In this document: positions 1 through 27,150 of the stretch, one piece after another
Layout: the number at the start of each line of letters is the position of its first letter
How positions within the stretch are numbered: position 1 is the stretch's first letter
Source of the DNA: a virus
Strand: one strand, 5' to 3'
UHGV virus genome: UHGV-0189314
Length of the DNA stretch: 27,150 nucleotides
Position numbers and translations under genes: made by a program
Notes under the pieces: model-generated
What the model saw: only the letters and a program-made list of their open reading frames with translations
Told to the model about the DNA's origin: nothing
Database searches by the model: none

Positions 1-6
1 CAGGAT

Positions 7-81
<75 letters not shown>

Positions 82-430
82 GAGAAACAAGCCTTACTGT
101 ATTGTGGCACTGGCGTATTTTTTATTACGTGGGGGCAGGTTGTTTTTAAATGACGTTTTGCTTTCTGGCTATGATGTTAGGTCGGGTGTAGCCTCAGTGC
201 TGATTTTTTACAATACCGGGATGGTGCAATATCGGTGGAGATTTTATATTTCCTGGCAGGGCCGATGATGCATCATCCCGGTGTTGTAAATAACACTAAA
301 GAGGTGTTCCTCAGTGCGAGGGTGGTTTCATGGGGAATCATAATATCTGTTGTAGGGATAGATATTTCAGGATGCACCCGACACTTCGATTTTTATTACA
401 ATAAAAATGGTTTATCTCATGCGTTGACTA

Positions 431-456
431 ACCGCCATACTTGGCGGTTTTTTTTA
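431..456 (+). terminator. Intrinsic-terminator-like hairpin (ACCGCCA-TACT-TGGCGGT) followed by T8
   Basis: Perfect 7-bp GC-rich stem, 4-nt loop, then TTTTTTTT at 449-456. Lies inside the dubious ORF 235-594. Confidence 0.5.
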
Positions 457-532
457 TTCCTGTACCAGATTAAAAAGCATGTGAACTCTGGAAAGCTTGT
501 GGGACAAGAACCTTGGGTAGCAATTTGCGAGA

Positions 533-542
533 GGGGGGGGGG
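533..542. repeat. Homopolymeric G10 tract
   Basis: Ten consecutive G at 533-542 (gagGGGGGGGGGGacg) in the non-coding leader. Confidence 0.9.
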
Positions 543-603
543 ACGTAGCGTGTTTGTTGGATTTAGACCGCGGGACAAAATCCATGAAGAATAATAAGTA
601 TCT

Positions 604-630
604 GCCTCCTTTCGGAGGCGTTCTTATATT
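604..630 (+). terminator. Intrinsic-terminator-like hairpin (GCCUCC-UUUC-GGAGGC) with U-rich tail
   Basis: 6-bp stem with tetraloop at 604-619, followed by ttcttatatt. Confidence 0.45.
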
Positions 631-726
631 AGTAAGCATCATAAATGGTTTAAATTTTCAGATTAATAATAATTTTAGATAAGCTTAATTTTATTTCTTC
701 ACGACATATCCTGCGCACATCAAATA

Positions 727-767
727 ACGCCCCATAAAAGGCATCTGCGGTGTTTTTAATGGGGCGT
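727..767 (+). promoter_or_regulatory. 9-bp inverted repeat ACGCCCCAT / ATGGGGCGT with 23-nt loop, upstream of holin
   Basis: Arms at 727-735 and 759-767 are exact reverse complements; followed by AGTTTTTA. Possible RNA structure or protein-binding palindrome. Confidence 0.35.
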
Positions 768-776
768 AGTTTTTAC

Positions 777-802
777 GGGCCGCTGGTGGCCCTTTTTTAT
801 TT
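777..802 (+). terminator. Intrinsic terminator-like hairpin (GGGCC-GCTGGT-GGCCC) + TTTTTTATTT, 15 nt upstream of the holin start
   Basis: 5-bp GC stem, 6-nt loop, T-tract 793-802; RBS CAGGAG at 805-810 and ATG at 818 follow. Position is analogous to lambda tR' ahead of S. Confidence 0.5.
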
Positions 803-817
803 ACAGGAGAAAAAAGT

Positions 818-1210
818 ATGTCTGAACCCTTATCCGGTTCCGGCGCAGCTGTGGCGCTTGGTGGGGCGACGGTATTCGGGCTGTTTACCGGAACGGATTT
901 CGGGATTGTGTTTGGTGCGTTCGCCGGGGCGTTATTTGTGGCAACGATGCCGCAGGCGCTTTCAGCCTGGCGTGTGGCGGCGCATTTTCTGGTGTCGTTC
1001 ATTATCGGCGTGCTGGGCGCAGAGGTTCTGGCATCCGGGCTGGTAAAGCATACAGAGTTTGACGGTGCACCTGTCGACGCATTGTGTGCAGTACTGGTGT
1101 CAGTGGTGTCGGTGAAGATTCTGTCGTTCATCCACCAGCAGGATATCGCATCACTGGTGTCCGGCCTGTTCTCACGCCTGCGGGGCGGAGGAGACGGCAA
1201 TGTTAAGTAA
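818..1210 (+). CDS. Holin-like multi-pass membrane protein (130 aa)
   Basis: RBS CAGGAG 8 nt upstream. Three to four Gly/Ala-rich hydrophobic segments (GAAVALGGATVFGLFTG, GIVFGAFAGALFVA, FLVSFIIGVLGAEVLASGLV, LCAVLVSVVSVKILSF). First gene of a three-gene block ending in an endolysin, overlapping the next gene by 11 nt. Confidence 0.55.
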   Translation: MSEPLSGSGAAVALGGATVFGLFTGTDFGIVFGAFAGALFVATMPQALSAWRVAAHFLVSFIIGVLGAEVLASGLVKHTEFDGAPVDALCAVLVSVVSVKILSFIHQQDIASLVSGLFSRLRGGGDGNVK

Positions 1211-1478
1211 CCTTCCGGGATTGCTGAATGTGGCGTTATGCACGGTTATCGTGCTGACGCTCTTTTTTTATCGTCGCCGTGATTCCAGACATAAACCGCT
1301 GATGTCATGGCTGGCCTGGCTGCTGATGCTGCTTTATGGCTTTGTTCCACTCAGCTATCTGTGCGGTCGCCCGTTAGCGGCGAACTGGCTGGCGGTAGGG
1401 CTTAATCTGCTGTTCTGCGTGCTGGTGATTTGCGCACGCGGGAACGTTTCAAAAATCCTTGTATTACGAAGGCGCTGA
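1200..1478 (+). CDS. Class-I-holin-like membrane protein (92 aa; holin or antiholin partner)
   Basis: RBS GGAGGAG 6 nt upstream. Three predicted TM helices and a basic C-terminus (KILVLRRR) as in lambda-S-type holins. Stop at 1476-1478 sits 1 nt before the endolysin ATG. Confidence 0.55.
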   Translation: MLSNLPGLLNVALCTVIVLTLFFYRRRDSRHKPLMSWLAWLLMLLYGFVPLSYLCGRPLAANWLAVGLNLLFCVLVICARGNVSKILVLRRR

Positions 1479-1479
1479 T

Positions 1480-2025
1480 ATGAAGTCGAAAGATGAAATT
1501 TTTGACGAAGTTCTGGGAAAAGAGGCCGGTTACGTCAATCACCCGGATGATAAAGGTGGTCCGACTAAATGGGGAATTACTGAAAAAGTTGCCCGTGCGC
1601 ACGGATATCAGGGTGATATGTGTAACCTGACACGCGCTCAGGCGCTGGAAATACTTGAAGCGGACTACTGGTACGGACCACGATTCGACCAGATTGCCAG
1701 CCTGTCTCCTGATATTGCCGCAGAGCTGTGTGACACGGGCGTGAACATGGGGCCAACCGTGGCGTCAAAAATGCTTCAACGCTGGCTGAACGTTTTCAAC
1801 CTGCGCGGGAAACTGTATCCGGATATGGATGCAGATGGACGCATCGGACCGCGTACCATCAATGCGTTACGGGCATATCTGCAAAATCGTGGCAGGGATG
1901 GAGAGCTGGTAATGCTGACCGCGCTGAACTGTACGCAGGGTGACCGCTATCTGGAGTTGGCAGAGAAGCGCGAGGCTAACGAGTCGTTTGTCTACGGCTG
2001 GATGAAAGAGCGCGTGGTGGTTTAA
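1480..2025 (+). CDS. Endolysin: GH108-type muramidase domain + peptidoglycan-binding domain
   Basis: N-terminus LGKEAGYVNHPDDKGGPTKWGIT is the GH108 catalytic-Glu region (E-x-G-Y motif) and the C-terminal half resembles the PG_binding_3 domain of TtsA-like / phage endolysins (recalled, not searched). ATG at 1480 preferred over the ORF-track start at 1459. Confidence 0.85.
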   Translation: MKSKDEIFDEVLGKEAGYVNHPDDKGGPTKWGITEKVARAHGYQGDMCNLTRAQALEILEADYWYGPRFDQIASLSPDIAAELCDTGVNMGPTVASKMLQRWLNVFNLRGKLYPDMDADGRIGPRTINALRAYLQNRGRDGELVMLTALNCTQGDRYLELAEKREANESFVYGWMKERVVV

Positions 2026-2250
2026 AAACTGACACTGAAGTGCTGAACACCCTCAACTCATGCAGGTTCTTTTCTGGGGTTACGATAGTCGCAAGCATGG
2101 GCAATAGCGCCAGATGGTAAAAAGCAAAACCCCGGCTGCGGGAACAGTCCGGGATTTTTGGTTTTCACGCCAAAGAGGAAATTGTGATCAGTGAGTACGG
2201 AGAAAATCCTCTTGGGAAAGTATAAAAGATTCTTTTTGAGGTTGTCCATT

Positions 2251-2364
2251 ATGAAAGGCATAGAAGTTGAAACTCCCGCGAGTCTTGATTTGACAAGGGC
2301 TGCGGCCTTTGCAATTCGCCTTGTAGCAGTCGCTATTCTGATTTGGGCTGTGCGTTGGTGGTGA
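2251..2364 (+). CDS. Small hypothetical membrane protein (37 aa, C-terminal TM helix)
   Basis: MKGIEVETPASLDLTRAAAFAIRLVAVAILIWAVRWW read in frame; below the ORF-track cutoff. Stop TGA at 2362-2364 is 1 nt before the next ORF's ATG. Weak RBS. Confidence 0.3.
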   Translation: MKGIEVETPASLDLTRAAAFAIRLVAVAILIWAVRWW

Positions 2365-2365
2365 T

Positions 2366-2548
2366 ATGACACGAAAACACTGGACACACAGAATGCCGCG
2401 AACGGCGGCGAAATGGGCACTGGTAGCGATACTGGTGCCTTTTTTATTGGTGGGATGTGTCAGCCTGGATAAAGCGCGCCAGCTTTTCGATACAGCTTCA
2501 CAGGTCTGCAAAATTGTCGACAGTGTCCAGCAGTGTATGCAGAACTGA
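2366..2548 (+). CDS. Small putative lipoprotein (lipobox LLVG-C); alternative start at 2393
   Basis: Signal peptide: basic n-region, hydrophobic WALVAILVPFLLVG, then Cys. The 30-aa mature part CVSLDKARQLFDTASQVCKIVDSVQQCMQN has 3 Cys and no prolines, so it is not a typical Rz1-type o-spanin. Confidence 0.4.
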   Translation: MTRKHWTHRMPRTAAKWALVAILVPFLLVGCVSLDKARQLFDTASQVCKIVDSVQQCMQN

Positions 2549-2878
2549 TAGACTGTGAGAGCAGAATATTTTGCTGAAAAATAAAAGACGCGTCGGCATC
2601 CGGAAAGCGTAGAGTTCTGCTACGTGTGCCAATTTTATCTTATTCATTCTAAATCTTGCCAAATCAAATGGAGCTTTGCTCAACTGCCCGGGTGGGAAGG
2701 GGCATTAAAACACGGGAAAATTATGTGGAAATCTACAGGAGTCAAGTTAATCACCGTATTGATTGACGGCAAACCACAATACTCACTTATTGAAATGAGC
2801 GGTCAGCATGCTTGTTTGGTTCGTGAGTAACAGGCATTACAGCAGTCCTCTCTCACTGAAGGGGGCTGCTGTAATGTG

Positions 2879-3085
2879 TTAGCTGTTTTTTATGAATCCG
2901 TTGACGACCCATCCGACAAATCTGAGAACACCATATATCAGCAAGGCACATGTCAGTGAAGTCAATATATCAAGCAGTGAGAAGCCTTGCGTATCTGTTG
3001 GTGAAAATAAAAGACCAAAGATGAACACCAGTGTAGCCAGCAGAATGCCCAGTCTATGGAACCCGTTCGAAATAGTGTTTTGCAT
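2879..3085 (-). CDS. Small two-TM membrane protein (68 aa) between lysis genes and cos; possible moron
   Basis: Minus-strand ORF with two hydrophobic helices (LGILLATLVFIFGLLF and LTSLTCALLIYGVLRFVGWVV). Occupies the position and orientation of bor in lambda, but has no lipobox. Confidence 0.35.
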   Translation of the reverse strand: MQNTISNGFHRLGILLATLVFIFGLLFSPTDTQGFSLLDILTSLTCALLIYGVLRFVGWVVNGFIKNS

Positions 3086-3255
3086 TTTTGTTTTCCGTAT
3101 CAGGTTGTAATGGTTTAGTTATTTTAGCATCTGGATAATGAGGTTCTAATCGTCTGGATATACCGGAAGCGATGGGGGGCGTTTGTTGAGTCTGATATTT
3201 ATTAAAATGATAACTTTTTCTCATTTTTACGGGTCCTTTCCAGAATCCGAAACAC

Positions 3256-3269
3256 CGGGGGTCGGTGGA
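3256..3269 (+). other. cosN-like cohesive-end site (approximate)
   Basis: GGGGGTCGGTGGA-CGCGCAAAAACG-CGCTATTTATGAGATTTTTT parallels lambda cosN and flank GGGCGGCGACCT-CGCGGGTTTT-CGCTATTTATGAAAATTTT (recalled). The CGCTATTTATGA block is identical, and the site lies ~220 bp upstream of the Nu1 start, as in lambda. Confidence 0.5.
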
Positions 3270-3309
3270 CGCGCAAAAACGCGCTATTTATGAGATTTTT
3301 TGAGGGGGT

Positions 3310-3455
3310 GGTTGTTGTTTAATTGTTTGTTATATCTCATTGATAAGTAAGAATAAACAGAAATAAATACAACAACCTGATGATGCTTTTTGATGTGATC
3401 GATGTATGAAATATAAATAAAATCAAATGGTTTCGTAAAAATACAAGGTTGTTGT
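3310..3455 (+). promoter_or_regulatory. cosB-like region with three copies of GGTTGTTGT (R-like terminase small-subunit binding repeats)
   Basis: GGTTGTTGT at 3310-3318 (+), its complement ACAACAACC at 3369-3377, and GGTTGTTGT at 3447-3455 (+); AT-rich spacers. Mirrors the lambda R3/R2/R1 layout between cosN and Nu1. Confidence 0.45.
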
Positions 3456-3487
3456 ATCGTTTTTTATCGATGGCTTATGGAGAGGAG

Positions 3488-3994
3488 ATGGCCTGTTTAT
3501 TGAATAAAAGCGATATGGCCTCCTCCATCGGTATATCCGTTCAGGCATTTGATAAATGGGGCGTTCCTCCTGTTGAGCGTCGGGGAAGGGAAGTTTTTTA
3601 TGATGTTAAAACCGTGCTGGAAATCGATCGCGAGCGACGACAGCACAATCAGAGAGCACCTGATGACGGGAGTGATCTGGAGGAAAGATTACTCCGGGCC
3701 AGAACTGAACTGACGGAAGAACAGGCCGTAGCTCAAAAACTTAAAAATCAGGTAACCGAAGGTAAGCTCATCGATTCAGAGTTCTGTGTTTTCGCCCTCA
3801 GCAAACTGGCGATGGCATTGTCCAGTACGCTTGATTCCATTCCTTTATCCATGCAGCGACAGTTCCCGGATTTAACCCCGCGTCATATTGATTATCTGAA
3901 AACCCTTATCGCAAAAGGAGCGAATCAGTGTGCGCGGGCAGGGGATAAATTGCCGGAGTTACTCGATGAATATATCCAGACAACAACTGAATAA
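3488..3994 (+). CDS. nu1: Terminase small subunit (lambda Nu1-like)
   Basis: RBS GGAGAGGAG then ATG at 3488. C-terminal FCVFALSKLAMALSSTLDSIPLSMQRQFPDLTPRHIDYLK...LPELLDEYIQ aligns with lambda Nu1 ...FCTFVLSRIAGEIASILDGLPLSVQRRFPELENRHVDFLK...IPGLLSEYIE (recalled). 3' end overlaps the A start, as in lambda. Confidence 0.85.
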   Translation: MACLLNKSDMASSIGISVQAFDKWGVPPVERRGREVFYDVKTVLEIDRERRQHNQRAPDDGSDLEERLLRARTELTEEQAVAQKLKNQVTEGKLIDSEFCVFALSKLAMALSSTLDSIPLSMQRQFPDLTPRHIDYLKTLIAKGANQCARAGDKLPELLDEYIQTTTE

Positions 3995-5882
3995 TATGAT
4001 GCTCGCCGTCACAACCGCATTACAGCCACTGATAAGGGCACTGCCGGTGACGCCGGTTGAGTGGGCTGATCAAAATTATTATCTGCCCAAAGAGTCGTCA
4101 TACGGTGAGGGGGAATGGAAAACCCTGCCGTTCCAGGTCGCCATCATGAACAGCATGGGTAATGACCGGATCCGTACTGTTAATCTGATTAAATCAGCGC
4201 GCGTGGGTTATACCAAAATGCTGTTGGGCGTGATCGGGTATTTTATTGAGCATAAATCCCGTAGCAGTCTGCTTTTTCAGCCGACAGATTCTGCAGCTGA
4301 AGATTTTATGAAAGCGCATGTGGAAGCTACATTGCGGGATGTTCCCTGCCTTAAAGCGTTGTCTCCATGGCTGGGCAAAAAACATCGTGACAACACGCTC
4401 ACTCTGAAGCGTTTTTCCTCCGGTGTGGGGTTCTGGTGCCTGGGCGGTGCCGCAGCTAAAAACTACCGTGAAAAATCTGTGGATGTGGTCTGCTATGACG
4501 AACTCTCCTCGTTTGAACCGGATGTGGAAAAAGAAGGCTCGCCGACGCTGCTTGGCGATAAACGTATCGAAGGCTCGGTATGGCCTAAATCCATACGCGG
4601 CTCAACGCCAAAAATTAAAGGCTCCTGCCAGATTGAGAAAGCCGCGAATGAATCTGCGCATTTCATGCGGTTTTATGTCCCTTGCCCTCATTGCGGGAAG
4701 GCCCAGTATCTGAAGTTTGGCGATGATGCGACGCCGTTTGGCCTGAAATGGGATAAGGGTAAACCGGAAACGGTGTATTACCTGTGTGAACATAATGGCT
4801 GTGTGATCCGGCAGTCGGAACTTGACCAGAGCGACGGACGCTGGATTTGTGACAATACCGGGATGTGGACGCGTGATGGCCTTACATTTTACAGCGCCGG
4901 TGATGAGGAGATACCGCCACCGCGCTCAGTCACGTACCACGTGTGGACAGCGTACAGTCCGTTCACCACCTGGGTGCAGATTATCTACGACTGGCTGGAT
5001 GCGCTGAAGGACCCGAACGGCGTCAAGACGTTTATTAATACCACGCTCGGGGAGCCCTATGAAGAGGCTGTGGCAGAAAAACTGAGCTTTGAGTTGTTGC
5101 TGGAAAAAGTCTGCCACTATGGTGCGCAGGTTCCCCTGCGGGTGGTTTACCTTACCGCCGGGATCGACTCCCAGAAAGATCGCTATGAAATTTATGTCTG
5201 GGGCTGGGCTCCCGGCGAAGAAGCCTTTCTGATTGATAAGCAAATTATCATGGGGCGACCGGAAGACGAGGACACCCTGAAACGTGTTGATACGGTGATC
5301 CGGAAAAAATACCGCCATGCTGACGGTACTGAAATTTCCATTTCCCGCGTCTGCTGGGATACCGGTGGTATCGACCAGGACATTGTGTATCAGCGTTCCA
5401 GAAAACACGGCACTTTTTTTGTGCTTCCCATAAAAGGGGCATCGGTGTACGGCAAGCCGGTGATCACCATGCCCAAAAAGCGCAACCAGCGTGGCGTGTT
5501 TCTGTGTGAGGTGGGTTCCGACACCGTCAAGGAAATGCTGTATGCCCGTTTTGCCCTGCCGGTGGTTCCTGCCAGTGAAGCCGCTCCGTATACCTTCCGT
5601 TTTCCGGATAACCCGGACATTTTTTCGGAAGAAGAAGCACGTCAAATCGTGGCGGAAGAACTGGTGGAAAAGGTGGTTAATGGCAGGGTGAAACTGCTGT
5701 GGGATAAAAAAGGGCGACGCAACGAAGCCCTCGACTGCCTGGTATATGCCTATGCTGCCCTGCGTATTTCAGTACAACGATGGCAACTGGACCTTGAGGC
5801 ACTGGCCAGGGCACGAAGAGACGAGCAGGATGAGGATGATATGAGTCTGGAAGAAATTGCGGCTGCACTGAGTGGAGGATAA
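3966..5882 (+). CDS. A: Terminase large subunit (lambda gpA-like)
   Basis: Near-colinear match to lambda gpA throughout (MNISRQQ..., EWADQNYYLPKES, WCLGGAAAKNYREKSVDVVCYDEL, YVPCPHCG, VYGKP, RRNEALDC). Start at ATG 3966, not the ORF-track 3930. Confidence 0.95.
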   Translation: MNISRQQLNNMMLAVTTALQPLIRALPVTPVEWADQNYYLPKESSYGEGEWKTLPFQVAIMNSMGNDRIRTVNLIKSARVGYTKMLLGVIGYFIEHKSRSSLLFQPTDSAAEDFMKAHVEATLRDVPCLKALSPWLGKKHRDNTLTLKRFSSGVGFWCLGGAAAKNYREKSVDVVCYDELSSFEPDVEKEGSPTLLGDKRIEGSVWPKSIRGSTPKIKGSCQIEKAANESAHFMRFYVPCPHCGKAQYLKFGDDATPFGLKWDKGKPETVYYLCEHNGCVIRQSELDQSDGRWICDNTGMWTRDGLTFYSAGDEEIPPPRSVTYHVWTAYSPFTTWVQIIYDWLDALKDPNGVKTFINTTLGEPYEEAVAEKLSFELLLEKVCHYGAQVPLRVVYLTAGIDSQKDRYEIYVWGWAPGEEAFLIDKQIIMGRPEDEDTLKRVDTVIRKKYRHADGTEISISRVCWDTGGIDQDIVYQRSRKHGTFFVLPIKGASVYGKPVITMPKKRNQRGVFLCEVGSDTVKEMLYARFALPVVPASEAAPYTFRFPDNPDIFSEEEARQIVAEELVEKVVNGRVKLLWDKKGRRNEALDCLVYAYAALRISVQRWQLDLEALARARRDEQDEDDMSLEEIAAALSGG

Positions 5883-5885
5883 GTG

Positions 5886-6095
5886 ATGATTTATACACAT
5901 GAGATGCTTTGCGAAGCGCGTCGGGCGCTGCATGAACTGATGATCGGGCGTGCTGTGGCTTCTGTCAGTAAGAACGGACGACAGGTACAGTATTCGCGGG
6001 CGACGATTAATGAATTACGGCGATATATTGAGGAAATTGAAAGTGCGCTTGGAATGTCCGGTCGTCGCCGTGGCCCTGCAGGAATACGACTGTGA
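5886..6095 (+). CDS. W: Head-tail joining protein (lambda gpW-like)
   Basis: ARRALHELMIGRAVASVSKNGRQVQYSRATINELRRYIEEIESALG...RRRGPAG matches lambda W ([28 protein letters not shown]...RRRGPAG). Alternative GTG start at 5883. Confidence 0.85.
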   Translation: MIYTHEMLCEARRALHELMIGRAVASVSKNGRQVQYSRATINELRRYIEEIESALGMSGRRRGPAGIRL

Positions 6096-7663
6096 GCGGG
6101 GGACTGGTGGATCTTCACGGACAACCTTTGCGGCAGAGTATGGGATATTCCGGCGGCGGCTCCGGATTCGGAGGGCAACTGGCTGAATGGTTGCCAGCAC
6201 CGGAAAGTGCCGATGTGGCGCTCTTACCTTCCATTCAGTTGGGTAACGCCCGTGCGGACGATCTGGTCCGTAACAACGGTATTGCCGCAAATGCTGTGGA
6301 AATTCATAAAGACCATATCGTCGGTCACATGTTTCGCCTGAGCTACCGACCCAACTGGCGCTGGCTGGGGATGTCAGAAGCTGATTCGCATGCCTTTATT
6401 GAAGATGTGGAGGCGGCGTGGGTGGAATATTGCGATCCGGTATTTGGTTCGATGGATGTGGAAGGGCGTCGCTCGTTTACCGAATTTATTCGTGAAGGGG
6501 TGGGCGTTCATACGTTTAACGGTGAAATTTTTGTCCAGCCCGTATGGGATACGGAATCCACGTCATTATTCAGAACAAAATTCAAGACCATCAGTCCGAA
6601 GCGCGTCAGCACGCCCGGTTATGGCATCGGCGATCGTTTTATGCGTGCCGGGGTGGAAATCAACCGGTACGGAAAAGCACTGGCCTACCATGTTCAGGAA
6701 GATGACTGGCCCGGTTACGGTGTCAGCAACTGGACACGGATTGCGGCGACGCTGCCCTCCGGGCGACCGGGAATGATCCATGTGTTTCAGCCGCAGGAAG
6801 ACGGACAGACGCGCGGGGCCAACCAGTTTTATTCCGTGATGGAGCGCCTCAAGATGCTCGACACACTGCAGGCCACGCAACTGCAGTCGGCGGTGGTGCG
6901 GGCGATGTATGCCGCGACGATTGAATCCACACTGGATTCGGAAAAAGCATTTGAATATATCGCCGGGGTGGGAGATGGCGGTAAAAATCCCCTGAACACC
7001 ATCATGAAAGGCTATGCGCGCTATTACGCCACCAATACGGTAAAGATGGGTGGGGTTCGTATTCCGCATCTTTATCCGGGGGATTCACTGAATCTGCAGA
7101 CAGCACAGAATGCGGATAATGGTTTCTCTGAACTGGAAAAGGCGCTGTTACGTTACATTGCTGCCGGACTGGGCGTGTCCTATGAGCAGCTTTCCCGCGA
7201 TTATTCACAGGTCAGTTATTCCAGTGCCAGAGCATCCGCCAATGAGTCGTGGCGGTATTTTATGGGGAAACGAAAATTTGTGGCCAGCCGACTGGCGTCA
7301 CAGATGTTTGCCTGCTGGCTGGAGGAAGCCCTTATTCGCGGTGTGATCCGCCCGCCGAAATCCCGTTTTTCATTCTGGGAGGCCCGTTCCGGATGGTGTC
7401 GTGCCGAGTGGATTGGTGCCGGTCGCATGGCAATTGATGGTCTTAAGGAAGTGCAGGAAGCGGTGATGCGTATTGAAGGTGGTTTAAGCACGTACGAGAA
7501 AGAGCTGGCCCTGATGGGCGATGACTATCAGGAGATTTTCCGCCAGCAACTGCGTGAAAGCCAGGAGCGACAGGCTGCGGGTCTTCCCCGCCCCATCTGG
7601 ATAAAGGACACGTTTCAGCAGCAGATCCGACAGACAACGGGAGAAAAAGGCGATGCGTCGTAA
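6092..7663 (+). CDS. B: Portal protein (lambda gpB-like)
   Basis: GTG start overlapping the W stop (GTGA). Long colinear identity to lambda gpB (GGGSGFGGQL, GNARADDLVRNNG, FRTKFKTISPKR, HVFQPQEDGQTRGANQFYSVMERLKMLDTLQ, SYEQLSRDYSQVSYSSARASANESW). Confidence 0.95.
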   Translation: MSGGLVDLHGQPLRQSMGYSGGGSGFGGQLAEWLPAPESADVALLPSIQLGNARADDLVRNNGIAANAVEIHKDHIVGHMFRLSYRPNWRWLGMSEADSHAFIEDVEAAWVEYCDPVFGSMDVEGRRSFTEFIREGVGVHTFNGEIFVQPVWDTESTSLFRTKFKTISPKRVSTPGYGIGDRFMRAGVEINRYGKALAYHVQEDDWPGYGVSNWTRIAATLPSGRPGMIHVFQPQEDGQTRGANQFYSVMERLKMLDTLQATQLQSAVVRAMYAATIESTLDSEKAFEYIAGVGDGGKNPLNTIMKGYARYYATNTVKMGGVRIPHLYPGDSLNLQTAQNADNGFSELEKALLRYIAAGLGVSYEQLSRDYSQVSYSSARASANESWRYFMGKRKFVASRLASQMFACWLEEALIRGVIRPPKSRFSFWEARSGWCRAEWIGAGRMAIDGLKEVQEAVMRIEGGLSTYEKELALMGDDYQEIFRQQLRESQERQAAGLPRPIWIKDTFQQQIRQTTGEKGDAS

Positions 7664-9269
7664 TTTATCGCATATTGCCGCCATGGCATTTAATGAGCCG
7701 CTTTTACTGGAGCCCGCCTATGCGCGGGTTTTCTTTTGCGCGCTGGGTAAAGAGATGGGGGCCGGAAGCCTTACCGTTCCTCAGCAGGCTGTTCAGCTTG
7801 ATGCTGATGGTATGCAACTGGCTGTGACTGACTATATGGCGGGCGGTCAGCGTCCGGCAAAGAGTTACCAGGTGAAGAATGGCATTGCCATTCTGCCGGT
7901 GAGCGGCACGCTGGTGCATAAACTGGGTACCCTGCGGCCTTACTCCGGCATGACAGGCTATGACGGTCTGACGGCCCGCCTTCAGATGGCGGTGAATGAT
8001 CCGGATGTGCGCGGCATTTTGCTGGATATCGACAGCCCGGGCGGTCAGGCTGCCGGGGCGTTTGACTGTGCTGACATGATTTACCGCCTGCGGGAACAGA
8101 AGCCCGTGTGGGCGCTGTGTAATGACATGGCCTGTTCAGCCGCCATGTTGCTGGCGGCAGCCTGTACGCGTCGGCTGGTCACGCAGACGGCAAAAATTGG
8201 TTCGATTGGTGTGATGATGGCGCACACCAGTTACGAGAAACAACTGGCACAGGAAGGGGTGGACATCACGCTGATTTACTCCGGGCAGCACAAGGTTGAC
8301 GGCAACAGTATTCAGGCATTGCCGGCAGGTGTGCGTGCAGATTTTCAGCGCCGTATTGATGAGGCCCGCCGGATGTTTGTCGACAAGGTGGCACGTTATA
8401 CGGGGCTGAGCGCTGAGGCGGTGATGAATACCGAAGCAGCCGTTTATGACGGTCAGGCAGGCATTGATGCAGGCCTGGCTGATCAACTGATTAATGCTGC
8501 AGATGCCGTTGAAGTGATGGTTTCTGCACTGAATGAATCTGTAACACAGGAGGAAACGATGACAGTTAAAAATCTCACCGTTGCTGAAGCGGTGGTCCAG
8601 GAAAATCAGCGCGTGATGGGGATCCTGAATTGTCAGGAGGCGAAAGGGCGCGAGCAACTGGCGCAAATGCTGGCAGGTCAGCCTGGAATGACGGTTGAGC
8701 AGGCGAAAACGTTGCTGGCTGCTGTGCCGGTTGCCGGTACTGACAGCACGGGTGATCAGATTATGGCGCTGCCGGAAGCAAAGGGGCGTGAGCAACTGGC
8801 ACAGATGCTGGCAGGTCAACCGGGGATGACGGTGGCGCAGGCGAAAGCGTTTCTGGCGGCAGCCCCTGCTGCCGGTGCTGCAGGCACAGGCGAACAGATT
8901 ATGGCGTTACCAGAAGCAAAAGGGCGTGAACAACTCGCGCAGGCGCTGGCTGAACAGCCGGGAATGACCGTTGACCAGGCCAAAACGTTACTGGCGGCGG
9001 CACCGGTTGCGGGTTCTGCAAGTGTCGGCGAACAGATTATGGCGCTGCCGGAGGCGAAAGGGCGCGAACAACTTGCACAGGCACTGACAGAACAGCCAGG
9101 AATGACGGTGGCGCAGGCGAAAACGCTGCTGGCAGCCGCGCCGGCGGCATCGCAACCGTCACAGGAAACACTTTTTGATCGCTTTATGGCACAGCATGCT
9201 GCCAGTGCGGTTTCCGGTGGCGGAACTGCCGGGCGCGGGGAGGAAGACCTGCTGATGAGTATGCCGTAA
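7653..9269 (+). CDS. C: Head maturation protease / scaffold (lambda gpC-like, S49 family) with repeat-expanded C-terminal domain
   Basis: N-terminal ~300 aa match lambda C / ClpP-like S49 protease; the C-terminal ~230 aa consist of four 46-aa tandem repeats. Start overlaps the portal stop. Confidence 0.9.
   Translation: MRRNLSHIAAMAFNEPLLLEPAYARVFFCALGKEMGAGSLTVPQQAVQLDADGMQLAVTDYMAGGQRPAKSYQVKNGIAILPVSGTLVHKLGTLRPYSGMTGYDGLTARLQMAVNDPDVRGILLDIDSPGGQAAGAFDCADMIYRLREQKPVWALCNDMACSAAMLLAAACTRRLVTQTAKIGSIGVMMAHTSYEKQLAQEGVDITLIYSGQHKVDGNSIQALPAGVRADFQRRIDEARRMFVDKVARYTGLSAEAVMNTEAAVYDGQAGIDAGLADQLINAADAVEVMVSALNESVTQEETMTVKNLTVAEAVVQENQRVMGILNCQEAKGREQLAQMLAGQPGMTVEQAKTLLAAVPVAGTDSTGDQIMALPEAKGREQLAQMLAGQPGMTVAQAKAFLAAAPAAGAAGTGEQIMALPEAKGREQLAQALAEQPGMTVDQAKTLLAAAPVAGSASVGEQIMALPEAKGREQLAQALTEQPGMTVAQAKTLLAAAPAASQPSQETLFDRFMAQHAASAVSGGGTAGRGEEDLLMSMP
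8559..9269 (+). CDS. nu3: Putative nested in-frame scaffolding protein (lambda Nu3 analogue)
   Basis: Internal in-frame ATG at 8559 preceded by strong RBS CAGGAGGAAACG. In lambda, Nu3 is translated from an internal start in the 3' part of C. Inference by analogy. Confidence 0.45.
   Translation: MTVKNLTVAEAVVQENQRVMGILNCQEAKGREQLAQMLAGQPGMTVEQAKTLLAAVPVAGTDSTGDQIMALPEAKGREQLAQMLAGQPGMTVAQAKAFLAAAPAAGAAGTGEQIMALPEAKGREQLAQALAEQPGMTVDQAKTLLAAAPVAGSASVGEQIMALPEAKGREQLAQALTEQPGMTVAQAKTLLAAAPAASQPSQETLFDRFMAQHAASAVSGGGTAGRGEEDLLMSMP
8628..9180 (+). repeat. Four tandem copies of a 138-bp (46-codon) coding repeat inside the C/Nu3 scaffold domain
   Basis: The EAKGRE-encoding codons recur at 8637, 8775, 8913 and 9051 (period exactly 138 bp). 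Peptide units: (Q)EAKGREQLAQ[M/A]LA[G/E]QPGMTV[E/A/D]QAK[T/A][L/F]LAA[V/A]P[V/A]AG...[D/E]QIMALP; copies are diverged, not identical. Confidence 0.85.
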
Positions 9270-9307
9270 GCGATATCCGGAATTCAGATAAATCAGGAGA
9301 CTGAAAA

Positions 9308-9643
9308 ATGATTAAAACCACCACGGAAAATCGCGCGGATGTGCATATTTTTGCCGGAAGCGATCCGGCGCATACTGCAACCGCCACCAGTGGTATCAGT
9401 GCTGCCACGCCTGCACTGACGCCACTGATGCTGGATGACGCCACCGGTAAACTGGTGGCATGGGATGGTCAGAAAGCCGGAACGGCAGTGGGCGTGCTGG
9501 CTCTGGCGCTTACCGGAACAGAACCCACGCTGACGTACTACAAAAGCGGTACGTTTGCCACTGAGTCGCTGGTCTGGCCTGACTCTGTGGATGCGGCGAA
9601 AAAAGCCAACGCATTTGTGGGAAGTGCCATCAGCCACGCCTGA
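9308..9643 (+). CDS. D: Head decoration protein (lambda gpD-like)
   Basis: SDPAHTATA...PALTPLMLD...KLVAWDG...YKSGTF matches lambda D ([26 protein letters not shown]...KLVAWDG...YKSGTF). RBS AGGAG upstream. Confidence 0.9.
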
Positions 9644-9665
9644 TGGTGAAGTGATTAACTGAAAA

Positions 9666-9696
9666 ACGGGTCGCGATGCGGCCCGTTTGTGTTTCT
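9666..9696 (+). terminator. Hairpin (ACGGGUCGC-GAU-GCGGCCCGU, one G-U pair) with T-rich tail between D and E
   Basis: 9-bp stem read directly, flanked by an A-run upstream and TTGTGTTTCTG downstream; possible attenuator. Confidence 0.35.
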
Positions 9697-9711
9697 GAAG
9701 GAAAATAAATT

Positions 9712-10740
9712 ATGGGGTTATTTACCACGCGTCAGTTACTCGGGTACACCGAGCAGAAAGTGAAATTTCGTGCGCTGTTTCTGGAGCTGTTTTTTCGTCG
9801 CACGATCACTTTCCATACTCAGGAAGTGATGCTGGATAAAATTACCGGCAAAACACCGGTTGCGGCGTATGTGTCTCCGGTGGTGTCAGGCAAAGTGCTG
9901 CGCAGCCGTGGTGGTGAAACCCGCGTGTTACGTCCCGGTTATGTAAAACCAAAACACCGCTTTGATTATCAGCAGGCAGTGGAACGTCTTCCGGGGGAAG
10001 ATCCGGCCCGTCTTAATGACCCTGCCTACCGCCGCCTGCGTATTCTGACGGACAACCTGAAGCAGGAAGAGCAGGCGATTGTGCAGGTGGAAGAAATGCA
10101 GGCGGTCAGTGCCGTTCTGCAGGGTAAGTACACCATGAGCGGGGAACAGTTTGAGACGGTGGAAGTGGATTTTGGGCGCTCTGCCGCCAATAACATTACG
10201 CAGGCTGGCGGACGCGAATGGTCACAGCAGAATGCTGACACCTTTGATCCAACGCACGATCTGGATGCGTACTGCGATTTTGCCTCCGGGACCATCAATA
10301 TCGCGATTATGGATGGCACGGTCTGGCGTATGCTGAATGGCTTTAAGCTTTTCCGTGAAAAACTGGATACCCGTCGTGGTTCAAAATCGGAACTGGAAAC
10401 CGCGCTGAAAGATCTGGGCTCCGTGGTCTCTTTTAAGGGGTATTACGGTGATCTGGCTATTGTGGTGGCGAAAACCGCTTACGTCGATGAAAACGGGGAT
10501 GAACAGCGTTATCTGCCGGAAGGCACACTGATTCTGGGGAACACTCAGGCAGAAGGTGTTCGTTGCTATGGGGCTATTCAGGATAACCAGGCGCTGAGTG
10601 AAGGGATCACCTCTGCAATTCGTTATCCAAAACACTGGCTGGAGGTGGGTGATCCTGGTTGCGAATATACCATGACGCAGTCTGCGCCGTTGATGGTGTT
10701 GCCGGATCCTGACGCGTTTGTGGTGGTTCAGGTGAAATAA
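9712..10740 (+). CDS. E: Major capsid protein (lambda gpE-like)
   Basis: Colinear with lambda E: FLELFFRR, YVSPVVSGKVLRSRGG, PGYVKPKH, DPAYRRLRI, QVEEMQAVSAVLQGKYTMSGE, EKLDTRRGSKSELETA, GNTQAEG, TMTQSAPLMVL. Confidence 0.95.
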   Translation: MGLFTTRQLLGYTEQKVKFRALFLELFFRRTITFHTQEVMLDKITGKTPVAAYVSPVVSGKVLRSRGGETRVLRPGYVKPKHRFDYQQAVERLPGEDPARLNDPAYRRLRILTDNLKQEEQAIVQVEEMQAVSAVLQGKYTMSGEQFETVEVDFGRSAANNITQAGGREWSQQNADTFDPTHDLDAYCDFASGTINIAIMDGTVWRMLNGFKLFREKLDTRRGSKSELETALKDLGSVVSFKGYYGDLAIVVAKTAYVDENGDEQRYLPEGTLILGNTQAEGVRCYGAIQDNQALSEGITSAIRYPKHWLEVGDPGCEYTMTQSAPLMVLPDPDAFVVVQVK

Positions 10741-10745
10741 GACGG

Positions 10746-10770
10746 GGCGGGATATTCCCGCCTTTTTCTT
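10746..10770 (+). terminator. Intrinsic terminator (GGCGGGA-TAT-TCCCGCC + TTTTTCTT) after the capsid gene
   Basis: 7-bp GC-rich stem, 3-nt loop, T-tract 10763-10770, directly after the E stop codon. Confidence 0.6.
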
Positions 10771-10790
10771 TAGCGCACGGGAGAGATGTG

Positions 10791-11156
10791 ATGACAAAAG
10801 AGCAGATGACTGAACGTTTGCAGGAACTGGCAGTGATTCTGGGGCGTGAAGCAGATATTTCAGGTTCAAAAGCCGATCTTGAGCAGCGCTTGGCGGAATG
10901 GGAAGAGGAGGCCGCCGGATTCGATGGGGAGGAGGCAGGGAAGGAAGAGGTGGGCAACGATGCATCCGGCGACGGAATGCATTCTGAGCGGGGACTCGCC
11001 CGGGTGCGTATGCTGAAAACGGCGCATATACCAGCCTGTGATGCTGTGACGGGAAAAATGTTGATGTTTGCCCGGGCCTCCAGTGTTGTGCTGGTCAATG
11101 AAGCCGCAGTTCCTGCGTTGCTGGCGGACGGTCTGGCAGAAAAAATCCGGGAGTGA
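10791..11156 (+). CDS. FI: DNA-packaging / head-tail attachment protein (lambda gpFI-like)
   Basis: N-terminus MTKEQMTERLQELAVILGREADISGSKADLEQRLAEWEEE resembles lambda FI (MTKDELIARLRSLGEQLNRDVSLTGTKEELALRVAELKEE, recalled). ATG 10791 with RBS GGGAGAG. Confidence 0.7.
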   Translation: MTKEQMTERLQELAVILGREADISGSKADLEQRLAEWEEEAAGFDGEEAGKEEVGNDASGDGMHSERGLARVRMLKTAHIPACDAVTGKMLMFARASSVVLVNEAAVPALLADGLAEKIRE

Positions 11157-11560
11157 TGATGTTCGATAATCTGTTCGATCAGGCCATGAGTGATGCGGAT
11201 GACATCATCCTGGATACGATGGGGACGGAAATCAGCATATATCCGGGCGGCACGGAAAGAAGAATCCGTGCCGTTTTTGATGCCCCGGCAGAAAACACCG
11301 GGATGAACACTGGCAGCGGCGAAATTCGTGATACTGCGCCCGTGTTATTTACCCGGAGCGCATGGGCCGCCGGTCTGAAAAAATATGACAGAGTTATGAT
11401 CCATGGCGAACCCTATCAGGTGGTCGATCCCGGCTGGGATGAGTCAGGCACTGCGGGTCAGGGGGTGATTACCATCACCCTTGCGCGTGGAGAGCCGGGG
11501 AGAAATACACCTGCTGCACCGGAACGACCGAGTAAACGTTATGGCAGTCAGAGAGCATGA
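11156..11560 (+). CDS. FII: Head-tail connector (lambda gpFII-like)
   Basis: MMFDNLFDQAMSDADDII..MGTE....GVFDAP resembles lambda FII (MADFDNLFDAAIARADETIRGYMGTSA...GVFDDP, recalled). Start overlaps the FI stop. Confidence 0.75.
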   Translation: MMFDNLFDQAMSDADDIILDTMGTEISIYPGGTERRIRAVFDAPAENTGMNTGSGEIRDTAPVLFTRSAWAAGLKKYDRVMIHGEPYQVVDPGWDESGTAGQGVITITLARGEPGRNTPAAPERPSKRYGSQRA

Positions 11561-12263
11561 ACGAAGCAGTGCCCGGCAGCGACGGCTGGCACGAAACCTC
11601 GTCGTCGATATTGATGAAGATGAGGTGCTGAGAATTATCGCTAAACTGGGTGGGTCAAAAAGTCAGATCCGTAAAGCCTGGGGCGTGGCGCTGAAAAGAG
11701 CCGCGTCTGCACTGCGGATGAAGGCTATGGCAGAGTTTAAAAAACAGGTTGCCCCACGCAGTCAGAAAATGATCAAAAAGCGTGTTCTGCATAATTTTAT
11801 CATTCGTCGTAACGGTGATGAGTTTGATGAGGCGAAGGTATGGTTCGGTCTGAACGCCATCAAAGTACGCGATCTGCGCGGACGCATCAGTGGGGGACGA
11901 CGCGGCGAACGCCATCAGTTGCGCGATGAGCGGGGGCGTTTTGCACCAGCTTCCCGCCGCAGGAAGGCACGGGAGATCCGTTTTAAACCTGCCGGGGAAT
12001 CCCTGCCTGTCAGCACCTGGTCAACGGATGATGCCTTTATCAACCAGTTCGAAGCGGAAAATCGTAACGGACGTATATCAAAAAGGAAAACGATACTGAT
12101 CCGGCAGGCATCCGGACGACGGAGGGTGCGTGAAGCGGAAATTGATATTTATGAAGCCATGCTGAACCGTATAGAGGATTTTGTTTTTCCGGATGCGGAA
12201 GCACTGATCCTGAAAAATTTTGAGCATGAACTGAAATTCCGGGTATTTAAGGGGCTGGAGTGA
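11541..12263 (+). CDS. Z: Putative tail-completion protein (lambda gpZ-like), very basic
   Basis: Lambda-order position after FII; Arg/Lys-rich with a C-terminal segment loosely resembling lambda Z. First ATG at 11541; the ORF-track start at 11481 is TTG. Confidence 0.45.
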   Translation: MAVREHERSSARQRRLARNLVVDIDEDEVLRIIAKLGGSKSQIRKAWGVALKRAASALRMKAMAEFKKQVAPRSQKMIKKRVLHNFIIRRNGDEFDEAKVWFGLNAIKVRDLRGRISGGRRGERHQLRDERGRFAPASRRRKAREIRFKPAGESLPVSTWSTDDAFINQFEAENRNGRISKRKTILIRQASGRRRVREAEIDIYEAMLNRIEDFVFPDAEALILKNFEHELKFRVFKGLE

Positions 12264-12826
12264 TGGAGCCATTGATGATGGGCGCCTGGCATCAGGCGGT
12301 GATTGACAGTCTGAAACAAATTCCCTGGGTGGAAGATGCCGATGAGTACCCGGAAAAAGTGACGCAACTGGTGACGCCTGCTGTGTTTGTGGATGTACCG
12401 GGCTGGGACAAGGCTCATTTTGCCGACGGGCAAACGCGGGTCACGCTGAAATGTGATCTGTTTGTGGTGACAGACCGGGCCGGGAAGACGGAAAACGTGC
12501 CAAAACCGCAGATATTTGCCCGCTGTCTGGCAATGGATTTATCTGACTGGATTGATGGAGCCACGTTCGGGCTGGATAACGTTGATCCGGCGGTTTTTAT
12601 TGATGCTGAGGTGGATACCTTCGACCGGCTGCTGGACGACTACATCGTTTTCCGTGTCTCTTTTGAACAGGACATTCCGGTCGGCGAAGATCCGTTTGCG
12701 GTTCCGGCAGGTGCGCCGTTACAGGAAGTCTGGCTGGGTAAAGTACCGGAAACCGGCAAGAGACATGAGCAGGATTATCGTCTTATCTGGAAATCGGAGG
12801 GCACCGGTGATGAGTCTGGCGGATGA
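12263..12826 (+). CDS. Hypothetical neck / tail-terminator-like protein (position of lambda U)
   Basis: Occupies the slot after Z; weak resemblance to lambda U (AVIDSLKQ vs AAVLDALEK; TPAVFVDVPGWD vs FPAVAVYLTGAEY). Stop overlaps the gpV start. Confidence 0.4.
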   Translation: MEPLMMGAWHQAVIDSLKQIPWVEDADEYPEKVTQLVTPAVFVDVPGWDKAHFADGQTRVTLKCDLFVVTDRAGKTENVPKPQIFARCLAMDLSDWIDGATFGLDNVDPAVFIDAEVDTFDRLLDDYIVFRVSFEQDIPVGEDPFAVPAGAPLQEVWLGKVPETGKRHEQDYRLIWKSEGTGDESGG

Positions 12827-13433
12827 AGTGGCAGAGTTACGCCGCAGGGTGGCGGACATGGTCCGTCGCGGCGTGGTGGACGAGGTGATCCCGGGTAGCC
12901 CGGTGATGGTCCGGGTGGATATCGGGGATGTGCTTTCGCCTCCGTTGCCCTGGATTCAGGTACAGTCCGGGCGCTACATGCAGGTCAGTAATTACCCGGC
13001 TCCCGGAGATGCCGTTACAGTGATATCGGAGGCGGGCGATCTGCGTAACGGTCGGGTGTATCCGGGGGCCAATATTGACGCTATTCCGGTACCGGCGGGC
13101 AGTGAACACGAGCATGTTATTTTGTTTGATACCGGAACGGAGATCCGTTATGACCGTCAGGCTAATGCCCTGTCCATCACGCTGGCTGAAGGCGGCAGCT
13201 ATAAAATCACCGGCAGGGGAACGCTGGACGGTCCGGTGGAAATTACGGATACCCTGACTGTGCAGGGAAAAACGAAGATAAATGCTGATACGCAGGTTCT
13301 GGGCAATATCGGTGCCTCACAGGAGATCACCGACAAAACCGGTAGCATGAGTAAAATTCGCGAAATTTATAATACTCATGATCACCCTGGCGATAGCGGG
13401 GGAACCACCCGTAAACCTAACCAGGAAATGTGA
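12810..13433 (+). CDS. V: Baseplate spike / assembly protein V (P2 gpV-like)
   Basis: C-terminal THDHPGDSGGTT is the gpV signature (P2: HTHKHPGDSGGTTG). ATG at 12810; the ORF-track upstream extension from 12516 overlaps the previous gene in another frame. Confidence 0.9.
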   Translation: MSLADEVAELRRRVADMVRRGVVDEVIPGSPVMVRVDIGDVLSPPLPWIQVQSGRYMQVSNYPAPGDAVTVISEAGDLRNGRVYPGANIDAIPVPAGSEHEHVILFDTGTEIRYDRQANALSITLAEGGSYKITGRGTLDGPVEITDTLTVQGKTKINADTQVLGNIGASQEITDKTGSMSKIREIYNTHDHPGDSGGTTRKPNQEM

Positions 13434-13455
13434 ACGCCGCACCGGCGTTTTTTTT
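13433..13455 (+). terminator. Hairpin AACGCCG-CAC-CGGCGTT + T8 between V and W
   Basis: Perfect 7-bp stem, 3-nt loop, then TTTTTTTT, immediately after the V stop codon. Confidence 0.45.
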
Positions 13456-13467
13456 CGGAAAAATTTC

Positions 13468-13824
13468 ATGATTGGTATTGATTCCGCCACCGGCAGATAT
13501 CTGCACGGTAACGAACATCTGCGTCAGTCCGTCACCGATATTCTGTCAACACCGGTCGGCAGCCGTGTTCTTCTCAGGGAATACGGCAGCAGGTTGTTCA
13601 GTCTGCTTGATAACCCGCAGGATGATTTCACACGGGTGAGGATTGTCCGTGAAACGGCAACTGCCCTGGAACGATGGGAACCCCGCCTGACCCTCCGTCG
13701 GGTGGAGGTGACGTGGACCGGAGAAGGAAGCGCCTGGCTGACGCTTGTCGGGGTGAACAACGAGACACAGGAAACGATTCGACTCGAGGAGATAAAAATT
13801 GGCAACGTCTCAGGCAATCATTGA
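13468..13824 (+). CDS. W: Baseplate wedge protein W (P2 gpW / T4 gp25-like)
   Basis: ILSTPVGSRVLLREYGSRLFSLLDNPQ...LERWEPRLTL matches P2 W (ILRTPVGSRVMRRDYGSLLASMIDQPQ...KWEPRVTL). Confidence 0.85.
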   Translation: MIGIDSATGRYLHGNEHLRQSVTDILSTPVGSRVLLREYGSRLFSLLDNPQDDFTRVRIVRETATALERWEPRLTLRRVEVTWTGEGSAWLTLVGVNNETQETIRLEEIKIGNVSGNH

Positions 13825-14713
13825 TCTGTCCGCGATACCGGTACCGGATGCGGTGGAAGTGCCGGACACCGCTGTGCTGGTTACTCAGATAGTGGCGAAG
13901 TATCAGGAGCTGGATACGTTGTTTTCGGCCCTGGTGGAATCCGATCCGGCGTATAAATGGGCAGAGGCACTGGCTTTTCGCGTGGCGCTGATGCGCCAGC
14001 AGGTCAATGATGCTGTCCGGGGTGTACTGCTTGCCAGCGCCCGGAGGAACGACCTGGATCAGATTGGTGCGAATTTTCAGGTGCAACGTCTGGTGATTAC
14101 CCCGGCAGACGACAGCACCATCCCGCCCACGCCTGCGGTGTATGAAGATGATGATGCTTTTCGCGAACGTATCCAGTTGTCATGGGCACGACTCAGCACC
14201 GCAGGCGCGAAAAACGCATATCACTATTTTGCACAGAGTGCCGATCCTGATGTGCTGGATGTGAAAGCCTATGGGCCGGAAACGCATTCACAGGAAGGGC
14301 GTGTTTTTCTTTATGTGTTATCGCGAACCGGAAACGGTACGGCATCACAACCCCTGCTGGATAAGGTGGCCGCGTCAGTTAATGATGATGAAATCCGACC
14401 CCTGACGGATTTTGTCAGCGTCCGTGCGGCAGACATTATTCCCTACGATGTGGTGGCAGATATTCATATTCCCTACGGGCTGGACGGTGAACTGGTGATG
14501 AAAAATGCCCGCCAGGCGCTGCAGACCTACACTGACAGTGTTCACCGGATTGGCTCTGTGGCGTCCTGCTCTGGCATGGACGGAGCCCTGCATCAGACCG
14601 GTGTGATTACGGTGGCACTGAAATCGCCGGCCAGCGATATTGTTCCGGCGATGGGGCAGGCTCCATGGTGTCGCTCAGTCACACTGAACAAGGTGGAGAC
14701 AACCGATGAATGA
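13799..14713 (+). CDS. J: Baseplate assembly protein J (P2 gpJ-like)
   Basis: IIDLSAIP, NDLDQIGANF, RLVITPADDSTIPPTPAVYEDDDAFRERIQ match P2 J (IIDLNQLP, NDLDVIGANY, RLTITPADDSTIPPTPAVMESD). Probable TTG start at 13799 after RBS GAGGAG; no in-frame ATG nearby. Confidence 0.9.
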   Translation: MATSQAIIDLSAIPVPDAVEVPDTAVLVTQIVAKYQELDTLFSALVESDPAYKWAEALAFRVALMRQQVNDAVRGVLLASARRNDLDQIGANFQVQRLVITPADDSTIPPTPAVYEDDDAFRERIQLSWARLSTAGAKNAYHYFAQSADPDVLDVKAYGPETHSQEGRVFLYVLSRTGNGTASQPLLDKVAASVNDDEIRPLTDFVSVRAADIIPYDVVADIHIPYGLDGELVMKNARQALQTYTDSVHRIGSVASCSGMDGALHQTGVITVALKSPASDIVPAMGQAPWCRSVTLNKVETTDE

Positions 14714-15296
14714 CGATATCAGGAGCATACTGCCGGTCAGTGCCAGCCGGGCAGAGCGGGTGGTGGACTGTGTCGCCGGAGATATGCTGTCAGATATAGC
14801 GGTCTGCCTGATCCGCTATGTGAAAAATCCCGATTTATGTCCTGCTGAATTGCTGCCATGGCTGGCCTGGGAAATGGCGGTGGACACCTGGAATGAACAC
14901 TGGACGGAGACGGAAAAAAAGTCTGCGATAAAACGTGCTGCTTACATCCACCGCCACAGAGGGACTAAAGCGGCGCTGATGGCATCGCTGGCTGACAGTC
15001 CCTTCCGGTCGCAGATTGTTGAGTGGTATGAGCAGACCCCACCCGGGGAGCCGTATACCTTTCGTTTGAACGTGGAGCAGAAGGATTTACCGGTGCTGAT
15101 GAATGATCATCAGGATCTGAAGCATGCGGTACTCCGTGCCAAAAATCTGCGTAGCTGGTTCAGTATTCACGTTTACGGGAACAGCACAGGGCGGGGATTT
15201 GGTTACGGTTATGTGATGGCGACAGAAAAAATCAGAAGTAACGGTGTGATAACAAAGACAGTGCCCACTGGCGGGCAGAGTGAGGCAGGAGTATGA
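14706..15296 (+). CDS. I: Baseplate / tail protein I (P2 gpI-like)
   Basis: NPDLCPAELLPWLAWEMAVDTWNEHW matches P2 I (NPDTCPANLLPWLAWAFSVDRWDEKW); start overlaps the J stop. Confidence 0.85.
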   Translation: MNDDIRSILPVSASRAERVVDCVAGDMLSDIAVCLIRYVKNPDLCPAELLPWLAWEMAVDTWNEHWTETEKKSAIKRAAYIHRHRGTKAALMASLADSPFRSQIVEWYEQTPPGEPYTFRLNVEQKDLPVLMNDHQDLKHAVLRAKNLRSWFSIHVYGNSTGRGFGYGYVMATEKIRSNGVITKTVPTGGQSEAGV

Positions 15297-16552
15297 ATGG
15301 ACTGATTCTGACAACGTCCGGCACTGCAGAAATTGAAGCAGCATATCAGAACGGGCAAACCGTGACCGTCCGGCATGTTCTGCTTGGTGACGGGGGCGGG
15401 CAGGCATTGCCATCCACGCCGGATGAAATGGCAGCAATGACATCATTGTACGGCGAATTTGGGCAGGAACCCTTTTCCGACGGTGCGGTGGAGGAGGGCT
15501 TCATCAGCGGGGATATTGTGATTGACTGTAAATCATACCCCGGTAAAACCCTTCGTGAACTGGGTATAATTAGCGACAGCGGTACGCTTATCGCGTACGG
15601 ACGTTATCCGGACACCTTTTTACCAGACCAGACGGACTCTGTTATCAAGGAAGTTATTCTGACGCTGGTTCTTGGGCTGACGCACGCACAAAACGTGGTG
15701 CTGGAAGTTGATCCGGACAGGGCCATTATTACTCAGGAAATCGGAGACAGACGCTATCTGCAACGAAAAAAGAATCTTTCGGATGTGGAAGACAAGGATG
15801 AGGCTGTTAAAAACCTCGGATTAAAATCCACGGTGGACAAGGCAAAAAATGCCGTTCAGCGTGATGGTGACACCATGACCGGGGATCTGAAAATCCGTGG
15901 TGTTAATGCGCTGAGGATTTTCAACGAAGCCTTTGGTCTGATTTTTCGTCGTTCGGAAGAGTGCCTGCACCTTATCCCTACCAGTGAAGGTCAGGGCGAG
16001 AATGGCGATATTGGTCCACTTCGCCCGTTCACTATTAATCTGCGGACGGGTGAAATATCCATGTCGCATAAAGTGTCTATTGGCGGTGGTTCGCAGGTCA
16101 ATGGTGCGCTGGGTATCGGCGTTCAGAATGCCTTGGGCGGTAACTCAATTGCTTTCGGGGATAACGATACTGGCCTGAAACAGAATGGTGATGGCCTGCT
16201 GGATGTTTATGCCAATAGCGTGCATGTGTTGCGTTTTCAGAGTGGCAGTATCCAGAGTAATAAAGCTGTAAACGTTACAGGACGGGTAACACCGTCAGAC
16301 TACGGAAACTTTGATGCCCGTTACCAGACCAAAACAGGCGGCGTGCAGGATGTGCGTTATGGTTCCGAAATGTATTACACCCCGGGAGGTAACCAGATAT
16401 CCTGGACATTTCGCTCACCTTCAGGCCACGGGTTATCCGGTATTAATGTGCAGGAAACCGGAAGTAATTCGGCGGATAACATCGGCGGTGTGTATTACCG
16501 ACCGCTTCAGAAACTGATTAACGGTACCTGGTATAACGTGGCGAGTGTTTAA
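15293..16552 (+). CDS. H: Tail fibre protein (P2 gpH-like)
   Basis: C-terminal ALGGNSIAFGDNDTGLKQNGDGLLDVYANS ... GNFDARY ... YRPLQKLINGTWYNVASV matches P2 H (ALGGSSIVLGDNDTGFKQNGDGILDVYANS ... FDSRY ... FRPIQKYINGTWYNVAQV). Confidence 0.9.
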   Translation: MNGLILTTSGTAEIEAAYQNGQTVTVRHVLLGDGGGQALPSTPDEMAAMTSLYGEFGQEPFSDGAVEEGFISGDIVIDCKSYPGKTLRELGIISDSGTLIAYGRYPDTFLPDQTDSVIKEVILTLVLGLTHAQNVVLEVDPDRAIITQEIGDRRYLQRKKNLSDVEDKDEAVKNLGLKSTVDKAKNAVQRDGDTMTGDLKIRGVNALRIFNEAFGLIFRRSEECLHLIPTSEGQGENGDIGPLRPFTINLRTGEISMSHKVSIGGGSQVNGALGIGVQNALGGNSIAFGDNDTGLKQNGDGLLDVYANSVHVLRFQSGSIQSNKAVNVTGRVTPSDYGNFDARYQTKTGGVQDVRYGSEMYYTPGGNQISWTFRSPSGHGLSGINVQETGSNSADNIGGVYYRPLQKLINGTWYNVASV

Positions 16553-16554
16553 CA

Positions 16555-17097
16555 ATGTTGCATTTAAAAAATATTACTGCGGGTAACCCGAAAACCGCAG
16601 AACAATATCAGCTGACAAAACAGTATGATGTCACCTGGCTTTTTTCGGAAGACGGCAAAAACTGGTATGAAGAACAGGAGAATTTTGCCAGTGACACCAT
16701 AAAAATGGTTTATACCGGAGACGGAAGCGTGGTGTGGGTCGGTAAGGATGTGACAGGCATTGAACCCCGTAACGCCAGTGTTATTGAAGTTCCTGATATT
16801 ATCGCCAATCGCCGCATTACCGCACCGGGTTACTGGTTTTACCGCAATGATGAATTTGTTTTCGACTACAAACTTAAAGCGGAAGACGAGCGTGATGCCC
16901 TGTTAAAACAGGTCAGCATCATCACCAGTGAGTGGGAAAAAGACCTGCTGCTGGGATTAATCAGCGACGAAGACAGGGAGAAGCTGAAAGCGTACCGCAT
17001 TTATGCGAAATCGCTGCAGGCGATGGGTTTCAGCGCTATTGCGGATAAGACTGCTTACGACAAAATTGCCTGGCCTGAGTCACCACAAAATATCTGA
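16555..17097 (+). CDS. G: Tail fibre assembly chaperone (P2 gpG / Tfa-like)
   Basis: 180-aa ORF immediately after the fibre gene, in the canonical tfa position and size; call rests on position and general resemblance. Confidence 0.75.
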   Translation: MLHLKNITAGNPKTAEQYQLTKQYDVTWLFSEDGKNWYEEQENFASDTIKMVYTGDGSVVWVGKDVTGIEPRNASVIEVPDIIANRRITAPGYWFYRNDEFVFDYKLKAEDERDALLKQVSIITSEWEKDLLLGLISDEDREKLKAYRIYAKSLQAMGFSAIADKTAYDKIAWPESPQNI

Positions 17098-17112
17098 AAA
17101 AAGTGAATCAAC

Positions 17113-17137
17113 AAACCGCCTTGAGGGCGGTTTTTTT
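17113..17137 (+). terminator. Intrinsic terminator (AAACCGCC-TTGAG-GGCGGTTT + T7) between tfa and sheath
   Basis: 6-8-bp stem and T-tract 17131-17137, ending 14 nt before the sheath ATG; matches the P2 operon boundary between G and FI. Confidence 0.6.
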
Positions 17138-17150
17138 ATGGGAGAGATGT

Positions 17151-18626
17151 ATGTCCGGACTACATGGTGTTGAAACCATTGAACTGACAACAGGTACGGT
17201 CGCCGTGCAGACCATCTCCACGGCAGTGGTTGGTCTGGTGGGGACTGCTCCGGATGCCTCTGGTGGTGTGTGTGCTTCCGGTACAGCCGGTTCGTGGCTG
17301 CTGGGAACGGCGCTGGATTTTACGGCGAAACAGGAGGGCCGGGCCGGCAATAAGATTTCGGTGGTTGCTGTCGCGGCCACAGAACAAAGCGCGCAGACCA
17401 CGGCCTCGCTGGAAGGTACAACCCTGACGATAACGCTGGGGACGGATGAGCACAGCCAGGTTAACGCCACGGTGGAGCGTGTGACTGAAGTGGTGAATGC
17501 ACTGGGTGATTCACCTGTGACGGCGGCAGTCAGTACCCTGAATGCAGGGGGCGCTGAAAATAATGTGGTGTCGCCGTTCAGCCTGACGTTATCCGGCGGG
17601 GAGGATGAGGCGTTCCCGGTCAATACACCGGTGGTGGTGGCAGGGGCCATTACTCAGGCCGGGAAACTGGGCTCAGCCGGGACATTATATCCGGCCCTGC
17701 GTGATATTTTTGACCAGACCGGTGCGCTGGTGATTGTGGTGCGTGCGGAAAGCAAAACAAAGGCGAAAGAGGCCGAACAGCGTGCGGCGGTGATTCAGGC
17801 CATGGAGGCGCTGACAGAAAGTAAGGGCGTCACGGGCTATCAACCGCGCATCCTCATTGCCACGGGGTACAGTGAGGATGATGGCGTGGCAAAGGCGCTG
17901 GAAACGTATGCCGCGAAGCTGCGGGCCGTGGCCTATATCGACTCTCCCTCAATGGCAACGCCGCAGGATGTGGTTCAAAGGCGCGCATCCTTTGGCGGGC
18001 GCGTGGAGCTGCTGCGCCCGCGCGTGTCAGTAACGGATGACAGCGGGCAGACGGTATTTCGTCCATATTCGGCTCGTGCTGCCGGGCTGCGTGCCCGTAT
18101 TGATTATGAAAAAGGGTGGTGGTGGTCCAAATCAAACCAGGACGTGATGAATATCACCGGTCTGGAGCAGGTGGACACGTTTATTCTCGGGGAGCAGAAC
18201 TGCACAGCAAACCTGCTGAACATGGAAAATATCTCCACCATTATTCGCCATGACGGTTTTAAACACTGGGGTAACCGTCTGTGCACATCCCACAGTCAGT
18301 GGCGCTTTGAACCGGTACGCCGTACTGCAGATGTGATTGAGGACAGTATCCAGGAGGCCATGCTGCCTTATGTCGATCGCCCGCTGGATCGTGATGTGGC
18401 GGACGACATTCTTGGCAGTATTAATGCCTATATGCGTCAGCTTAAAAATCTGGGCGCGATCCACGGTGGCAGTGCCTGGCTGAATGATGAACTGAACACA
18501 GCAGAAACCCTGGCCGCCGGGCAGTTGTATATCGATTATGACTTTGGGCCGAAGTCACCACTGGAGCGCCTGACACTGCGGGCGATGATTAACAATAAAC
18601 TGGCGCTGGAGGAGCTGACGGTATGA
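17151..18626 (+). CDS. FI: Contractile tail sheath protein (P2 gpFI-like) with an extra ~120-aa insertion
   Basis: N-terminus MSGLHGVETIEL..VQTISTAVVGLVGTAPDA and C-terminal LGLRARIDYEKGWWWSKSN...IIRHDGFKHWGNR...TAETLAAGQLYIDYDFGPKSPLERLTLRAMI match P2 FI. RBS GGAGAG then ATG 17151; the ORF-track start at 17103 would include the terminator. Confidence 0.95.
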   Translation: MSGLHGVETIELTTGTVAVQTISTAVVGLVGTAPDASGGVCASGTAGSWLLGTALDFTAKQEGRAGNKISVVAVAATEQSAQTTASLEGTTLTITLGTDEHSQVNATVERVTEVVNALGDSPVTAAVSTLNAGGAENNVVSPFSLTLSGGEDEAFPVNTPVVVAGAITQAGKLGSAGTLYPALRDIFDQTGALVIVVRAESKTKAKEAEQRAAVIQAMEALTESKGVTGYQPRILIATGYSEDDGVAKALETYAAKLRAVAYIDSPSMATPQDVVQRRASFGGRVELLRPRVSVTDDSGQTVFRPYSARAAGLRARIDYEKGWWWSKSNQDVMNITGLEQVDTFILGEQNCTANLLNMENISTIIRHDGFKHWGNRLCTSHSQWRFEPVRRTADVIEDSIQEAMLPYVDRPLDRDVADDILGSINAYMRQLKNLGAIHGGSAWLNDELNTAETLAAGQLYIDYDFGPKSPLERLTLRAMINNKLALEELTV

Positions 18627-19141
18627 TGACGGGTGAAAAAAAACTATTGCGCGCATGGGCGTTATTTCTTCCTGGTGGGATCCGTCTTCATGGCGCGCAC
18701 GAATATACGCCGCCAGCCATTAATATCACGACAGTGGATATCAAAACCGGTGCAATGGATGCACCGGTGGCAGTGGATGATGGTATGGAGGCGCTGACCT
18801 GCTCGTTTAAGATTTATGGCTACGATGTTGCCATGCTGACACTGCTTGGATTACAGGCGGGGCTTTATTCGCCGGAGATTGTTGTCCGCCAGGCTTACAG
18901 GGTGGGGAATGCGACCAGCGGACAGGTGGAAACCCTGCAGGGGATGATCACCAGTATCACGCCGGATGCGCGTCCGGCAACGTCACAGGCAGAGGCTTCG
19001 GTGACGGTGGAAATGTCACTGAGTTATTACCGTCAGGCTGTCGACGGTGTGGAAACCATCTGCATTATTCCGGAGGAATTTGTGCGCCGTATTAACGGCG
19101 TTAATGTTCTGTCGGATCTAAAAAAAATCATCCGGGTTTAA
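18623..19141 (+). CDS. FII: Tail tube protein (P2 gpFII-like)
   Basis: 172 aa (same size as P2 FII), directly after the sheath gene with overlapping ATGA; moderate resemblance to P2 FII. Confidence 0.8.
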   Translation: MMTGEKKLLRAWALFLPGGIRLHGAHEYTPPAINITTVDIKTGAMDAPVAVDDGMEALTCSFKIYGYDVAMLTLLGLQAGLYSPEIVVRQAYRVGNATSGQVETLQGMITSITPDARPATSQAEASVTVEMSLSYYRQAVDGVETICIIPEEFVRRINGVNVLSDLKKIIRV

Positions 19142-19160
19142 TCCGGGGATCCTGTCATTC

Positions 19161-19188
19161 AGGCGGCTCAGGCCGCCTTTTCTTTTTT
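19161..19188 (+). terminator. Intrinsic terminator (AGGCGGC-UCAG-GCCGCCU + TTTCTTTTTT) after the tube gene
   Basis: 7-bp stem, 4-nt loop, U-tract to 19188; next RBS AAAGGAG at 19189-19195. Confidence 0.55.
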
Positions 19189-19201
19189 AAAGGAGATGCT
19201 T

Positions 19202-19504
19202 ATGTCGGAAAAAAACAGTGTTCCTGCCAGCTGCGTGGAAATTGTGTTATCCGTGCCGTATGTCACCGCATCAGGGCAGACGATCACGCACATCACCATG
19301 CGTGCACCCACCGTCCGCGATCGTCTGTTGCATCGACGGAGTACCAAACCGGAAGCAGAGGCTGACCTGGATATGATTGCCGGTCTTTGCGGGATGGATG
19401 CGGCGGACATGATGAACATGGAAGCGTGTGATTACCTGGCCCTGGAGCGGCAGTTTAATGTTTTTTTGCTGCCGCCGGTCCGGCGGAAGAAGAAAGTATC
19501 CTGA
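19202..19504 (+). CDS. E: Tail assembly chaperone E (P2 gpE-like), zero-frame product
   Basis: Small acidic protein between tube and tape-measure genes; contains the slippery run T-TTT-TTG at 19462-19468. ATG 19202 preferred (RBS spacing) over 19196. Confidence 0.75.
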   Translation: MSEKNSVPASCVEIVLSVPYVTASGQTITHITMRAPTVRDRLLHRRSTKPEAEADLDMIAGLCGMDAADMMNMEACDYLALERQFNVFLLPPVRRKKKVS

Positions 19505-19641
19505 TGGCGATACGGCGTGCCGGTGCCTGGTTCGGGTGGTCTCCCGGAGATGTGATGGCGCTGCCGTATACGGATTTTGTGTCAATGATGCTGGCGGAGT
19601 CGGAAGAGAGGAAGCGACGTTATGGCAACGGTTGGCGATAA
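19202..19641 (+). CDS. E+E' fusion made by programmed -1 ribosomal frameshift (slip at 19462-19468)
   Basis: After a -1 slip at T_TTT_TTG the -1 frame stays open from 19468 to TAA 19639-19641 (…AIRRAGAWFGWSPGDVMALPYTDFVSMMLAESEERKRRYGNGWR), overlapping the tape-measure start. Same arrangement as P2 E/E' and lambda G/GT. Confidence 0.6.
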
Positions 19642-21274
19642 CCTTAAAGCGAATATCAGGATCGGCGGCACGATAGATCCGTCGTGGAAAAAATCGGTAG
19701 ATGGACTGAAGCACGGATTATCAGGGGCAACGCAGGAAGTGGCCCGCCTGACACGCCAGCAGGACGTACTGAAACGAAAAATTCAGGCTGGCGTACTGGC
19801 TGGACAGGATATTACTGAACTGCGAAAGCAGTATGAAAAGCTGGGCAAAAAAATTCATGATGCTACCGGAGAGCAGGACAAATTTAACCGTAAGCTGGCT
19901 CGTGCTGAACGTCTGGAACGCTGGAAAGGGCGGGCCGGGACCGTTCTTAAAACCGGGCTGGGGCTTTCTGTTGGTTCGGGGTTGACGCTGGCAGCGGGCA
20001 CTACCGCTGTGCTTAACCGGAATACGGAAACGGCAGAGCGGGCAGGGATAGCCCGCAGTTACGGGGTGGATTATGAAACCTATGCGGCATGGGATTCACT
20101 TGCCCGACTGATGGGGCTGAACGGTGAAAACATCGGTGATCTGTTTGAGGAGTACCGGAACAAGGTTTTTGACGATGATAATGGTGCCACGGACAAAGGA
20201 GCCATTCAGGAGGTATTCGGTAAACTGGGGCTGAAAGCGGGCGTAATGGCCGGAAAAAGCAACCAGGAGCAGGTCGAATTTTTATTTGATCGCTTACTGC
20301 AGGTGGAGAATGAACAGGTGGCAGCCGGGATGGCAGATGCGCTGTTTGGTGGTGAGGCCAATAAAATTCTGACCTGGATGCGTCTGTCAGGAAAAACTTA
20401 CCGGGAGCTTATCAGTGAGCAGAAACGCTATAACCTGGTGACAAAGGCAGGGGCAGATGGCGCAGTTCAGGGGCATATGGCGCTGTCAAATCTCAGTAAT
20501 GTTCTGAGTTCGTCCATTGATGAAATCAGCGGGCAACTGGGTAAGGAGCTGGCACCACATATTCAACAGGTGACGGATGACCTTGCGGCCTGGTTTAAGT
20601 ATGGTGGACTGGAAAAAATCCGGGCATTTATCCGTGATGATGCCCTGCCGGCGCTGATCGACATGGCAGCATGGATGTGGAAATTCGGAAAGGTTCTGGC
20701 TGGAATCACACAAAAAGCCATTGAGTGGGGGTTAGCGGATGATCCACGAGAGGACCGGCGAGAGGTGCTGGAATATCTGGCAAAAATGGGGGCGCCGGAG
20801 CTGGCGAGAGCGGTGGCGCAGAAAAACGGTCAGGGAGAATGGTTTGATGAACTGCTCAGGCAAAATCCGGACCTGACGAAACAGGTTGTACAGGCTTATA
20901 AAGACACCCGCGGTTATCTCCCCTGGAATCATGACGATAAAAAGTTTGATGCATTTCTCGACCCTTTGCTGGGGCCGAAAGAAGAACCTGATTTTAAGGC
21001 GATAAAAGAGAAATCCCGCACCTACATTGATGGACTTCATGCAGCAGATTCGGGGCAGGGTAATTCGGATCCCCTCTCAGCTCTTCAGTATACACCCGGC
21101 AGTATCAGCCAGGTGGAAGTAAAACCCACGTATCAGATACGGGCGGAATTCAACATCACCCAGAAGCCAGGCGAGGATGCCGGACAACTGGCAGACAGGG
21201 TGACGAAAAATCTGGGTGATATTCATTTTGGTCAGCGTTCCCGTATGACTGATGGTTATGAATCCTGGGGGTGA
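19622..21274 (+). CDS. T: Tail tape-measure protein (P2 gpT position; 550 aa)
   Basis: Large, predicted alpha-helical protein directly after E/E' and before U; call is mainly positional. Confidence 0.7.
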   Translation: MATVGDNLKANIRIGGTIDPSWKKSVDGLKHGLSGATQEVARLTRQQDVLKRKIQAGVLAGQDITELRKQYEKLGKKIHDATGEQDKFNRKLARAERLERWKGRAGTVLKTGLGLSVGSGLTLAAGTTAVLNRNTETAERAGIARSYGVDYETYAAWDSLARLMGLNGENIGDLFEEYRNKVFDDDNGATDKGAIQEVFGKLGLKAGVMAGKSNQEQVEFLFDRLLQVENEQVAAGMADALFGGEANKILTWMRLSGKTYRELISEQKRYNLVTKAGADGAVQGHMALSNLSNVLSSSIDEISGQLGKELAPHIQQVTDDLAAWFKYGGLEKIRAFIRDDALPALIDMAAWMWKFGKVLAGITQKAIEWGLADDPREDRREVLEYLAKMGAPELARAVAQKNGQGEWFDELLRQNPDLTKQVVQAYKDTRGYLPWNHDDKKFDAFLDPLLGPKEEPDFKAIKEKSRTYIDGLHAADSGQGNSDPLSALQYTPGSISQVEVKPTYQIRAEFNITQKPGEDAGQLADRVTKNLGDIHFGQRSRMTDGYESWG

Positions 21275-21276
21275 AG

Positions 21277-21765
21277 ATGGTGGATTTACTGGGCTGGGGC
21301 GTAAACCGGCTTGAGCGCGAAGCATGGGACGCAGTGGGCTCATTAACGGAGGTGGCTTCCCGCGTCATGCTGTCGTTTGGTGAGTTTGAATTCAGTATCG
21401 ATACGGCAGCGTATAACGCCATGAAGCGCACCATGGAATGGCGGTGGGATGAACAGCAGCTTATCGGAAAAAACGACCTGCTGCAGTATACCGGCAAGGG
21501 AGCCAGAACAATAACCCTTGAAGGTATGGCGCATGCAGGATTTCGTGACGGTGTGGGAATGGATGCCCTTGATACACTGGTTCAGATGGTGGATGACAAT
21601 CCGGCTCCGTACCTTCTGGTCTCGAGCACAGGCGATGTGATGGGGTATTTTGTTGCAACCGCCTATTCAGATAACACCACGTCCTTTCTTCCCGGCGGTG
21701 CGCCGAAGAATAAAACGTTCACACTGGAGCTGAAATACTATGGTGAAAAACTGGCGGACCACTGA
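21277..21765 (+). CDS. U: Tail protein U (P2 gpU-like)
   Basis: SFLPGGAPKNKTFTLELKYY resembles the gpU family C-terminus. ATG 21277 after GGGGG; alternative GTG at 21271. Confidence 0.8.
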   Translation: MVDLLGWGVNRLEREAWDAVGSLTEVASRVMLSFGEFEFSIDTAAYNAMKRTMEWRWDEQQLIGKNDLLQYTGKGARTITLEGMAHAGFRDGVGMDALDTLVQMVDDNPAPYLLVSSTGDVMGYFVATAYSDNTTSFLPGGAPKNKTFTLELKYYGEKLADH

Positions 21766-21958
21766 CGGCGATATGCTGGATGATATCTGTCAGAGACACT
21801 ATGGCAGCGCCGGACTTAACCAGTCACTGGCGGCGGTACTGGAAGCCAATCCCGGACTGGCTGATATTGGTCCGGTATATCCGGCAGGTGTGGAAATCGT
21901 GTTGCCGGACTGGGTGTATGAACCGGAGGAAAAGGAGACGTTTCAGTTATGGGACTGA
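21740..21958 (+). CDS. X: Tail protein X (P2 gpX-like, LysM-like)
   Basis: DGDMLDDICQRHYG....LAAVLEANPGLADIGPVYPAGVEIVLPD matches P2 X (QGDTLDAICVRYYG...VLAANPGLAELGAVLPHGTAVELPD). Confidence 0.85.
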   Translation: MVKNWRTTDGDMLDDICQRHYGSAGLNQSLAAVLEANPGLADIGPVYPAGVEIVLPDWVYEPEEKETFQLWD

Positions 21959-23037
21959 ATGAATATCTGCCTGATTTCAGCCTGACAGCAGAGGGGGAGG
22001 ATATCACGAAGGCCATAAAGCGGGGGCTGGCTGAAGTGCGTTATACCGATAATGGTGCTGCCACAAAGCGCTCCGATGAACTGATGATAACCCTGTTCAG
22101 TGAGAAGATGGCGCTGCCACCAAAAGGCGCGGTGTTAACGCTGGGACTGGGATTCAACGGAAACCTGGTAAATAAAGGCAGCTTTACCGTCTGCCAGGTG
22201 GCAAGTGGTGGGCCTCCCCGTTGGATCACCATTTATGCCACAGCCGCCCCCATGAATGCGTCCAGGCATGGTGCAGATGTGACTGCACTGAAAACCCGCG
22301 TGTTCAGCGATATTACGCTGGGTGAACTGGTGAAAACGATCGCCACTGAAAATAATCTGGTGGCGCAGGTCTCACCGGCGCTGGCGGAAATCCGTATTCC
22401 GTGGGTGATGCAGTCATCTGAATCGGATGCGTCCCTGCTTTCCCGGCTTGCAGGGATGTACGGTGCCACCAGTAAACCGACGAACGGTTACTGGTTATTC
22501 CTGGAGTATGGCGCATCGCAGAGTACATGCGGCAGGGATGCCCCTGTAATGACCATCACGCCGGACATGGTGTCAGACTGGGATTACCGGGAGGGGGAGC
22601 GGCAGGGCGCATCCGGAGGTGGAAAAGGAACAACAAAAAAAGGGAAAGTGGGTGTCAGATATTTTGACCCTCGCGACGGGAGAACGCGCGAATTTAAAGT
22701 GGATGTGGAGTCCACAGACAAGCGACATCCATTCACTCAGCCGGATCAGGGCACAGCAAAACACTGCGCAGACTCTAAGGTTAAACGTGTGCAGAAAGCC
22801 GGACGCCAGATGACGATAACGTTGCCCTGCAGGCCCGCATTGTTGAAAGCGGGTGCAGAGATGCGTTTTATCACGCAGGGTTTTGGGGGACGCGAGGATC
22901 ATAACTGGCAGGCTGAGTCGGTGGAGTTTTCACTGGCACCGGGGCAGGGATTTACGCTGAATCTGTCGCTGACCACGGATATTTCTGCAAAGGGGAAAGC
23001 CAGTGGCAAGAAAAAAGGCGTCAATTATTTTGGTTAA
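21949..23037 (+). CDS. D: Tail protein D (P2 gpD-like, baseplate hub / late tail gene)
   Basis: Size and several blocks match P2 D (LPDFSLTAEGEDITKAI, PPKGAVLTLGLGF..LVNKGSFTV, TLGELV); terminal gene of the U-X-D trio. Confidence 0.85.
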   Translation: MGLNEYLPDFSLTAEGEDITKAIKRGLAEVRYTDNGAATKRSDELMITLFSEKMALPPKGAVLTLGLGFNGNLVNKGSFTVCQVASGGPPRWITIYATAAPMNASRHGADVTALKTRVFSDITLGELVKTIATENNLVAQVSPALAEIRIPWVMQSSESDASLLSRLAGMYGATSKPTNGYWLFLEYGASQSTCGRDAPVMTITPDMVSDWDYREGERQGASGGGKGTTKKGKVGVRYFDPRDGRTREFKVDVESTDKRHPFTQPDQGTAKHCADSKVKRVQKAGRQMTITLPCRPALLKAGAEMRFITQGFGGREDHNWQAESVEFSLAPGQGFTLNLSLTTDISAKGKASGKKKGVNYFG

Positions 23038-23061
23038 TGTTTTCTGAATCAGGAAATAAAA

Positions 23062-24279
23062 ATGTCTGTATTAATTTCGGGTGTGCTGACGGATGGTGCG
23101 GGACTCCCCATGTCCGGATACCATATTATTCTGAAAGCCCGACAGAATACATCCGCAGTGGTTATGAGAACGGTGGCAACAGTGGTGACAGGGCCGGCAG
23201 GAGAATATGCATTTGAGGCTCAAACCGGAATATATGATGTTTATCTTCGTTCGTGTATTGAAAGAGAATATTGTGTCGGTGATATTTGGGTTTACGACGA
23301 TTCTAGGCCCGGTACACTGAATGATTTTCTGACCGCTCTCGATGAGGGCGACTTGAAACCGGATGTGGTGAAACGCTTCGAAGAAATGTTGGCGCAGGCG
23401 CAGCAGAGCGCGGAAGCGGCAGCGGAAAGCGAACGACAGTCCGGGCAACACGCAGCTGATGCGCAGAAGATTAAGGATGATTGCCAGATGCTGGCGGATA
23501 ACGTACAGCAGAATGCAGAAGCCGTTGCCGAAGATAAACAACGCGTTGAACATCTGGCCTCAGAAGTTGAGTTGAACGCTGGGCAGGTGCAGCAGAGTAT
23601 TACAGATGCAGTAAAGCAGGCTCAACAGGTAGCAGATGACGCTGCATCCAGTGCCGAGGAATCAAAGAACAATGCGCAGGAAGCAAAACAGTACAGGGAT
23701 GAGGCACAACAGATTATTGATAGTCTGAATGCAACAAATGCCACCACAATGGATAAAGGGCTGGTGCAACTGTGTAGTGATACGGACAACGACACCGAGG
23801 AGCTGGCTGCTACGCCAAAGGCAGTCAAAGCCGTCATGGATGAGGTTAAGGGAAAAGCGCCGCTGGACAGCCCTGCGTTCACTGGCATGCCAACCACCCC
23901 CACCCCTTCGCAGGATGCGTCCGGTTGTGAAATTGTAAATGCTGAATTTGTTCGGGCATTGATTGCTGCAACGTCATCAGGTTCGTATTCAACCGATTCA
24001 GTGGTTCCGCTGGTAATTAATGGTGCACAACTCCAGTCCGCTCATCAGAGCAGTGGACCACTGGTGATAAACAAGGTGCAATTTCAGCACGTCCGTCAGA
24101 CCAGAACCAATGCCCCCCTGGTGGTCAACAAAGCACTGATCCAGTCCGCTCATCAGAGCAGTGGACCACTGGTGATTAACAAGGCGCAACTTCAGCACGG
24201 TCGTCAGGCCAGAACCAACGGCCCCCTGGTGGTTAACCGTATGGGGTTGAGTTTTGCATTCGTTACCCCTTTGCAATGA
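23062..24279 (+). CDS. Second tail fibre: lambda-Stf-like N-terminus, coiled-coil region, repeat-containing C-terminus
   Basis: N-terminus MSVLISGVLTDGAGLPMSGYHIILKARQNTSAVV...VYDDSRPGTLNDFL matches the lambda Stf / prophage tail-fibre N-terminal domain (MAVKISGVLKDGTGKPVQNCTIQLKA...VYEDSQPGTLNDFL). Middle GLVQLCSDTDNDTEELAATPKAVKAVMDEVKGKAPLDSPAFTGMPTTPT matches the conserved fibre motif also in P2 H. Confidence 0.8.
   Translation: MSVLISGVLTDGAGLPMSGYHIILKARQNTSAVVMRTVATVVTGPAGEYAFEAQTGIYDVYLRSCIEREYCVGDIWVYDDSRPGTLNDFLTALDEGDLKPDVVKRFEEMLAQAQQSAEAAAESERQSGQHAADAQKIKDDCQMLADNVQQNAEAVAEDKQRVEHLASEVELNAGQVQQSITDAVKQAQQVADDAASSAEESKNNAQEAKQYRDEAQQIIDSLNATNATTMDKGLVQLCSDTDNDTEELAATPKAVKAVMDEVKGKAPLDSPAFTGMPTTPTPSQDASGCEIVNAEFVRALIAATSSGSYSTDSVVPLVINGAQLQSAHQSSGPLVINKVQFQHVRQTRTNAPLVVNKALIQSAHQSSGPLVINKAQLQHGRQARTNGPLVVNRMGLSFAFVTPLQ
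24007..24240 (+). repeat. Near-identical tandem coding repeat (2 x 108 bp plus a partial third) at the C-terminus of the Stf-like fibre
   Basis: Copies at 24007-24114 and 24115-24222 differ at only a few positions; each encodes PLV[I/V]N-x-(A/V)Q-x-Q-SAHQSSG / PLVIN-K-x-Q-x-QH-x-RQ-x-RTN. Also generates the antisense artefact ORF 23998-24276. Confidence 0.75.
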
Positions 24280-24309
24280 AAACTAACTTTATGAAATGAG
24301 GGTTAAATT

Positions 24310-25473
24310 TTGAATATCATCGATATGGAAGGTTTCTGTCAGATCCCGGCAAACCGTGAGCTTACCAGTTCTTACTCAGCATCAACAATCATGTCGTTGC
24401 TGAAAGAGTACGGTGTCACACTCATCACTGAAACAACCATAGGCACCACACCTTCTTCAGTCCAGCGTAGCACGCAGACCGTTTATGGTATCGACAGGTC
24501 GGGGTTGGTTTTAAGTGCAACAGGAGGACGTATTGCATTTAAAGTTCCGCTTCCTGACATAAGTGAGTCTGCCGTGCAAATGGGATTTCGTCTTACTCTG
24601 GGTGAGGGAACAAAATATTCTTCAGGTCTTTCCGTCATTTCGGTGGGAGGGTGTACGTTTTTGACGCCTTATCCGGCAGAAGCCGCCAGTTATTACTACG
24701 AAATTTTTGTTACTTGGGATGGCGTTAAATGCACAGCGGACTTGTATTGCAGTGGAGCCTTGTCGCAAACAGGCACGTTCTCCCCCGCAAGAACAGACAG
24801 CGTATCAGTCACCATTGGGGTAACCAGTGGTTATATTTTTTCCTCAGGCGTTACAGGTACGCTGATGCTGGGAGATATGTACTGCGCAACGGTGGCATAT
24901 AACGACGAAAACATCGCAGAAGCCTCTCCACTGGGTAGTATTGAGGTGAGATACAGTGAGGTTACTCAGTTTGAGGGAGGTCGTGCAGAAAACTCACTGG
25001 GGGAAGATATTGTTACAGGACTGAACACACCGACTAGTGATGCTGGTTACCTGCTGCTGGGGGCGTCCACGGATGCGGCAGTGGCAACGTTTGCTGATAT
25101 TGATAATAGAGGTGGAGAGTTGATTGGCATTAAAACAGCTGTCACATACAGGAGTTCAGCCACGCCAAACAACTATCTGGCGTGGAATACGGGCTGTGAA
25201 AGTGGCAGCGGGGCAATAACAGAAGAGACGGAACTAAACGCTGACCAGTCCAGCTGGACTACGGTTAAACAATGCTTTATGAATCTGCCCGGTAGTGAAG
25301 ATGCTTTCGGTGAGGGGAATCTGACGTTCACGGCCTCCCTGTATAACAGAAAAATATCTGAGGACAATCCTGTATCCCGACACTATCGCGTGATGAGAGA
25401 GGTGCTGAATGTCTCCGGTGTTGAGGAGAAGGATATAGAGGTTGAGGACAATAGTGCAGGTCGATCGCAATGA
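24310..25473 (+). CDS. Hypothetical protein (387 aa), Ser/Thr/Gly-rich, beta-rich; no family recognised
   Basis: Probable TTG start at 24310 (RBS GAGGG 8 nt upstream) or ATG at 24325; 30 nt after the Stf-like gene. No signal peptide or recognisable motif. Candidate distal fibre / receptor-binding component or accessory cargo. Confidence 0.5.
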   Translation: MNIIDMEGFCQIPANRELTSSYSASTIMSLLKEYGVTLITETTIGTTPSSVQRSTQTVYGIDRSGLVLSATGGRIAFKVPLPDISESAVQMGFRLTLGEGTKYSSGLSVISVGGCTFLTPYPAEAASYYYEIFVTWDGVKCTADLYCSGALSQTGTFSPARTDSVSVTIGVTSGYIFSSGVTGTLMLGDMYCATVAYNDENIAEASPLGSIEVRYSEVTQFEGGRAENSLGEDIVTGLNTPTSDAGYLLLGASTDAAVATFADIDNRGGELIGIKTAVTYRSSATPNNYLAWNTGCESGSGAITEETELNADQSSWTTVKQCFMNLPGSEDAFGEGNLTFTASLYNRKISEDNPVSRHYRVMREVLNVSGVEEKDIEVEDNSAGRSQ

Positions 25474-25886
25474 GGATATTTATCGTCGCCAGCGGGACAG
25501 CGGGGGATGAAGCAAGAGCTTAATGACCTGGAGGATTTACGCTCAATCAGAGAGATGACGATTAGTAATTAGCAGTCAATTCTGGGCTTTTGGGTTGCAC
25601 GCTTTTCGCCCAGAATTGTGCGTCAATTATCCCAGAAAAAATTAATAAGTTACAATCAGGCAAAAAATTTCCTCTGCAAAACCAAAAAGATTTTAATATA
25701 ATCAATCGGTTAAAGGCGAAGGCGGCGCAGGCAAATGGTGCAAACAATCATCTAAAAATCTTGTTTTTTGCTTTAAATACAGTTTGTTATTATGTTTTTT
25801 GAGACTCTACCAGAGTGACAACATACGCCCGCTACGGTTTTGCGGGCGTAAGATAATTAAGAATTTTATATGTATTATAATTAACT

Positions 25887-26666
25887 TTATATAAGAGTGT
25901 TTTGCAGCCAGTTTTTTATCGTTATATTGACTTCCTTTGCGTGAGTAATATTTAGAGCATGATTAGCGTCGGGAATGACTTCAAGCTTAGAATGTGCAAT
26001 CATTTTGTGCATTTGAATTGCTTTCTCCAAAGATATCCCCGTATCTCTGGCACCATGAATAATCAGGGTGGGGGTTGTGATTATCTGGATTCTTTCTGAA
26101 ATGTCGTCGCGCTCCAGCATTGCATTCATGGCATTTCTGATGTTTTCAGGCTTATGGCCTAGCCATACTTGTCTCCATGTCTCTGCTTCAGAAATATTAT
26201 TTCCGAAAAAAACGGGTAATAATGAGGAAATTATATTTTCCTTTATGATTGGGTCTTGCCATCCATCACATAACTCCATGTAACTGGAAGCGATTTCTGG
26301 CGGATCCTGCTCTGCCTGAGTTGCCATAAGGATTAACCCTGATAAACGTTCCGAATGTGAAAGAGCAAATCGTAAAGATATATATCCGCCCATTGACATC
26401 CCCCCTAAAACAAACTTATCTAGTTGTAGTAAGTCTGCAACCATTAAAATATCATCGACGATATCATAGAGCGAGAATGCTTCTGTTTTTTCACTGTTTT
26501 TATCAAACCCCCGAACATTAATACAAACAACTCTGTGTTTTTCTTTTAGTTCGTCAAGCTGATATTTAAACATTTCATTATTCATGAAAAATCCATGAAC
26601 GAATATTACAGGGGGATTGTTTTTATTTGTTTCAGTGTATCCAGAATCAGTAAACGTAAAATTCAT
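25887..26666 (-). CDS. Alpha/beta-hydrolase-fold protein (esterase/lipase-type serine hydrolase), low-GC cargo gene
   Basis: HGFF oxyanion-hole motif, nucleophile elbow GGMSMGG (G-x-S-x-G), acidic residue in HGARDTG, and His in DANHALN in the canonical order Ser-Asp-His. RBS GGAGGG upstream of the minus-strand ATG. Strongly AT-rich codon usage unlike the phage structural genes. Confidence 0.8.
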   Translation of the reverse strand: MNFTFTDSGYTETNKNNPPVIFVHGFFMNNEMFKYQLDELKEKHRVVCINVRGFDKNSEKTEAFSLYDIVDDILMVADLLQLDKFVLGGMSMGGYISLRFALSHSERLSGLILMATQAEQDPPEIASSYMELCDGWQDPIIKENIISSLLPVFFGNNISEAETWRQVWLGHKPENIRNAMNAMLERDDISERIQIITTPTLIIHGARDTGISLEKAIQMHKMIAHSKLEVIPDANHALNITHAKEVNITIKNWLQNTLI

Positions 26667-27150
26667 GAGCCCTCCATTATTTAGACGGTTATGTTGTATA
26701 TTTCACTAATGATAGGGAAGAGTTTATTGTTCTGCCGCACAGAAATCTACCTGTCAAAACCCTTCTGACGTTTATCTACCAAGATGGAGATAATATTGTC
26801 AAGTATTCGTTAGGATACAAAAGTATCGGATTAATAGTAAAATCTAAGAAGTATTCGTGCGGCTGTACGCCTCATTGACTTTTCCTTTCTCGCAAGACAT
26901 AGCTAATTCTCGGCACGTTGATGAGCTATTTTCATATATTGTGCAGTAAGCGTTTCTCTCGGAGGTGCCGGCAAGAACAATACATCCTAGGTTTTTCTGA
27001 TTAGTGCCGCTTATGCATCGATGATAAGGGATATTTGTTCTGTGAGCTTGGCGGGAATGGTATCGCCAGCATCATTGGCTTTGGTCCAGTAAAAAGAGAC
27101 GCAGAAAGATGCACAACAGGCACTACGCGTCATGCATGGATTTAGGGCGC

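Follow-up and report, generated by a model that had tools for sequence, protein, structure and literature searches.

Why should the entry to the lysis genes of a prophage carry several hairpin and U-tract elements within a few hundred nucleotides, and what else is encoded by the DNA in which they lie? The question is raised by the viral genome UHGV-0189314, a stretch of 27,150 nucleotides that is referred to here as the window. A preliminary description of this DNA had noticed three GC-stem/T-tract hairpins (431-456, 604-630 and 777-802) and a 9-bp perfect inverted repeat (727-767) in front of a presumed holin gene, and had likened the arrangement to lambda pR'-tR'-S with its antiterminator Q. 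All four hairpins are present at these positions, and their identity is taken up below in the context of the genes, the relatives and the known systems to which they may belong.

Gene context and distribution of the leader

The window is the late region of an Escherichia coli lambdoid prophage. A prophage of E. coli Sx181-0-1 (L003) is 99.7% identical to it across 82-2100. The leader and the genes that bound it are as follows.

7-81, + strand: tRNA-Gly (UCC), found by ARAGORN, by Rfam (64.9 bits) and in the annotation of L003
82-817: non-coding leader of 736 nt between tRNA-Gly and the holin gene, with no convincing gene inside
805-809 and 818-1210, + strand: Shine-Dalgarno sequence AGGAG and holin gene with its ATG at 818 (PF16931, E = 1.5e-21; phrog_198)
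1200-1478, + strand: second holin (PF05449)

The match to PF16931 bears out the holin that had been presumed downstream. The second holin is followed by a GH108 endolysin with a peptidoglycan-binding domain, and downstream of the lysis genes are the terminase, portal, head and contractile-tail genes, all on the + strand. A lysis cassette that precedes the morphogenesis genes on one strand, with terminators inside the operon, is the arrangement of a Q-dependent lambdoid late operon. Upstream, tRNA-Gly is the final gene of a phage tRNA array, the order of which in L003 is Ile-Arg-Thr-Gly; the tRNA-Ile, tRNA-Arg and tRNA-Thr genes of L003 lie upstream of the window start and are followed by the identical tRNA-Gly. 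The Q antiterminator gene of L003 (PF06530, E = 3.7e-51) is located ~360 nt further upstream than the tRNA array and ~1 kb upstream of the window start, so that the Q-like gene expected in the preliminary description does occur in near-identical relatives. Other relatives carry DUF1133 / phrog_753, annotated as Q-like. Because the window stops short of that region, Q is known for this locus from near-identical relatives only.

Some part of the leader is matched in 564 of 5426 complete E. coli genomes (about one in ten), and the leader is found at full length, with 75-80% identity, in 218 of the 5426; PGAP annotates almost nothing there. None of a sample of 60 out of 589 matching records is labelled O157:H7. 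The family of the structured RNA described below (M1) is found only in E. coli and E. ruysiae, gut-metagenome contigs included. A pattern scan of species-representative genomes returned 47 matches, nearly all of them chance occurrences in G+C-rich genomes, and only that of E. ruysiae is real. Among 50,697 phage records, a search for distant DNA similarity retrieved the full leader only from SerU-LTIIb and vB_EcoS-683R6.

The unit formed by tRNA-Thr/Gly and the leader precedes three lysis cassettes (holin1/2 with GH108, holin1/2 with M15 peptidase, and essD/rrrD) and stands behind two Q types (PF06530 and DUF1133). The mosaic breakpoints among relatives cluster just after the terminators, at ~459, ~712 and ~805, and define three modules, M1 (82-459), M2 (460-712) and M3 (713-817). 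Accessory genes are found upstream of M3, the module of the terminator-like elements T3a and T3b; examples include TerB and DUF3927 between M2 and M3, and stx2e in phiP27. In a compact relative the order is tRNAs, the M1 domains D1 and D2, a short linker, the terminator T1, one extra terminator, T3a, T3b and holin, the domain D3 and the module M2 being lost. Since T1, T3a and T3b are kept in this relative without D3 and M2, the terminator stack is the constant feature of the leader.

Predicted terminators ahead of the holin gene

The three hairpins first named rank among the four best + strand matches of a pattern scan for terminators, and the density that had drawn attention to them is above chance, window 1-3000 having 13 terminator-like sites where shuffles have 3.1 +/- 1.8. 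Over window 3001-23000 the same strand has 7 sites with at least 5 G-C pairs (~0.35/kb), against 3-4 in 0.37 kb here. The elements with terminator character are the following.

430-456, + strand: T1, predicted intrinsic terminator; stem AACCGCC/GGCGGTT (430-436/443-449), variable loop, U8
727-773, + strand: T3a, hairpin and U-run; 41-nt hairpin with a 9-bp perfect inverted repeat
777-802, + strand: T3b, predicted intrinsic terminator; GGGCCGCTGGTGGCCC followed by T6

Each of these has the G+C-rich stem-loop, directly followed by a U-tract, of an intrinsic terminator. The folding energy of the T1 hairpin, which has a stem of 7-8 bp, is -13.2 kcal/mol (z = -5.2); comparison of 36 or more variants shows hardly any change in the stem, free variation of the loop and retention of the U8 tract. 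The arms of T3a (727-735 and 759-767) are those of the inverted repeat, and with the pairs beyond them they form a hairpin of 51 nt and -25 kcal/mol (z = -5.5, + strand). Its tail is TAG and U5 in the window (T-run 769-773) and U6 in most relatives, and both hairpin and T-run are kept in 30 variants. T3b has a GC stem of 5-6 bp, GGGCC(G)...(G)GCCC at 777-792, followed by T6 (793-798) and T-rich sequence to 802. Its hairpin (-10.8 kcal/mol) has a z of -1.6 and is by itself not exceptional against shuffled sequence; it is nearly invariant in 30 variants, which include phage phiP27 and the essD-type lysis cassettes.

T1 and T3b are predicted to be conserved intrinsic terminators, and T3a is by the same pattern a fourth terminator-like element. 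It had been recorded earlier as a repeat alone, but the 727-767 hairpin also has a T-run after it, which makes four hairpin and U elements rather than three. Of the three GC-stem/T-tract hairpins originally proposed, T1 and T3b stand, whereas the middle one (T2, below) has no U-tract in most relatives. The spacing to the holin gene also needs correction: the last terminator had been placed 15 nt before the ribosome-binding site, whereas its U-tract ends 3-7 nt before AGGAG and ~16 nt before the ATG. Dozens of diverged relatives retain T1, T3a and T3b, before the three lysis cassettes and behind both Q types, and further strong + strand terminators are located within the late operon at 9664, 10744, 13432, 17113 and 19161.

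Terminators that are conserved before varied cassettes and Q types, with more of them inside the operon, have a terminator-resistant elongation complex as their natural reading. The stretch 82-817 is likely to be a modular non-coding leader of a Q-dependent lambdoid late operon, in which stacked terminators would guard the lysis genes until Q readthrough. From the conserved elements and the gene order we infer that T1, T3a and T3b act as intrinsic terminators in series, possibly with one more element (T0, below) added to the stack. The stack would stop RNA polymerase unmodified by Q, whether its source is a promoter-like site before the tRNA array, an inserted accessory gene or leakage, and the lethal holin-endolysin cassette would thus be silent in the lysogen. 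There, polymerase from the putative tRNA promoter would make the tRNAs and M1 and stop at T1, perhaps in part already at the helix P1 and the U6 run of M1; T3a and T3b would catch leak-through and the transcripts of inserted accessory genes, and holin would not be made. Upon induction, Q would load onto polymerase at a late promoter upstream of the window, and the Q-modified polymerase would pass all leader terminators as well as those inside the operon (after capsid, tube and other genes). M1 would probably share a transcript with the tRNAs, from which it would be freed as a stable trailer ending at T1; T1 is better regarded as the 3' terminus of M1 and of a tRNA and structured-RNA unit.

In phage lambda, the order of late control is Q, pR', the 6S RNA and tR', and then S-R-Rz. 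The present locus is similar in having a Q-family gene upstream (in relatives), terminators between the late promoter region and the holin gene, the lysis cassette as the first part of the late operon, more terminators inside it, and a hairpin with a U-tract ~80 nt after the Q stop (L003). It differs in that the ~1.1 kb from Q to the holin gene contain four tRNA genes, a structured RNA of 350 nt and 3-4 extra terminators, and in that its Q is of the PF06530 or DUF1133 type, that of lambda being of the PF03589 type. The preliminary description was therefore correct in what it observed, and its interpretation is supported in part: the likeness to lambda holds in principle, with Q upstream in relatives and the terminators conserved, but the mapping was imprecise. 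The candidate for tR' lies outside the window, at 8407-8432 of L003, and the hairpins of the window are additional terminators. This candidate is the hairpin after the Q stop, which carries U7 and could be a tR', with pR'-tR' in the lambda position; a similar hairpin follows the DUF1133-type Q.

Next to the hairpin downstream of Q there is no convincing promoter, and the late promoter and the Q-binding site were not located. Promoter prediction likewise gives no + strand site in 82-817. The best sigma-70 match, with 10/12 of the consensus and an A+T-rich upstream region, is situated 33 nt before the first tRNA of L003, ~200 nt beyond the post-Q hairpin, and comparable sites precede the tRNA array in most other contexts. 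Two sites are candidates for pR', one adjoining Q and the other preceding the tRNAs. The latter may serve as both tRNA promoter and pR', an arrangement proposed for phage L, in which the first tRNA begins 46 bp after the late start site (PMC8022706). T0/T1 would then be tR', the original mapping would hold to the letter, and M1 would correspond to the lambda 6S RNA or to StxS (PMC7547250). In Stx phages, pR' is constitutive with early termination, and termination at tR' yields this small RNA (PMC7547250). Phage L has been described as carrying tRNA genes at the 5' start of its late operon and terminators inside it, and such tRNA genes occur in P22-like phages as well as in further lambdoid ones (phage L, Sf6 and Stx phages with ileZ-argN-argO) (PMC8022706). 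The present locus shares with phage L, Sf6 and the Stx phages the tRNA array between a Q-type gene and the lysis genes. Taking these phages together rather than one by one, we know of no structured RNA domain described after their tRNAs.

A structured RNA beside the tRNA genes

Folding of the leader as a whole gives an energy far better than that of shuffles (749 nt of 82-830, z = -8.1). The alignment of its first module, comprising 36 distinct sequences that are 76-100% identical to the window, indicates that M1 (~105-456, ~350 nt) is a conserved plus-strand structured RNA capped by T1. The alifold consensus has 93 pairs in 12 helices, arranged upstream of T1 in three predicted domains.

105-209, + strand: D1; helix P1 (105-112/195-202) closes the hairpins 113-130, 131-165 and 167-193, followed by A and U6 (203-209)
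207-290, + strand: D2; long irregular hairpin of ~34 bp, the base of which pairs with the preceding U-run
301-387, + strand: D3; multi-stem domain

D1 is drawn from alifold and from pair counts. In more diverged variants P1, the U-run and the long hairpin of D2 persist, the inner hairpins of D1 being of unrelated sequence. P1 together with U6 (195-209) may be a branched terminator-like element, T0, as the fold suggests. D2 folds at -51.2 kcal/mol (z = -9.3), with compensatory pairs also in the diverged variants. D3 is replaced in some relatives by a short unrelated linker (L185 is the variant without it), and an A+U-rich linker lies between D3 and T1. A longer P1 (100-105 with 210-215) was rejected for want of conservation in the alignment; similarly, a tRNA-like or pseudo-tRNA reading of D1 was dropped, as ARAGORN finds nothing at sensible thresholds.

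Across the 36 variants, 98.8% of the pair cells of M1 hold standard pairs. Twelve pairs are changed on both sides, against 7.7 +/- 1.3 in shuffles (12 being reached in 0 of 500) and 1-5 in controls with slid partners, and there are 58 extra pair types against 18-29 in the slid controls. The strand is equally distinct, with 564 G-U cells against 14 C-A cells and an alifold energy of -103.9 kcal/mol on the + strand against -48.6 on the - strand. The G-U excess and the consensus energy by strand imply that the selected molecule is an RNA of late-gene sense. No ORF is common to the variants of M1, which with its compensatory pairs and G-U strand asymmetry has the general features of a structured non-coding RNA. 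The 'hypothetical protein' of 118 aa annotated by PGAP (235-594) is an artefact that spans T1 and a G-tract, and its frame is broken in most relatives by a 13-nt indel. In Rfam 15, searched at gathering thresholds with the whole window and at E up to 10 with window 1-1000, only tRNA passes; the sub-threshold matches are microRNA-precursor models on the long hairpin and weak ones overlapping T1.

An insulating role of the leader leaves the conservation of this elaborate structure of ~350 nt unexplained. It is about an even chance that M1, with the core D1, D2 and T1, is a large structured non-coding RNA of a family not described before, made with the tRNA arrays of Escherichia prophages and having a function of its own. 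Possible functions are those of a processing or punctuation element, of a stable trans-acting RNA of the lysogen, or of a modulator of polymerase or RNase at the entry to the lysis genes. Structured RNAs beside phage tRNA genes have precedents. The species 1 and 2 RNAs of phage T4 are stable, are co-transcribed with phage tRNA clusters and have no known function, and the large RNAs ROOL and GOLLD are often found beside tRNAs in prophages. M1 is like them a structured non-coding RNA directly beside a phage tRNA array; unlike ROOL and GOLLD it has no Rfam match, is found only in Escherichia and is smaller, and homology is neither shown nor expected.

Small RNAs, too, normally have a hairpin and U-tract at the 3' end, which counts against the explanation by stacked terminators. 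The elements could mainly be such ends, with M1 and M3 (713-802) expressed in the lysogen and acting in trans as Hfq-bound small RNAs or sponges, in the manner of PasA/C/D, StxS or the 3' spacer of the leuZ tRNA operon. This reading, which is compatible with the terminator stack, is credible but falls short of an even chance. Known Hfq-dependent small RNAs, among them the Pas (PasA, PasC, PasD) and EcOnc RNAs, adjoin the holin/lysozyme operon in lambdoid prophages of EPEC and EHEC (PMC8550237, PMC4104026, bioRxiv 10.64898/2026.05.13.724894), and PasA/C/D occupy the matching position in other lambdoid prophages (bioRxiv 10.64898/2026.05.13.724894). As here, a non-coding RNA with stem-loop and U-tail stands between Q or accessory genes and the holin/lysozyme operon, and the Pas and EcOnc genes often adjoin DUF3927 and tRNA genes. 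The structure preserved by covariation in M1, the modules that behave as cassettes ending at terminators and the promoter-like site before the tRNA array all suit this reading. However, M1 is ~350 nt long and on the sense strand, far above the size of typical base-pairing small RNAs, whereas the lengths are 78-85 nt for PasA, PasB and PasC, which run antisense to late genes, and 172 nt for PasD. No + strand promoter-like site that could serve M2 or M3 was found in 82-817, and, besides the lack of an Rfam match, there is no sequence similarity to the Pas genes: in blastn against PasA, PasB, PasC and PasD2, taken from E2348/69 by their published coordinates, the best match was 25 nt at 84% (E = 0.006, PasD2) and the others were word matches of 7-13 nt.

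The variable module M2 and the remaining alternatives

M2 holds signs of an opposite-strand transcript, and the hairpin T2 within it falls outside the terminator model, which is a further point against that explanation. Its features are as follows.

460-712, unstranded: module M2; the 5' half is variable (three alternative versions), the 3' half conserved, and the whole module is missing in some relatives
532-543, + strand: G12 homopolymer tract, of which length and sequence vary among relatives >97% identical
603-620, unstranded: T2 hairpin; stem 603-609/614-620, then TTCTTATATT
654-626, - strand: promoter-like site; -35 TTTAAA (654-649), 17-nt spacer, -10 TAATAT (631-626)
584-682, + strand: 32-codon ORF (MKNNKY...NFR), which overlaps T2

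The G-tract aligns as GGGGG----GG (L044), GGGGG--GAGA (L075) and GGGGG---AAA (L003). T2 folds at -12.0 kcal/mol (z = -3.95), and compensatory changes keep its stem in at least 4 versions. Its tail is the T-rich TTCTTATATT in the lineage of the window only, and ATGTTCATACT or AGTTGATATT in others. As most relatives have no U-tract after T2, it is probably a functional hairpin and not a canonical terminator; judged by the position of the minus-strand site, it may form the 5' stem-loop of an RNA from the minus strand. The region 457-603 had been suggested to be a short non-coding RNA. Its + strand structure is weak (alifold -28.7 over 256 nt, the - strand giving -22.2), and the elements resembling promoters and terminators that are conserved in it favour the opposite strand.

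For ~470-655 alone, M2 may encode a minus-strand small RNA antisense to the late transcript, with T2 as its 5' stem-loop and its terminator decayed in the lineage of the window, although we hold this to be rather unlikely. The minus-strand motif TTTAAA-17-TA(A/G)TAT has the same position in all 36 unique relatives, with a predicted start at the T2 hairpin, and most relatives have, 80 or 150 nt downstream, a minus-strand hairpin and U7, of which there are three compensatory versions, all with a + strand A-run before them. The commonest version of T2 forms better pairs on the minus strand (U-G, against C-A on the +), and PasA, PasB and PasC are likewise antisense to late genes. Nevertheless, the promoter matches the consensus at only 8/12, below the threshold of the scan, and the window itself is without the minus-strand terminator. 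The changes in the T2 helix in the lineage of the window give G-U on the + strand, which is also slightly favoured by alifold, and the 32-codon ORF on the + strand could instead account for the conserved bases. Of 28 variants, 21 have this ORF open and 7 have indels of +/-1 nt; its variable columns by codon position (18/12/16 of 32) show no excess at the third position, it has no Pfam or PHROG match, and it is called once in a collection of 15 billion proteins. Its translation is doubtful, and the peptide is rated below the antisense RNA.

The terminators and M2 might instead be scars of accessory genes gained and then lost at a recombination hot spot, and the leader functionless debris. TerB/DUF3927, stx2e and LT-II genes do occur in the leader slot or in adjacent ones in relatives, the modules come and go, and M2 holds a doubtful short ORF and a variable G-tract. 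We regard this as improbable. The leader is conserved at full length in more than 200 genomes, the pairs of M1 are kept with compensatory changes in its 36 variants, T1, T3a and T3b are retained in every architecture seen, and the maintenance of hairpins via double substitutions is not expected of neutral debris. Least probable is a sensor, attenuator or riboswitch-like, in which M1 would gate T1 by an alternative pairing that sequesters the 5' arm of T1: a large conserved structure does lie immediately upstream of a strong terminator, and GGUGGUU (324-330) could, as read from the sequence, pair with AACCGCC (430-436), but this antiterminator or pseudoknot was rejected, as it has no covariation support (two variants retrieved via a different motif change GGUGGUU with no compensating change in T1), D3, which contains 324-330, is dispensable in some relatives that keep T1, three further terminators come after T1, and no Rfam riboswitch matches.

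The leader is therefore best explained by the stack of terminators, and a terminator stack before a holin gene is ordinary, textbook lambdoid biology, which mainly helps annotation, as with the spurious 118-aa protein of PGAP. M1 is the more interesting part. If expressed, it would be a conserved folded RNA of ~350 nt with a so far unassigned role, situated at the switch between lysogeny-compatible transcription (the tRNAs) and the lethal lysis genes, and adjoining the slot into which toxin genes (stx2e, LT-II) insert in relatives. It raises the questions of how phage tRNA arrays are transcribed and processed, and of whether large structured RNAs beside phage tRNAs are a general theme.

The structured RNA M1 and its diverged copies

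The first module of the non-coding leader, M1, lies between tRNA-Gly and the intrinsic terminator T1, and encodes a conserved RNA. Its domain D1 is a four-way junction with a U-run, D2 is a hairpin of 34 bp and D3 is made up of multiple stems. Covariation is present in M1, which holds no conserved ORF and has no match in Rfam. RefSeq annotates a hypothetical protein over part of it, which is very likely spurious because its reading frame passes through both T1 and a downstream G-tract and is unconserved in relatives. Diverged versions include those at L175 and L173.

Window 105-456: M1, conserved structured RNA of ~350 nt
Window 235-594 (L003 9154-9510, in the prophage of E. coli Sx181-0-1): WP_122653682.1, 118 aa
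L175 2413-3719 (E. coli RM11911): diverged M1-like RNA within a 1.3-kb unannotated stretch
L173 2316-2777 (plasmid pBCE049-1): diverged D1-D2-D3 copy

The stretch in E. coli RM11911 lies between tRNA-Arg and tRNA-Gly, so it is the tRNA array, and not any one tRNA, that the structured RNA goes with. The copy on the 143-kb plasmid adjoins a degenerate tRNA and is surrounded by IS and transposon remnants.

Signals and short frames in M2

The second module, M2, carries the following features.

Window 532-543: G12 homopolymer
Window 584-682: 32-codon ORF (MKNNKYLPPFGGVLILVSIINGLNFQINNNFR), overlapping the conserved hairpin T2
Window 626-654, minus strand: conserved promoter-like site

In relatives of >97% identity the G12 site reads G5..GG, G5..GAGA or G5..AAA; the tract is either hypermutable or an assembly error. 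The 32-codon ORF is open in 21 of the 28 variants with its stop codon conserved, and is a weak candidate for a coding sequence. Most relatives possess a minus-strand hairpin followed by U7 directly 3' of T1 (e.g., L004 1909-1932), a terminator that is absent from the window. Together with the promoter-like site, this hairpin suggests that relatives may encode an sRNA in antisense orientation to the late transcript.

The late operon and the M2/M3 junction

Strong hairpins with T-tracts also occur inside the late operon, one directly after the ORF at 9712-10740 and another soon after that at 18623-19141.

Window 9664-9688, 10744-10764, 13432-13450, 17113-17133 and 19161-19178, plus strand: hairpin and T-tract sites

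The ~1.4 kb ahead of terS (2058-3448), 3' of the endolysin gene, contains short ORFs only, with no Rz/Rz1-type spanin pair evident. Among these, a 60-aa ORF (2366-2548) encodes a lipobox-like LVGC motif and encloses a strong terminator-like hairpin (2415-2440).

The M2/M3 junction (window ~712/713; L011 2263-2837; L172 2962-3536; L012 1955-3190), where M3 is the module preceding the holin gene, is an insertion slot. TerB and DUF3927 occupy it in relatives, and in phiP27 stx2e lies just upstream of the unit formed by M3 and the holin gene.

Follow-up and report, generated by a model that had tools for sequence, protein, structure and literature searches.

A short helical lipoprotein as candidate outer-membrane disruptor in the lysis module of a phiP27-like prophage

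Lysis genes related to those described here are known from phage phiP27, which was listed by manual curation as carrying a 'separated' two-component spanin (Kongari et al. 2018, PMC6139136). The o-spanin given there (20706-20861, 51 aa, mature part of 30 aa) is a homologue, 88% identical, of LP60, the prolipoprotein considered in this work, and has the same position after the endolysin gene. The i-spanin (20348-20542) is a 64-aa ORF with a TTG start, antisense to a 90-aa ORF. Among the 528 spanins of that survey none is shorter than the phiP27 pair; about 13% of the phages of Gram-negative hosts had no identifiable spanin, and the unimolecular u-spanins were described as beta-rich and devoid of periplasmic Cys (PMC6139136). 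Spanins are substituted in phage phiKT by the disruptin gp28, a small amphipathic protein involved in outer-membrane disruption, which is described as a cationic peptide (bioRxiv 10.1101/515445). In Shewanella LambdaSo, the lysis cassette includes a small membrane protein of 65 aa, Lcc6. Bacteriocin release proteins are prolipoproteins of ~45-60 aa with a mature part of ~28-33 residues and an LLVGC-type lipobox; they make the envelope permeable from the side of the periplasm, and unusual weight falls on their signal peptides. The phiKT disruptin, which presumably has no signal sequence, is to our knowledge the only demonstrated alternative to spanins.

The window analysed here, a stretch of 27,150 nucleotides (UHGV-0189314), is a phiP27-like prophage of E. 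coli Sx181-0-1. The prophage is complete, with head and tail genes. Five genes on the + strand were confirmed between 818 and 2548, every ORF at its coordinates (Table 1). Upstream of them there are a Q antiterminator and tRNAs, downstream a lambda-type terminase, and the remaining prophage contains early genes, Dsr1 and an integrase only. No lambda match was found by blastn for 3150-3480; a cos-like motif presumably lies near 3225-3300. Positions 818-2548 are best explained as the whole lysis module of the phiP27-like prophage, with late transcription under Q antitermination, and the terminator-like hairpin just before the first gene is consistent with a late operon that requires it. Pfam and PHROG matches, together with the position between regulator and packaging genes on the late strand, place the region among the canonical holin-endolysin cassettes of tailed phages. 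TtsA-type holin/endolysin protein secretion was rejected, as the NCBIfam model of holin-associated muramidases (NF040573) reaches 67 bits against a cut-off of 240 and the context is a full prophage. The proposal of an earlier note that this DNA serves plain phage lysis and not secretion is therefore upheld, also by the Q gene and tRNAs upstream and the terminase downstream.

Table 1. Features of the lysis module and their positions in the window.
Feature	Position	Strand	Evidence and remarks
Terminator-like hairpin with T-run, just 5' of the first lysis gene	777-802	+	Pattern scan; GGGCCGCTGGTGGCCC TTTTTTATTT
Phage_holin_8 protein, 130 aa	818-1210	+	Pfam PF16931, 1.5e-21; phrog_198 'holin', 9e-42
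Phage_holin_3_7 protein, 92 aa	1200-1478	+	Pfam PF05449, 7e-21; phrog_217 'holin', 7e-37
GH108 + PG_binding_3 endolysin, 181 aa	1480-2025	+	Pfam; PHROGs 'endolysin'; hydropathy
Hairpin with T-tract between endolysin and S50	2130-2165	+	-22.2 kcal/mol, z = -2.7
S50, small tail-anchored membrane protein	2212-2364	+	Alternative starts 2251 (37 aa) and 2191 (57 aa)
LP60 prolipoprotein, 60 aa	2366-2548	+	phrog_7528, unknown function, 1.3e-37
Terminator-like element inside LP60, codons 17-28	2415-2449	+	-19 kcal/mol, z = -3.4

The first two genes encode holin-family proteins, with Pfam scores of 77.2 bits for Phage_holin_8 (curated cut-off 26.4) and 74.5 bits for Phage_holin_3_7 (curated cut-off 25.4). 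Hydropathy indicates 3-4 Gly/Ala-rich hydrophobic segments in the former and three transmembrane segments with a basic C-terminus (…LRRR) in the latter. AGGAG is present 8 nt 5' of the Phage_holin_8 ATG (818), and this gene was detected by tblastn in 73 of 80 related loci (the best 80 of 267). The Phage_holin_8 product may be either a holin or a holin partner (antiholin), and the Phage_holin_3_7 product is the likeliest hole-forming holin. The endolysin combines a GH108 N-acetylmuramidase domain (residues 8-91; 90.5 bits) with a PG_binding_3 domain (residues 95-179; 91.1 bits), both far above the curated cut-offs. No hydrophobic segment was found by hydropathy in its 181 residues, hence no signal or SAR domain, and a large-hole holin is therefore needed, as in the canonical large-hole pathway and not in the pinholin/SAR-endolysin one. 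The two holin genes overlap by 11 nt and a single nucleotide separates the stop at 1478 from the ATG at 1480. Two holin-like proteins with a GH108 endolysin at 818-2025, and the coupling of their three genes, had been proposed from the earlier reading, and both points were borne out, by Pfam and PHROGs and by the confirmed ORFs, overlap and gap. Our search for experimental literature on PF16931, PF05449 or phiP27 lysis returned nothing.

The hairpin between endolysin and S50 is terminator-like on both strands. For S50, the start at 2212, giving 50 aa, is most likely, and is favoured over 2251 and 2191 because a start codon (GTG, ATG or TTG) is kept at this position in all 44 homologues found with the motif. 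GGAG lies 9 nt 5' of it, and a divergent homologue opens with MRKYK from an ATG. The conserved start codon makes it likelier that the protein, previously taken as a 37-aa single-TM product from 2251, is the longer one. Its N-terminal 28 residues are basic and a single transmembrane segment is located at the extreme C-terminus (…AVRWW), so that by hydropathy there is almost no periplasmic domain. The long form matches phrog_4493, of unknown function (6.6e-23), and pN/pS is 0.07 over the 37-codon core. S50 was detected in 27 of 80 LP60 loci by tblastn (the best 80 of 267), in 43 of 80 by ORF clustering, which includes divergent copies, and is absent from the distant LP cassettes, those of family members with ~40% identity. 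Among 80 S50 loci, LP60 lies 3' of it in 79 and Rz/Rz1 in 1; an S50 variant precedes canonical Rz/Rz1 in GER2 and L186. S50 is best explained as an optional accessory insert of such cassettes and not as a periplasm-bridging partner.

The last gene, LP60, follows the S50 stop (2364) by 1 nt. Its start is placed at 2366, and not at 2393 as annotated in RefSeq, because residues 1-9 are conserved in the alignment and Met10 is not. A signal peptide of 30 residues has a conserved basic n-region (M.RKHWTHR.PR), an invariant h-region and the lipobox LLVG-C. The mature part comprises 30 residues, the predicted lipidation Cys and 29 more, with three Cys, no Pro and a net charge of 0, in agreement with the lipobox-bearing mini-lipoprotein recognised earlier. 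Two invariant Cys with C-x8-C spacing lie beyond the lipobox Cys, all three Cys being invariant in alignments. The residue at +2 is Val, so sorting to the outer membrane is expected. LP60 thus carries the lipoprotein signal of an o-spanin in a lysis cassette, a lipobox without Asp at +2, lipidation being predicted. Purifying selection acts on all three regions (pN/pS 0.20). Helix amphipathicity (muH 0.40) is matched by 0.4% of shuffles, and AlphaFold2 gives a single long helix with pLDDT 64, a model whose confidence and length do not suffice for a fold search. No promoter of its own was found by pattern scan. Within the gene there is a terminator-like element with an 11-bp stem and a GCGA loop, followed by TTTTTTATT; it is 95% paired over 17 distinct sequences, three pairs are altered on both sides, and its covariation score is equalled by 10 of 500 shuffles.

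LP60 belongs to the phrog_7528 family, with whose traits it agrees: 44-85 aa, an LLVGC lipobox, a short helical mature part, C-x8-C and a gene adjacent to the endolysin. Remote homology searches gave no Pfam or PADLOC match, and an LP60 profile run against 1.84 billion representative proteins recovered 23 clusters and no longer protein matching the mature part. The family is found in E. coli, Salmonella, Citrobacter, Cronobacter and Yersinia, and its carriers include phiP27 and the Stx2k phage, which are inducible and toxin-converting.

LP60-encoding loci number 267 in IMG/VR, and the best 80 of the 267 were examined. LP60 is intact in 79 of them. An endolysin gene (44 of M15 type, 33 GH108) precedes it on the same strand in 77; the other three comprise two loci cut by the contig end and one with an endolysin remnant. 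In 31 of the loci examined the LP60 ATG lies 14-15 nt past the M15 endolysin stop with nothing between, and in Yersinia it overlaps the GH108 endolysin stop by 4 nt. This position is kept across two systems of holins and three families of endolysins: distant members (~40% identity) hold it in cassettes that combine a lambda-S-type holin with M15_4 (L099), GH108 (L103) or a phrog_465 endolysin (L105), and holin_8 and holin_3_7 with M15_4 (L102). Linkage to the endolysin could in part reflect co-inheritance among close prophages, a point against a disruptor role. Insertions in relatives fall between the endolysin and LP60 or past LP60, and the zone from endolysin to cos is a hot spot which in relatives receives LT-II toxin genes, KilA-N proteins, Bor and a 68-aa ORF with two transmembrane segments.

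A scan of genome contigs with the Phage_holin_8 protein returned six loci. In a sister cassette of Enterobacter (holin_8, holin_3_7 and endolysin) the LP60 slot is occupied by Rz/Rz1, and in those of Leclercia and Silvania by overlapped i/o-spanins. LP60 is positionally equivalent to spanins. In one phage only, GER2 (S-R-Rz/Rz1), an LP60 remnant is present as a pseudogene with three stops and no start.

Searches of the window, the 12 kb upstream and the complete phiP27 genome yielded no canonical spanin. The earlier statement that no Rz/Rz1-type spanin is evident also holds for the remaining prophage, where there is no canonical pair. The embedded or out-of-frame o-spanin ORF that had been considered was not found by a six-frame scan of the window, the 12 kb upstream, phiP27 and the 80 loci. 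When lipobox ORFs with all start codons were sought in six frames of the 27-kb window and the 12 kb upstream, LP60 was the sole credible one, and within ~6 kb of LP60 in the 80 loci the only other recurrent lipobox ORF is Bor (8 loci). In the same ~6 kb of the 80 loci there is no conserved ORF whose transmembrane segment is N-terminal. Clustering of the 5409 ORFs from these loci gave LP60, the two holins and S50 as the only conserved hydrophobic ORFs. A cognate i-spanin for LP60 was sought without success in the window, the prophage, phiP27 and the 80 loci, and S50 lacks a periplasmic domain. Neither the i-spanin proposed for phiP27 nor the antisense 90-aa ORF matched any of the 80 loci by tblastn. 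That insert is unique to phiP27 among the loci examined; its place is taken by S50 in the window and by nothing in most cassettes. The published phiP27 i-spanin assignment is probably a mis-call.

LP60 is similar to lambda Rz/Rz1 in the last position of the cassette, the outer-membrane lipoprotein signal and conserved periplasmic Cys residues. However, it has no i-spanin, and its mature part of 30 residues is helical and Pro-free, unlike the Pro-rich, unstructured Rz1, and cannot bridge the periplasm. As a periplasm-linking spanin subunit LP60 was rejected, with 29 residues past the predicted lipidation Cys; even with its doubtful i-spanin included, the phiP27 pair ranks last in length among 528. 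With the unimolecular spanin gp11 of T1 it shares a single product with a lipoprotein signal, encoded by the last lysis gene, but a C-terminal hydrophobic or transmembrane segment is missing from LP60 and from the 23 family clusters, and LP60 has two invariant Cys and a predicted helix where u-spanins lack periplasmic Cys and are beta-rich. Like the phiKT disruptin LP60 is amphipathic, but it was not accepted as a disruptin, having a type II signal peptide and a net charge of 0; that it is not cationic, unlike gp28, weighs against a disruptor. Colicin lysis and bacteriocin release proteins resemble LP60 in size, mature length and lipobox, without sequence kinship past the signal peptide: Pfam Lysis_col gave no match at E <= 1, which excludes LP60 from this class by sequence, and in hhalign with a provisional ColE1 Kil sequence only residues 17-33, in the signal peptide, align. 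The LT-II prophages Rac-SA53 and SerU-LTIIb (KU052037 and KU052038) have the same holin_8, holin_3_7 and GH108 cassette, with proteins 72-92% identical (endolysins 86-89%), but toxin genes follow the endolysin, and S50 and LP60 are absent.

From these features, it is rather probable that LP60 acts as a stand-alone outer-membrane disruptor in place of a spanin complex. The two holin-family proteins would accumulate in the inner membrane, Phage_holin_3_7 as the likely hole former and Phage_holin_8 as partner or regulator, and upon triggering the soluble GH108 muramidase would reach the periplasm and degrade peptidoglycan. The outer membrane, as the last barrier, would then be attacked by LP60 instead of spanins. 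Made with a type II signal peptide, LP60 would be lipidated at Cys31 and sorted to the outer membrane, where its 29-residue amphipathic helix and two invariant Cys would be placed. Once the wall is gone, it may destabilise this membrane without a phage inner-membrane partner, either as disulfide-linked helix oligomers that insert in the membrane or through outer-membrane phospholipase, as bacteriocin release proteins do. We know of no way by which a 30-residue lipoprotein breaches the outer membrane. Of the non-canonical disruption pair suggested in the earlier note, the disruption part stands for LP60, intact in 79 of 80 loci, but an obligatory pair does not, S50 being found in only 27-43 of 80. 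The idea of a disruptor is not wholly new, since the phiP27 homologue was already listed as an o-spanin (PMC6139136).

LP60 could instead be a true o-spanin that bridges the periplasm and fuses the membranes with S50, a holin-family protein or a host protein as partner, but this is unlikely. In its favour is the entry of phiP27 as a 'separated' two-component spanin in the survey of Kongari et al. (PMC6139136); however, the i-spanin named there is antisense to another ORF and missing from 80 of 80 loci. S50 is translationally coupled to LP60, 1 nt apart in the window, and precedes it in 79 of 80 S50 loci, but tblastn does not detect it in most cassettes, it is absent from the distant ones, and its terminal transmembrane segment leaves almost nothing in the periplasm. 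Neither holin is a specific partner, because the two are found beside ordinary spanins as well and LP is also found beside a different holin. The conserved periplasmic Cys residues recall spanins, yet 29 periplasmic residues are too few to span the periplasm, and no entry among 528 is shorter than the phiP27 pair (PMC6139136). LP60 also has a weak match to NCBIfam spanin2_1 (E = 0.018), but at 15 bits against a cut-off of 100.

Two further readings dispense with a role of LP60 in opening the outer membrane. Quite unlikely is a moron-type cargo for superinfection exclusion, receptor masking or serum resistance, like Cor, Llp or Bor, in phages without a dedicated disruptor. Phages can do without spanins under many laboratory conditions, which makes a phage lacking an outer-membrane disruptor conceivable, and the holin_8/holin_3_7/GH108 cassette can exist without LP60, because the LT-II prophages are so built; these prophages may be defective. 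The hot spot between endolysin and cos and the 13% of surveyed phages without identifiable spanin (PMC6139136) fit such cargo, which the earlier note had offered as its alternative. However, LP60 stays in its same-strand place after the endolysin in 77 of 80 loci, often within 14 nt or, in Yersinia, with the 4-nt overlap, even beside unrelated holins and endolysins; spanins fill its slot in sister cassettes, it is decayed where Rz/Rz1 is present (GER2), and it has neither its own promoter by pattern scan nor a PADLOC or Pfam family match. Very unlikely is a regulatory function of LP60, S50 or the two together at an earlier step, controlling when the holin triggers or how the endolysin is released, comparable to that of an antiholin, the Mu releasin or LambdaSo Lcc6. 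Small membrane proteins in such roles exist in lysis cassettes, as Lcc6 illustrates, LP60 has a signal peptide of unusual length and conservation, and S50 is membrane-anchored and basic; but a lipoprotein sorted to the outer membrane would be poorly placed to control an inner-membrane holin, LP60 occurs with two unrelated holin systems, and its slot after the endolysin, where it and spanins replace each other, speaks for the last step.

A more tentative extension of the disruptor reading is that LP60 might represent a third kind of disruptor beside spanins and disruptins, free of a partner and repeatedly replacing two-component spanins in enterobacterial phages. The hairpin in the signal-peptide codons might gate its dose and timing, the mature protein being made only from Q-antiterminated transcripts. 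Disruption of the outer membrane is the least understood step of phage lysis, and the LP60 family, clearly bounded and known from 267 viral contigs, is a candidate for a second alternative to spanins. Cassettes of this type release the toxins Stx2e, Stx2k and LT-II, and thus the way in which the outer membrane is opened bears on toxin release. A lipopeptide of 30 residues active on the outer membrane could also have practical interest.

LP60, the 60-aa lipoprotein (phrog_7528) encoded by the last gene of the five-gene cassette, is probably an outer-membrane disruptor, as its sequence and gene neighbourhood suggest. The cassette as a whole is of a known type, already present in phiP27, Stx2k phage and LT-II prophages. 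Pfam and PHROG matches bear out the earlier description of two holin-family proteins and a GH108 endolysin with a peptidoglycan-binding domain, and the three genes are as closely packed as described, with an 11-nt overlap between genes 1 and 2 and 1 nt between genes 2 and 3. The endolysin lacks a hydrophobic segment and is therefore predicted to be soluble and dependent on a large-hole holin. In phiP27 and other relatives (L002 4476-4766; several IMG/VR loci), an additional in-frame start precedes that of the Phage_holin_3_7 gene by 5-6 codons, reading M-EEAA-M or M-AEETA-M, which makes a dual-start motif possible in these relatives; the window copy has no upstream start.

Features of the lysis cassette and adjoining regions (window positions)
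Feature	Position	Strand	Remarks
tRNA-Gly	7-81		last of four tRNAs downstream of Q (Ile, Arg, Thr, Gly)
119-aa hypothetical ORF	235-594		occupies the stx2e slot of phiP27
130-aa protein	818-1210	+	Phage_holin_8, 77 bits vs cut-off 26; phrog_198 'holin'
92-aa protein	1200-1478	+	Phage_holin_3_7, 74.5 bits vs cut-off 25; phrog_217 'holin'
181-aa endolysin	1480-2025	+	Glyco_hydro_108 and PG_binding_3, ~90 bits each
Hairpin and T-tract	2130-2165		between endolysin and the two small genes
S50, small membrane protein	2212-2364		called as 50 aa
LP60, 60-aa prolipoprotein	2366-2548	+	1 nt after small membrane-protein gene; lipobox LLVG/C
11-bp hairpin	2415-2449	+	GCGA loop, then TTTTTTATT; LP60 codons 17-28
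Unannotated 68-aa ORF	2879-3085	-	two hydrophobic segments; between lysis genes and terminase
cos-like stretch	3225-3300		upstream of Nu1-like terminase small subunit

Over the 2.8 kb compared, the window is 100% identical to a prophage that E. coli Sx181-0-1 carries between yjjG and prfC, and it extends from inside the last tRNA gene of this prophage to the right end. In this record a Q antiterminator, four tRNAs and a hypothetical gene precede the five genes, which are followed by lambda-type small and large terminase, head genes and P2-like baseplate, sheath and tube genes. The left arm carries early genes and the integrase, next to which lies the gene for Dsr1, an anti-phage defence sirtuin (L107 1062-4889, corresponding to NZ_CP078137 3485661-3489488). 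Of 5426 complete E. coli genomes, 619 match parts of window 700-3500, and most of the region is present in four. LT-II prophages (L003, L007) have the same lysis cassette, with LT-IIa/b genes directly after the endolysin in place of S50 and the lipoprotein. In Rac-SA53 and a Cronobacter malonaticus prophage (L098), the holin gene is closely preceded by pertussis-like toxin genes. PP818812 (L005, 'Actinobacillus phage vB_Apl-pPE4') has 86% nucleotide identity to the lysis region, and its lipoprotein copy (90% protein identity) is without annotation in the record. The stated host looks doubtful, because all other matches to the cassette are enterobacterial. The 68-aa ORF occupies the position of bor in lambda; tblastn located it in 7 of the best 80 of 267 LP60-encoding IMG/VR loci and in Citrobacter braakii (L091, 62% identity), with no significant family match (best Pfam DUF5957, E = 0.025, below cut-off). 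The cos-like stretch resembles the lambda cos region (ACGGGTCCTTTCC … GGGGGTCGGTGGAC … CGCGCTATTTATGA) and is a candidate cos site; blastn of 3150-3480 returned no lambda match.

The lipobox mini-lipoprotein recognized from sequence was confirmed, with Val at +2, three Cys and a 30-residue mature part, to which the absence of Pro applies. Residues 1-9 (M.RKHWTHR) are conserved in an alignment of 19 family members, while Met10, the RefSeq start, is often Thr, Val or Ile; for this reason the start was placed at 2366. Purifying selection acts on LP60, with a pN/pS of 0.20 that is equal in n-region, h-region and mature part, and the gene is intact in 79 of the best 80 of 267 IMG/VR loci. The mature part was modelled as helical by AF2, with a pLDDT of only 64, and Jpred in the tables of Kongari et al. 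also gives helix for the phiP27 homologue (PMC6139136). The predicted LP60 helix is amphipathic, with a muH across 29 residues of 0.40 that 0.4% of shuffles attain. Both additional Cys are invariant and nine positions apart (C-x8-C). They would lie on opposite faces of a straight helix, so intermolecular disulfides would be favoured.

The hairpin within LP60 looks like an intrinsic terminator embedded in signal-peptide codons, and the evidence is suggestive. It folds with -19 kcal/mol (z = -3.4). Stem pairing is 95% in 17 distinct sequences, some from members with only ~40% protein identity, vs 33-62% when the 3' partner is slid by 1-3 columns. Both sides have changed in three pairs among these sequences, and the covariation score was equalled in 10 of 500 shuffles. 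Wherever close relatives show synonymous changes in the 5' arm, G·U pairs preserve the stem, and synonymous diversity over the hairpin is roughly half the level found elsewhere in the gene. One distant member has a shifted register and a poor T-tract. Such a terminator would confine the mature protein to Q-antiterminated transcripts, or reduce its dose.

LP60 travels with endolysins. A same-strand endolysin lies upstream in 77 of the best 80 of 267 loci (M15 peptidase in 44, GH108 in 33); among the other three, two are cut by the contig end and one has an endolysin remnant. Phage_holin_8 and Phage_holin_3_7 are found upstream by tblastn in 73 of these 80. Only 14-15 nt, with nothing intervening, separate the M15 stop from the ATG of LP60 in 31 of the loci examined, and in Yersinia enterocolitica (LP60 73% identical) all four genes are tightly packed, with a 4-nt overlap with the GH108 stop. 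When 1.84 billion representative proteins were searched with a profile, only 23 clusters matched, and no longer protein matched the mature part; the full-length members inspected proved to be short lipoproteins that have the LLVGC lipobox and the C-x8-C motif. Contigs were located for five of the most distant members, and in all five an endolysin lies directly upstream, in differing cassettes. Three have a lambda-S-type holin (PF05106) followed by M15_4, GH108 or a phrog_465 endolysin and then the lipoprotein; the others are Phage_holin_8, Phage_holin_3_7, M15_4, lipoprotein, and GH108, lipoprotein. This order therefore ties LP60 to the post-endolysin slot, whichever holin or endolysin is present.

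For S50, previously read as a 37-aa protein, the single transmembrane segment stands, at the extreme C-terminus (…AVRWW-stop) after a basic N-terminus. Its probable start was moved from 2251 to 2212, since a start codon is kept there (GTG 41, ATG 2, TTG 1 among the 44 homologues that a motif search identified), a GGAG precedes it by 9 nt and a divergent homologue has an ATG in the equivalent position, opening MRKYK; 2251 and 2191 are kept as alternatives. In few sequences, pN/pS is 0.07 for the 37-codon core vs 0.71 for the 20 codons upstream. S50 occurs in 27 of the best 80 of 267 LP60 loci by tblastn, or 43 by ORF clustering with divergent copies included, and is absent from compact M15 cassettes and all the distant cassettes. 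Among the best 80 S50 loci, LP60 follows in 79 and Rz/Rz1 in one; in Stx phage GER2 the homologue directly precedes Rz, with the same 1-nt junction as S50-LP60. A subset of GH108-type cassettes has two other small membrane-protein ORFs between endolysin and lipoprotein (L040 5662-5996; L098 4662-4996), a 60-aa divergent S50 relative (MRKYKLILLRL…) and a 44-aa single-TM protein (MSDSIIKLARILCVVVGLSF…). S50 was ruled out as an i-spanin, because its topology leaves almost nothing in the periplasm. The earlier note had raised an outer-membrane disruption pair as one possibility: LP60 is retained as the probable disruptor, and S50, missing from many cassettes, is not an obligatory partner. S50 is best described as a putative optional accessory of the outer-membrane step. 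LambdaSo Lcc6 is a precedent for a small membrane protein required for lysis.

The view that the cassette has no Rz/Rz1-type spanin holds. A six-frame scan for lipoprotein signals that took in all start codons, and so also covered embedded or out-of-frame o-spanins, gave no credible candidate other than LP60 in the 27-kb window and 12 kb upstream. In the complete genome of the related phage phiP27, the candidates were limited to the LP60 homologue and an unrelated early-region lipoprotein of 275 aa, and near the lysis genes no ORF combines an N-terminal transmembrane segment with a periplasmic domain. The manual curation of 677 phages by Kongari et al. (2018) lists phiP27 as a singleton 'separated' two-component spanin, the shortest pair of all with 62 summed periplasmic residues: a 64-aa i-spanin (20348-20542) and a 51-aa o-spanin (20706-20861) with a 30-aa mature part, 83% predicted helix (PMC6139136). 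The o-spanin coordinates coincide with the LP60 homologue (88% identical), whose real gene is 20679-20861; GenBank CDS L32 (NC_003356, 20630-20785) is a wrong frame of it. The listed i-spanin starts with TTG and runs antisense to a 90-aa ORF whose product looks more like a genuine protein. It is located in the 485 nt separating endolysin and LP60, an insert found only in phiP27 among the loci examined, and neither ORF was matched in the window or the best 80 of 267 LP60 loci. The i-spanin call is regarded as unsupported. LP60 has been touched on earlier only in a supplementary table, paired there with a doubtful partner.

Six loci came from a Phage_holin_8 scan of species-representative genomes. 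Those of Salmonella and Citrobacter have LP60. In Enterobacter, the two holins and a 208-aa endolysin from another family are followed by a lambda-type Rz with embedded Rz1, and in Leclercia the genes are arranged alike but lead into an overlapped i/o-spanin pair. Such a pair also follows the two holins and a GH108 endolysin (69% identical to that of the window) in Silvania. GER2 (MG710528) has the order S, R, S50 homologue, Rz/Rz1, and keeps LP60 (L008 5296-5480) only as a pseudogene that lacks a start and is broken by three stop codons. Spanins in the LP60 slot, together with this pseudogene in one phage, are the strongest argument that LP60 may do the job of a spanin. It is not a u-spanin, since no relative has a C-terminal transmembrane domain, and unlike the cationic disruptin its mature helix has a net charge of 0. 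Bacteriocin release proteins are alike in size and lipobox, with sequence relationship limited to the signal peptide. The interest of the cassette centres on LP60, which would act as a stand-alone lipoprotein destabilizing the outer membrane after wall degradation.

Follow-up and report, generated by a model that had tools for sequence, protein, structure and literature searches.

The locus between the lysis genes and cos

The DNA analysed here, a stretch of 27,150 nt of the virus genome UHGV-0189314 (in the following, the window), belongs to an E. coli prophage that combines a head of the lambda type with a contractile tail. Its lysis genes comprise two holin genes at 818-1210 and 1200-1478 (Phage_holin_8 plus Phage_holin_3_7) and a GH108 endolysin gene at 1459-2025. 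A Nu1-type small terminase gene lies at 3449-3994, preceded on the plus strand by a cos-like core at about 3222-3296, which matches the nu1 region of phage SerU-LTIIb and in which we take TTTACGGGTCCTTTCC...GCTATTTATGA to resemble lambda cos. Between the endolysin gene and this core are found a 35-aa ORF on the plus strand (2723-2830; phrog_8025, E 2.3e-15), a conserved hairpin (2835-2876) and, on the minus strand, an ORF of 68 aa (2879-3085) with an ATG start and a TAA stop (stop codon 2881-2879), which encodes a predicted inner-membrane protein. A preliminary description of the locus had put this ORF in the bor position of lambda, between the lysis genes and cos, and both its sequence and its seat are as implied there.

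The seat is a variable slot. The relative L012 shares the GH108 endolysin and the Nu1-type packaging genes but has unrelated DNA in the slot and lacks the ORF; homology with it resumes, after about 370 unrelated bp, in the cos-like core, which thus marks the right-hand boundary. In locus L008 the slot holds unrelated cargo too, in the form of an LPS phosphatase gene. The cassette made up of the minus-strand ORF and its signals occurs with Nu1/A-type as well as with HNH+P27-type packaging modules, and in prophages with contractile tails as well as in those with HK97-like tails. Its G+C content is 41.3%, against 51.5% in the window and 52% in the genes for endolysin and large terminase on either side; AT-richness extends over the whole intergenic region.

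A minus-strand gene under purifying selection

Comparison of the window with the relatives L003-L009 (n=7) left minus frame 0 as the only frame without stops. Towards its relatives the ORF shows dN/dS values of 0.12-0.29 and changes predominantly at third positions (15/6/31 differences by codon position between the window and L004), and one indel in the alignment of the relatives is in frame and exactly two codons long. Absence or frameshifts in close relatives, which the preliminary description had named as evidence against a gene, were not observed: no near-identical copy, and no relative at 57-75% identity, has a broken 68-aa ORF. To judge from these alignments, it is almost certainly a real gene under purifying selection. 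An overlapping plus-strand ORF (2892-3110) was also considered as coding and dropped, with one to three stops in that frame at every locus checked.

Candidate promoter and ribosome-binding site

A generic promoter scan of 3086-3250, the interval in which a promoter had been suggested to lie, predicted nothing, whereas alignment of the loci brought out a conserved extended -10 element, TGCTAAAAT (TGn + TAAAAT), at 3121-3129 on the minus strand; the generic scan misses it because the -35 is poor. In eight loci, whose proteins are 57-99% identical, the TG and TA.AAT positions are invariant, the n position varies, and the distance from the ATG to TGnTAAAAT is fixed at about 35 nt. The motif by itself is not significant (two copies in the window vs 1.04 expected), and the promoter call is based on conservation, not on the generic scan. 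Transcription would start near 3114. Seventeen nt upstream of the -10 element a weak -35-like hexamer, TTAGAA, can be read at 3144-3149 on the minus strand; it matches TTGACA at three of six positions, and the surrounding TAGAAC(T/C)TCA is kept in relatives. At loci with an HNH gene this hexamer overlaps the HNH start codon.

The ribosome-binding region ATACGGAG is conserved, together with TGnTAAAAT, across the eight diverged loci. Its Shine-Dalgarno part reads ACGGAGGACAAATG or ACGGAGAACAAATG in relatives and ACGGAAAACAAAAATG in the window lineage, where a weakened site is left on the minus strand at 3094-3096, a GGA within GGAAAA, 8 nt before the ATG. PGAP, the NCBI annotation, skips the gene in the six closest genomes and calls it in diverged relatives, probably because the ribosome-binding site of the window lineage has been weakened. 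Given the GGAAAA site and the missing PGAP call, the window copy may be poorly translated.

The junction hairpin

The inverted repeat at the 3' end of the gene consists of CATTACAGCAG at 2835-2845 and CTGCTGTAATG at 2866-2876, checked base by base; only three other close inverted repeats in the 27 kb of the window reach 11 nt. Of the first account of it, as an 11-bp perfect repeat with a 20-nt loop, the exact 11-nt arms stand and the loop does not: the stem continues inward, giving arms of 17 nt and a loop of 8 nt (repeat tool). The plus-strand RNA folds into a stem of 18 bp, G-U pairs among them, at -30.7 kcal/mol (z -6.4); the minus-strand fold reaches -21.2 kcal/mol (z -4.3). The hairpin begins 4 nt after the stop of the plus-strand ORF 2723-2830, and only 2 nt separate it from the stop codon of the minus-strand ORF, which does abut it, as had been claimed.

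This position between two convergent stop codons, folding significantly better than that of shuffled sequence on both strands, hairpins shortly after the stop in the distant members L021 and L027 of the ORF family, and a run of six T on the plus strand, the nearest such run, 10 nt downstream of the hairpin, would all suit a bidirectional intrinsic terminator bounding the cassette, as was initially proposed. We regard such a terminator as unlikely. The G+C-rich stem of an intrinsic terminator is present, but the U-tract that should immediately follow it is absent: none adjoins the hairpin on either strand, there being no T run within 2 nt, and the terminator scan does not call it. The hairpin is moreover conserved where there is no cassette to terminate. 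In about 190 E. coli genomes the lysis module closes with it, and about 184 genomes have it without the ORF. It belongs to a 325-bp element (2553-2877) that also carries the 35-aa ORF, at its 3' end; copies of this element in about 184 E. coli genomes are 85-86% identical, and its 3' limit coincides exactly with that of the hairpin. Of 89 hairpin copies only 14 are followed by a member of the ORF family; the other 75 loci lack it, and there the next gene, directly downstream, is often the first one for packaging in the same late operon. Its stem is stabler on the plus strand, and G-U pairs and C-to-U variants keep the pairing on that strand only. Among 98 copies found in the loci examined, 85% have a fixed 2x2 CA/GA internal mismatch. 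All this is closer to a hairpin for processing or stabilisation, or to a boundary sequence of recombination, than to a terminator. Nine of 15 stem pairs do not vary, and with so little variation in the stem the covariation is not significant. Rfam has no match to the hairpin; the sole sub-threshold match, to sar at 2122-2225, is irrelevant.

The hairpin is most likely a pre-existing boundary element of the lysis module and not the cassette's own terminator. Its probable target is the late mRNA of the plus strand, which it would stabilise at the 3' end or mark for processing; the minus-strand transcript it would cap at most incidentally. Behind the gene the scan shows no canonical terminator. 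The nearest canonical-looking minus-strand terminator, and a candidate for the true transcript end, is a weak 6-bp stem followed by TTTATTTTT at 2576-2601, called by the terminator scan; the stem contains two G-U pairs and is not conserved in the ORF-less relatives.

Layout of the cassette

Morons, as defined by Juhala and Hendrix, are extra DNA with an own promoter and terminator, deviant base composition and expression in the prophage (PMC3594210). Held against this definition, the cassette is extra DNA absent from similar phages (L012, and all but the 14 of 89 hairpin loci with the ORF), and its base composition differs from that of the window (41.3% vs 51.5% G+C). For an own promoter there is the conserved TGnTAAAAT of the eight loci, but with a poor -35 and a negative generic scan. 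For an own terminator there is a strong hairpin at the stop without U-tract, and the weak terminator-like site 280 nt beyond. The designation as a moron in the preliminary description therefore holds as far as layout goes: the cassette is optional, has a conserved extended -10 element and is poorer in G+C than its surroundings. We consider it likely that 2835-3149 holds an autonomous, self-contained cassette and that its product is an inner-membrane protein.

The protein and its family

Two hydrophobic segments stand out, with 15-residue Kyte-Doolittle peaks of 2.79 (residues 12-26) and 2.17 (residues 40-54), and the AlphaFold2 model has helices at residues 2-26 and 37-67 (mean pLDDT 78.8), so that the two-TM protein that had been assumed is borne out as a predicted helical hairpin. 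The predicted topology comprises a cytoplasmic N-terminus (residues 1-11), TM1 at about 12-27, a periplasmic loop SPTDTQG (28-34), TM2 at about 35-54 and a cytoplasmic amphipathic tail (55-68). In the family, K+R average 3.1 per sequence in the N-terminus, 0.29 in the loop, which is acidic, and 1.8 in the C-terminus, a distribution that fits the positive-inside rule. The protein is thus predicted to lie in the inner membrane as a hairpin with both ends cytoplasmic. TM2 is fairly polar (S36, D39, T42, S43, T45 and the sole cysteine, C46) and less hydrophobic than TM1, and the C-terminal tail, RFVGWVVNGFIKNS, has only two basic residues.

A profile search retrieved 155 representative proteins at E<=1e-3. 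As defined here, the family consists of proteins of about 65-78 aa with two TM helices and two motifs, (S/H)xGFHRxG before TM1 and YxxxRxxGW(V/I)xxGF after TM2. The window protein fits this definition, with GFHRLG at residues 8-13, at the cytoplasmic N-terminus, and YGVLRFVGWVVNGF at residues 51-64, which brings the RFVGWVVNGF motif into the tail. Across 28 aligned members H10, G13, Y51 and W59 are invariant. At only 28-36% identity, the homologs P0051, P0165 and P0163 still share this seat: they stand between the lysis and the packaging genes, on the opposite strand, of prophages whose holins, endolysins and terminases belong to other families. Other members are carried by conjugative or Rep3 plasmids and by ParA-bearing elements, and the two-TM unit is in some cases part of a larger protein, joined to DUF2569 or an OB-fold domain, or has a loop of up to about 110 aa. 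A distribution over prophages and plasmids would suit cargo whose benefit falls to the resident stage of the element. Some of the elements bearing the family come from enterotoxigenic E. coli. The gene itself is rare, being present in 17 of 5426 complete E. coli genomes, and a scan of genome contigs with the alignment of close members found Citrobacter braakii only.

Scans of the window protein and of 28 family members against Pfam, PHROG, NCBIfam and PADLOC gave sub-threshold matches only, driven by transmembrane composition (DUF5957, E 0.025; an MnhF-like model, E 0.009). The match to DUF5957 is the sole one of the window protein in Pfam at E<=1, and in PADLOC the window protein, P0010 and P0011 were without match at E<=1. 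The best value of a sequence-profile search of the PDB was E 0.13, and Foldseek with the AlphaFold2 model returned nothing below E 0.26 (BFVD) or E 1.1 (PDB), a bare helical hairpin being uninformative. No homolog came up in deposited phage genomes when the window protein and two distant members served as tblastn queries, although the low-complexity filter may hide TM proteins, and no description of a two-TM family with FHRxG and GWxxxGF motifs was found in literature searches. On this evidence from databases and literature, the family comprises at least 155 clusters, is carried by mobile elements and is without prior description.

A possible role in the lysogen

Taking cassette, promoter, topology, role and hairpin together, we favour the reading of the locus as a moron whose membrane protein serves the resident prophage, beside a hairpin inherited from the lysis module, and put its probability at roughly 0.55. 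The conserved sigma-70 extended -10 promoter (3129-3121) would transcribe the gene independently of the late promoter, so that the protein could be made in a repressed lysogen. Inserted in the inner membrane, it would keep its two ends on the cytoplasmic side and expose only about seven residues to the periplasm, and the two conserved motifs would form a working surface at the cytoplasmic face. In lytic growth, antiterminated late transcription would cross the cassette in antisense direction and should silence the gene.

What the protein does there is a tentative matter. Our guess, offered with some reserve, is that it shields the lysogen at its inner membrane, for instance by keeping out the DNA of superinfecting phages in the manner of HK97 gp15, P22 SieA or T4 Imm. 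A link between the family and exclusion is not provided by any PADLOC, Pfam, PHROG or NCBIfam match, the window protein matching neither PADLOC-DB nor the Pfam models Imm_superinfect, SieB and YebO, through which membership in a known defence or exclusion family would have been recognised. Against exclusion it can also be said that the conserved residues all face the cytoplasm and not the periplasm, where an incoming tail tip is met, and since prophages with contractile and with HK97-like tails both carry the cassette, there is no obvious cognate target. A bolder version, which we hold to be doubtful, would make the family a new class of exclusion or defence proteins: a two-TM family repeatedly captured by lambdoid prophages into the slot between lysis genes and cos, which would bind a host inner-membrane machine at its cytoplasmic face and so block foreign DNA or modulate the envelope.

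Among other functions, a membrane-damaging toxin of the addiction, abortive-infection or type I kind, killing or arresting the cell when de-repressed, appears improbable. The protein is small and hydrophobic, with the polar, less hydrophobic TM2 noted above (2.17 vs 2.79), prophages and plasmids are both carriers, as with hok-type loci, and the weakened ribosome-binding site of the window lineage could reflect selection for a lower dose. Yet most copies have the conserved promoter and a strong GGAGG site without a neighbouring antitoxin, the 5' leader of about 29 nt is unlike the long structured leader of hok-type genes, and in 2835-3150 no plus-strand promoter for an antisense RNA is predicted, in or beside the ORF, nor is there any Rfam match, although sequence cannot disprove an antisense RNA. 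The conserved positions furthermore form specific interface motifs instead of bulk hydrophobicity, fusions and loops of about 110 aa would be unusual for pore-forming peptides, and no member matches the Pfam models for Hok, GhoT, Ldr and TisB.

Still less probable is a part in lysis, as antiholin, holin-like protein or safety catch against a leaky holin. It would explain the seat beside the lysis cassette, which members adjoin in at least four prophage lineages, and 68 aa with two TM helices and cytoplasmic ends match class II holins or pinholins. The gene, however, lies on the opposite strand with a probable sigma-70-type promoter of its own and thus outside the late operon, the neighbouring holins differ (Phage_holin_8 plus Phage_holin_3_7 here, Phage_holin_2_1 elsewhere), and around the plasmid members there are no lysis genes. 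Pfam holin models match none of 28 family members, and the C-terminus, with its two basic residues, is not a highly charged holin tail. As the slot also holds unrelated cargo such as the LPS phosphatase gene of L008, a permissive insertion site accounts better for the position. That the ORF is no gene at all, and only a chance open frame in AT-rich intergenic DNA, might be thought from the locus being left blank by PGAP in the six closest complete genomes, from the weak ribosome-binding site and from the single cluster returned by the first protein search, but is scarcely credible and already largely refuted by comparative evidence, namely the selection on this frame alone, the PGAP annotation of diverged homologs and a large wider family with invariant motifs.

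Significance

The practical result is a correction of annotation: a conserved gene under selection is missing from the RefSeq annotation of the closest genomes, and its family is without a model in Pfam, PHROGs, NCBIfam or PADLOC. If the moron protein is protective, it would be a very small and easily tested addition to the prophage-encoded exclusion systems, and at least 155 clusters of membrane proteins, now orphans on prophages and plasmids, would gain a function. In roughly 190 E. coli prophages the junction hairpin sits precisely on the seam along which lysis and packaging modules are exchanged, and it offers a handle for studying late-mRNA processing or modular recombination. Current understanding is not overturned by any of this, small membrane-protein morons being expected in the slot between lysis genes and cos.

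Comparison with known systems

Lambda bor and DLP12 borD share slot and orientation with the window gene, standing after the lysis genes and before cos or the small terminase gene, antisense to the late operon. The logic of lambda bor, an independently transcribed conversion gene, is the same, its independence being suggested here by the conserved -10 element. The products have little in common: Bor, of about 97 aa, is a lipoprotein of the outer membrane and has a lipobox, whereas the window protein is predicted to be a two-TM hairpin of the inner membrane, is without a lipobox cysteine and has no match at E<=1 to the Pfam model Lambda_Bor.

The junction hairpin also has its counterparts. Lambdoid phages have boundary (linker) sequences between modules, and like these it is short, conserved in sequence and placed exactly where the lysis-side and packaging-side modules join. 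The sib site of lambda and R1.1 of T7 are hairpins processed by RNase III; with them it shares a long stem, an internal loop and the want of a U-tract, features read here from sequence. It is absent from Rfam.

Among small hydrophobic proteins, the phage 21 product S21-68 is a class II holin (pinholin) of 68 aa with two TM helices and cytoplasmic ends, encoded beside the endolysin gene, and size, TM helices, predicted cytoplasmic ends and endolysin neighbour all recur in the window. The window gene differs from class II holins in its opposite strand, probable own promoter, lack of a charged C-terminal tail and plasmid-borne members. Two holin genes are already present in the prophage besides the 68-aa ORF. 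The type I and type V membrane toxins Hok/Gef and GhoT are likewise small and hydrophobic and found on plasmids and prophages, GhoT with two TM helices; unlike them, the window locus has no predicted antisense RNA or long structured leader, and the family has interface motifs and fusions.

T4 Imm and P22 SieA, which are small or embedded in the membrane, work at the cytoplasmic membrane and block the entry of phage DNA. Imm, which has two predicted TM helices, belongs to a virulent phage, is expressed early and has a Pfam family (Imm_superinfect) that does not match the window protein; SieA is much larger than the window protein. Gp15 of HK97 is a YebO-like small inner-membrane protein for superinfection exclusion, encoded by a moron with its own promoter (PMC3594210). 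It is the model for the role guessed at here. The window gene agrees with it in encoding a small, predicted inner-membrane protein from an optional cassette with a probable promoter of its own in a lambdoid late operon, and in having homologs outside phages. It differs in its slot, that of gp15 being within the tail genes and on their strand, and in sequence, the window protein having no YebO match in Pfam and no kinship to gp15; exclusion is demonstrated for gp15 and a guess for the window protein.

The gene and its place in the prophage

The window is a prophage, and in the region tested it matches the E. coli Sx181-0-1 chromosome at 100% identity. A tRNA-Gly lies in its left part, and two holin genes (Phage_holin_8, 818-1210; Phage_holin_3_7, 1200-1478) and a GH108 endolysin gene (1459-2025) are followed by a few small ORFs and then by the region studied here, beyond which a Nu1-type small terminase (3449-3994) and a GpA-type large terminase (3930-5882) lead to lambda-type head genes and a contractile tail. 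The minus-strand ORF of the preliminary description was found as claimed, running from ATG to TAA at 2879-3085 and encoding 68 aa. At about 3222-3296, homology to a relative lacking the ORF picks up again in a cos-like core (TTTACGGGTCCTTTCC...GCTATTTATGA), which we take to resemble lambda cos; the ORF therefore stands between the lysis genes and cos, as had been proposed, and the coordinates of endolysin, terminase and cos-like core agree with this. An inverted repeat at 25566-25629 (22-nt arms, 77% complementary, 20-nt spacer), just past the last ORF of the tail-fibre region, precedes a minus-strand alpha/beta-hydrolase gene (25887-26666), and the two probably mark the prophage-host junction.

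A first protein search returned one near-identical cluster only, and PGAP annotates nothing at the ORF in the six closest complete genomes. By a sensitive DNA search, another 11 E. coli genomes were seen to carry copies at 71-75% nucleotide identity. These are annotated as hypothetical proteins, share 57-75% amino acid identity with the window protein, and include among their differences one in-frame two-codon deletion. Stops are absent from the ORF frame in all relatives, and every locus has at least one stop in each of the remaining five frames; changes fall mostly at third positions (against locus L004, 15 differences at first, 6 at second and 31 at third codon positions) and pairwise dN/dS is 0.12-0.29. 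Judged from these comparisons, the ORF is a real gene under selection. The prospect that it might be absent or frameshifted in close relatives was not borne out, the frame being kept, and two exceptions are informative decay products: in L007 the ORF is interrupted by a prophage deletion beside hyaA, and in L008 its homolog is cut to 58 aa, with loss of the GWxxxGF motif, beside a phosphatase cargo gene. The close form is rare in E. coli, occurring in 17 of 5426 complete genomes.

A family of small membrane proteins

Two hydrophobic segments (residues 12-27 and 35-54) were seen by hydropathy, and AlphaFold2, given a 12-sequence alignment, predicted a helical hairpin with a mean pLDDT of 78.8, its helices spanning residues 2-26 and 37-67, in keeping with the two-TM protein first described. 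Among 28 family members Lys+Arg averages 3.1 per sequence at the N-terminus, 0.29 in the inter-helix loop and 1.8 at the C-terminus, with 1.1 Asp+Glu in the loop; from these counts and the positive-inside rule we infer that both ends would be cytoplasmic, leaving only about 7 residues (SPTDTQG) in the periplasm.

An exhaustive profile search (E<=1e-3) yielded 155 representative proteins, mostly of 65-78 aa and matching end to end. The motif (S/H)xGFHRxG stands directly ahead of TM1 and YxxxRxxGW(V/I)xxGF directly past TM2 across the family, with four invariant residues (H10, G13, Y51, W59) and three almost invariant ones (F9, R11, R55), and transmembrane composition does not explain these two motifs. 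The predicted periplasmic loop can be as short as about 5 residues or as long as about 110, and the two-TM unit is occasionally fused to a DUF2569 or OB-fold domain. With motifs flanking TM1 and TM2 and a variable loop between them, the conserved surface of the family is predicted to lie at the cytoplasmic membrane face. Pfam, PHROGs, NCBIfam and PADLOC hold no model of the family, neither solved structures nor predicted viral structures gave a significant match, and no member was found in deposited phage genomes.

Close homologs in E. coli and Citrobacter (P0010, P0011) occupy the same opposite-strand place ahead of HNH-terminase genes, and homologs of only 28-36% identity hold this slot in prophages that are unrelated. 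On its two sides P0051 has a Phage_holin_2_1/lysozyme cassette and a Mu-F/DUF4055-type head module, P0165 a holin_2_1/lysozyme cassette and GpA-type terminases, and P0163 a GH19/holin_3_7 cassette and an HNH-terminase module. A promoter-like site lies 40-70 nt upstream of both P0165 and P0163, and in both a hairpin comes soon past the stop codon. The 72-aa member P0161 (L013 6001-6219; unannotated in PLSDB) is carried by 150-kb conjugative E. coli plasmids (NZ_OP242271.1, NZ_OP242220.1) with a chaperone-usher fimbrial operon on one side and transposase genes on the other, another member resides on a Rep3 plasmid with AraC-type regulators and further ones on ParA/RHH-bearing elements. From these prophage, plasmid and ParA/RHH contexts it follows that the family is mobile-element cargo, usually a solitary gene, and its members appear to be repeatedly sited where expression would be possible during prophage repression. 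The distant members P0162 and P0168 (L025 5523-7651; L126 4843-8540) share a neighbourhood unlike the others', in which a small upstream ORF overlaps the gene start by 4 nt, a SWIB-domain gene follows and ParA and RHH antitoxin-like genes lie further along; it resembles the maintenance region of a plasmid or phage-plasmid.

The cassette and its slot

Between the window and the diverged copies, homology spans the hairpin at 2835 to about 3147. Upstream of the ATG, GATGnTAAAAT (TGn plus TAAAAT; 3129-3121 on the minus strand in the window) recurs in all eight diverged loci at constant spacing to the start codon, while 'n' varies and the flanks drift. The call of this putative extended -10 promoter is founded on conservation, because a generic promoter scan made no call, the -35 hexamer (TTAGAA) being weak, and because the frequency of the motif taken alone is not above chance. 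The ribosome-binding site is good in the relatives (ACGGAGGACAAATG) as against ACGGAAAACAAAAATG in the window lineage, which probably explains the absent PGAP annotation and suggests that the window copy may be more weakly translated.

A moron is an added segment that brings its own promoter and its own terminator and differs in G+C from its surroundings (PMC3594210). The cassette, with a putative promoter, has the layout of a moron, and the earlier claim of a moron in the bor slot holds in this sense: G+C is 41% against 51.5% in the window, the -10 element is conserved, L012 has endolysin and Nu1-type packaging genes as in the window but fills the slot with unrelated DNA of about 370 bp that is poor in ORFs, and the cassette also precedes a second packaging type, the HNH+P27-type terminase modules of HK97-like prophages. 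The slot is a hot spot for minus-strand cargo. Beyond the hairpin E. coli A10 (L008 3225-4155, NZ_CP028764.1) carries a minus-strand gene for LPS core heptose(II)-phosphate phosphatase. The cassette copy of E. coli O8:H8 16F5M1D1 (L009 1020-2165, NZ_AP019856.1) is 97.8% identical to the window's, and the A and B genes of LT-II heat-labile enterotoxin stand between holins and endolysin in that prophage.

The hairpin bordering the lysis module

The arms CATTACAGCAG (2835-2845) and CTGCTGTAATG (2866-2876) are exact as first described, within a stem longer than was claimed: the repeat tool extended the arms to 17 nt around a loop of 8 nt, and reported no more than four close inverted repeats, this one included, over the 27 kb. 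Plus-strand RNA folds into an 18-bp stem of -30.7 kcal/mol (z -6.4), minus-strand RNA reaches only -21.2 kcal/mol (z -4.3), since several plus-strand G-U pairs become A-C mismatches. The bidirectional terminator that the preliminary description thought plausible here did not hold up: neither strand has a U-tract next to the stem, the hairpin was not among the calls of the terminator scan, and genomes without the ORF possess it. On the minus strand the scan's nearest canonical-looking terminator, a weak one, is at 2601-2576. Rfam has no match to the hairpin.

The hairpin is not part of the ORF. A 325-bp element (2553-2877) recurs at 85-86% identity in about 184 E. coli genomes and a single deposited phage record, all without the ORF, and stops exactly at the hairpin 3' end, whereas in L009 window homology starts just ahead of the hairpin, downstream of another upstream gene; the hairpin, with the preceding GAGTAACAGG that includes the stop codon of whatever plus-strand ORF stands upstream, is therefore a seam common to differing left-hand and right-hand modules. 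A pattern search of viral contigs and compared loci L001-L111 found 98 copies, and a family ORF follows in only 14 of the 89 with enough downstream sequence. About 85% are only quasi-palindromic, a fixed 2x2 CA/GA mismatch interrupting the stem, 13 including the window are perfect via a 3'-arm change and one (L006) via the complementary 5'-arm change. Either templated repair corrected the palindrome or pairing was selected for. A formal count gives 89% pairing; covariation is not significant, as 9 of 15 stem pairs never vary. One-sided changes are C-to-U, and G-U pairs are kept only on the plus strand. We conclude that the hairpin belongs to the lysis module as a conserved element at its boundary. 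Most plausibly it would stabilise the 3' end of late plus-strand mRNA, offer that mRNA an RNase III-type processing site, or act as a linker in recombination, and the moron mRNA may incidentally be capped by it.

PGAP annotates nothing within the 325-bp element, which contains a plus-strand 35-aa ORF (2723-2830, phrog_8025) whose upstream leader of about 170 nt is more conserved than the ORF itself, suggesting a possible regulatory or RNA function. The phage record is 'Actinobacillus phage vB_Apl-pPE4'; in L001 (PP818812.1), deposited as an Actinobacillus pleuropneumoniae phage, the lysis-to-packaging junction, hairpin included, is about 86% identical to E. coli prophages; either the host is oddly assigned or a transfer took place recently. 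No canonical Rz/Rz1 pair was found 3' of the endolysin in the window. Two plus-strand ORFs, one of 37 aa with a C-terminal TM helix (2251-2364) and one of 51-60 aa with a lipobox (LLVGC; 2366-2548; phrog_7528 at E 1e-37, the NCBIfam spanin2 model at only E 0.018), could form an unusual spanin-like pair; a plus-strand terminator-like hairpin (2415-2450, 11-bp stem with TTTTTAT) lies within the lipoprotein ORF, across the signal-peptide coding region.

Possible role

The gene and its selection, the family, the cassette boundaries and the recurrent position are established. In the lysogen the extended -10 promoter would transcribe the gene and the protein would insert into the membrane with both ends cytoplasmic; during lytic growth, antisense late transcription would silence the cassette. 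Protection of the lysogen at the inner membrane is our favoured guess, a tentative one drawn by analogy (probability about 0.3). That the product is a membrane toxin seems unlikely, given that no antisense-RNA promoter is predicted, the mRNA leader is short, most copies combine a strong ribosome-binding site and a constitutive-looking promoter without an antitoxin, and the two-TM unit is found within fusion proteins. Control of lysis is more doubtful still, with the gene on the opposite strand, neighbouring holins of various families and plasmid-borne family members. The probability left over goes to functions outside the protection, toxin and lysis analogies.

A moron in the bor slot is a known kind of element and will not surprise phage biologists; the protein family itself is undescribed, which lends it modest annotation value and makes it a cheap experimental target. 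In lambda the slot between lysis genes and cos is occupied by bor, in the window by the 68-aa ORF, and for the lysogen protection that we tentatively propose the analogues would be P22 SieA and T4 Imm at the inner membrane, together with HK97 gp15 (PMC3594210).

Follow-up and report, generated by a model that had tools for sequence, protein, structure and literature searches.

The 27,150-nucleotide sequence UHGV-0189314 (the window, by which we mean the whole stretch of viral DNA analysed) carries an AT-rich region just ahead of a pair of terminase genes. This raises three questions: is it the site at which the phage DNA would be cut for packaging, where would the ends of the virion DNA fall, and which packaging specificity does it represent? 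An earlier note on this DNA had proposed a lambda-like cos site at 3256–3460, predicting cohesive-end packaging. We consider it very probable that 3231–3457 is the cos site of a lambda-like Escherichia coli prophage, judging from the sequence layout, homology, spacing and conservation of the region and from the covariation of its R boxes with the small terminase subunit (TerS). The interval originally given covers everything from cosN to R1, and leaves out cosQ (3231–3237).

A 1-kb query (3000–4000) matched the chromosome of E. coli Sx181-0-1 at 100% identity, among prophage genes; matches to this query came from roughly 800 E. coli genomes. The cos region adjoins the 5’ side of genes for a Nu1-family TerS (3488–3994, plus strand; Pfam Phage_Nu1, E = 7.6e-22) and a gpA-family large terminase subunit, TerL (3966–5882, plus strand; GpA_ATPase, E = 1.1e-53; GpA_nuclease, E = 2.5e-67), the latter being the enzyme that would nick cosN. 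The TerL coordinates are those of PGAP, as is the TerS start, an ATG at 3488 in the annotation of the identical Sx181-0-1 chromosome, which places R1 33 bp upstream of the TerS start. A lambda-family portal gene is found directly 3’ of the terminase genes (Pfam, 6.1e-95).

Several features of the surrounding DNA deserve mention in their own right. Contractile-tail genes occupy 13799–24279, 3’ of the lambda/21-like head genes, and include those for baseplate J (13799–14713), the tail sheath (17103–18626) and a GPD-like hub (21949–23037); the window combines a myovirus-type tail with a lambda-type head and packaging module. An alpha/beta-hydrolase gene (25887–26666, minus strand) lies on the opposite strand just past the tail-fibre genes, and is either prophage cargo or the beginning of the host flank. 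At the other end, the start of the window (10–84 and the sequence upstream of it) falls, according to the identical E. coli record, within a cluster of tRNA genes carried by the phage (four: Ile, Arg, Thr, Gly), with the Q antiterminator on one side of it in that record and the lysis genes on the other. Phage-borne tRNA clusters are common in lambdoid prophages. The segment between the lysis cassette and cos (2550–3230) has no PGAP annotation in the identical record, and two small minus-strand ORFs within it (2879–3085 and 3054–3224) gave no Pfam match. Since the equivalent slot of the related prophage SerU-LTIIb is occupied by the LT-IIb enterotoxin genes, this segment looks like a cargo (moron) slot.

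The leftmost element of the cos region is the cosQ heptamer GGGTCCT (3231–3237, plus strand), which is identical to lambda 48473–48479, sits in a conserved block GGGTCCTTTCC (3231–3241) and is unchanged in every relative aligned. The lambda termination nick needs cosQ. The distance from the start of cosQ to the predicted nick is 29 bp here and 30 bp in lambda.

To the right of cosQ, the lambda-like left-end string GGGGGTCGGTGGACGCGCAAAAACGCGCTATTTATGAGATTTTTT of the earlier note is indeed present at 3257–3301. Its register relative to the known ends is set by a short motif. In the records of lambda, N15 and Pseudomonas phage MD8, each of which opens with the left cohesive end, TATNTATGA occupies the sequence from bp 26 on; in the window TATTTATGA begins at 3285, which gives a gap-free register in which cos bp 1 corresponds to 3260. 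Read in this register, cosN spans 3258–3273 and is made up of the 12-bp cohesive-end sequence and 2 bp on either side. The top strand is predicted to be nicked at 3259|3260 and the bottom strand at 3271|3272, which by homology would leave the 12-nt 5’ cohesive end GGTCGGTGGACG (3260–3271, plus strand). Alignment to lambda cos, which had been suggested as a check, is gap-free across cosN, with an identical cosQ and a predicted cohesive end sharing 7 of 12 positions with lambda GGGCGGCGACCT. The match to N15 GGGCGGCGTCCG extends to 8 of 12 positions, and the predicted end terminates in ...CG|CGC, precisely like that of N15. The register also fits relatives from E. albertii and E. coli O111 in which a lambda cosN is combined with a window-type cosB: in the O111 RM9322 and E. 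albertii forms both cosQ and cosN are lambda-identical (...GGTTACG|GGGCGGCGACCT|CGCG...), and from TATTTATGAG towards the left their alignment with the window needs no gap.

The similarity of this cosN to that of lambda is nevertheless moderate, with 5 of the 12 positions different and 8 of 16 bp symmetric as against 10 of 16 in lambda. A dyad, GTC-NNNN-GAC, has its centre at 3265|3266, midway along the predicted overhang, and the four central overhang bases are the most variable among relatives; positions 3 and 5–8 of the cohesive end vary while positions 1, 2, 4 and 9–12 are fixed. Given the 7/12 identity to lambda, a cosQ that is 1 bp closer and an R3 that is 1 bp off its N15 position, we regard the predicted nick positions as good to about ±1–2 nt.

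The same DNA can be read in another way. The earlier note parsed the string as GGGGGTCGGTGGA, which corresponds to a cohesive end GGGGTCGGTGGA (3258–3269) or a 13-mer at 3257–3269 within a cos site that is otherwise the same. This parse follows from anchoring on the CGCG that directly succeeds the lambda overhang and begins at 3270 here; an inverted repeat, CACCG/CGGTG, centred at 3260, also speaks for it. The repeat, however, is not kept in relatives, and R3 would come to lie at bp 53–61, 2–3 bp off its place in N15 and MD8. A group of relatives with GGGCGGCAGACG, which bridge the gap between the window cosN and that of lambda, match lambda positions 1–7 in the gap-free register only. Because the earlier parse requires a 2-bp insertion before TATTTATGA and then yields just 4 of 12 identities to lambda, where the gap-free register yields seven, eight to N15 and the N15-like terminus, we rate it less likely than 3260–3271 and, taken by itself, as unlikely. 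The claim that the genome ends had been pinpointed holds only to about ±1–2 nt, and the end itself is predicted to fall 2–3 nt to the right of the position first proposed. No contig ended at cosN among 24 IMG/VR loci and 8 metagenome loci; the site was internal in all of them, so that they bear on the position of the ends neither way.

Continuing in the gap-free register with 3260 as bp 1, cosN is followed by an I2-like conserved block, CTATTTATGAGATTTTTT (3284–3301, plus strand; cos bp 25–42), which matches lambda bp 25–40. It is placed where the phage 21 record annotates I2, and is nearly invariant in the alignment of complex cosB sequences.

Beyond this block lies the element that gives cosB its character. 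The 9-mer GGTTGTTGT had been reported to occur three times, once inverted, ahead of the Nu1 start, and this is the case: copies are found at 3310–3318 (plus), 3369–3377 (minus) and 3447–3455 (plus). They are the only perfect copies in the 27,150 bp, all fall within 146 bp, and no other 9-mer in the window occurs three times inside 200 bp. We refer to them as candidate TerS boxes R3 (3307–3324, core at cos bp 51–59), R2 (3367–3378, inverted, core at cos bp 110–118) and R1 (3446–3457, core at cos bp 188–196). R2 and R1 have a perfect 12-mer, AGGTTGTTGTAT, in common, in inverted orientation, and R3 extends to GGTTGTTGTTTAAT (3310–3323), exactly N15 bp 50–63. The proposal that they are the counterparts of R3, R2 and R1 of lambda agrees with their order, with the spacing of R3 and R2, with the inversion of R2 and with the position of the candidate I1, all of which match lambda and 21. 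R3 and R1 are direct and R2 is inverted, with R3 near bp 50–65; lambda R3 is at bp 50–65 (PMC9026076), the annotated R boxes of phage 21 are at 50–65, 107–122 and 150–165 (M81255), and the MD8 box is at bp 51–59. R2 is invariant in the complex-cosB alignment and coincides in position with R2 of phage 21 (bp 107–122), while for R1 the distance from cosN exceeds that in lambda and 21 (bp 150–165) by some 38 bp.

An rR2 element was sought, at up to one mismatch, at +149 to +161 of the TerS gene, where the simple-cosB relatives have it, and gave no match. A one-mismatch copy of the box, AGTTGTTGT (3980–3988, minus strand), occurs where the 3’ end of the TerS gene overlaps TerL. E. coli and Shigella relatives have this copy too; it is off the rR2 position and is probably a coding coincidence.

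Might the three boxes instead be operators or other regulatory sites of the terminase operon, or simply chance repeats in AT-rich DNA? They do lie within the 5’ leader of the TerS gene, and the region is 30% GC, in which short repeats are commoner. Only 49 of 20,000 simulations at the local composition (0.25%) produced a 9-mer triple, as did 6 of 200 when the whole window was simulated with a first-order Markov model. A promoter and terminator scan of 2500–3600 found nothing above chance, with no promoter-like site on the plus strand and a single match on the minus strand (3439–3410) against 2.9 expected from shuffles, which leaves the regulatory reading of the boxes without support. The box is moreover the one that mutagenesis defined in N15 as the packaging site R3, its distance from cosN is fixed across Escherichia, Aeromonas, Pseudomonas and Halomonas phages, and it covaries with the TerS helix-turn-helix as described below. 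A regulatory or fortuitous origin therefore strikes us as very improbable, and in what follows the boxes are treated as putative TerS-binding sites.

Two near-matches to the IHF consensus accompany the boxes. The candidate I1, TATCAATGAGATA (3333–3345, minus strand; cos bp 74–86), differs at one position from WATCAANNNNTTR. Its strand and coordinates are those of the IHF-like core within the annotated I1 of phage 21 (bp 72–86) and those of lambda TAACTTAATGTTT (bp 74–86), and relatives in E. coli and E. albertii keep its core, TTGATA. Between R2 and R1, in the extra ~38 bp that separate these boxes, there is a further IHF-like motif, AATCAAATGGTTT (3421–3433, plus strand), again one mismatch from the consensus, whose A.CAA..GGTT core persists even in an Aeromonadaceae MAG. 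This second motif could bend the DNA and so return R1 toward the complex. The window as a whole is not enriched in such motifs, one-mismatch IHF near-matches numbering 26 observed against 21.8 expected.

The protein that would read the boxes is of a recognizable type. TerS differs from N15 gp1 at only three of residues 1–27, with SVQAFDKWGV identical, and the recognition helix is the same in the two proteins (MACLLNKSDMASSIGISVQAFDKWGVP in the window, MAVLLNKSDMASSLGISVQAFDKWGVQ in N15 gp1). Overall identity is 48% to N15 gp1 and 35% to lambda Nu1, in which the helix differs. R3 of N15 was mapped by block mutagenesis to bp 48–59, GAGGTTGTTGTT, and the m2 mutation, a scramble of GTTGTT, lowered the yield about 100-fold (PMC4669245). 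The N15 left end reads ...GAGGTTGTTGTTTAATC at bp 48–64.

A scan of IMG/VR with the cosN/I2 string of the window recovered 24 loci having the cosQ-cosN-I2 module in common and falling into five cosB types, in every one of which the box lies in direct orientation at the position of R3 and recurs, inverted, further downstream. On this common cosQ-cosN module each of the five R-box types has a TerS helix-turn-helix type to itself: GGTTGTTGT goes with a TerS N-terminal region containing ...SVQAFDKW, GATCCGTTCTTCTTCT with ...CDVRTITGWQ, CATGTCGGTACTTCTC (the phage 21 type) with ...VDPRTIERWQ, CACTTCCGGTTTT with ...GITERWLRDLQ, and CATGTCCGGTTTC with ...SLTDRQLRRLQ. This covariation on a constant background is the strongest in silico support for the boxes being the predicted binding sites. 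Together with the published N15 genetics, it leads us to predict a packaging specificity of the N15 type. The C-terminal part of the window TerS resembles that of the types with the same cosN/TerL module, which suggests that the DNA-binding domain and cosB have been exchanged together.

Protein binding and the exact nick positions are inferred, as is any present-day packaging by the prophage, and the mechanism proposed here is modelled on work with lambda and N15 (PMC4669245, PMC9026076). TerS dimers would use an N15-type winged helix-turn-helix to bind the GGTTGTTGT boxes, and an IHF-induced bend at I1 would make R3 (direct) and R2 (inverted) face a single TerS dimer, with R1 serving as an accessory site. 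The R3-bound complex would then position TerL on cosN for nicks staggered by 12 bp, generating the 5’ cohesive end. The role of cosQ would come later, in directing the terminal nick once the next cos reaches the portal.

Many E. coli lambdoid prophages are cryptic, and the site might therefore be a relic: a true cos by descent in a defective prophage that is neither cut nor packaged at present. In UTAK-3, a 98.7%-identical relative, TerL is frameshifted. In the window, on the other hand, the ORFs for TerS, TerL, portal, protease, capsid and a full set of tail genes are intact with strong Pfam matches, and all of the cos subsites are perfectly retained, being conserved among relatives whose spacers have diverged. 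We accordingly think a defunct site improbable.

The window cosB was found in 224 of 5,426 complete E. coli genomes, and cosB sequences of the window type, at about 85% identity, occur in E. coli O111 RM9322, E. albertii and others. Species-representative genomes were also scanned for the combination of an N15-type DNA-binding domain and a GGTTGTTGT box at the R3 position. It was encountered in many genera, among them Escherichia, Trabulsiella, Pluralibacter, Erwinia, Aeromonas, Oceanimonas, Pseudomonas and Halomonas. Most of the species-representative matches have the simple N15 layout. A minority, in E. albertii, an Escherichia sp. and the Aeromonadaceae MAG, have the complex one, with the same 59-bp and 78-bp spacings as the window. 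When the complex cosB sequences are aligned, cosQ, the I2 block, the three R boxes and the IHF-like cores stand out as conserved islands between divergent spacers. Short contigs carrying the box together with an N15-type TerS were also met with in MAGs labelled Paraclostridium and Candidatus Anammoxibacter, most likely because sequence from gammaproteobacterial phages was binned there by mistake.

The comparison of relatives further reveals that cosN and cosB assort independently. The window cosN module, a divergent one which is common to many E. coli prophages, is associated with at least five types of cosB and TerS DNA-binding domain, and the window cosB is joined elsewhere to a lambda-identical cosN, with the junction near TATTTATGA(G/A). 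In the predicted cohesive end, positions 3 and 5–8 take at least ten forms among prophages with an otherwise identical ~80-bp cosQ-cosN-I2 module (for example GGTG, ATGG, TGGG, GGCA and GTAG at positions 5–8). It is conceivable, if quite a long shot, that this variety reflects diversifying selection and that the window represents one allele of a two-part code made up of sticky end and TerS specificity; were this so, sticky-end diversity might block annealing or co-maturation of co-resident related phages or satellites. Neutral drift at positions which the nuclease does not read is the alternative.

A full-text search of the literature for the cos sequence strings returned unrelated primer matches only. 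As to its class, the window cos is an ordinary member of one already described, the complex cosB of N15/Monarch specificity, and its divergent cosN module is a modest twist only; with a description of the class in print since 2015, it does not alter how lambda-type packaging is understood. What the analysis does give this prophage family is a testable pair of predicted virion ends (5’-GGTCGGTGGACG, 3260–3271) and a predicted packaging specificity, both of use for genome orientation, for PhageTerm-style checks, and in forecasting which helper phages or satellites could cross-package. It also offers a clean natural case of cosN and the cosB/TerS DNA-binding domain as separately exchangeable modules.

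How, then, does this cos site compare with those of known phages? In architecture it is that of lambda (NC_001416). The order cosQ-cosN-I2-R3-I1-R2-R1-Nu1 is the same, the coordinates of R3, the candidate I1 and R2 coincide, and in both R2 is inverted and R2 and R1 resemble each other more than they do R3. The R sequence of lambda, CGTTTCCnTTCTTCT, is however unrelated to the R box of the window. The earlier description of a lambda-like cos is apt for the full layout; the specificity, as indicated by the R sequence and the TerS helix, is that of N15 and Monarch. Phage 21 (M81255) presents a similar picture. Its R4/cosQ, I2, R3, I1, R2, R1 layout coincides in coordinates with that of the window, and its genes from TerL to capsid are about 75% identical to those of the window at the DNA level, yet it possesses CGTGTCGGTACTTCTC-type R boxes, a different TerS helix and the cosN of lambda.

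With N15 (NC_001901) the resemblances are of the opposite kind. The GGTTGTTGTTTAAT R3 core and flank, the TerS DNA-binding domain and TATNTATGA at bp 26 are as in the window, but N15 has a simple cosB, in which R3 is accompanied only by an inverted rR2 far away inside gene 1 (bp 249–260). It is without I1, R2 and R1, and only 30 bp separate R3 from the ATG, whereas the window has R2, R1 and a candidate I1, 229 bp from the end to the ATG, and no rR2. The common E. coli carriers of this cosB that were examined have it with lambda-identical cosQ and cosN; in the window it is on the divergent cosN module, which differs from the lambda-type carriers in the segment between the overhang and TATTTATGA.

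Both sets of characters come together in Monarch (Feiss et al. 2015, PMC4669245), a likeness that we draw from the published description of the Monarch group. Monarch likewise has an N15-type R3 and an identical TerS recognition helix, together with a complex tripartite cosB (R3, IHF site, inverted R2, R1) and no rR2 in the TerS gene. The description gives the group three R boxes and places Monarch with phages having lambda-like cohesive ends (PMC4669245). Judged by its sequence, the closest system to the cos site of the window is that of N15/Monarch specificity and not that of lambda specificity.

Follow-up and report, generated by a model that had tools for sequence, protein, structure and literature searches.

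What is a tandem protein repeat doing at the end of a phage head protease gene, and does the number of its copies matter? The question is raised by the window, i.e. the whole stretch of 27,150 nt that was analysed (UHGV virus genome UHGV-0189314), in which the 3′ third of the protease gene, from 8616 to 9164, consists of four in-frame units of 138 nt (46 aa). An HMM of the unit recognized all four in the 538-aa protein, and together with the alignment it delimits the following features:

8616..8750, plus strand: repeat unit 1, MGILNCQ-EAKGREQLAQMLAGQPGMTVEQAKTLLAAVP-VAGTDST (unit HMM aa 324-366, alignment)
8751..8888, plus strand: repeat unit 2 (unit HMM aa 367-410)
8889..9026, plus strand: repeat unit 3 (unit HMM aa 413-457)
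9027..9164, plus strand: repeat unit 4, with the conserved core; the beginning of the tail stands in place of the linker (unit HMM aa 459-503)
9165..9266, plus strand: non-repeated C-terminal tail, whose first residues, ETLFDRFM, are a partial unit head and whose conserved end is ...LLMSMP (alignment)

Tandem Repeats Finder returned one tandem array at 8636-9144 (period 138, 3.7 copies, 78% matches, 1% indels, score 550), and a repeat search of the window found a 236-nt stretch present three times at spacings of 138 and 138 nt. Identity at a lag of 138 was 0.703, compared with 0.268 +/- 0.038 at other lags (z = 11.6), and the highest value obtained in 1000 codon-shuffled controls was 0.44. The tandem array of four 46-aa modules in this E. 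coli prophage protease gene is genuine. The preliminary description, which had proposed four in-frame 46-aa repeats in the C-terminal third of a gpC homologue, was thus confirmed by Tandem Repeats Finder, by lag identity and by the unit HMM; its span for the array, 8628-9180, was correct to within about 15 nt of the units in DNA register, and the consensus it had quoted, EAKGREQLAQ.LA.QPGMTV.QAK.LLAA.P...QIMALP, agrees with the translation. Behind the array, the tail motifs F-D/E-x-F-M and LLMxxP were kept across the aligned homologues with three and four units.

The array lies in frame in a single long ORF, and the product of this ORF is of the gpC type, as had been suggested:

7653..9269, plus strand: gpC-type prohead protease/scaffold fusion gene, 538 aa (ORF, Pfam, PHROG)
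8088..8522, plus strand: S49 peptidase domain, aa 146-290 (Pfam PF01343 Peptidase_S49, E = 3.4e-34)

The protein matched the head maturation protease family phrog_53 (E = 2.7e-216), and its Ser162, in a CSAA motif, aligned with Ser166 of lambda gpC, which is said to have been recognized as the catalytic residue by Medina et al. in 2010. The gene is flanked by homologues of lambda head genes: a portal gene (PF05136, gpB family) at 6092-7663, whose end overlaps the protease gene, lies upstream, and a gpD-like gene (PF02924, 9308-9643) and a gpE-like gene (PF03864, 9712-10740) lie downstream. Genes resembling Nu1, gpA, FI and FII were also present in the window. A minus-strand ORF of 227 aa at 8136-8819 was regarded as a side effect of the high GC content of the repeat; the pattern of synonymous and non-synonymous differences fits the plus frame.

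Comparison of sequences identifies the 46-aa unit as the core that is conserved among lambda-type (Nu3) head-scaffolding proteins. The unit HMM, whose motif h-h-x-C-x-EAxGRE-x-LA-x-x-LA-x-x-PGMT-x-x-x-A-x-x-x-L-A-A-A-P is matched four times by the window protein, detected 1784 representative proteins at E <= 1e-3. Among the best 150 of the 1784, a single unit was found in 134 proteins, two units in 13 and three in 3. Species representatives outside Enterobacterales carried a single unit, and arrays were largely limited to Enterobacterales, with independent duplications in the protein P0133 and in Bradyrhizobium proteins.

Lambda and phage 21 are the closest known systems. Lambda gpC/Nu3 shares with the window the S49 protease with its Ser motif, a nested Shine-Dalgarno (SD) sequence and Met at the homologous place, and the genes D and E that follow; the two proteases are 54% identical and the major capsid proteins only 46%. 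Lambda differs in carrying one copy of the module, ENSRIMGILNCEEAHGREEQARVLAETPGMTVKTARRILAAAP, to which the window protein aligns at gpC aa 357-405, so that the preliminary description was right that no repeat array exists there; this one copy corresponds to unit 1 of the window, and it is preceded by a low-complexity N-terminal stretch of about 48 aa that is absent from the window. Phage 21 gp5/gp6 is 61% identical across the whole protein, occupies the same position in the head operon, and likewise has a nested start with a ribosome-binding site and the 46-aa module in tandem, in frame, inside the nested scaffold. Its GenBank record (M81255.1) marks three boxes, Tri1, Tri and Tri3, in gene 6, the Nu3 homologue, along with the ribosome-binding site and the internal start. 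These boxes (aa 324-358, 371-407 and 418-455) coincide with the HMM units of phage 21 (aa 321-360, 368-411 and 415-458), and in the record they bear the remark 'function unknown'. The record is said to be linked to a paper by Smith and Feiss from 1993. Since the repeat was already annotated there as three 'Tri boxes', the novelty of the array is lower than had been implied at the outset: the phage 21 annotation of this repeat type dates from the early 1990s, and the current understanding of head assembly is unchanged. What is added here is the identification of the unit as the core of the Nu3 scaffold, the taxonomic distribution of the arrays, the age of the window units and the selection on them, and alleles with two to five copies on a near-identical capsid protein.

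Unlike the window, phage 21 has three units, not four, and these are mutually diverged (52-61% identity) and position-orthologous with those of Gifsy-1. The window did not show this three-copy arrangement with orthologues of units 1-3 of phage 21 and Gifsy-1: only its unit 1 had a clear phage 21 counterpart (74% identity), and its units were 52-65% identical to phage 21 units 2 and 3. Compared with one another, the window units were 84-94% identical and were mutual nearest relatives, which argues that the four-unit array was built or homogenized within its own lineage.

The prediction that copy number might vary between related phages was also correct, 1, 2, 3, 4 and 5 units having been seen. 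One unit per scaffold was found in lambda, three in phage 21 and in Gifsy-1, four in the window and five in STEC308. Among 80 IMG/VR loci, two units occurred in 2, three in 31, four in 46 and five in 1. The five-unit allele was present in nine complete E. coli genomes, while most other E. coli genomes of the lineage, about 95 of 106, had the four-unit form. The alleles differed by whole units, namely exact copies of the middle unit; the allele L057, for example, equals that of the window minus unit 2 and is otherwise 98% identical. Near-identical prophages with two, three, four or five units shared a 99-100% identical major capsid protein, and alleles with two, three and five units were found beside a capsid protein that was 100% identical. 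The latter observation speaks for a loose constraint on copy number and against a role of it in determining capsid geometry. That a repeat-built scaffold could set scaffold length or valency had been put forward in the preliminary description, as a hypothesis.

Such variation could be taken to mean that a single unit is functional and that the others are tolerated by-products of unequal recombination, serving at most as a spacer, so that their number would be inconsequential. We consider this unlikely. It accommodates the occurrence of two to five units in near-identical phages with the same capsid protein, the recent exact duplications observed in L053, STEC308 and A34, and the fact that one unit suffices in lambda and in most of the family. 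The history of the units themselves speaks against it. The differences between the window units fell mostly at codon position 3, with dS of 0.6-1.8 and dN/dS of 0.02-0.17, i.e. the four units are old paralogues that have been held near-identical as protein, every core being under strong purifying selection. For each unit, other prophages also contained an orthologue of 95-100% identity: that of unit 2 in OkiPb01676 showed 99% nucleotide identity, and the cores of units 3 and 4 were 100% identical in nucleotide sequence to units 4 and 5 of STEC308, respectively. The retention of three position-orthologous units by phage 21 and Gifsy-1 across genera, the dominance of four units in the present lineage and the independent duplications in distant lineages likewise speak against inconsequential extra copies.

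Upstream of the array, the protease gene contains a putative internal start for a separate scaffolding protein:

8548..8553, plus strand: Shine-Dalgarno sequence AGGAGG for the nested scaffold gene (sequence)
8559..9269, plus strand: nested in-frame Nu3-like scaffold ORF, 236 aa, from Met303 to the stop (homologous start position, PHROG matches)
8559..8615, plus strand: N-terminal helix of the nested scaffold, MTVKNLTVAEAVVQENQRV (helix predicted by AF2 for residues 8-23 of the nested product, pLDDT of about 85)

The ATG at 8559 is in frame with 7653 and is separated from AGGAGG by a spacer of 5 nt. Its position is homologous to the annotated start of phage 21 gene 6 and to Met309 of lambda; the RefSeq start of lambda nu3, at aa 239, differs from this conserved SD/Met at aa 309. 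Lambda, phage 21, Gifsy-1 and all E. coli alleles checked have a Met with an SD-like purine tract at the homologous place, and the residues around this Met differed among the relatives (QEET, RGGT, EDKN, REVN, SGGR). The N-terminal helix region of the nested protein was conserved in the alignment of homologues, and the nested ORF contained four stretches matching each of the PHROG families phrog_8399 (head scaffolding) and phrog_8940 (capsid assembly protein). Because the SD-like tract and the Met were kept in every relative despite the differing residues, a nested Nu3-like product from ATG 8559 is very likely, and the internal ribosome-binding site and ATG that had been pointed out at this position are upheld at the level of sequence. 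The 'stand-alone' homologues of 135-200 aa in the protein database were dropped as evidence for nested expression, at least one of them (P0017) being a truncation at a contig edge called from an internal Met.

That the repeats serve only the C-terminus of the full-length protease, for example as a tether in the procapsid, with an incidental SD/ATG and no separate scaffold, seems to us improbable. The motif is the sole perfect AGGAGG-N4-8-ATG on both strands of the 27-kb window, a frequency at chance level (1.02 expected), and RefSeq annotation names the gene only as 'S49 family peptidase'; both points are compatible with an incidental start. An incidental start would, however, hardly stay fixed in position while the neighbouring amino acids vary, and the nested gene is annotated in the records of both phage 21 and lambda. 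In lambda, moreover, the overlap of C and Nu3 was reportedly established genetically by Shaw and Murialdo in 1980.

Structure prediction for one repeat, as had been suggested, gave a small helical hairpin per unit; in the model of a single unit, residues 3-6, 14-21 and 28-37 are helical. For the whole nested scaffold, AF2 returned pLDDT values of 70-86 inside the units and below 60 in the linkers (pTM 0.28), and pLDDT was low in the C-terminal tail. A sequence profile search of the PDB yielded nothing beyond designed tandem-repeat proteins and Arl3 (E = 0.05); these matches were judged to be due to chance, the designed proteins sharing just the helix N-cap motif G-V/M-S/T-x-E-Q-A-x-x-I-L. Neither sequence-profile nor fold searches found similarity to the coat-binding hook of P22 gp8. 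The stretch LAxQPGMTVxQAKxLL resembles the pattern hxxhxGhGxxxAxxhh, and units of a helix-hairpin-helix type would make the array a nucleic-acid-binding domain instead of a capsid scaffold. This reading, to which a phrog_379 'DNA binding protein' match (E = 3.5e-4, with no stretch passing) and weak sub-threshold Pfam similarities per stretch to T2SSK (SAM/HhH-like) and to the HU N-terminus would lend themselves, was rejected as very improbable: no stretch of the T2SSK and HU matches passed independently, and no helix-hairpin-helix structure was among the fold matches. A role of the repeat as DNA or RNA (regulatory sites, a recombination hot spot or a structured RNA), with the protein repeat secondary, was rejected as hardly credible, since a recent phage 21 record does mark pattern-based CII-binding sites within gene 6, but the array contains no match to the pattern TTGYN6TTGY and the window as a whole shows no enrichment of it (3 occurrences against 5.5 expected), Rfam gave no match in the repeat region, and divergence at the third codon position with a conserved peptide indicates constraint on the protein and not on the nucleotide sequence.

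The explanation that we favour, and hold to be probable as a whole, is that the gene carries a four-copy array of the Nu3 module and gives rise to two products, like its counterparts in lambda and phage 21, namely a minor full-length fusion of protease and scaffold, and an abundant 236-aa scaffold started from the SD/ATG at 8548-8561. Each unit would fold into a short head helix and a helix-loop-helix, and flexible linkers of Ala, Gly, Ser and Thr would join the units like beads on a string. As functionally equivalent modules the units may bind the same partner in the procapsid, be it the major capsid protein and/or the portal, or other scaffold chains, so that one chain would be multivalent in cis. 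After assembly of the shell, the scaffold would be degraded by the S49 protease assembled along with it, and could then leave before DNA packaging. Unequal recombination or slippage among the units would add and remove copies, and the number of units would be under loose constraint, with four prevalent in this lineage.

Fusions of a protease and a scaffold are found elsewhere. In P2, gpO has its protease at the N-terminus and a helical scaffolding domain at the C-terminus. The same order of domains within one gene has been described for T1-like prohead proteases (bioRxiv 10.1101/2023.05.21.541620). Both belong to other protease families, and neither a tandem array nor a nested start was reported in the texts compared. 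For lambda Nu3, interactions with B, C and E as well as self-interaction have been reported (PMC3224144). In P22, a C-terminal helix-turn-helix hook of the scaffold binds coat and portal, and the scaffold acts as oligomers (PMC12005531). P22 gp8 offers an analogy of working only: its helix-loop-helix of about 30-36 residues binds coat and portal transiently, and assembly requires multivalency (PMC12005531). In P22-type scaffolds this multivalency is achieved by oligomerization of chains with a single hook and the scaffold is recycled, whereas the window scaffold has several copies of the module within one chain and is presumably broken down by the fused S49 protease. We tentatively raise the possibility that all Nu3-type scaffolds bind capsid and portal through the 46-aa unit as their elementary 'hook' and that its repetition in cis adaptively raises valency, although we doubt that this is so. 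The recurrent independent duplications (Enterobacterales, Bradyrhizobium, P0133), together with the strong purifying selection on every copy, point in this direction.

The array is an ordinary yet neatly variable member of a known family of phage scaffolds. To our knowledge there is no structure for Nu3, and the contacts that lambda-type scaffolding proteins make with the shell are poorly defined; a single 46-aa module as the one conserved element of these scaffolds provides a handle for binding studies with one unit. Current annotation labels the gene 'S49 family peptidase' only and misses the nested scaffold gene, and genes of this kind are liable to frameshifted and partial calls within the repeat. 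Defence systems of the CBASS type sense prohead proteases or scaffolds, as described for T4- and T1-type proteases only (PMC12991175, bioRxiv 10.1101/2023.05.21.541620); it is a more speculative idea that switching of copy number might alter the detection of the protease-scaffold complex by such a system. Natural alleles with one to five copies, some of them on an identical capsid protein, offer a valency series in one phage, and if the module is indeed a binding hook, this series would be a system in which scaffold valency could be related to nucleation rate, fidelity and stoichiometry of a T=7 procapsid.

The repeats lie in the ORF at 7653-9269 (plus strand), which, judging from its domain and its neighbours, is a lambda gpC-type prohead protease gene, as proposed in the preliminary description. 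The 538-aa product carries a Pfam Peptidase_S49 domain at aa 146-290 (E = 3.4e-34), matches phrog_53 'head maturation protease' (E = 2.7e-216) and shows 61% identity to phage 21 gp5 and 54% to lambda gpC; its Ser162, within a CSAA motif, was aligned to lambda Ser166. The head module, completed by Nu1, gpA, FI and an FII-like gene, includes the following genes flanking the protease gene:

6092-7663, lambda-family portal
9308-9643, gpD-like decoration protein
9712-10740, gpE-family capsid protein

All defining features of lambda gpC/Nu3-type protease-scaffold genes that can be tested by sequence were present, which places the gene in this group. The gene is labelled only 'S49 family peptidase' in E. 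coli O8:H8 strain 16F5M1D1, which has a prophage 99.9% identical to the window. The prophage (window 3449-25473) is a mosaic, combining a complete lambda-type head/packaging module (Nu1, gpA, portal, C/Nu3, D, E, FI and FII-like) with a contractile-tail module that has these genes:

15293-16552, tail-collar fibre
17103-18626, tail sheath
23062-24279, tail fibre with phage_tail_N

A tRNA gene (7-78; Rfam RF00005, 64.9 bits) opens the window and is followed by small ORFs and then by the terminase genes. Beyond the tail-fibre genes an alpha/beta-hydrolase gene was found on the minus strand (25887-26666; PF00561, E = 1e-28); this is probably either host DNA or cargo, at which the structural region of the prophage ends.

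Tandem Repeats Finder detected a single array at 8636-9144 (period 138, 3.7 copies, 78% matches, score 550), and an independent seed-extension search yielded three 236-nt copies spaced by exactly 138 nt. Identity at lag 138 was 0.703 over 8613-9188, compared with a mean of 0.268 +/- 0.038 at the remaining lags (z = 11.6) and a maximum of 0.44 in 1000 codon shuffles. The array is in frame within the sole long ORF of the region, and an HMM of the 46-aa unit recognized four copies in the protein (aa 324-366, 367-410, 413-457 and 459-503). The four tandem 138-bp repeats described earlier were thus confirmed, and the limits assigned to them, 8628-9180, were correct within about 15 nt. With the DNA register chosen so that each unit begins with a short head helix, the unit coordinates are:

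8616-8750, plus strand, repeat unit 1
8751-8888, plus strand, repeat unit 2
8889-9026, plus strand, repeat unit 3
9027-9164, plus strand, repeat unit 4

Partial unit heads border the array, ENQRVMGILNCQ upstream of unit 1 and ETLFDRFM downstream of unit 4; similarity of this type would permit unequal exchange.

The internal start at ATG 8559, previously noted as strong, is in frame and lies 5 nt behind an AGGAGG at 8548-8553. No other perfect AGGAGG-N4-8-ATG was found on either strand of the 27-kb window, but as one such site per window is expected by chance, its occurrence by itself proves nothing. Stronger evidence is the conserved position of the start: in the phage 21 records, gene 6 (the Nu3 homologue) is annotated with an RBS and begins at the homologous Met302, and a Met with an upstream SD-like purine tract was present at the same place in Gifsy-1, lambda (Met309) and all E. 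coli and IMG/VR alleles examined. The residues encoded at the tract varied among relatives (QEET, RGGT, TGGT, EDKN, QENT, REVN, SGGR). From ATG 8559 a 236-aa Nu3-like protein is very probably translated; this nested scaffold gene is missing from RefSeq prophage annotations, which could be corrected. In RefSeq lambda (L009, NC_001416.1), nu3 is annotated from gpC residue 239 (5132..5737; L009 1177-1782). The start conserved with an SD-like tract in lambda, phage 21, Gifsy-1 and the window is lambda Met309 (tcaggagggcgaATG), and no SD was found at the codon equivalent to lambda Met239 in the relatives compared, indicating that the nested genes of lambda and phage 21 have been annotated from non-homologous starts.

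Repeated Nu3-type scaffolds as a kind are already known from the annotation of phage 21, where this subgroup, to which the window gene also belongs, was first annotated. GenBank M81255.1 lists three repeat_region features within gene 6 ('Tri1 box', 'Tri box' and 'Tri3 box'; 'function unknown; putative'), whose residues 324-358, 371-407 and 418-455 coincide with the HMM units of phage 21 gp5 at 321-360, 368-411 and 415-458. Lambda gpC/Nu3, rightly said earlier to have no repeat array, contains exactly one unit, ENSRIMGILNCEEAHGREEQARVLAETPGMTVKTARRILAAAP. The units of phage 21 and Gifsy-1 are position-orthologous across both phages and mutually diverged (84% between the second units, 52-61% within a protein), whereas the four window units are one another's nearest relatives (84-94%) and show no positional orthology to units 2 and 3 of phage 21.

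A search of 1.84 billion representative proteins with the unit profile gave 1784 matches at E <= 1e-3 and 235 at E <= 1e-10, including both protease fusions (at least 380 aa) and shorter proteins. Among the best 150 of the 1784, 134 had one unit, 13 had two and three had three. With one genome per species, a single unit was found at 23 of 28 loci, among them Alphaproteobacteria, Vibrio, Leptospira, Desulfarculus and Bryobacter; the five three-unit loci were all from Enterobacterales (E. coli, Shigella, E. albertii, Trabulsiella, Providencia). By these counts the module forms the family's conserved core, usually present as a single copy. The best 80 IMG/VR loci carried two (2 loci), three (31), four (46) or five units (1). 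A gpC-like match of some sort, mainly of the phage 21 type, was present in 2021 of 5426 complete E. coli genomes, and a window-type tail in 106. Nine of these 106, a set of STEC isolates, shared an identical five-unit allele; in most of the others the span was exactly 138 nt shorter. Homologues thus carry 1-5 units and not the same four throughout, in line with the variation in copy number suggested earlier. E. coli STEC719 (NZ_CP041411.1) harbours a four-unit (93% identical) and the five-unit allele in two different prophages, giving scope for between-array recombination inside one host.

The 93-nt unit cores within the window were just 76-82% identical; most differences were synonymous, and 10-16 of about 19 fell at codon position 3. 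With dS of 0.6-1.8 and dN/dS of 0.02-0.17, the four copies are old paralogues, each under strong purifying selection. They had the following near-identical orthologues in the relatives STEC308 and OkiPb (OkiPb01676):

window unit 1, STEC308 unit 1 (96%)
window unit 2, OkiPb unit 2 (99%)
window unit 3, equal to STEC308 unit 4
window unit 4, equal to STEC308 unit 5

The STEC308 array contains one recent extra unit, and the four units of A34, at 95-98% DNA identity, are homogenized. Alleles of the VG35A2 sublineage differ solely in the number of exact middle-unit copies, with two units in L064 and L065, three in L062, four in VG35A2 and five in L053, and L057 is the window allele lacking unit 2. 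Array length is visibly dynamic, by gain and loss of whole units, and frame, internal start and tail were preserved in all these variable-length alleles. P0133 and Bradyrhizobium proteins have two-unit arrays that pair with themselves, indicating independent duplications. P0133 (469 aa) is an S49 protease fusion of a non-enterobacterial lineage, whose units, 71% identical, are separated by a PTPPTPPTPP linker of different chemistry. The Bradyrhizobium protein P0083 (GCA_054057095.1, L010:5001-5492) is a genuine stand-alone 163-aa protein with two Nu3-type units, adjacent to a small-terminase-like gene (phrog_57), unassigned ORFs of 70, 297 and 105 aa and a tape measure of 842 aa. Within 5 kb, neither an S49 protease nor a portal nor a recognisable capsid gene was found. 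A highly divergent head module is one possible reading of the locus, a satellite/GTA-like element with its own scaffold another. Database entries for the gene were often damaged inside the repeat, with frameshifts within the array (P0015, P0074), a 19-aa in-frame deletion within unit 2 (P0039, P0040) or, in the chimera P0045, a three-unit tail joined to a TrmD-like N-terminus (PF01746); these are probably assembly or sequencing faults in repeated DNA, or pseudogenes.

AlphaFold2 modelling of the nested scaffold with a 22-sequence alignment gave a mean pLDDT of 70.7 and a pTM of 0.28. The prediction for each unit is helix, helix, loop, helix, made up of DQIMAL (6 residues), REQLAQML (8 residues), AGQPGM (the loop) and TVEQAKTLLA (10 residues), with pLDDT of 70-86 within units and below 60 in the Ala/Gly/Ser/Thr linkers and the tail; units showed no fixed packing arrangement. 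Modelling of one repeat, proposed earlier as a check, predicted the same three helices (diverse 21-unit alignment, pLDDT 69). Neither sequence nor fold searches found a related solved structure, and no significant match supported a helix-hairpin-helix reading of LAxQPGMTVxQAKxLL.

By analogy with lambda and phage 21, the nested product would be the abundant scaffold; its later removal by the fused S49 protease is proposed. Reported contact partners of lambda Nu3 are B, C, E and Nu3 itself (PMC3224144). In P22, a C-terminal helix-turn-helix hook of ~36 residues binds coat and portal, and multivalency arises from scaffold oligomers (PMC12005531). The window scaffold, although unrelated, is proposed to work like P22-type scaffolds: its unit would be the Nu3-type counterpart of the hook, or alternatively a self-association module. 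As the four cores encode nearly the same sequence despite saturated synonymous divergence, all most likely bind the same partner surface, which would make one chain multivalent in cis. The conserved C-terminal tail (F-D/E-x-F-M ... LLMSMP) is an alternative candidate capsid-binding element. A 100% identical capsid protein accompanies the alleles with two, three and five units, and the four-unit allele has one that is 99% identical. This pairing speaks against copy number as a determinant of capsid geometry and suggests that it is only loosely constrained. The main rival to the reading of the units as equivalent binding modules, that the extra copies are tolerated redundancy, we regard as unlikely. 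A more novel and rather doubtful reading is that an elementary hook for capsid and portal has been made multivalent in cis as an adaptation, perhaps with effects on immune sensing. This analysis adds the four- and five-copy alleles, the module's place as the family core, the evidence for selection on each copy and the natural series of 1-5 units on a constant capsid protein. Specialists would probably be little surprised; the value lies in a practical handle on an under-characterised scaffold.

Follow-up and report, generated by a model that had tools for sequence, protein, structure and literature searches.

Does the 3' end of gene E in this prophage give rise to one protein or to two? The window considered here, the whole stretch of 27,150 nucleotides of viral DNA that was analysed, had received a preliminary description made from its letters, in which the heptamer T_TTT_TTG close to the end of E was proposed as a programmed −1 frameshift site that joins E to an overlapping frame, E', in an E+E' tail chaperone fusion. 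That proposal is supported by the register of the heptamer, the order of the surrounding genes, the PF10109 domain of E, the conservation of the site and the selection that acts on the −1 frame. Since, in addition to these features, E' has no conserved start of its own, we consider it very probable, on the basis of sequence comparison, that the locus encodes an E/E+E' tail chaperone pair of the P2 type, expressed by programmed −1 ribosomal frameshifting.

Gene order and anatomy of the slip site

The window is an exact match to the chromosome of E. coli strain Sx181-0-1, in which the prophage adjoins prfC and combines a lambda-like head module with a P2-like contractile tail module. On the plus strand, which carries all the features of the slip-site region described below, the tail genes are arranged in the order sheath, tube, E, the −1 ORF and tape measure, followed by homologues of gpU, X and D. 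The tail sheath gene (PF04984/PF17482) ends at 18626, and the tail tube gene, which is similar to P2 FII and lies directly 5' of E, occupies 18623..19141 (PF04985 Phage_tube, E = 7.2e-23; labelled 'phage major tail tube protein' in RefSeq). Gene E extends over 19202..19504, from the ATG at 19202, with a GGAG ribosome-binding site 6 nt 5' of it, to the TGA at 19502-19504, and its zero-frame product is a tail assembly chaperone of 100 aa. Residues 14-89 of this protein align to positions 2-78 of the PF10109 profile (Phage_TAC_7, E = 7e-12), a Pfam family entitled 'Phage tail assembly chaperone proteins, E, or 41 or 14'; the protein also matches phrog_166, 'tail protein' (E = 7e-23), and its RefSeq entry, WP_087905713.1, is named 'phage tail assembly protein'. 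A scan of E, E' and the fusion against NCBIfam gave no hit, a search of PDB sequences with the E family profile returned a chance match alone (E = 0.58), and a megablast of 18600-21300 against the phage collection gave zero matches, the nearest annotated phages being found at the protein level only.

The tape-measure gene, 19622..21274, encodes 550 aa and overlaps the end of E' with its first 20 nt. Its assignment comes from PHROG matches: its matches to several PHROGs named 'tail length tape measure protein' have E = 1.6e-9 to 1.6e-4, the best PHROG, which matches over the full length, is phrog_3654 ('unknown function'), and a Pfam scan of the protein produced no match. Some RefSeq genomes label the homologous gene as tape measure. 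The protein is short, with 550 aa compared with 815 aa in P2 T (by record coordinates), so that a shorter tail would be predicted.

The letters at 19460-19471 read G TTTTTTT G CTG, and the heptamer T_TTT_TTG at 19462..19468 lies in the X_XXY_YYZ register of E, across the E-frame codons GTT TTT TTG. Its distance from the E stop is 12 codons, as had been described: TTG, then 11 sense codons, then the stop. In the −1 frame a TAA stands at 19456..19458, two codons 5' of the heptamer, so that this frame can be entered only at or after the heptamer; from 19459 it is open to the TAA at 19639-19641. The preliminary description was right about this openness, but its count of 58 codons is off by one, the frame having 59 sense codons when counted from the heptamer's first base and 57 beyond the heptamer. 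It had also placed the end of the frame inside the start of the tape-measure gene, in agreement with the position of the TAA, which ends 20 nt into that gene, counted from the ATG at 19622. The E' segment, delimited by translation and by the homologous −1 peptides of 106 relatives, consists of 57 post-slip codons and the stop (19468..19641), and the predicted fusion, join(19202..19468, 19468..19641), would be an E+E' protein of 146 aa. The further statement that this product has no ATG of its own and escapes the list of open reading frames was correct in that the fusion is absent from the list, but an ATG does exist at 19504, where it overlaps the stop of E as TGATG. The 45-aa ORF that begins there (19504..19641; RefSeq WP_157902008.1) is listed, and it displays the C-terminal three quarters of E'.

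Between the stop of the tube gene and the ribosome-binding site of E lies a terminator-like hairpin, AGGCGGC-TCAG-GCCGCCT followed by TTTTCTTTTTT (19161..19188), detected in a terminator scan. It belongs to the context of the locus and is outside the frameshift signal. A hairpin with a T-run is found at the same position in nearly all enterobacterial relatives (loci L003, L004 and most of L006-L118), with stems that differ widely, such as AGGCGGC/GCCGCCT, ACGGCC/GGCCGT, GGCACC/GGTGCC and CCCCG/CGGGG, and P2 has a hairpin in its tube-E spacer without a U-tract. In appearance the element is a conserved intrinsic terminator, or else an attenuator, and it would lower the expression of E, tape measure, U and D relative to sheath and tube.

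Elsewhere in the window, positions 7-81 encode tRNA-Gly(TCC), which, taken with the region upstream (626-935 of locus L001), is the last member of a cluster of four tRNAs (Ile, Arg, Thr, Gly) located downstream of the prophage antiterminator Q gene. A 108-bp tandem repeat (24032-24237; 1.9 copies, 90% matches), which encodes repeated ...SAHQSSGPLVINKAQLQH... units, lies within a tail-fibre-like ORF (23062-24279) that RefSeq calls an incomplete pseudogene.

Conservation of the site and selection on the −1 frame

For comparison, 118 related loci were gathered from four annotated phages, 33 bacterial genomes, 80 IMG/VR contigs and P2. Of these, 106 are enterobacterial relatives, 33 close and 73 distant, with E proteins 35-98% identical to that of the window. 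Homologues lacking both the heptamer and the open −1 frame, which the preliminary description had named as evidence against a fusion, did not appear among them: in 106 of 106, an in-register T_TTT is accompanied by an open −1 frame of 52-61 codons that opens at this site and ends 35-49 codons beyond the stop of E. Sixty-six loci have T_TTT_TTG at this site, every one of the 33 close relatives among them; T_TTT_ATG is found in 36 loci and T_TTT_TTA in four.

The codon 5' of TTT varies among GTT, GCT, GAT, AAT and CGT, which encode Val, Ala, Asp, Asn and Arg, and yet always ends in T. With the fractions of T-ending codons in the usage of this prophage, the product for these residues is 0.0035, and the first base of the heptamer, judging from the codons compared, is under selection. 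Where the slip site contains a Leu codon, this is TTG or TTA only (8% and 9% of the Leu codons of the prophage) and never CTG (63%).

The −1 frame is closed just 5' of the heptamer in many lineages, and the E' peptides of the relatives align from the first post-slip residue, upstream of the E stop; position 10 is almost always Glu, and position 35 is Pro throughout. Within the stretch that encodes E' alone (19505-19621), a codon-position test on 22 distinct close sequences counted 7, 8 and 25 variable sites at positions 1, 2 and 3 of the −1-frame codons (chi-square p = 4.6e-4), and in these sequences the −1 frame is free of stops, whereas the other two contain 71 and 10. Taken together, the conservation and the codon-position pattern indicate translation of the −1 frame and purifying selection on it.

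T_TTT_ATG replaces T_TTT_TTG in L003 (2755-2761), in L004 and in 34 other loci. About a third of the relatives carry this form, among them Hafnia phage yong2, Citrobacter phage Chris1 and many prophages of Citrobacter, Rouxiella, Pantoea and Erwinia; one such locus has four T only (CGT TTT ATG). As read from its letters, T_TTT_ATG is a tetramer-type U_UU.U site, at which tRNA-Phe alone would be able to re-pair and tandem re-pairing would be impossible. No second slip candidate was found in these loci between the opening of the −1 frame and the stop of E, and a search of them for a conserved downstream structure found none. In reporter assays in E. coli, U_UU.U tetramers were at background without a stimulator (PMC4066793).

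Proposed mechanism, flanking elements and rival explanations

In the mechanism that we infer, the slippage is ribosomal. Most ribosomes translating E would stop at the TGA at 19502 and release the 100-aa chaperone, and a minority would slip by −1 on U_UUU_UUG with tRNA-Phe (UUU) in the P site and tRNA-Leu (UUG) in the A site, after which both tRNAs would re-pair with UUU UUU. Reading of the −1 frame for 57 further codons, to 19641, would then yield the 146-aa E+E', the first 89 residues of which are common with E and in which the predicted junction is ...QFNVFL/AAAGPAEEE... (the slash marks the junction). Tandem slippage on the heptamer would produce the tryptic junction peptide QFNVFLAAAGPAEEESILMAIR; a slip of tRNA-Phe only, on U_UUU, or an extra U in the mRNA, would produce the FF variant QFNVFFAAAGPAEEESILMAIR. 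U_UU.U_UU.G is outside the most efficient heptamers in E. coli reporter assays (PMC4066793). As for the two products, we take their presumed roles from the G/GT model of lambda (Levin et al. 1993; Xu, Hendrix & Duda 2004, 2013, 2014, as summarised in PMC5009743), by which the part common to both products would bind the tape measure, and the tube or tail protein would be the partner of the extension. By analogy with lambda G/GT and with P2 E/E+E', the tape-measure protein, encoded directly downstream, would be coated by the E portion that both products share, and recruitment of the tube protein would fall to the rare E' tail; the E : E+E' ratio needed for tail assembly would thus be set by the frequency of slippage.

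Two elements beside the heptamer are candidate stimulators. A stem-loop or pseudoknot had been suggested within 19470-19520, and a short GC hairpin, CCGCCG-GUC-CGGCGG, is indeed present at 19472..19486, six pairs long and 3 nt past the heptamer, but it is specific to a lineage and unconserved in the family. In a 32-nt context it folds with −11.4 kcal/mol (z = −2.3), a stability reached by 7 of 200 shuffles, and extension of the context to 62 nt and 92 nt removes any advantage over shuffles (z = +0.4 and +0.75). It is kept, with changes in the loop, from the lineage of the window to a Trabulsiella relative at 56% identity, and is missing from the remaining family, below 56% identity, when the lineages are folded separately; consensus folds are weak (−13.2 and −2.3 kcal/mol), with almost no covariation. 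On the shuffles, the folds of separate lineages and the near absence of covariation, the downstream structure was rejected as a conserved element. On the 5' side, an SD-like GGAG at 19444..19447, 14 nt upstream of the heptamer, may act as a stimulator. GGAG, GAGG or AGGA ending 10-14 nt 5' of the slip site occurs in 26 of 48 distinct relatives, a count confounded with conserved Leu-Glu codons. Both the GGAG and the GC hairpin are thus candidate stimulators only.

Could the same fusion arise without a ribosomal shift? RNA polymerase might add a U on the run of seven T at 19461-19467 and so fuse the frames with an F-F junction. The length of the run speaks for such transcriptional slippage, as does the under-representation of UUUUUUU in all frames of E. 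coli genes, for which transcriptional slippage is a possible cause (PMC4066793). A database variant, P0003, has one T fewer, which shows that indels occur readily in this run, at any rate in DNA or in sequencing; in this variant, represented by 25 member sequences, E enters the +1 frame (...FNVFCCRRSGG...), the result of a homopolymer error in sequencing or else of decay of the copy. Against this, efficient slippage of the polymerase requires about 9 or more T, and the arrangement is retained in relatives with six T (GCT, GAT, AAT or CGT followed by TTT TTG), five T (GTT TTT ATG) and four T (CGT TTT ATG), runs too short for appreciable slippage of this type. What is conserved is the T_TTT in its specific register and not the length of the run, and the identical site of P2 is on record as one of translational frameshifting (GenBank; PMC3091744). 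Although transcriptional slippage could contribute to the fusion, we regard it as very improbable as the explanation of this locus.

Slightly less probable again is that E' is an independent protein of 45 aa, translated from the ATG at 19504 by termination-reinitiation at TGATG and with no frameshift at all. The overlap of this ATG with the stop codon of E and the separate CDS in RefSeq (WP_157902008.1, a hypothetical protein) would fit such a protein. The ATG, however, is present in only 10 of the 33 close relatives, the other 23 having ACG or ACA, and of the 73 distant relatives just one encodes a Met anywhere in residues 1-15 of E'. Furthermore, conservation of the −1 peptide begins at the slip site, 14 codons 5' of the ATG, and includes the Glu at position 10, and the closure of the −1 frame immediately before the heptamer in many lineages likewise argues against a start unconnected with the slip site. 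By these comparisons, the ORF at 19504-19641 is probably not an independent gene, and a −1 ribosomal frameshift is the preferred reading for E' as a whole.

How often such an arrangement occurs can be judged from a census of the 31 annotated CDS of the window (7410 codons), which contain 28 in-register heptamers; in three of these 28 the −1 frame passes the zero-frame stop, and the two overrunning heptamers other than that of E (19120 and 22989) indicate that such a layout can arise by chance. A_AAA_AAA at 19120-19126, five codons before the stop of the tube gene and with an open −1 frame of 81 codons, was rejected as a second frameshift site; relatives read CTG AAA AAA there, and the heptamer is probably a product of chance. 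A_AAA_AAC at 19210, in codons 3-5 of E, was likewise rejected, being unconserved in the protein relatives. A_AAG_GGG at 22989-22995 is in register in the gpD-like gene, whose stop follows 14 codons later; the −1 frame there, 75 codons long, enters the next gene and ends 179 nt beyond the stop. That the heptamer at 19462 is a similar, functionless coincidence is scarcely credible, as this site and its −1 frame are retained in 106 relatives down to 35% identity with a coding pattern of substitution, in contrast to the heptamer at 19120, which is specific to the window.

The matching RefSeq record has no joined CDS and gives E' as a stand-alone 'hypothetical protein' of 45 aa, and in the other 19 E. 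coli genomes at the top of the match list the feature names indicate separate CDSs for the chaperone and for a hypothetical or tape-measure protein. With E' annotated separately, the predicted 146-aa essential tail protein is absent from the proteome; once the slip site is recognised, this prophage family can be given a joined CDS. The E+E' frameshift described here is an ordinary, unannotated case of a well-known kind, and its main value is for annotation, with nothing new gained for the biology of frameshifting. A modest exception is the T_TTT_ATG variant of the sister lineages, which offers a convenient natural comparison. It is conceivable, if rather doubtful, that the frameshift signal itself has turned over within the family, with the heptamer, GGAG and hairpin in one lineage and T_TTT_ATG in others. 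If both forms are functional, they would constitute a natural series on how much frameshifting a tail chaperone needs, and also a test of tetramer sites that have no stimulator.

Comparison with known frameshift systems

Like the −1 frameshift signal of E. coli dnaX, the site combines a slippery heptamer with an SD-like element on its 5' side, here GGAG at a distance of 14 nt, and with a hairpin on its 3' side, here a GC hairpin; it differs in that neither flanking element is conserved across the family and in that the hairpin lies only 3 nt past the heptamer. The products differ as well, the shifted one being longer than the zero-frame product in the case of E+E', whereas in dnaX it is shorter. 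The P2 heptamer, the GGAG and the hairpin could together make up a dnaX-like signal of three parts, tuned for a higher E+E' ratio.

The tail chaperone of phage Mu is described in PMC5009743 as using a −2 frameshift (Xu 2004 and Baranov 2006, cited therein). E-like proteins of Mu-like loci belong to PF10109 as well, with E = 5.5e-21 and 6.2e-21 for PhiKM and Pseudomonas loci, but in these relatives the extension is in the +1 frame, whereas in the window it is in the −1 frame and follows a classical heptamer; an extension of the Mu type in the +1 frame was not found in the window. In Escherichia phage PhiKM (locus L002, 2700-2888), the long overlapping ORF of the +1 frame has an E'-like translation. 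In the Pseudomonas loci L030-L038, for which length alone was noted, the +1 ORF extends 37 codons past the stop in nine of nine. Such +1-frame extensions are in keeping with the −2 shift reported for Mu (PMC5009743).

With lambda, the locus shares one start, two products and a −1 shift near the end of a gene that is situated between the major tail protein and the tape measure. The protein family is a different one, and the tail of lambda is non-contractile; the lambda heptamer is G_GGA_AAG. Membership in the gpG family of lambda was not found in a Pfam scan of E and the fusion, which gave PF10109 alone, and the resemblance, being an analogy, is one of arrangement and presumed mechanism only. 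The efficiency of frameshifting is 2-3 fold higher in P2-type phages than in lambda (PMC5009743).

The closest parallels are those with P2. Its GenBank record, NC_001895, annotates E, a joined E+E' CDS and a 'site of −1 translational frameshift', and a P2-type site is conserved in the P2-like phages of Burkholderia (PMC3091744). According to the account in PMC3091744 (citing Christie 2002, J Bacteriol 184:6522, and Xu 2004), P2 shifts by −1 at TTTTTTG and makes an E of 91 aa and an E+E' of 142 aa, sizes close to the 100 and 146 aa of the products here. The heptamer T_TTT_TTG is identical in both, in P2 with the codons GGT TTT TTG (2679-2685 of the P2 locus, L119), as are the direction of the shift and the order sheath, tube, E, E', tape measure, U, (X) and D, and in both E' ends a few nucleotides inside the tape-measure gene. 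P2 E belongs to PF10109 too (E = 1.4e-12, residues 7-85, profile positions 2-78), and the slip codon falls at the last residues of that domain in both proteins, residue 89 here and residue 85 in P2.

Other features set the two apart. Pairwise similarity to P2 E+E' is not significant (BLASTP E = 0.95), E is in PHROG 166 here and P2 E in PHROG 103, the distance from slip site to stop is 12 codons in this prophage as opposed to 7 in P2, E' reaches 20 nt into the tape-measure gene as against 8 nt into gene T of P2, and the head module of this prophage is lambda-like and not that of P2. A short GC hairpin follows the site here, whereas the statements on P2 in PMC3091744, citing Xu et al. 2004, report no stimulatory hairpin for that phage. 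A comparison of E' with PF06528 (Phage_P2_GpE) and with PHROGs yielded nothing at standard thresholds. One of 20 members of the E' family has a sub-threshold match to PF06528 (E = 0.056), and one member matches PHROG 6416, that of P2 E', at a borderline E = 0.018. An hhalign comparison of E' and P2 E' aligned the equivalent 30 residues with E = 5.7e-4, at a probability of only 30%. As judged from the sequences compared, the membership of this E/E+E' pair in the P2-type functional class is well supported.

Follow-up and report, generated by a model that had tools for sequence, protein, structure and literature searches.

The window, i.e. the whole 27,150-nt stretch of DNA analysed here (UHGV-0189314), is an E. 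coli prophage in which a pair of genes, ORF1 and ORF2, sits 3′ of the last tail gene. That last tail gene (positions 21949–23037, + strand) is gpD-like (Pfam Phage_GPD; phrog_52, 5e-90) and immediately precedes ORF1 (23062–24279, +), a 405-aa short Stf-type side or collar fibre with an ATG start. ORF2 (24310–25473, +; 387 aa) begins 30 nt 3′ of ORF1 at a TTG codon, behind a GAGGG Shine-Dalgarno motif read from the sequence (24298–24302, +), and both this motif and the TTG start are conserved in relatives. The coordinates that an earlier note on this DNA had given for a second fibre and for a 387-aa ORF 30 nt further on are therefore borne out, as is its observation that the tail module already holds a complete P2-type fibre with its chaperone (H and G, 15293–17097, +): according to Pfam, positions 15293–16552 encode a P2 gpH-type N-terminus (Phage_tail_fib, 8e-15) and positions 16555–17097 a Caudo_TAP protein (3e-21). 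The placement of the second fibre after gpD, which the note had singled out, is real but is no peculiarity, as it represents the normal layout of the lineage, seen also in the related prophage L002. At the right end of the prophage lies clear cargo, e.g. a low-GC alpha/beta hydrolase.

ORF1 and ORF2 are in the same frame in the window, and a fusion of the two by read-through or frameshifting was considered; this was rejected, given that three in-frame stops (24277, 24292 and 24304) separate the ORFs and that their frame relation varies in relatives. Together with the finding that all 17 clusters of the ORF2 family are stand-alone proteins (see below), this indicates that ORF1 and ORF2 are separate polypeptides. 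A promoter and terminator scan upstream of ORF2 gave no signal exceeding the shuffled expectation.

ORF1 is a Stf-type anchor ending in a repeat module

The N-terminal collar or anchor domain of ORF1 (aa 1–134; 23062–23463, +) covers the complete Pfam phage_tail_N model (PF08400; 1–134 of 134, E = 1.3e-53) and matches the Ur-lambda StfN structure 9e7m (E = 1.5e-16), in agreement with the lambda-Stf-type anchor recognised earlier. Furthermore, aa 1–202 match the collar spike gp40 of phage XM1 (7kjk; E = 2e-5 to 3e-5). The next segment (23464–23862, +) is made up of an Ala/Gln/Glu-rich shaft (aa 135–227), whose coiled-coil character was judged by eye only, and of a Phage_fiber_2 motif (aa 228–267; Pfam E = 1.9e-12), and in this segment there is a match to the Mu fibre S (5yvq, aa 195–293). 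It is followed by a conserved hinge, KAPLDSPAFTGMPTTPTP...EIVNAEFVRALIAA, and a linker (23863–24006, +), a region in which blastn places the left recombination joint described below. Neither a T4 gp10-like domain nor any other known docking domain was found in ORF1 with Pfam and PHROG, and aa 310–405 match no Pfam family. Of the features of Stf-type fibres, the N-terminal domain is present, but the long distal rod, the C-terminal receptor-binding domain and an intact downstream chaperone (Tfa/DUF4376) are absent. The PGAP annotation labels ORF1 a pseudogene, ‘incomplete, missing C-terminus’.

The C-terminus of ORF1 is formed by a putative adaptor module of five repeats (24007–24276, +; PLV[IV]N+xQLQ..., ending in the terminal variant PLVVNRMGLSFAFVTPLQ), with units of 17, 19, 17, 19 and 18 aa starting at positions 24007, 24058, 24115, 24166 and 24223, respectively. 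At the DNA level Tandem Repeats Finder detected a 108-nt unit present 1.9 times at 24032–24237 (90% matches), so that the short repeat-bearing C-terminus noticed before is recovered at both levels. No further occurrence of the motif was found in the six frames of the whole window. An invertible segment or shufflon was considered for the DNA repeats and rejected, there being no invertase and no inverted copies, and the repeats being coding and conserved at the protein level. When searched against 5.8 billion proteins, the module retrieved two fragments as a single sequence and four as a profile, a scarcity that is likely due to gene callers discarding such genes as pseudogenes.

An AF2 monomer model of the repeat module alone consisted of beta-strands at low confidence (pLDDT 50), and a profile of the module searched against the PDB returned nothing but noise at E ≤ 10. 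The PLxV...L.L pattern recalls the triple beta-spiral shafts of adenovirus and reovirus fibres; this candidate was dropped, as it received no support from the PDB profile search and as one of the other anchors that carry the repeats, Mu gp48, is a single-copy protein. Mu gp48 is present at one copy per wedge (PMC11915804), and the occurrence of the same array on it argues against an obligate trimeric fold of the repeats.

ORF2 is predicted to be a two-domain lectin-fold protein

Ser, Thr and Gly make up 32% of ORF2, which has no match in Pfam or NCBIfam (E ≤ 0.1 and 0.01, respectively). The earlier description of a Ser/Thr/Gly-rich protein that falls in no family holds to that extent, but ORF2 does belong to PHROG 8291, a family of unknown function (E = 9.3e-103; aa 1–347 aligned to profile positions 1–346 of 349). 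Its structure is confidently modelled as two beta-sandwich domains, at about aa 1–195 and 218–348, followed by a disordered tail (aa 358–387), and the model conforms to the concanavalin A-like lectin/glucanase fold, a curved two-sheet beta-jelly roll. Over its full length the model is closest to proteins from the tail modules of other phages. The whole two-domain architecture is shared with ~350-aa BFVD models from siphophages such as AchV4, JS26, Kokobel1 and JC01 (TM 0.56–0.67), at an identity of 12–16% at which sequence homology is undetectable. The AchV4 look-alike is annotated ‘virion structural protein’, and AchV4 tail-module proteins of about 350 aa have been found in virions by mass spectrometry (PMC7996906). 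On the basis of the model we propose that ORF2 may be a distal receptor-binding protein that probably recognises a carbohydrate. The same fold is common to polysaccharide lyases and glycosidases, so that it does not discriminate between binding and cleavage.

ORF2 did not match the chaperone families PF02413 (Caudo_TAP) and PF14301 (DUF4376), which are about 180–200 aa long, whereas the Caudo_TAP profile does recognise the gpG protein encoded in this window. Likewise, no match to gp38 was obtained among PDB sequences, and neither a signal peptide nor a lipobox was seen at the ORF2 N-terminus, which is conserved (MNIIxLEGF); conserved Tyr residues are also present. The earlier note had named two findings that would speak against its reading, namely assignment of ORF2 to a known chaperone or adhesin family, or annotation of the pair as an ordinary Stf/Tfa unit; neither was encountered.

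The ORF2 family is small, with 17 clusters at 50% identity among 1.84 billion proteins, all of them stand-alone (≤368 aa, several being fragments) and without fusions. A tblastn search of 50,697 INPHARED phage records yielded no match, i.e. no sequenced isolated phage there carries ORF2, and a scan of species-representative genomes for relatives gave a single locus, in E. albertii. Among complete E. coli genomes, roughly 1% carry a member of the family. In the three E. coli carriers that were compared closely (H1, L019 and L020) ORF1 and ORF2 are both intact, and decayed copies occur elsewhere (L009 and P0027). The copy in L009 lacks the terminal repeat unit and has a shorter ORF2 N-terminus, which could have been read as co-variation; this reading was rejected as the copy is frameshifted and decaying.

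Replacement of an ancestral fibre

At the equivalent position the related prophage L002 encodes an intact 757-aa phage_tail_N Stf fibre followed by a DUF4376 chaperone. According to blastn the window is collinear with L002 through position 23925 and again from position 25498, so that a stretch of 1572 nt (23926–25497) has been replaced. At the left joint homology to L002 ends at 23925, whereas homology to a Raoultella cassette starts at 23809; at the protein level, homology of ORF1 to the 757-aa fibre stops at aa 288. At the right joint 55 nt remain from the 3′ end of the DUF4376 gene that was displaced (25498–25552, +; 80% identity to positions 11952–12006 of L002), a relic that PGAP annotates as a pseudogene (‘DUF4376, frameshifted, missing N-terminus’). 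As judged from these alignments, the ancestral Stf fibre and its chaperone were cut. What was inserted is a conserved cassette, not debris or arbitrary cargo. The suggestion that the fibre had been truncated by cargo insertion is thus right about the cut (23925/25498) and wrong about the insert, which is a conserved module under selection.

Linkage, exchange and selection of the repeat module and ORF2

The gene 5′ of ORF2 relatives carries (PLxINxxQLQSGxxxxE)n at its C-terminus, in most cases closed by a PLxxNxxGLHFAVV unit, and stops 1–30 nt before the ORF2 start. The N-terminal anchors of these upstream genes are unrelated and of four types: Stf-N (the window, L006, L007, L009 and L011), Mu gp48/YmfQ (L003, L013 and L015), P2 gpH-N (L012) and P2 gpI (L016 and L018), the last bearing a divergent 18-aa repeat that is paired with a divergent ORF2 relative. 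Within IMG/VR a repeat-bearing gene lies directly upstream of the ORF2 relative in 22 of 25 loci. A fibre and a Tfa gene intervene between the two in three loci (L014, L032 and L033), and L041 is ambiguous. Hence synteny of the pair in other prophages, which the earlier note had proposed as a check, is seen as the same repeats preceding ORF2 relatives in nearly all loci examined. In many Mu-like and P2-like loci the ORF2 relative is located inside the late tail operon, between gpI or gp48 and a fibre gene that comes with its own Tfa. The gp48-type anchors, too, are called ‘pseudogene’ by PGAP, because its models do not include the extension.

Identity among ORF2 relatives is correlated with identity of the last 52 aa of the upstream partner (Mantel r = 0.77, p = 2e-4), but not with that of the first 150 aa, i.e. 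the anchor (r = 0.22, p = 0.09), a result that is no proof of contact, since neighbouring genes co-diverge by linkage alone. For ORF2 the dN/dS ratio was 0.22 and 0.19; for the repeat module, compared with Raoultella in the ORF1 frame, it was 0.26. These values indicate at the sequence level that both are under purifying selection. Moreover, dS of the cassette did not exceed 0.04 among E. coli carriers, whereas dS of gpD was 0.16–0.62 (versus L019/L020); gpD diverges strongly among six E. coli carriers and the cassette does not. These comparisons establish cassette linkage and recent exchange between backbones. The notion of an exchangeable cassette is therefore well supported by the four anchor types, with the correction that the unit exchanged is the repeats plus ORF2 and not the whole ORF1/ORF2 pair.

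Proposed model and alternatives

On balance we favour the view that ORF1 and ORF2 form a two-polypeptide accessory split fibre, in which the repeats dock a separately encoded lectin-fold tip. The collar domain of ORF1 would grip the tail or the neck at a ring junction and would be followed by the elongated shaft, the KAPLDSP...FVRALIA hinge and the five beta-strand repeats of 17–19 residues ending in ...GLSFAFV, which would act as an adaptor. ORF2 would be made separately from its own Shine-Dalgarno sequence and conserved weak TTG start, and its two-domain lectin fold of ~350 aa would dock on the adaptor as the distal receptor-binding unit. The cassette, i.e. the adaptor repeats and ORF2, probably came in through recombination within the conserved hinge of the fibre, where it took the place of the distal part of the ancestral 757-aa fibre and of almost the entire DUF4376 chaperone. 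We infer that ORF2 docks on ORF1, is present in the virion, binds a sugar or other receptor and affects host range. By analogy, ORF1 may be attached at the neck, as is gp40 in the contractile-tailed XM1, or at the tube/tip junction, as in lambda. A more tentative extension, which we regard as possible rather than probable, is that the array is a hitherto unrecognised, anchor-agnostic element for docking, of which one chain would suffice to hold one PHROG 8291 lectin-fold protein; the same receptor-binding unit could then be mounted on trimeric fibres (Stf-N, gpH-N) or on the wedge-monomeric P2 gpI and Mu gp48.

Another possibility, to which we give a minor though real chance, is that ORF2 is a depolymerase, i.e. 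a jelly-roll lyase or glycosidase (like PL7, PL14, PL36 or GH16) that is carried on the fibre and cuts capsule or O-antigen. This would concern the biochemical activity of the tip only and would leave the split-fibre architecture as it is. The likeness to enzymes is, however, at the fold level only (7–14% identity), and legume lectins and non-catalytic CBMs score equally well. PL7 enzymes require a His, whereas the ORF2 family has no invariant His.

It appears improbable that ORF2 instead acts like Tfa/gpG or T4 gp38, as a chaperone that assists assembly of the repeat-bearing C-terminus, and is not a receptor-binding virion component. Its position directly 3′ of a fibre gene is the usual place of a chaperone, the reduction of the DUF4376 gene to a relic leaves ORF1 without another dedicated chaperone, and the weak TTG start suggests an ORF2 output below that of its partner gene. 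Yet ORF2 is twice the size of Caudo_TAP and DUF4376 proteins and has no similarity to either, its predicted fold is that of a two-domain lectin, Mu-like and P2-like loci place it between a baseplate protein and a fibre that has its own Tfa, and the structural look-alike in AchV4 is labelled a virion protein.

Still less credible is the view implied by PGAP that the locus is debris, in which ORF1 would be a truncated, non-functional pseudogene of Stf and ORF2 a moron, i.e. unrelated cargo that had inserted into the fibre gene. The incomplete ORF1 and frameshifted DUF4376 relic flagged by PGAP, the end of intact-fibre homology at aa 288, the cargo at the prophage right end and the decay of some copies (L009 and P0027) would all fit it. 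Such debris would not be expected to recur, as the module plus ORF2 does, on four unrelated anchors including the essential baseplate proteins gpI and gp48, nor to remain intact in H1, L019 and L020 with the low dN/dS ratios of both the repeat region and ORF2, and the same pseudogene call falls on gp48-type anchors for want of models that include the extension. Finally, we attach hardly any weight to ORF2 being a lysogen-benefit or exclusion factor unrelated to the virion, e.g. one that binds or modifies surface sugars, as its location near the prophage end beside other cargo and its unknown function are outweighed by the lack of a signal peptide, lipobox or promoter-like site above chance and by its position inside late tail operons, between gpI/gp48 and the fibre gene, in many loci.

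Implications

In temperate coliphages, and in delivery particles derived from phages, it is the fibres that set the host range. Chimeras of lambda Stf have already been engineered for in-gut delivery (PMC11338833). If the two-polypeptide fibre with a docked tip is correct, the cassette would represent a natural and compact ‘socket plus plug’, made of about 50–130 aa of repeats and one ~350-aa protein, which evolution has moved among lambda-, Mu- and P2-type tails and which would be a candidate for transferring receptor specificity by rational design. A protein family that all genomes list as ‘hypothetical’ would also gain a role, and a systematic error of PGAP would be corrected, namely its calling repeat-bearing anchors pseudogenes, including baseplate genes that are necessarily functional. 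Should anchor-agnostic docking hold as well, the baseplate rim would be a second receptor-binding site and the repeats a short transplantable socket for swapping receptor-binding proteins. The stakes are moderate, given that fibres with a separate adhesin are already known in principle and that the ORF2 family is small; the role proposed for the module is drawn from sequence comparison and modelling.

Comparison with known systems

Among the systems closest to ORF1 is lambda Stf/Tfa (PMC12617516), with which it shares the collar domain, the shaft and its Phage_fiber_2 motif, and the hinge KAPLDSP...FV.A.IA. Unlike lambda Stf, ORF1 lacks a distal gp37-like rod, a receptor-binding domain and an intact chaperone; past the hinge there are only the five short repeats, the distal function apparently being provided by a separate gene. 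The N-terminal Ig-like domain of gp40 of the Vibrio myophage XM1 (7kjk, PMC10457771) is homologous to ORF1. XM1 has a contractile tail, and six gp40 trimers are attached at its neck (PMC10457771), which sets a precedent for a second fibre that exists alongside a complete set of baseplate fibres without competing for one site. However, gp40 is a single 839-aa polypeptide, whereas ORF1 and ORF2 are split.

In T2, T6, S16 and PP01 the fibre gene for gp37 is followed by a downstream gene, gp38, for the distal tip that contacts the receptor (PMC12892980). The gene order of ORF1 and ORF2 fits this arrangement, a likeness known here from the genes alone, and there is no relationship in sequence or fold, ORF2 being a predicted ConA-like jelly roll. 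The gp38 tip is characterised by glycine-rich motifs and a polyglycine-II sandwich fold. A further difference from gp37/gp38 is that the proposed docking element is an array of 17-aa repeats, which is found on baseplate proteins as well. The PHROG 8291 proteins and the look-alikes in AchV4, JS26, Kokobel1 and JC01 have no assigned function.

Branched or adaptor-based receptor-binding protein systems include the gp37 adaptor of K1-5 and SP6, gp66-gp63.1 of G7C, the tailspikes of CBA120 and the anchor-branch proteins of Klebsiella phages. In such systems a conserved anchor bears a docking element for a separate, exchangeable receptor-binding protein (PMC13579863). ORF1 and ORF2 would follow a similar modular logic, but no T4 gp10-like domain was detected in ORF1, and the protein plugged in would be a small one of predicted lectin fold instead of a trimeric beta-helix tailspike. 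Moreover, the array described here differs from the branched systems in being fused not only to fibres but also to wedge proteins, which occur in the wedge as monomers.

Anchor and position of the second fibre gene

On the plus strand 3′ of the gpD-like last tail gene (21949-23037, +), the only long open reading frames are ORF1 (23062-24279, ATG start, 405 aa) and ORF2 (24310-25473, TTG start, 387 aa), and the pair to which an earlier note had drawn attention is a real and coherent feature. The Stf-type N-terminal anchor which that note ascribed to ORF1 is borne out by a full-length phage_tail_N domain over aa 1-134 (Pfam, E 1.3e-53) and by a match to PDB 9e7m, the Ur-lambda Stf N-terminal domain (E 1.5e-16). 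ORF1 also contains a Phage_fiber_2 motif at aa 228-267 (Pfam), matches several PHROG 'tail fiber' families, and is homologous to the XM1 gp40 domain (E 2e-5 to 3e-5). The P2-type fibre and chaperone reported upstream were likewise recovered, H as Phage_tail_fib and G as Caudo_TAP, and the window's gpI is of normal length (196 aa).

A collar of 12 StfN copies (aa 1-94) surrounds the gpV/gpM ring junction in Ur-lambda (PMC12617516), and in the contractile-tailed Vibrio phage XM1 the gp40 domain fixes six trimers to the neck (PMC10457771). The likelier seat of ORF1 on a P2-type tail with a full H/G set would be the neck or tube junction, which would explain how two fibre systems coexist.

Source prophage and replacement of the distal fibre

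The window region is 99.9% identical to the chromosome of E. coli Sx181-0-1, where its counterpart is the right end of a prophage adjoining prfC; the head genes of this prophage are lambda-like and its contractile tail is P2-like. Of 5426 complete E. coli genomes, only 6 contain the whole segment. A related prophage in strain 08-00022 (L002) has the same tail module as the window, followed 3′ of gpD by an intact 757-aa phage_tail_N fibre, a 191-aa DUF4376 protein and then DinI. Carrying a Stf-type fibre after gpD is therefore normal in this prophage lineage. The alignment between the two runs to 23925, that is, to ORF1 aa 288 within the conserved KAPLDSP...FVRALIA hinge, and returns only at 25498-25552, the final 55 nt of the chaperone gene. 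Thus, 1572 nt of the window stand in place of 1580 nt of distal fibre and chaperone in L002.

In the PGAP annotation, ORF1 figures as a pseudogene ('prophage tail fiber N-terminal domain-containing protein, missing C-terminus'), ORF2 as hypothetical, and the short stretch 3′ of ORF2 as a frameshifted DUF4376 relic. Every repeat-bearing anchor received the same pseudogene label (window 23062-23985; L013 3498-4082; L014 2085-2648), on the Stf-N type in the window and on the YmfQ/gp48 type elsewhere. Because such protein models lack the repeat extension, repeat-bearing anchors are largely missing from protein databases.

Beyond ORF2, the end of the prophage (25474-27150) is occupied by cargo of low GC content (0.36-0.40): a minus-strand gene for an alpha/beta-fold hydrolase (25887-26666; Abhydrolase_1, 1e-28), a small ferredoxin and part of a capsid gene. 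The matching genome (L001) has a DinI-like gene just past the window end. Window positions 25897-27142 are 87.7% identical to 7377-8623 of L015, another prophage, in which a copy of the cassette (repeat module plus ORF2) sits on a gp48 anchor. Directly 3′ of the chaperone relic, an imperfect inverted repeat (25566-25629; 22-nt arms that are 77% complementary, around a loop of 20 nt) may represent a terminator or else a scar left by recombination; a terminator scan made no call there. At 3001-3500, 5′ of the terminase genes, the GC content falls locally to 0.37 and the GC skew is high.

The repeat module of ORF1

As the earlier note had claimed, the ORF1 C-terminus is repeat-bearing: it contains five repeats of 17, 19, 17, 19 and 18 aa, of which the first four begin PLVINGAQLQ..., PLVINKVQFQ..., PLVVNKALIQ... 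and PLVINKAQLQ..., and the fifth is PLVVNRMGLSFAFVTPLQ. At the DNA level the repeats take the form of a 108-nt tandem duplication. The module had no match in Pfam or in a profile search against the PDB, and AlphaFold2 gave only short strands at low confidence. An adenovirus-like triple beta-spiral was considered; it is unsupported, and is hard to square with the occurrence of the module on gp48. In the Mu baseplate, gp48 is present in one copy per wedge and bears the loop on which the gp49 fibre docks (PMC11915804). Since the module works on wedge-monomeric anchors as well as on presumably trimeric ones, we infer that each repeat-module chain binds its partner independently.

ORF2 and its family

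ORF2 is preceded by a GAGGG Shine-Dalgarno motif 7 nt upstream, and its Ser+Thr+Gly content is 32%. It had been described as unplaceable, which holds for Pfam and NCBIfam, where no match was found, but not for PHROG 8291 (function unknown; E 9.3e-103), its only membership. No match to PDB sequences was found at the sequence level. The AlphaFold2 model, built on a 23-sequence alignment (pLDDT 82, pTM 0.80), predicts a disordered tail and two beta-sandwich domains, at about aa 1-195 and 218-348. Siphophage proteins of ~320-370 aa in BFVD match this architecture over both domains (TM 0.56-0.67, E to 1e-13); they come from AchV4, JS26 (three paralogues), Kokobel1, JC01, VpV262 and Enc34. The AchV4 protein bears the name 'virion structural protein', a label used in the AchV4 paper for 35-38 kDa tail-module proteins detected in virions by LC-MS/MS (PMC7996906), of which it may be one.

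In the window ORF1 and ORF2 share a reading frame, yet three stops lie between them and the frame relation is not conserved in other loci, so that they are separate polypeptides. Start codons were read at window 24310 and at the ORF2-like starts in L003, L006, L012-L015 and L021-L046. Nearly all loci have TTG preceded by a GGAG-type Shine-Dalgarno; the exceptions are GTG in L011 and ATG only in the divergent L016, L018 and L041. This conserved weak start may set the stoichiometry of ORF2 relative to the anchor protein.

The cassette on different anchors

Among 5.8 billion proteins, ORF2 has about 26 relatives at 90% clustering, which belong to E. coli and Raoultella, and E. albertii adds one locus. 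When 1.84 billion representatives were searched exhaustively with a profile, only 17 clusters emerged, all stand-alone and of 368 aa or less, several being fragments, with no fusion to another protein among them. A detectable copy occurs in about 61 of 5426 E. coli genomes, always annotated 'hypothetical'.

In all loci fetched, the genes upstream of ORF2 relatives end in a (PLxINxxQLQSGxxxxE)n array, usually closed by the variant unit PLxxNxxG[LV][SH]FA[FV]V, and stop 1-30 nt 5′ of the ORF2-like start. The anchor, that is, the N-terminal part of this upstream gene, is of lambda Stf-N type in the window, Raoultella (L004-L006), a Mu-like prophage (L007), a lambdoid prophage (L009) and L011; it is the Mu gp48/YmfQ baseplate wedge protein, lengthened to 320-390 aa, in L003, L013, L014 and L015, and a P2 gpH-type fibre N-terminus in E. 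albertii L012. In L016, and similarly in L018, the anchor is P2 gpI lengthened to 300 aa; its 18-aa repeat, VPVKAINGTTINAGNVLS, is divergent, as is the ORF2 relative beside it. In IMG/VR, a repeat-bearing gene lies directly 5′ of the ORF2 relative in 22 of 25 further loci; two have a fibre and a Tfa gene between, as in L014, and one is ambiguous.

L014, on a 249-kb plasmid, and L032 are Mu-like tail remnants with the order gp48 with repeats, fibre, Tfa and ORF2-like gene, so that adjacency of the repeat gene and ORF2 is usual rather than obligatory. The L009 copy, at the canonical stf position 3′ of J and lom, has an array without the terminal GLxFA unit and an ORF2-like gene frameshifted after ~10 codons (5850-6100), and is therefore decaying. 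In P0027, from another E. coli genome, an unrelated 59-aa N-terminus is joined to the hinge and repeat module in a predicted protein of 202 aa. The hinge-plus-repeat part has 100% identity with ORF1 aa 268-405, and the protein is apparently what a deletion has left of the same cassette.

Co-divergence and exchange

ORF2 divergence follows divergence in the last 52 aa of the partner (Mantel r 0.77, p 2e-4) but does not follow divergence in the partner's first 150 aa (r 0.22, p 0.09); the Stf-anchored L011 copy, for example, is 74% identical to the gp48- and gpH-anchored copies. The moving unit is therefore the repeat module plus ORF2, and its left boundary falls inside the upstream gene. The exchangeable cassette proposed in the earlier note is well supported as regards exchange between anchors, but its unit is not the whole ORF pair. 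dN/dS was 0.22 for ORF2 against Raoultella, 0.19 against the Mu-like copy, and 0.26 for the repeat module in the ORF1 frame; in those carriers that were compared closely, both genes are intact.

For gpD, dS was 0.16 in L019 and 0.62 in L020, whereas for ORF1 plus ORF2 it was <= 0.04 in both, indicating a recent movement of the fibre locus between diverged backbones. By nucleotide count, gpD (21949-23037) differs by 58 nt (L019) and 156 nt (L020), and the 2.4-kb fibre locus (23062-25473) by only 20 and 12 nt; both loci have a sharp mosaic boundary, a recombination joint between the gpD end and the ORF1 start.

Proposed role and comparison with known systems

We propose that the collar domain would anchor ORF1 and the repeat adaptor would be displayed at its distal end, where separately made ORF2 would dock. 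ORF2 would then recognise, and possibly cleave, a surface polysaccharide, the cassette giving the phage a second, exchangeable receptor specificity. Rival explanations are that ORF2 is a depolymerase rather than a lectin, that it is an assembly chaperone or a lysogen factor, or that the locus is debris plus cargo.

No paper on the repeat module, the ORF2 family or their association was found in the literature searched, subscription journals being outside its scope. ORF1 belongs to the Stf family by its anchor but departs from it in its distal domain and chaperone. By its proposed function the ORF1/ORF2 pair comes closest to gp37/gp38 of T2-like phages and to the adaptor-plus-RBP systems found in K1-5, G7C, CBA120 and Klebsiella phages, with none of which it has a domain in common.

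Follow-up and report, generated by a model that had tools for sequence, protein, structure and literature searches.

The 108-bp tandem repeat near the 3' end of the second tail-fibre gene of UHGV-0189314 is genuine and stable in this lineage, and it poses no assembly problem. It lies within an array of five short protein units which, judging from the relatives that end in similar arrays, is best explained as a portable C-terminal module that could be joined to any virion anchor. We consider it probable, with appreciable room for doubt, that this module is a stalk on which a separately encoded receptor-binding partner with a predicted lectin fold docks, and that the array took its present form by an in-frame doubling from A-B to A-B-A-B. 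Modular tail-fibre tips determine which hosts temperate E. coli phages, and particles derived from phages, can target, and here a compact two-gene cassette, a repeat stalk plus a lectin-like protein, has become attached to no fewer than four different anchors. The module is undescribed, and the cassette varies the well-known theme of modular fibre tips in a new way that current annotation misreads.

The fibre gene and its repeat units

The window (the whole stretch of DNA analysed, 27,150 nucleotides) is a phiP27-like E. coli prophage that adjoins prfC. Its head genes are lambda-type (gpA terminase, lambda portal, S49 protease and capsid E) and its tail is P2-type and contractile. The prophage also has a primary fibre (15293–16552) with a Tfa of its own (16555–17097). 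The repeat is found in an additional fibre gene, identified from the open reading frame, Pfam and a PDB match:

23062–24279, + strand: second ('side') tail-fibre gene, 405 aa

The encoded protein begins with an anchor domain, continues with a stretch resembling a coiled coil and a fibre-repeat motif, and ends in the module of five repeat units. The anchor is the prophage tail-fibre N-terminal domain PF08400 (residues 1–134, E 1.3e-53), and residues 1–93 match PDB entry 9e7m, 'tail fiber protein' (E 1.5e-16). The shaft contains the phage tail fibre repeat PF03406 (residues 228–267, E 1.9e-12). The N-terminal anchor, the coiled region and the motif 'SPAFTG...NAEFVRALIA' are shared with side fibres of the lambda Stf and phiP27 L56 type, and the gene occupies the same place, after the late-control gene D, as the side fibre of phiP27-like prophages with a P2-type tail. 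In fibres of that type PF08400 and PF03406 are followed by a C-terminal receptor-binding domain, and the fibre gene by a Tfa or DUF4376 gene. From residue ~289, however, the window fibre has the repeat module and a separate 387-aa protein instead. It has no long distal receptor-binding part; homology ends at 23927, and the DUF4376 gene survives only as a 3' remnant.

The last 90 residues of the reading frame form five units of the type 'PLxIN..QLQ' in the order A-B-A-B-T:

24007–24057, + strand: repeat unit A1, PLVINGAQLQSAHQSSG, 17 aa
24058–24114, + strand: repeat unit B1, PLVINKVQFQHVRQTRTNA, 19 aa
24115–24165, + strand: repeat unit A2, PLVVNKALIQSAHQSSG, 17 aa, 78% nucleotide identity to A1
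24166–24222, + strand: repeat unit B2, PLVINKAQLQHGRQARTNG, 19 aa, 86% nucleotide identity to B1
24223–24276, + strand: terminal unit T, PLVVNRMGLSFAFVTPLQ, with a hydrophobic 'GLxFA' cap, 91% nucleotide identity to the Raoultella orthologue

The stop codon (24277–24279) follows unit T directly. Tandem Repeats Finder reports a period of 108 with 1.9 copies, 90% matches and no indels at 24032–24237 and, in the same region, weaker sub-periods of 51 and 57 nt. These sub-periods identify the 108-nt unit as a double unit of 17 + 19 codons. A preliminary description of this DNA had recorded two adjacent 108-bp copies and a partial third inside the C-terminus of the fibre. The copies are there, inside the fibre reading frame, and its start point is exact, 24007 being the first proline codon of the first unit. 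Its terms 'near-identical' and 'a handful of positions' are too strong: the in-frame copies, 24007–24114 and 24115–24222, differ at 19 of 108 positions (82.4% identity). Identity is higher in a 98-nt core (24032–24129 against 24140–24237; nine differences, 90.8%). In a near-identical locus (L001) the paralogous match of this core has a BLAST E value of 5e-34, far beyond chance. The repeat is, as claimed, less diverged than the window's one other large tandem repeat (8636–9144, period 138, 78% matches). The supposed third copy does match at 14 of 15 bases (24223–24237), but it is really the beginning of the fifth, diverged unit of 18 codons, which runs to the stop. What had been overlooked is that the 108-nt unit is made of two older units of 17 and 19 residues.

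The repeat-partner cassette and its relatives

The related prophages L003 and L004 carry a fibre of ~757 aa followed by a DUF4376 protein. In blastn comparisons the homology of the window to both stops at 23925–23927 and restarts at 25456–25498. The features in and around the intervening segment are as follows:

23928–25455, + strand: swapped-in cassette, in place of the distal part of the fibre and the greater part of the DUF4376 gene (blastn against L003 and L004)
24298–24302, + strand: Shine-Dalgarno-like GAGGG, 7 nt upstream of the partner's TTG (read from the sequence)
24310–25473, + strand: partner gene, 387 aa, phrog_8291, with a conserved TTG start and the N-terminus MNII.LEGF
25456–25572, + strand: surviving 3' end of a DUF4376 gene, a scar marking the right-hand edge of the swap (PGAP annotation of the identical locus and blastn)

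These alignments show that the module and its putative partner together replaced the usual distal fibre and DUF4376 partner gene in the window, 1.53 kb standing in for the 1.58 kb of the relatives. The preliminary description treated the repeat in isolation, and missed that the module is part of a swapped-in two-gene cassette with the downstream open reading frame.

Relatives of the module were difficult to find with a word-index protein search, which is insensitive to the repeat: the C-terminus alone retrieved two near-identical proteins and the module alignment five. What revealed the family was HMMER, run exhaustively over 1.84 billion cluster representatives, together with genomic-context look-ups. 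A PLxIN module was taken to be at least three tandem units of 17–20 residues with P1, L/V2, I/V4, N5, L9 and Q10 at the extreme C-terminus of a protein; the window fibre has five such units at 24007–24276. Seven real module clusters were found, and the module is always at the extreme C-terminus. Among 55 distinct internal units the consensus is P-L-x-I-N-R-x-Q-L-Q-S/T-G/A-H/R/Y-x-T/S-x-E, with Pro1 in 52, L in 39, I/V in 51, Asn5 in 48, Q in 35, L in 37 and Gln10 in 45. The terminal unit is more hydrophobic than the internal ones, with the consensus P-L-x-I/V-N-R/H-x-G-L-x-F-A-V among 11 distinct examples (Ala12 in all 11, Phe11 in nine), and the last unit of the window is of this 'G-L-x-F-A-V/F' type. 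The conserved positions (Pro1, Leu2, Ile4, Asn5, Leu9 and Gln10) are putatively structural, and the loops are variable.

Comparison of the family members shows three to seven units on four kinds of anchor, namely lambda Stf-like (PF08400), P2 H-like (PF12571), the Mu Gp48 baseplate wedge (PF10076) and a protein of 133 aa. Representative loci outside the window are:

L008: 202-aa protein, PF08400 anchor, 3 units
L006: 314-aa Raoultella gene, PF08400 anchor, 5 units in the order A-B-A-B-T as in the window
L011: PF12571 anchor (P2 H-like), 5 units
L010, L016–L019 and L027: PF10076 anchor (Mu Gp48 baseplate wedge), 4–7 units
L040: 133-aa protein near gp37/Gp38-like genes, no known anchor domain, 4 units

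The L040 pair of module and partner closely follows genes that resemble gp37 and Gp38. In the Gp48-type proteins the second of the seven units also resembles a terminal unit. No match to the module was obtained in Pfam, NCBIfam, PHROGs (searched with the module alone) or PDB sequences, and the profile of the module alignment had no match at E ≤ 10 among all PDB chain sequences. Neither the module nor the partner, the L040 pair included, has a match in the 50,697 phage genomes of the 2025 INPHARED set (tblastn and blastn), and a scan of species-representative genome contigs gave one locus only. The absence from those phage genomes weighs against the reading of both as virion proteins. Literature searches on PF08400, on tandem-repeat copy number in tail fibres and on triple beta-spirals in phages turned up no account of the module.

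Homologues of the partner form 26 clusters from E. coli, E. albertii and Raoultella, with a protein length of 350–390 aa. Readable DNA upstream of a homologue was available for 44 viral, genomic and metagenomic loci, and a protein ending in the module is encoded there in every case. The two genes are separated by 1–45 nt in 41 of these; in the remaining three the module is on a Gp48 gene 1.4–1.5 kb upstream of the partner. Viewed from the module, a partner gene lies downstream in six of the seven clusters, mostly as the next gene, and in the window it falls within the 1.5 kb set as the downstream limit. Four control loci without the partner (L002–L005) have no module. The loci compared thus show strict co-occurrence of the module and its presumed partner. 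Such synteny and co-inheritance would, however, also follow from plain linkage in a mobile cassette, and this counts against reading them as physical docking.

The partner is of the type phrog_8291, whose function is given as unknown in PHROGs. It has no match in Pfam or NCBIfam, and a profile search of the PDB gave nothing meaningful. An AlphaFold2 model built from 24 homologues (pLDDT 77, pTM 0.68) consists of two beta-sandwich domains. The predicted fold is a jelly-roll beta-sandwich of the concanavalin-A-like lectin type, and the model appears superposable on lectins, CBMs or PL7 lyases. Full-length Foldseek matches of the model among predicted viral structures are uncharacterised phage proteins of 320–370 aa, and in BFVD the highest-ranking of them, from an Achromobacter phage, carries the label 'virion structural protein' (E 3e-12, TM 0.57–0.61).

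Putative roles of the module and the partner

The module and the partner replace a distal fibre and its partner gene, and the pair recurs on unrelated anchors; a stalk with a docking function is the simplest reading of this arrangement. The 108-bp duplication would then be a doubling of A-B in an array of beta-strand-type repeats. The repeats would form a short stalk, or docking shaft, whose hydrophobic terminal unit may hold the lectin-fold partner, and the partner rather than the repeats would be the receptor-binding subunit, probably binding glycans. The number of units would shift by unequal recombination or slippage between them, and gain or loss of a unit might tune reach or valency while the reading frame is kept. 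In this scheme we infer the physical docking, the role of the partner as receptor-binding protein and the structure of the stalk. If docking does occur, the module would offer a natural adaptor of tunable size with which to re-target phages or tailocins, and it would account for a class of enterobacterial fibre genes regarded as 'truncated'.

A two-gene logic of this kind has precedent. In the gp37–gp38 system of the T2/S16 type a separate adhesin, encoded beside the fibre gene, caps the fibre tip. The module and its partner likewise comprise a fibre with a short attachment region and then a separate distal protein. The differences are that the partner has no Gp38 signal (PF05268 or PF21721), that its predicted fold is of the lectin type and not the polyglycine sandwich of gp38, and that the attachment region of the window fibre is a repeat of variable number.

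The module on Gp48 raises the matter of stoichiometry. Mu Gp48 is here equated with the gp7/TssG class of wedge proteins, presumably its counterparts. Gp48-type wedge proteins are thought to be present in one copy per wedge and fibres are trimers, so one quaternary structure common to all modules is not obvious, a point against the docking scheme. In the TssG–TssK system the stoichiometry is TssE-(TssF)2-TssG with a trimeric TssK, and a single-copy wedge protein links the peripheral binding proteins (PMC5813253). A single-copy wedge holds a peripheral trimer in both TssG–TssK and T4 gp7–gp10, and the module similarly extends the C-terminus of Mu Gp48 in many loci. It has no sequence relation to those proteins, and it also ends presumably trimeric fibres. 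Since wedges of the gp7/TssG class hold trimers as single copies, the module need not be a homotrimer. The second terminal-like unit of the Gp48-type proteins hints at two possible docking sites. A more specific proposal, to which we give somewhat less than even credence, casts the PLxIN array as a portable socket of a kind not recognised before, through which one family of lectin-fold receptor-binding proteins would plug onto any anchor, Mu Gp48 included. Each GLxFAV unit would bind one partner, and the QLQ units between them would serve as a spacer of adjustable length, evolving through gene conversion and through the gain and loss of units.

As to the structure of the stalk, the triple beta-spiral of adenovirus and reovirus shafts offers a resemblance, as a lead only: units of 15–20 aa, a conserved Pro or Gly at the boundaries, alternating hydrophobic residues, a variable loop and motifs similar to 'GPLxV....L.L'. 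The module profile does not match any PDB sequence at E ≤ 10 and the module has no confident model, so membership in that class is unsupported. A stalk of the adenovirus triple beta-spiral kind, if confirmed, would be unexpected in a tailed phage as well.

It is unlikely, to our minds, that the roles are reversed, with the 387-aa protein acting as an assembly chaperone for the module, in parallel to the Tfa or DUF4376 proteins encoded after ordinary fibres, or as some other non-structural factor, and the repeats and terminal unit forming the end of the fibre that contacts the receptor. The partner does sit where relatives have a DUF4376 or Tfa gene, a dedicated chaperone would explain the strict co-occurrence equally well, and the module alone has no confident fold (the AlphaFold2 monomer model from a seven-row alignment, with a pLDDT of 42.6, is unusable). 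Against this, known fibre chaperones are half as large as the partner, which also gives no signal for a chaperone domain (Caudo_TAP PF02413 or DUF4376). The predicted two-domain jelly roll, and the label of its best structural match, also suggest a component of the virion. A simple-repeat array of 90 residues is an unlikely sole receptor-binding domain, and the Gp48-type loci additionally have a normal fibre with its own Tfa.

Another alternative, which we judge improbable, is that the array is itself a multivalent adhesin, a beta-hairpin solenoid like the repeats that bind cell walls or choline, with the partner as linked cargo. Units of 17–19 aa with a beta-strand pattern would fit binding repeats of the solenoid type, as would a copy number ranging from 3 to 7. 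However, it is the putative structural positions that are conserved and the loops that vary, and the profile search of PDB sequences found no similarity to solved repeat proteins. The presence of one partner family in all 44 loci, across unrelated anchors, is also hard to explain by linkage alone.

Reading frame, copy number and age of the array

The docking proposal takes the C-terminus to be a functional product, and annotation does not treat it as such. PGAP gives the identical gene pseudogene status ('missing C-terminus'), since its likeness to ordinary fibres ends near residue 288–308. The Raoultella gene is uncalled, and Pfam, NCBIfam and the PDB have no entry for the module. The corresponding explanation is that recombination truncated the fibre gene and that the C-terminus is non-functional read-through in which the repeat is incidental. 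It accounts for the incomplete call and for the end of ordinary-fibre homology at about residue 288, and the DUF4376 remnant is proof of a rearrangement. It is nevertheless very improbable and already contradicted: the module recurs at 31–63% protein identity in E. coli, E. albertii and Raoultella as well as in metagenomes, and each time it is in frame and forms the end of the protein. Of the six frames, only the + frame stays open across all nine diverged modules. The ratio dN/dS is 0.143/0.415 (0.35) between the two copies in the window and 0.267/0.949 (0.28) between the window and its Raoultella orthologue, and purifying selection at a dN/dS of about 0.3 is thus shown together with the repeat and its reading frame. 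The array is a conserved protein module under purifying selection, a feature that had escaped the preliminary description.

Two other coding arrangements were considered and rejected. An antisense gene (open reading frame 23998–24276, minus strand) is interrupted in 6 of 9 relatives. Fusion of the fibre to the partner by read-through or frameshift is at odds with the three stop codons that interrupt the frame in the window, and in L008 the two genes stand in a different frame relative to each other.

The preliminary description had also warned of assembly collapse and an uncertain copy number, and this was not borne out. The fibre gene is present in six complete E. coli genomes from different hosts at 99.1–99.9% identity and the same length, and the cluster representative P0029, 98% identical, likewise has five units. 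That the repeat is an artefact, collapsed or expanded from some other true copy number, has a negligible chance of being correct: the same five-unit sequence is found in the six independent genomes, four IMG/VR contigs and one metagenome contig, which does not indicate collapse, and the copies differ at enough positions (19) for reads to be placed unambiguously.

The array of the window is old and fixed at five units in this allele. A recent slippage or recombination event had been proposed as its origin. Either process fits the behaviour of the family, but a very recent event does not agree with a dS of 0.41 between the two copies, or with the same order A-B-A-B-T in Raoultella. The two AB pairs are 82% identical to each other in the window and 88% in Raoultella. 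Between the two genomes, orthologous AB pairs are only 63–67% identical, compared with 91% for unit T and about 76% for the whole gene. AB pairs are thus closer within a genome than between genomes, which suggests that they were homogenised, by gene conversion or unequal crossing-over, or that they were duplicated independently in each lineage.

Variation in copy number between isolates, also anticipated, holds for the repeat family and not for this allele. Comparison of L016 with L017, from a sister lineage, shows a one-unit indel: the flanks are 98–99.8% identical and the difference is one clean unit of 51 nt. L010 has seven units and L028 six, and in L018 the number of units is unchanged while their composition differs. 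A phase-variable contingency repeat of the slipped-strand kind was rejected, as the units are of 51, 57 or 60 nt and all variants seen are in frame. In the survey of complete E. coli genomes the L016 type was present in three genomes only, and the common L019 type had the same length among the full-length matches listed (about 25 of 55 genomes with at least 80% coverage).

Annotation and edges of the fibre cassette

The fibre gene, whose C-terminal repeat module forms a cassette with the downstream partner gene, carries the PGAP labels 'pseudogene' and 'missing C-terminus' in NZ_AP019856.1 (EcoO8H8_RS22715). The indications are that the window-type fibre gene and its Raoultella orthologue are both intact genes. 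The features concerned are as follows.

Window 23062-24279; 6001-6924 in L001, a locus near-identical to the window: fibre gene
L006 3039-3983: Raoultella fibre orthologue, uncalled as a gene in the annotation
Window 25456-25572: 3' end fragment of a DUF4376 gene, a scar left on the right-hand side by the cassette exchange

The start codon of the partner gene is TTG across several diverged relatives (window 24310, L006 4001, and 3486 in L011, a locus with a PF12571 anchor). It is preceded by a GAGG-type ribosome-binding site, and the N-terminus of the protein (MNII.LEGF) is conserved. At the other end, the final few codons of the partner ORF overlap the DUF4376 fragment.

Repeat module and partner in other contexts

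In the Mu Gp48-type proteins (L010 3003-3977; L019; L027 1084-2076), the second of seven units resembles the terminal unit, reading GLHFAV or GMHFAV followed by P.L.GK. The seven-unit array looks as if modules of two and five units had been fused in tandem. Cassettes of the window type and the Gp48 type (L019) coexist, in different prophages, in three complete E. coli genomes (NZ_CP157132.1, NZ_CP157093.1 and NZ_AP045064.1).

In L014, a deleted prophage remnant, repeat module and partner gene are both still present. Here, protein P0001 (2769-3455) is an in-frame fusion, at 'KGKAPLDSPAFTG', of a DNA-binding N-terminus with the fibre; by eye, this N-terminus may be terminase-small-subunit-like.

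The pair also occurs in data of a public sequencing run, on a contig of 19 kb (L040 1-6463), as a module protein of 133 aa and a partner of 348 aa that is 50% identical to that of the window. Three kinds of gene precede it: one for a gp37-like fibre that bears a Peptidase_S74 domain, two for Gp38-like adhesins and one of the DUF7941 type. The range of the cassette therefore exceeds temperate P2/Mu-type tails.

Other features of the prophage

A second tandem repeat (138 bp, 3.7 copies, 78% matches) lies at window 8636-9144 within ORF 7653-9269, C-terminal to a Peptidase_S49 head-protease domain, and probably encodes a scaffold-like tail of repetitive sequence. An alpha/beta-hydrolase gene (window 25887-26666, minus strand) lies in the interval from the fibre cassette to the prfC-proximal end of the prophage; in L001, ferredoxin and DinI-like genes come after it. 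The hydrolase region is possibly cargo (moron) DNA.

Follow-up and report, generated by a model that had tools for sequence, protein, structure and literature searches.

The right end of the window (the whole 27,150-nucleotide stretch of virus DNA that we analysed) is best explained, with a probability that we put at about 0.7, as the mosaic right arm of a prophage, the core of which (25807-27041) is an accessory cassette carrying an intact, selected and cytoplasmic Ser-Asp-His alpha/beta-hydrolase. In the cytoplasm, the enzyme would hydrolyse an ester or lactone that is small and soluble, as its likeness in fold and sequence to a C1-C3 carboxylesterase, to enol-lactonases and to aryl esterases suggests, and its expression would serve the lysogen, not the virion. 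Cargo genes at prophage ends are a main route by which toxins, effectors and metabolic traits enter E. coli, and the cassette is a clear case: one 1.2-kb unit shuffled among prophages, one of them the LT2d enterotoxin phage of a strain from a diarrhoea outbreak. The hydrolase is intact, under purifying selection and uncharacterised, and members of its clade turn up repeatedly in virulence islands of Vibrio and E. coli; should its activity prove generic, the result is a routine annotation (an alpha/beta-fold hydrolase as a prophage moron). The cassette is a fairly ordinary phage extra gene, and its sole notable point is its relatives in virulence islands.

Prophage context and limits of the low-GC segment

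The window is an E. coli prophage integrated at prfC and is 99.9-100% identical to E. coli Sx181-0-1; its regulation is lambdoid, its head resembles that of lambda and its contractile tail is P2-like. On the yjjG side the prophage is bordered by int, on the prfC side by a dinI-like gene and attR, and its order runs int, tail, hydrolase, dinI-like gene and then prfC. The 100% identity of 25474-27150 had suggested that the window is the LT2d phage of E. coli O8:H8 16F5M1D1; this was ruled out, as positions 1-615 do not translate as the LT-II A gene and the window is an Sx181-0-1-type sibling of that phage, with a GH108 endolysin and without toxin genes. Within the prophage, the hydrolase cassette is flanked on the left by decayed side-fibre genes and on the right by a conserved arm, beyond which come the dinI-like gene and attR.

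The GC content of 25474-27150 is 0.389, compared with 0.523 for positions 1-25473, and lies below that of all 2380 equal-length control windows taken elsewhere in the stretch (none of which falls under 0.432), which bears out the sharp drop in composition that the first-pass annotation had placed near 25480. A two-segment likelihood sets the change point for GC at ~25535, and the 100-nt profile falls from 0.46-0.51 to 0.31 at 25601. The AT-rich interval had been drawn through to 27150, however, and this part needs correction: because GC recovers to 0.52 at 27042-27150, the low-GC island is ~25570-27041. The cassette has a GC content of 0.378, distinct from the 0.523 of positions 1-25473, and the hydrolase gene has a GC content of 0.373 and a GC3 of 0.346 (the ten late genes have GC3 values of 0.46-0.61).

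The cassette is delimited by homology. On the left, homology to the APEC O1 and 377323_2f alleles begins at query positions 334-337 (25807-25810 of the window), and on the right the widely shared arm begins at 27042; the intervening ~1.24 kb comprise a 3' hairpin, the gene and 375 nt of upstream non-coding DNA. The gene had been described as lying just past the fibre genes, which is correct insofar as it adjoins them, but these neighbours are a truncated stf-type fibre (a pseudogene), a 387-aa ORF of no known kind and a tail-fibre-assembly (DUF4376) remnant, whereas the P2-like tail has its intact fibre gene and assembly gene further left, at 15293-17097. The remnant (25457-25572, plus strand) is frameshifted and lacks its N-terminus, as annotated by RefSeq in two genomes that have the identical sequence. 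It is followed by an AT-rich non-coding stretch (25540-25806) that has ~77% identity (blastn) to the terminal arm of ompW-integrated lambdoid prophages, in which the homologous arm lies between a DUF4376 remnant and attR. At least 80% of this stretch is covered in 571 genomes (blastn), with the annotation DUF4376 and OmpW, the context having been read in UTI89; an imperfect inverted repeat (25566-25587 and 25608-25629) folds at -23.5 kcal/mol (z -2.5).

The conserved right arm (27042-27150) is found in 484 E. coli genomes and, at 94-95% identity, in 41 phage records, most of them of Stx phages, where it is close to the ends. It runs toward the dinI-like gene and attR just beyond the window; the dinI-like gene has the same strand as the hydrolase and two LexA boxes upstream. 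A 40-aa minus-strand ORF (27001-27123) straddles the junction at 27041/27042 and is named 'ferredoxin' in RefSeq; it has no NCBIfam or PHROG match, and for lack of such support we dropped the name. The ORF is probably not a gene.

The hydrolase and its predicted activity

The hydrolase gene (25887-26666, minus strand) encodes 259 amino acids. Its product matches Pfam Abhydrolase_1 (PF00561) at 1e-28 (101.1 bits, cut-off 25.8) over profile positions 1-244 of 245, and no other ORF within 25474-27150 exceeds 70 aa, in agreement with the earlier description of a single solid gene, a minus-strand serine hydrolase. The nucleophile elbow reads G89-M-S91-M-G93 (GMSMG), the triad (Ser91, Asp208 and His236) has the canonical Ser-Asp-His order, and it coincides in alignment with that of 4uhc, an esterase of solved structure. 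The claim of an intact triad held up when checked by alignment: all three residues are invariant across 29 of 29 sequences, with identities down to 25%. The AF2 model (pLDDT 94.6, pTM 0.93) has four cap helices at 123-184 and matches many solved alpha/beta-hydrolases with TM values of 0.8-0.9; by profile score, triad and model the protein belongs to the alpha/beta-hydrolase fold superfamily, with a core of sheet and helices and a helical cap. No signal peptide had been seen at first reading, and we reach the same result, given that the N-terminus, MNFTFTDSGYTETNKNNPPVIFVHGF, has neither a charged n-region nor a hydrophobic h-region and already forms the first beta-strands of the model (beta1 at residues 5-7, then 20-23). 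The E. coli members have a shorter N-terminus than non-mobile homologues.

The best sequence match is 4uhc (phmmer, E 3.9e-31, residues 16-256) and the best fold match is TtEst, 4uhe (TM 0.90, rmsd 2.0), followed by the enol-lactonase PcaD, feruloyl and aryl esterases, and an AHL-degrading esterase. TtEst, from Thermogutta terrifontis (PDB 4uhc/4uhd/4uhe/4uhh), is a cytoplasmic enzyme that preferentially hydrolyses C1-C3 esters (PMC4655241). The hydrolase shares with it the Ser-Asp-His positions, the GxSMGGY elbow, the helical cap and the absence of a signal peptide; the two are only 31% identical, however, and TtEst is encoded on a planctomycete chromosome whereas the hydrolase is carried by a mobile element. 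In the clade of the hydrolase, moreover, a distinct set of cap residues is invariant (W136, W164, W168, M180, M183 and R186), and the substrate preference may therefore differ from that of TtEst. From the model and these matches, the hydrolase is predicted to be a cytoplasmic enzyme of the carboxylesterase/lactonase type.

Family profiles place the hydrolase near several named enzymes and inside none of them. Enol-lactonase and BioH, two of the families against which the first-pass annotation proposed to compare the protein, did emerge as the top-scoring named NCBIfam families and as close fold matches (PcaD, TIGR02427, PDB 2xua; BioH, TIGR01738), but the hydrolase lies outside both by score (93.4 bits for PcaD, cut-off 255.85; 82 bits for BioH, cut-off 206.95, and 42.9 against 449 for PRK10349) and has no pca or bio neighbours. 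Membership of either was rejected, both equivalog cut-offs being missed by far. Scores against macrolide esterases (EstT/EstX, NF052610 and others) were 59.3 bits against 420 and 52.3 against 450, and all NCBIfam equivalog scores were far under their cut-offs, which accords with the earlier view that the substrate cannot be read from the sequence. Our literature searches, which also covered exchangeable effector loci and the hydrolase of V. cholerae AM-19226, found no description of the gene.

The orientation and family of the gene bear on whether it could act in the phage life cycle, as an esterase of the virion or of infection (for example, a receptor de-O-acetylase of the tailspike or NanS-p kind). 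The gene had been called divergently oriented; in fact it and the tail and fibre genes, which are on the plus strand, are convergent, their 3' ends facing, and it lies on the strand opposite to the late operon, which argues against such a role even though it adjoins fibre genes. Phage esterases do exist, and the hydrolase matches PHROG 789 ('esterase/lipase') at 5e-28; NanS-p esterases are likewise borne by E. coli prophages near late or tail genes. However, NanS-p proteins are of the SASA/SGNH type and carry DUF1737, whereas only alpha/beta-hydrolase families are among the Pfam matches of the hydrolase (no fibre, tailspike or SGNH/SASA domain), so that fold and family both differ. The predicted cytoplasmic location, the absence of the gene from most relatives of the same phage arm and the homologues in non-phage loci also weigh against a life-cycle role, which we consider very improbable. 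The modification of receptors, raised by the first-pass annotation, is not supported: there is no export signal, the nearest relative to have been characterised is a short-chain esterase of the cytoplasm, and homologues occur outside phages too.

Defence genes are often located at the ends of prophages, and the sibling prophage has Dsr1 adjoining int. The hydrolase is nevertheless a single small esterase without a partner gene, it matches no PADLOC-DB v2 defence family at E <= 0.01, and its relatives lie in fimbrial and T3SS loci; we accordingly give very little credence to a function in anti-phage defence or superinfection exclusion.

Mobility of the cassette and relatives in virulence-type loci

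The same cassette occurs at five chromosomal sites, with three tail types at four of them and an IS-disrupted remnant at the fifth. It is found at prfC with the P2-like tail of the present window and also with a lambda gpJ tail, at zinT with a lambdoid tail, at dusA with a Mu-like baseplate, and at ompW; the remnant is near potB. The order in strain 2015C is tfa-hydrolase-dinI-int-dusA. Recombination has moved the cassette between prophages differing in tail and integration site. The gene is present in 30 of 5426 complete E. coli genomes (compared with 484 for the flanking arm), and among 50,697 phage records there is no close homologue of the hydrolase, the best being 26% identical. In the Stx1a phage Stx1_14040 the order is fibre, hypothetical gene, nleC, arm, dinI and attR, and the T3SS effector nleC thus occupies the slot of the hydrolase.

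Presence or absence between conserved flanks and a distinct composition are both seen, as expected of a moron, and the original proposal of accessory cargo is upheld by the location inside the prophage, the five sites, the 30 compared with 484 genomes, nleC in the slot, the low GC content and the intact triad. Lambda b-region cargo genes, the morons of Hendrix and colleagues, and the 'exchangeable effector loci' reportedly described in EHEC lambdoid prophages by Tobe et al. in 2006 resemble the cassette in their position between tail fibre and att end, their lower GC content, their variable presence and the nleC slot; unlike them, the cassette carries a metabolic-type hydrolase and not a known effector, toxin or surface-modifying enzyme. 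The narrower proposal of lysogenic conversion finds no such backing: the protein lacks an export signal, TtEst, the nearest relative to have been characterised, is a cytoplasmic enzyme, and homologues occur outside phages.

The relatives that we checked (38-50% identity) lie in virulence-type loci. One is in a Ysc-type T3SS cluster, that of V. cholerae adjoins a TDH-family haemolysin and an AcfD-like M60 peptidase, another is directly behind a chaperone-usher fimbrial operon, and another is in a pilin/K88/SPATE region (NCBIfam gave no names for the genes next to the homologues of the V. cholerae, fimbrial and T3SS loci). These loci, together with the nleC slot, are what would favour the hydrolase as a virulence or colonisation factor that moves along with toxin phages and pathogenicity islands and that either passes through a secretion system (as a T3SS effector or similar) or acts on host esters such as O-acetylated mucin sugars or lipids. 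Hosts such as APEC O1 and the ETEC strain E24377A, on the other hand, are not known to carry the LEE. The protein also has no signal peptide and no N-terminal extension for secretion or chaperone binding (the fold begins at about residue 5), TtEst is cytoplasmic, and the association is based on a handful of loci and no statistics. An identical cassette is carried by the LT2d enterotoxin phage of an outbreak strain (PMC6988837), which favours a virulence factor; the paper on that phage makes no mention of the hydrolase. Taken together, we regard such a factor as distinctly improbable.

The clade is small, with only about five 50%-identity clusters at 38% identity or above, and in a search of 185,579 species genomes the highest identity was 40%. 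It includes E. coli paralogues at 46-52%. Its loci comprise cargo slots of toxin-converting and other prophages, T3SS clusters, the V. cholerae TDH/AcfD island, fimbrial operons and the pilin/SPATE region. We tentatively consider, as an unlikely reading, that the hydrolase belongs to a narrow clade of enteric and marine gamma-proteobacteria that recurs as a passenger of virulence loci and has a common host-adaptation chemistry. Examples of such chemistry would be the deacylation of a host- or microbiota-derived ester or lactone in gut colonisation, or the quenching of an acyl-homoserine-lactone signal.

Selection and expression signals

Across six alleles, dN/dS for the hydrolase is 0.14-0.23 at dS values of up to 0.77, and the gene is therefore kept by selection. 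The ORF is intact in five of the six; the E24377A allele is broken into two ORFs, and the gene is therefore dispensable. Identity forms gradients within the gene, and the upstream region is conserved as much as or more than the coding sequence, a pattern of mosaicism. These data bear on the alternative that the gene is debris, left by recombination at the end of a prophage, which hitchhikes neutrally or decays and serves neither phage nor host. Such debris does surround it (the truncated stf and the tfa remnant, together with a capsid fragment and a terminal arm of foreign origin), the gene is rare, and besides the split allele of E24377A the GF60 copy is flanked by IS. The low dN/dS over such divergence, the invariant triad, the predominance of intact ORFs, the strong ribosome-binding site and the conserved upstream region all argue the other way, and we assign this explanation only a small likelihood. 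The reading as an accessory cassette with a selected hydrolase is the one that we retain.

With respect to expression of the retained cassette gene, transcription would start either at a candidate promoter of its own or by read-through from the SOS-controlled dinI-like gene, which is upstream on the same strand. A Shine-Dalgarno sequence, GGAGG (26671-26675, minus strand), is read 4 nt before the ATG. The candidate sigma-70 promoter (26773-26802, minus strand), proposed from conservation, would consist of TTGACA (26802-26797), an 18-nt spacer and a TG-extended TAGATA (26778-26773); TTGTCAAGTATT (26796-26807) and the minus-strand TGGTAnAnA show no change across the six aligned alleles, not even in GF60, the upstream region of which is otherwise 59% identical. 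Consensus scans found promoter-like sites no more often than in shuffled sequence, called no terminator-like site and found no canonical ones; the candidate promoter was missed because its -10 element ends in A, not T.

A GC-rich hairpin (25824-25850; 9-bp stem, 9-nt loop, identified by folding) lies between the convergent fibre remnants and the 3' end of the hydrolase. It has no U-tract on either strand, was not called by the terminator scan, and folds at -21.8 kcal/mol (z -3.7) on the minus strand and -23.1 kcal/mol (z -2.9) on the plus strand; it is kept in the APEC O1 and 377323 alleles, with only single mismatch or G-U wobble changes. An Rfam scan of cassette and arm at a permissive E-value returned two sub-threshold chance matches and no known RNA element. 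By eye, a possible stem-loop with a 7-bp stem, a 21-nt loop and a T-rich tail follows dinI, and it could stop read-through.

A low-GC cassette at the right end of a prophage

The segment 25474-27150 has a GC content of 0.389, compared with 0.523 for 1-25473, and GC falls below 0.432 in none of the 2380 windows of equal length across the remaining sequence, so that the compositional shift claimed in the first-pass annotation is both real and large. A two-segment model places the change point at about 25535, 100-nt bins fall to 0.31 at 25601, and the low-GC island extends over about 25570-27041 (its end is placed there because the last 109 bases return to a GC of 0.52). The GC3 of the hydrolase gene is 0.346, against 0.46-0.61 across ten late genes. 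Another low-GC patch (0.37-0.44), at 2500-3500, separates the lysis genes from the small terminase subunit; it holds short ORFs only and is mostly without annotation in the matching genome.

Six alleles aligned with their flanks, together with BLAST boundaries, divide the segment into three parts. The first (25457-25806) consists of a tfa remnant and an AT-rich non-coding stretch. This stretch (25540-25812) is approximately 77% similar to the terminal arm of ompW-integrated lambdoid prophages (571 genomes), which is located between a DUF4376 remnant and attR; it has the appearance of a relic, left by the right end of a different prophage and joined to the cassette at about 25807. The UTI89 equivalent of the stretch has a SAM-dependent methyltransferase as cargo, on the minus strand. 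The second part, the cassette proper (25807-27041; GC 0.378), contains a 9-bp GC hairpin (25824-25850) that is stable on both strands and lacks a U-tract, the hydrolase gene with a GGAGG ribosome-binding site ahead of it, and 375 nt of conserved non-coding DNA upstream of that gene. The third part, the arm (27042-27150), has normal GC, runs on to a dinI-like gene and recurs in 484 genomes of E. coli and in 41 phage records, most of them from Stx phages. A 40-aa ORF (27001-27123, minus strand), which RefSeq names 'ferredoxin', spans the junction between cassette and arm; NCBIfam and PHROG give this name no support, and the ORF is probably a spurious product of annotation.

Three complete E. coli chromosomes carry the segment at 100% identity, and 1-6000 matches strain Sx181-0-1 alone (99.9% identity), in which the window makes up the late half of a prophage between yjjG and prfC. 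That prophage starts with an integrase, Dsr1 and early genes, followed by a Q antiterminator and a four-tRNA array (Ile, Arg, Thr, Gly) that leads from Q to the lysis genes and whose last member, tRNA-Gly (tcc), is at 7-81 of the window. Two holins (818-1210 and 1200-1478) and a GH108 endolysin (1459-2025) come next. They are followed by lambda-like head genes, a P2-like contractile tail of which gpD (21949-23037) is the last gene, and a truncated stf-type fibre pseudogene from 23062. A 387-aa ORF (24310-25473) matches PHROG 8291 over its full length (unknown function; 9e-103) and has no match in Pfam or NCBIfam; judging by its position, it may encode a distal fibre or a receptor-binding protein. 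Beyond the DUF4376 tail-fibre-assembly remnant (25457-25572) are the hydrolase gene, the 40-aa ORF (both minus strand), a capsid-gene fragment, the dinI-like gene (minus strand) and prfC. Because the order runs from int through the hydrolase and dinI-like genes to prfC, the hydrolase gene is inside the prophage, close to its right end. As regards the fibre genes, a lambdoid-type second side fibre (23062-24279; Prophage tail fibre N-terminal domain, 1.3e-53) here follows the gpD of a P2-like tail; the RefSeq pseudogene ends near 23985, the remainder of the ORF includes a tandem repeat (24032-24237; 1.9 copies of a 108-bp unit, 90% identity), and the right end of phiP27 carries an intact equivalent of the fibre pair.

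The LT2d enterotoxin phage of the outbreak strain O8:H8 16F5M1D1 (PMC6988837) is a sibling with the same backbone, and it agrees with the window at 100% identity throughout the right arm, hydrolase cassette included. From holin to terminase the sibling carries the LT-II genes A and B together with an M15 endolysin (NZ_AP019856.1 4740115-4742547, in the fetched locus L006), whereas 1-2025 of the window has no toxin genes and holds the two holins and the GH108 endolysin instead. We therefore rejected the identification of the window as the LT2d phage, given also that 1-6000 matches Sx181-0-1. The integrase-adjoining slot differs between the siblings as well: it holds the defence sirtuin Dsr1 in Sx181-0-1 (locus L101, 2864-6691), and in 16F5M1D1 (L006, 5867-8466) it encodes a hypothetical protein and an 'ATP-binding protein' that may form another defence pair.

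The encoded hydrolase and its predicted activity

The sole substantial ORF of the segment is the 259-aa hydrolase gene (25887..26666, minus strand), which is convergent with the plus-strand tail genes and not divergent, as it had been described. The protein clearly belongs to the alpha/beta-hydrolase superfamily: Pfam Abhydrolase_1 is matched along the whole profile (101 bits; cut-off 25.8), and the catalytic triad reported as intact on first reading is indeed so, with Ser91 (in G-M-S-M-G), Asp208 and His236 invariant in a 29-sequence alignment that reaches down to 25% identity and aligned with their counterparts in the solved esterase 4uhc. An AlphaFold model built from this alignment is confident (pLDDT 94.6, pTM 0.93) and has a canonical core and a four-helix cap, with no N-terminal extension.

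TtEst of Thermogutta terrifontis, a capped carboxylesterase of the cytoplasm that hydrolyses C1-C3 esters (PMC4655241), is the top match by both sequence (E 3.9e-31, 31% identity) and fold (TM 0.90). Further fold matches are the PcaD enol-lactonase, a P. aeruginosa hydrolase, a feruloyl esterase, a P. fluorescens aryl esterase, the KAI2/D14 receptors and the AHL-degrading Est816; PHROG 789 'esterase/lipase' is matched at 5e-28. Every named NCBIfam equivalog scores far under its cut-off, which rules out membership of the PcaD (93 versus 256), BioH (82 versus 207) and macrolide-esterase (about 55 versus >420) families. The protein is likewise not one of the NanS-p type esterases, has no match in PADLOC, and is the subject of no publication that we found in the literature. 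We infer a cytoplasmic hydrolase whose substrate is a small ester or lactone. Lacking an export signal, it is unlikely to act directly on surface receptors. The proposal of lysogenic conversion through receptor or lipid modification is not supported.

Candidate regulation, exchange and selection of the cassette

Upstream of the hydrolase gene, the minus strand carries a perfect TTGACA (26802-26797) and, 18 nt beyond it, a TG-extended TAGATA (26778-26773), a -10 element without the canonical final T. Promoter scans do not call this candidate site; none of its bases varies among the six alleles, one of which, that of GF60, is otherwise only 59% identical upstream. The dinI-like gene shares this strand and lies some 0.6 kb upstream; just beyond the right end of the window it is preceded by two LexA boxes (CTGT-N8-ACAG; 14082-14097 and 14110-14125 of the fetched locus L001, in which 0.18 are expected by chance) that overlap a promoter-like TTGACA site. 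SOS-driven read-through from the dinI-like gene into the hydrolase gene is possible, because a terminator scan called none between the two genes; a long-loop stem with a T-rich tail is visible there by eye.

Of 5426 complete E. coli genomes, 30 carry the hydrolase gene, in each case on the chromosome, and all contexts inspected are prophages or prophage remnants. These comprise elements at prfC with a P2-like tail (the window and 16F5M1D1) or a lambda-type gpJ/lom/stf tail; a lambdoid element on the zinT side (APEC O1); one at dusA with a Mu-like baseplate (tfa-hydrolase-dinI-int-dusA); elements at ompW with tail genes present (hydrolase gene intact in ST2350, split into two ORFs in E24377A); and a remnant near potB disrupted by IS66. 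The phage collection has no record with a close homologue, the best being 26% identical. The Stx1a phage Stx1_14040 has gpJ-lom-fibre-hyp-nleC followed by the same arm as in the window, dinI and attR; the hydrolase gene therefore occupies the slot in which EHEC phages carry a T3SS effector.

The segment resembles b-region cargo, or a classical moron, as well as the exchangeable effector loci that EHEC prophages carry, and the presence or absence of the cassette between conserved flanks, together with its distinct composition, supports the initial reading of the segment as cargo. Identity of the dusA allele to the window varies along the gene (74% in the C-terminal third, 92% in the N-terminal third and 93-98% upstream), which shows recombination within the cassette. 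Pairwise comparison of the six alleles gives a dN/dS of 0.14-0.23 and dS values of up to 0.77; purifying selection has maintained the protein while its alleles diverged much further than E. coli core genes do.

Relatives in virulence-type loci

The hydrolase clade is narrow: a representative library of 1.84 billion proteins yields about five clusters at 38% identity or more and 35 at E < 1e-30, and the best match among 185,579 species genomes is 40% identical (Photobacterium kishitanii), all others being at 33% or less. Judged from a handful of loci, this clade appears to be tied to horizontally acquired, virulence-type loci, and this recurrent association is the sole feature beyond routine annotation and the sole testable lead. 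The closer relatives occupy accessory loci, most of which have low GC (four genes measured, GC 0.30-0.46). Two are from E. coli: P0012 (52% identity), between a periplasmic-binding-protein gene and an aldehyde dehydrogenase gene with an adjoining IS, and P0013 (50%), immediately following a chaperone-usher fimbrial operon. P0015 (46%), on metagenome contigs, is in a pilin/DsbA/EAL/K88/SPATE region, P0018 (41%) is within a Ysc-type T3SS cluster, and P0052 (38%), from Vibrio cholerae, adjoins a TDH-family haemolysin and an AcfD-like M60 peptidase.
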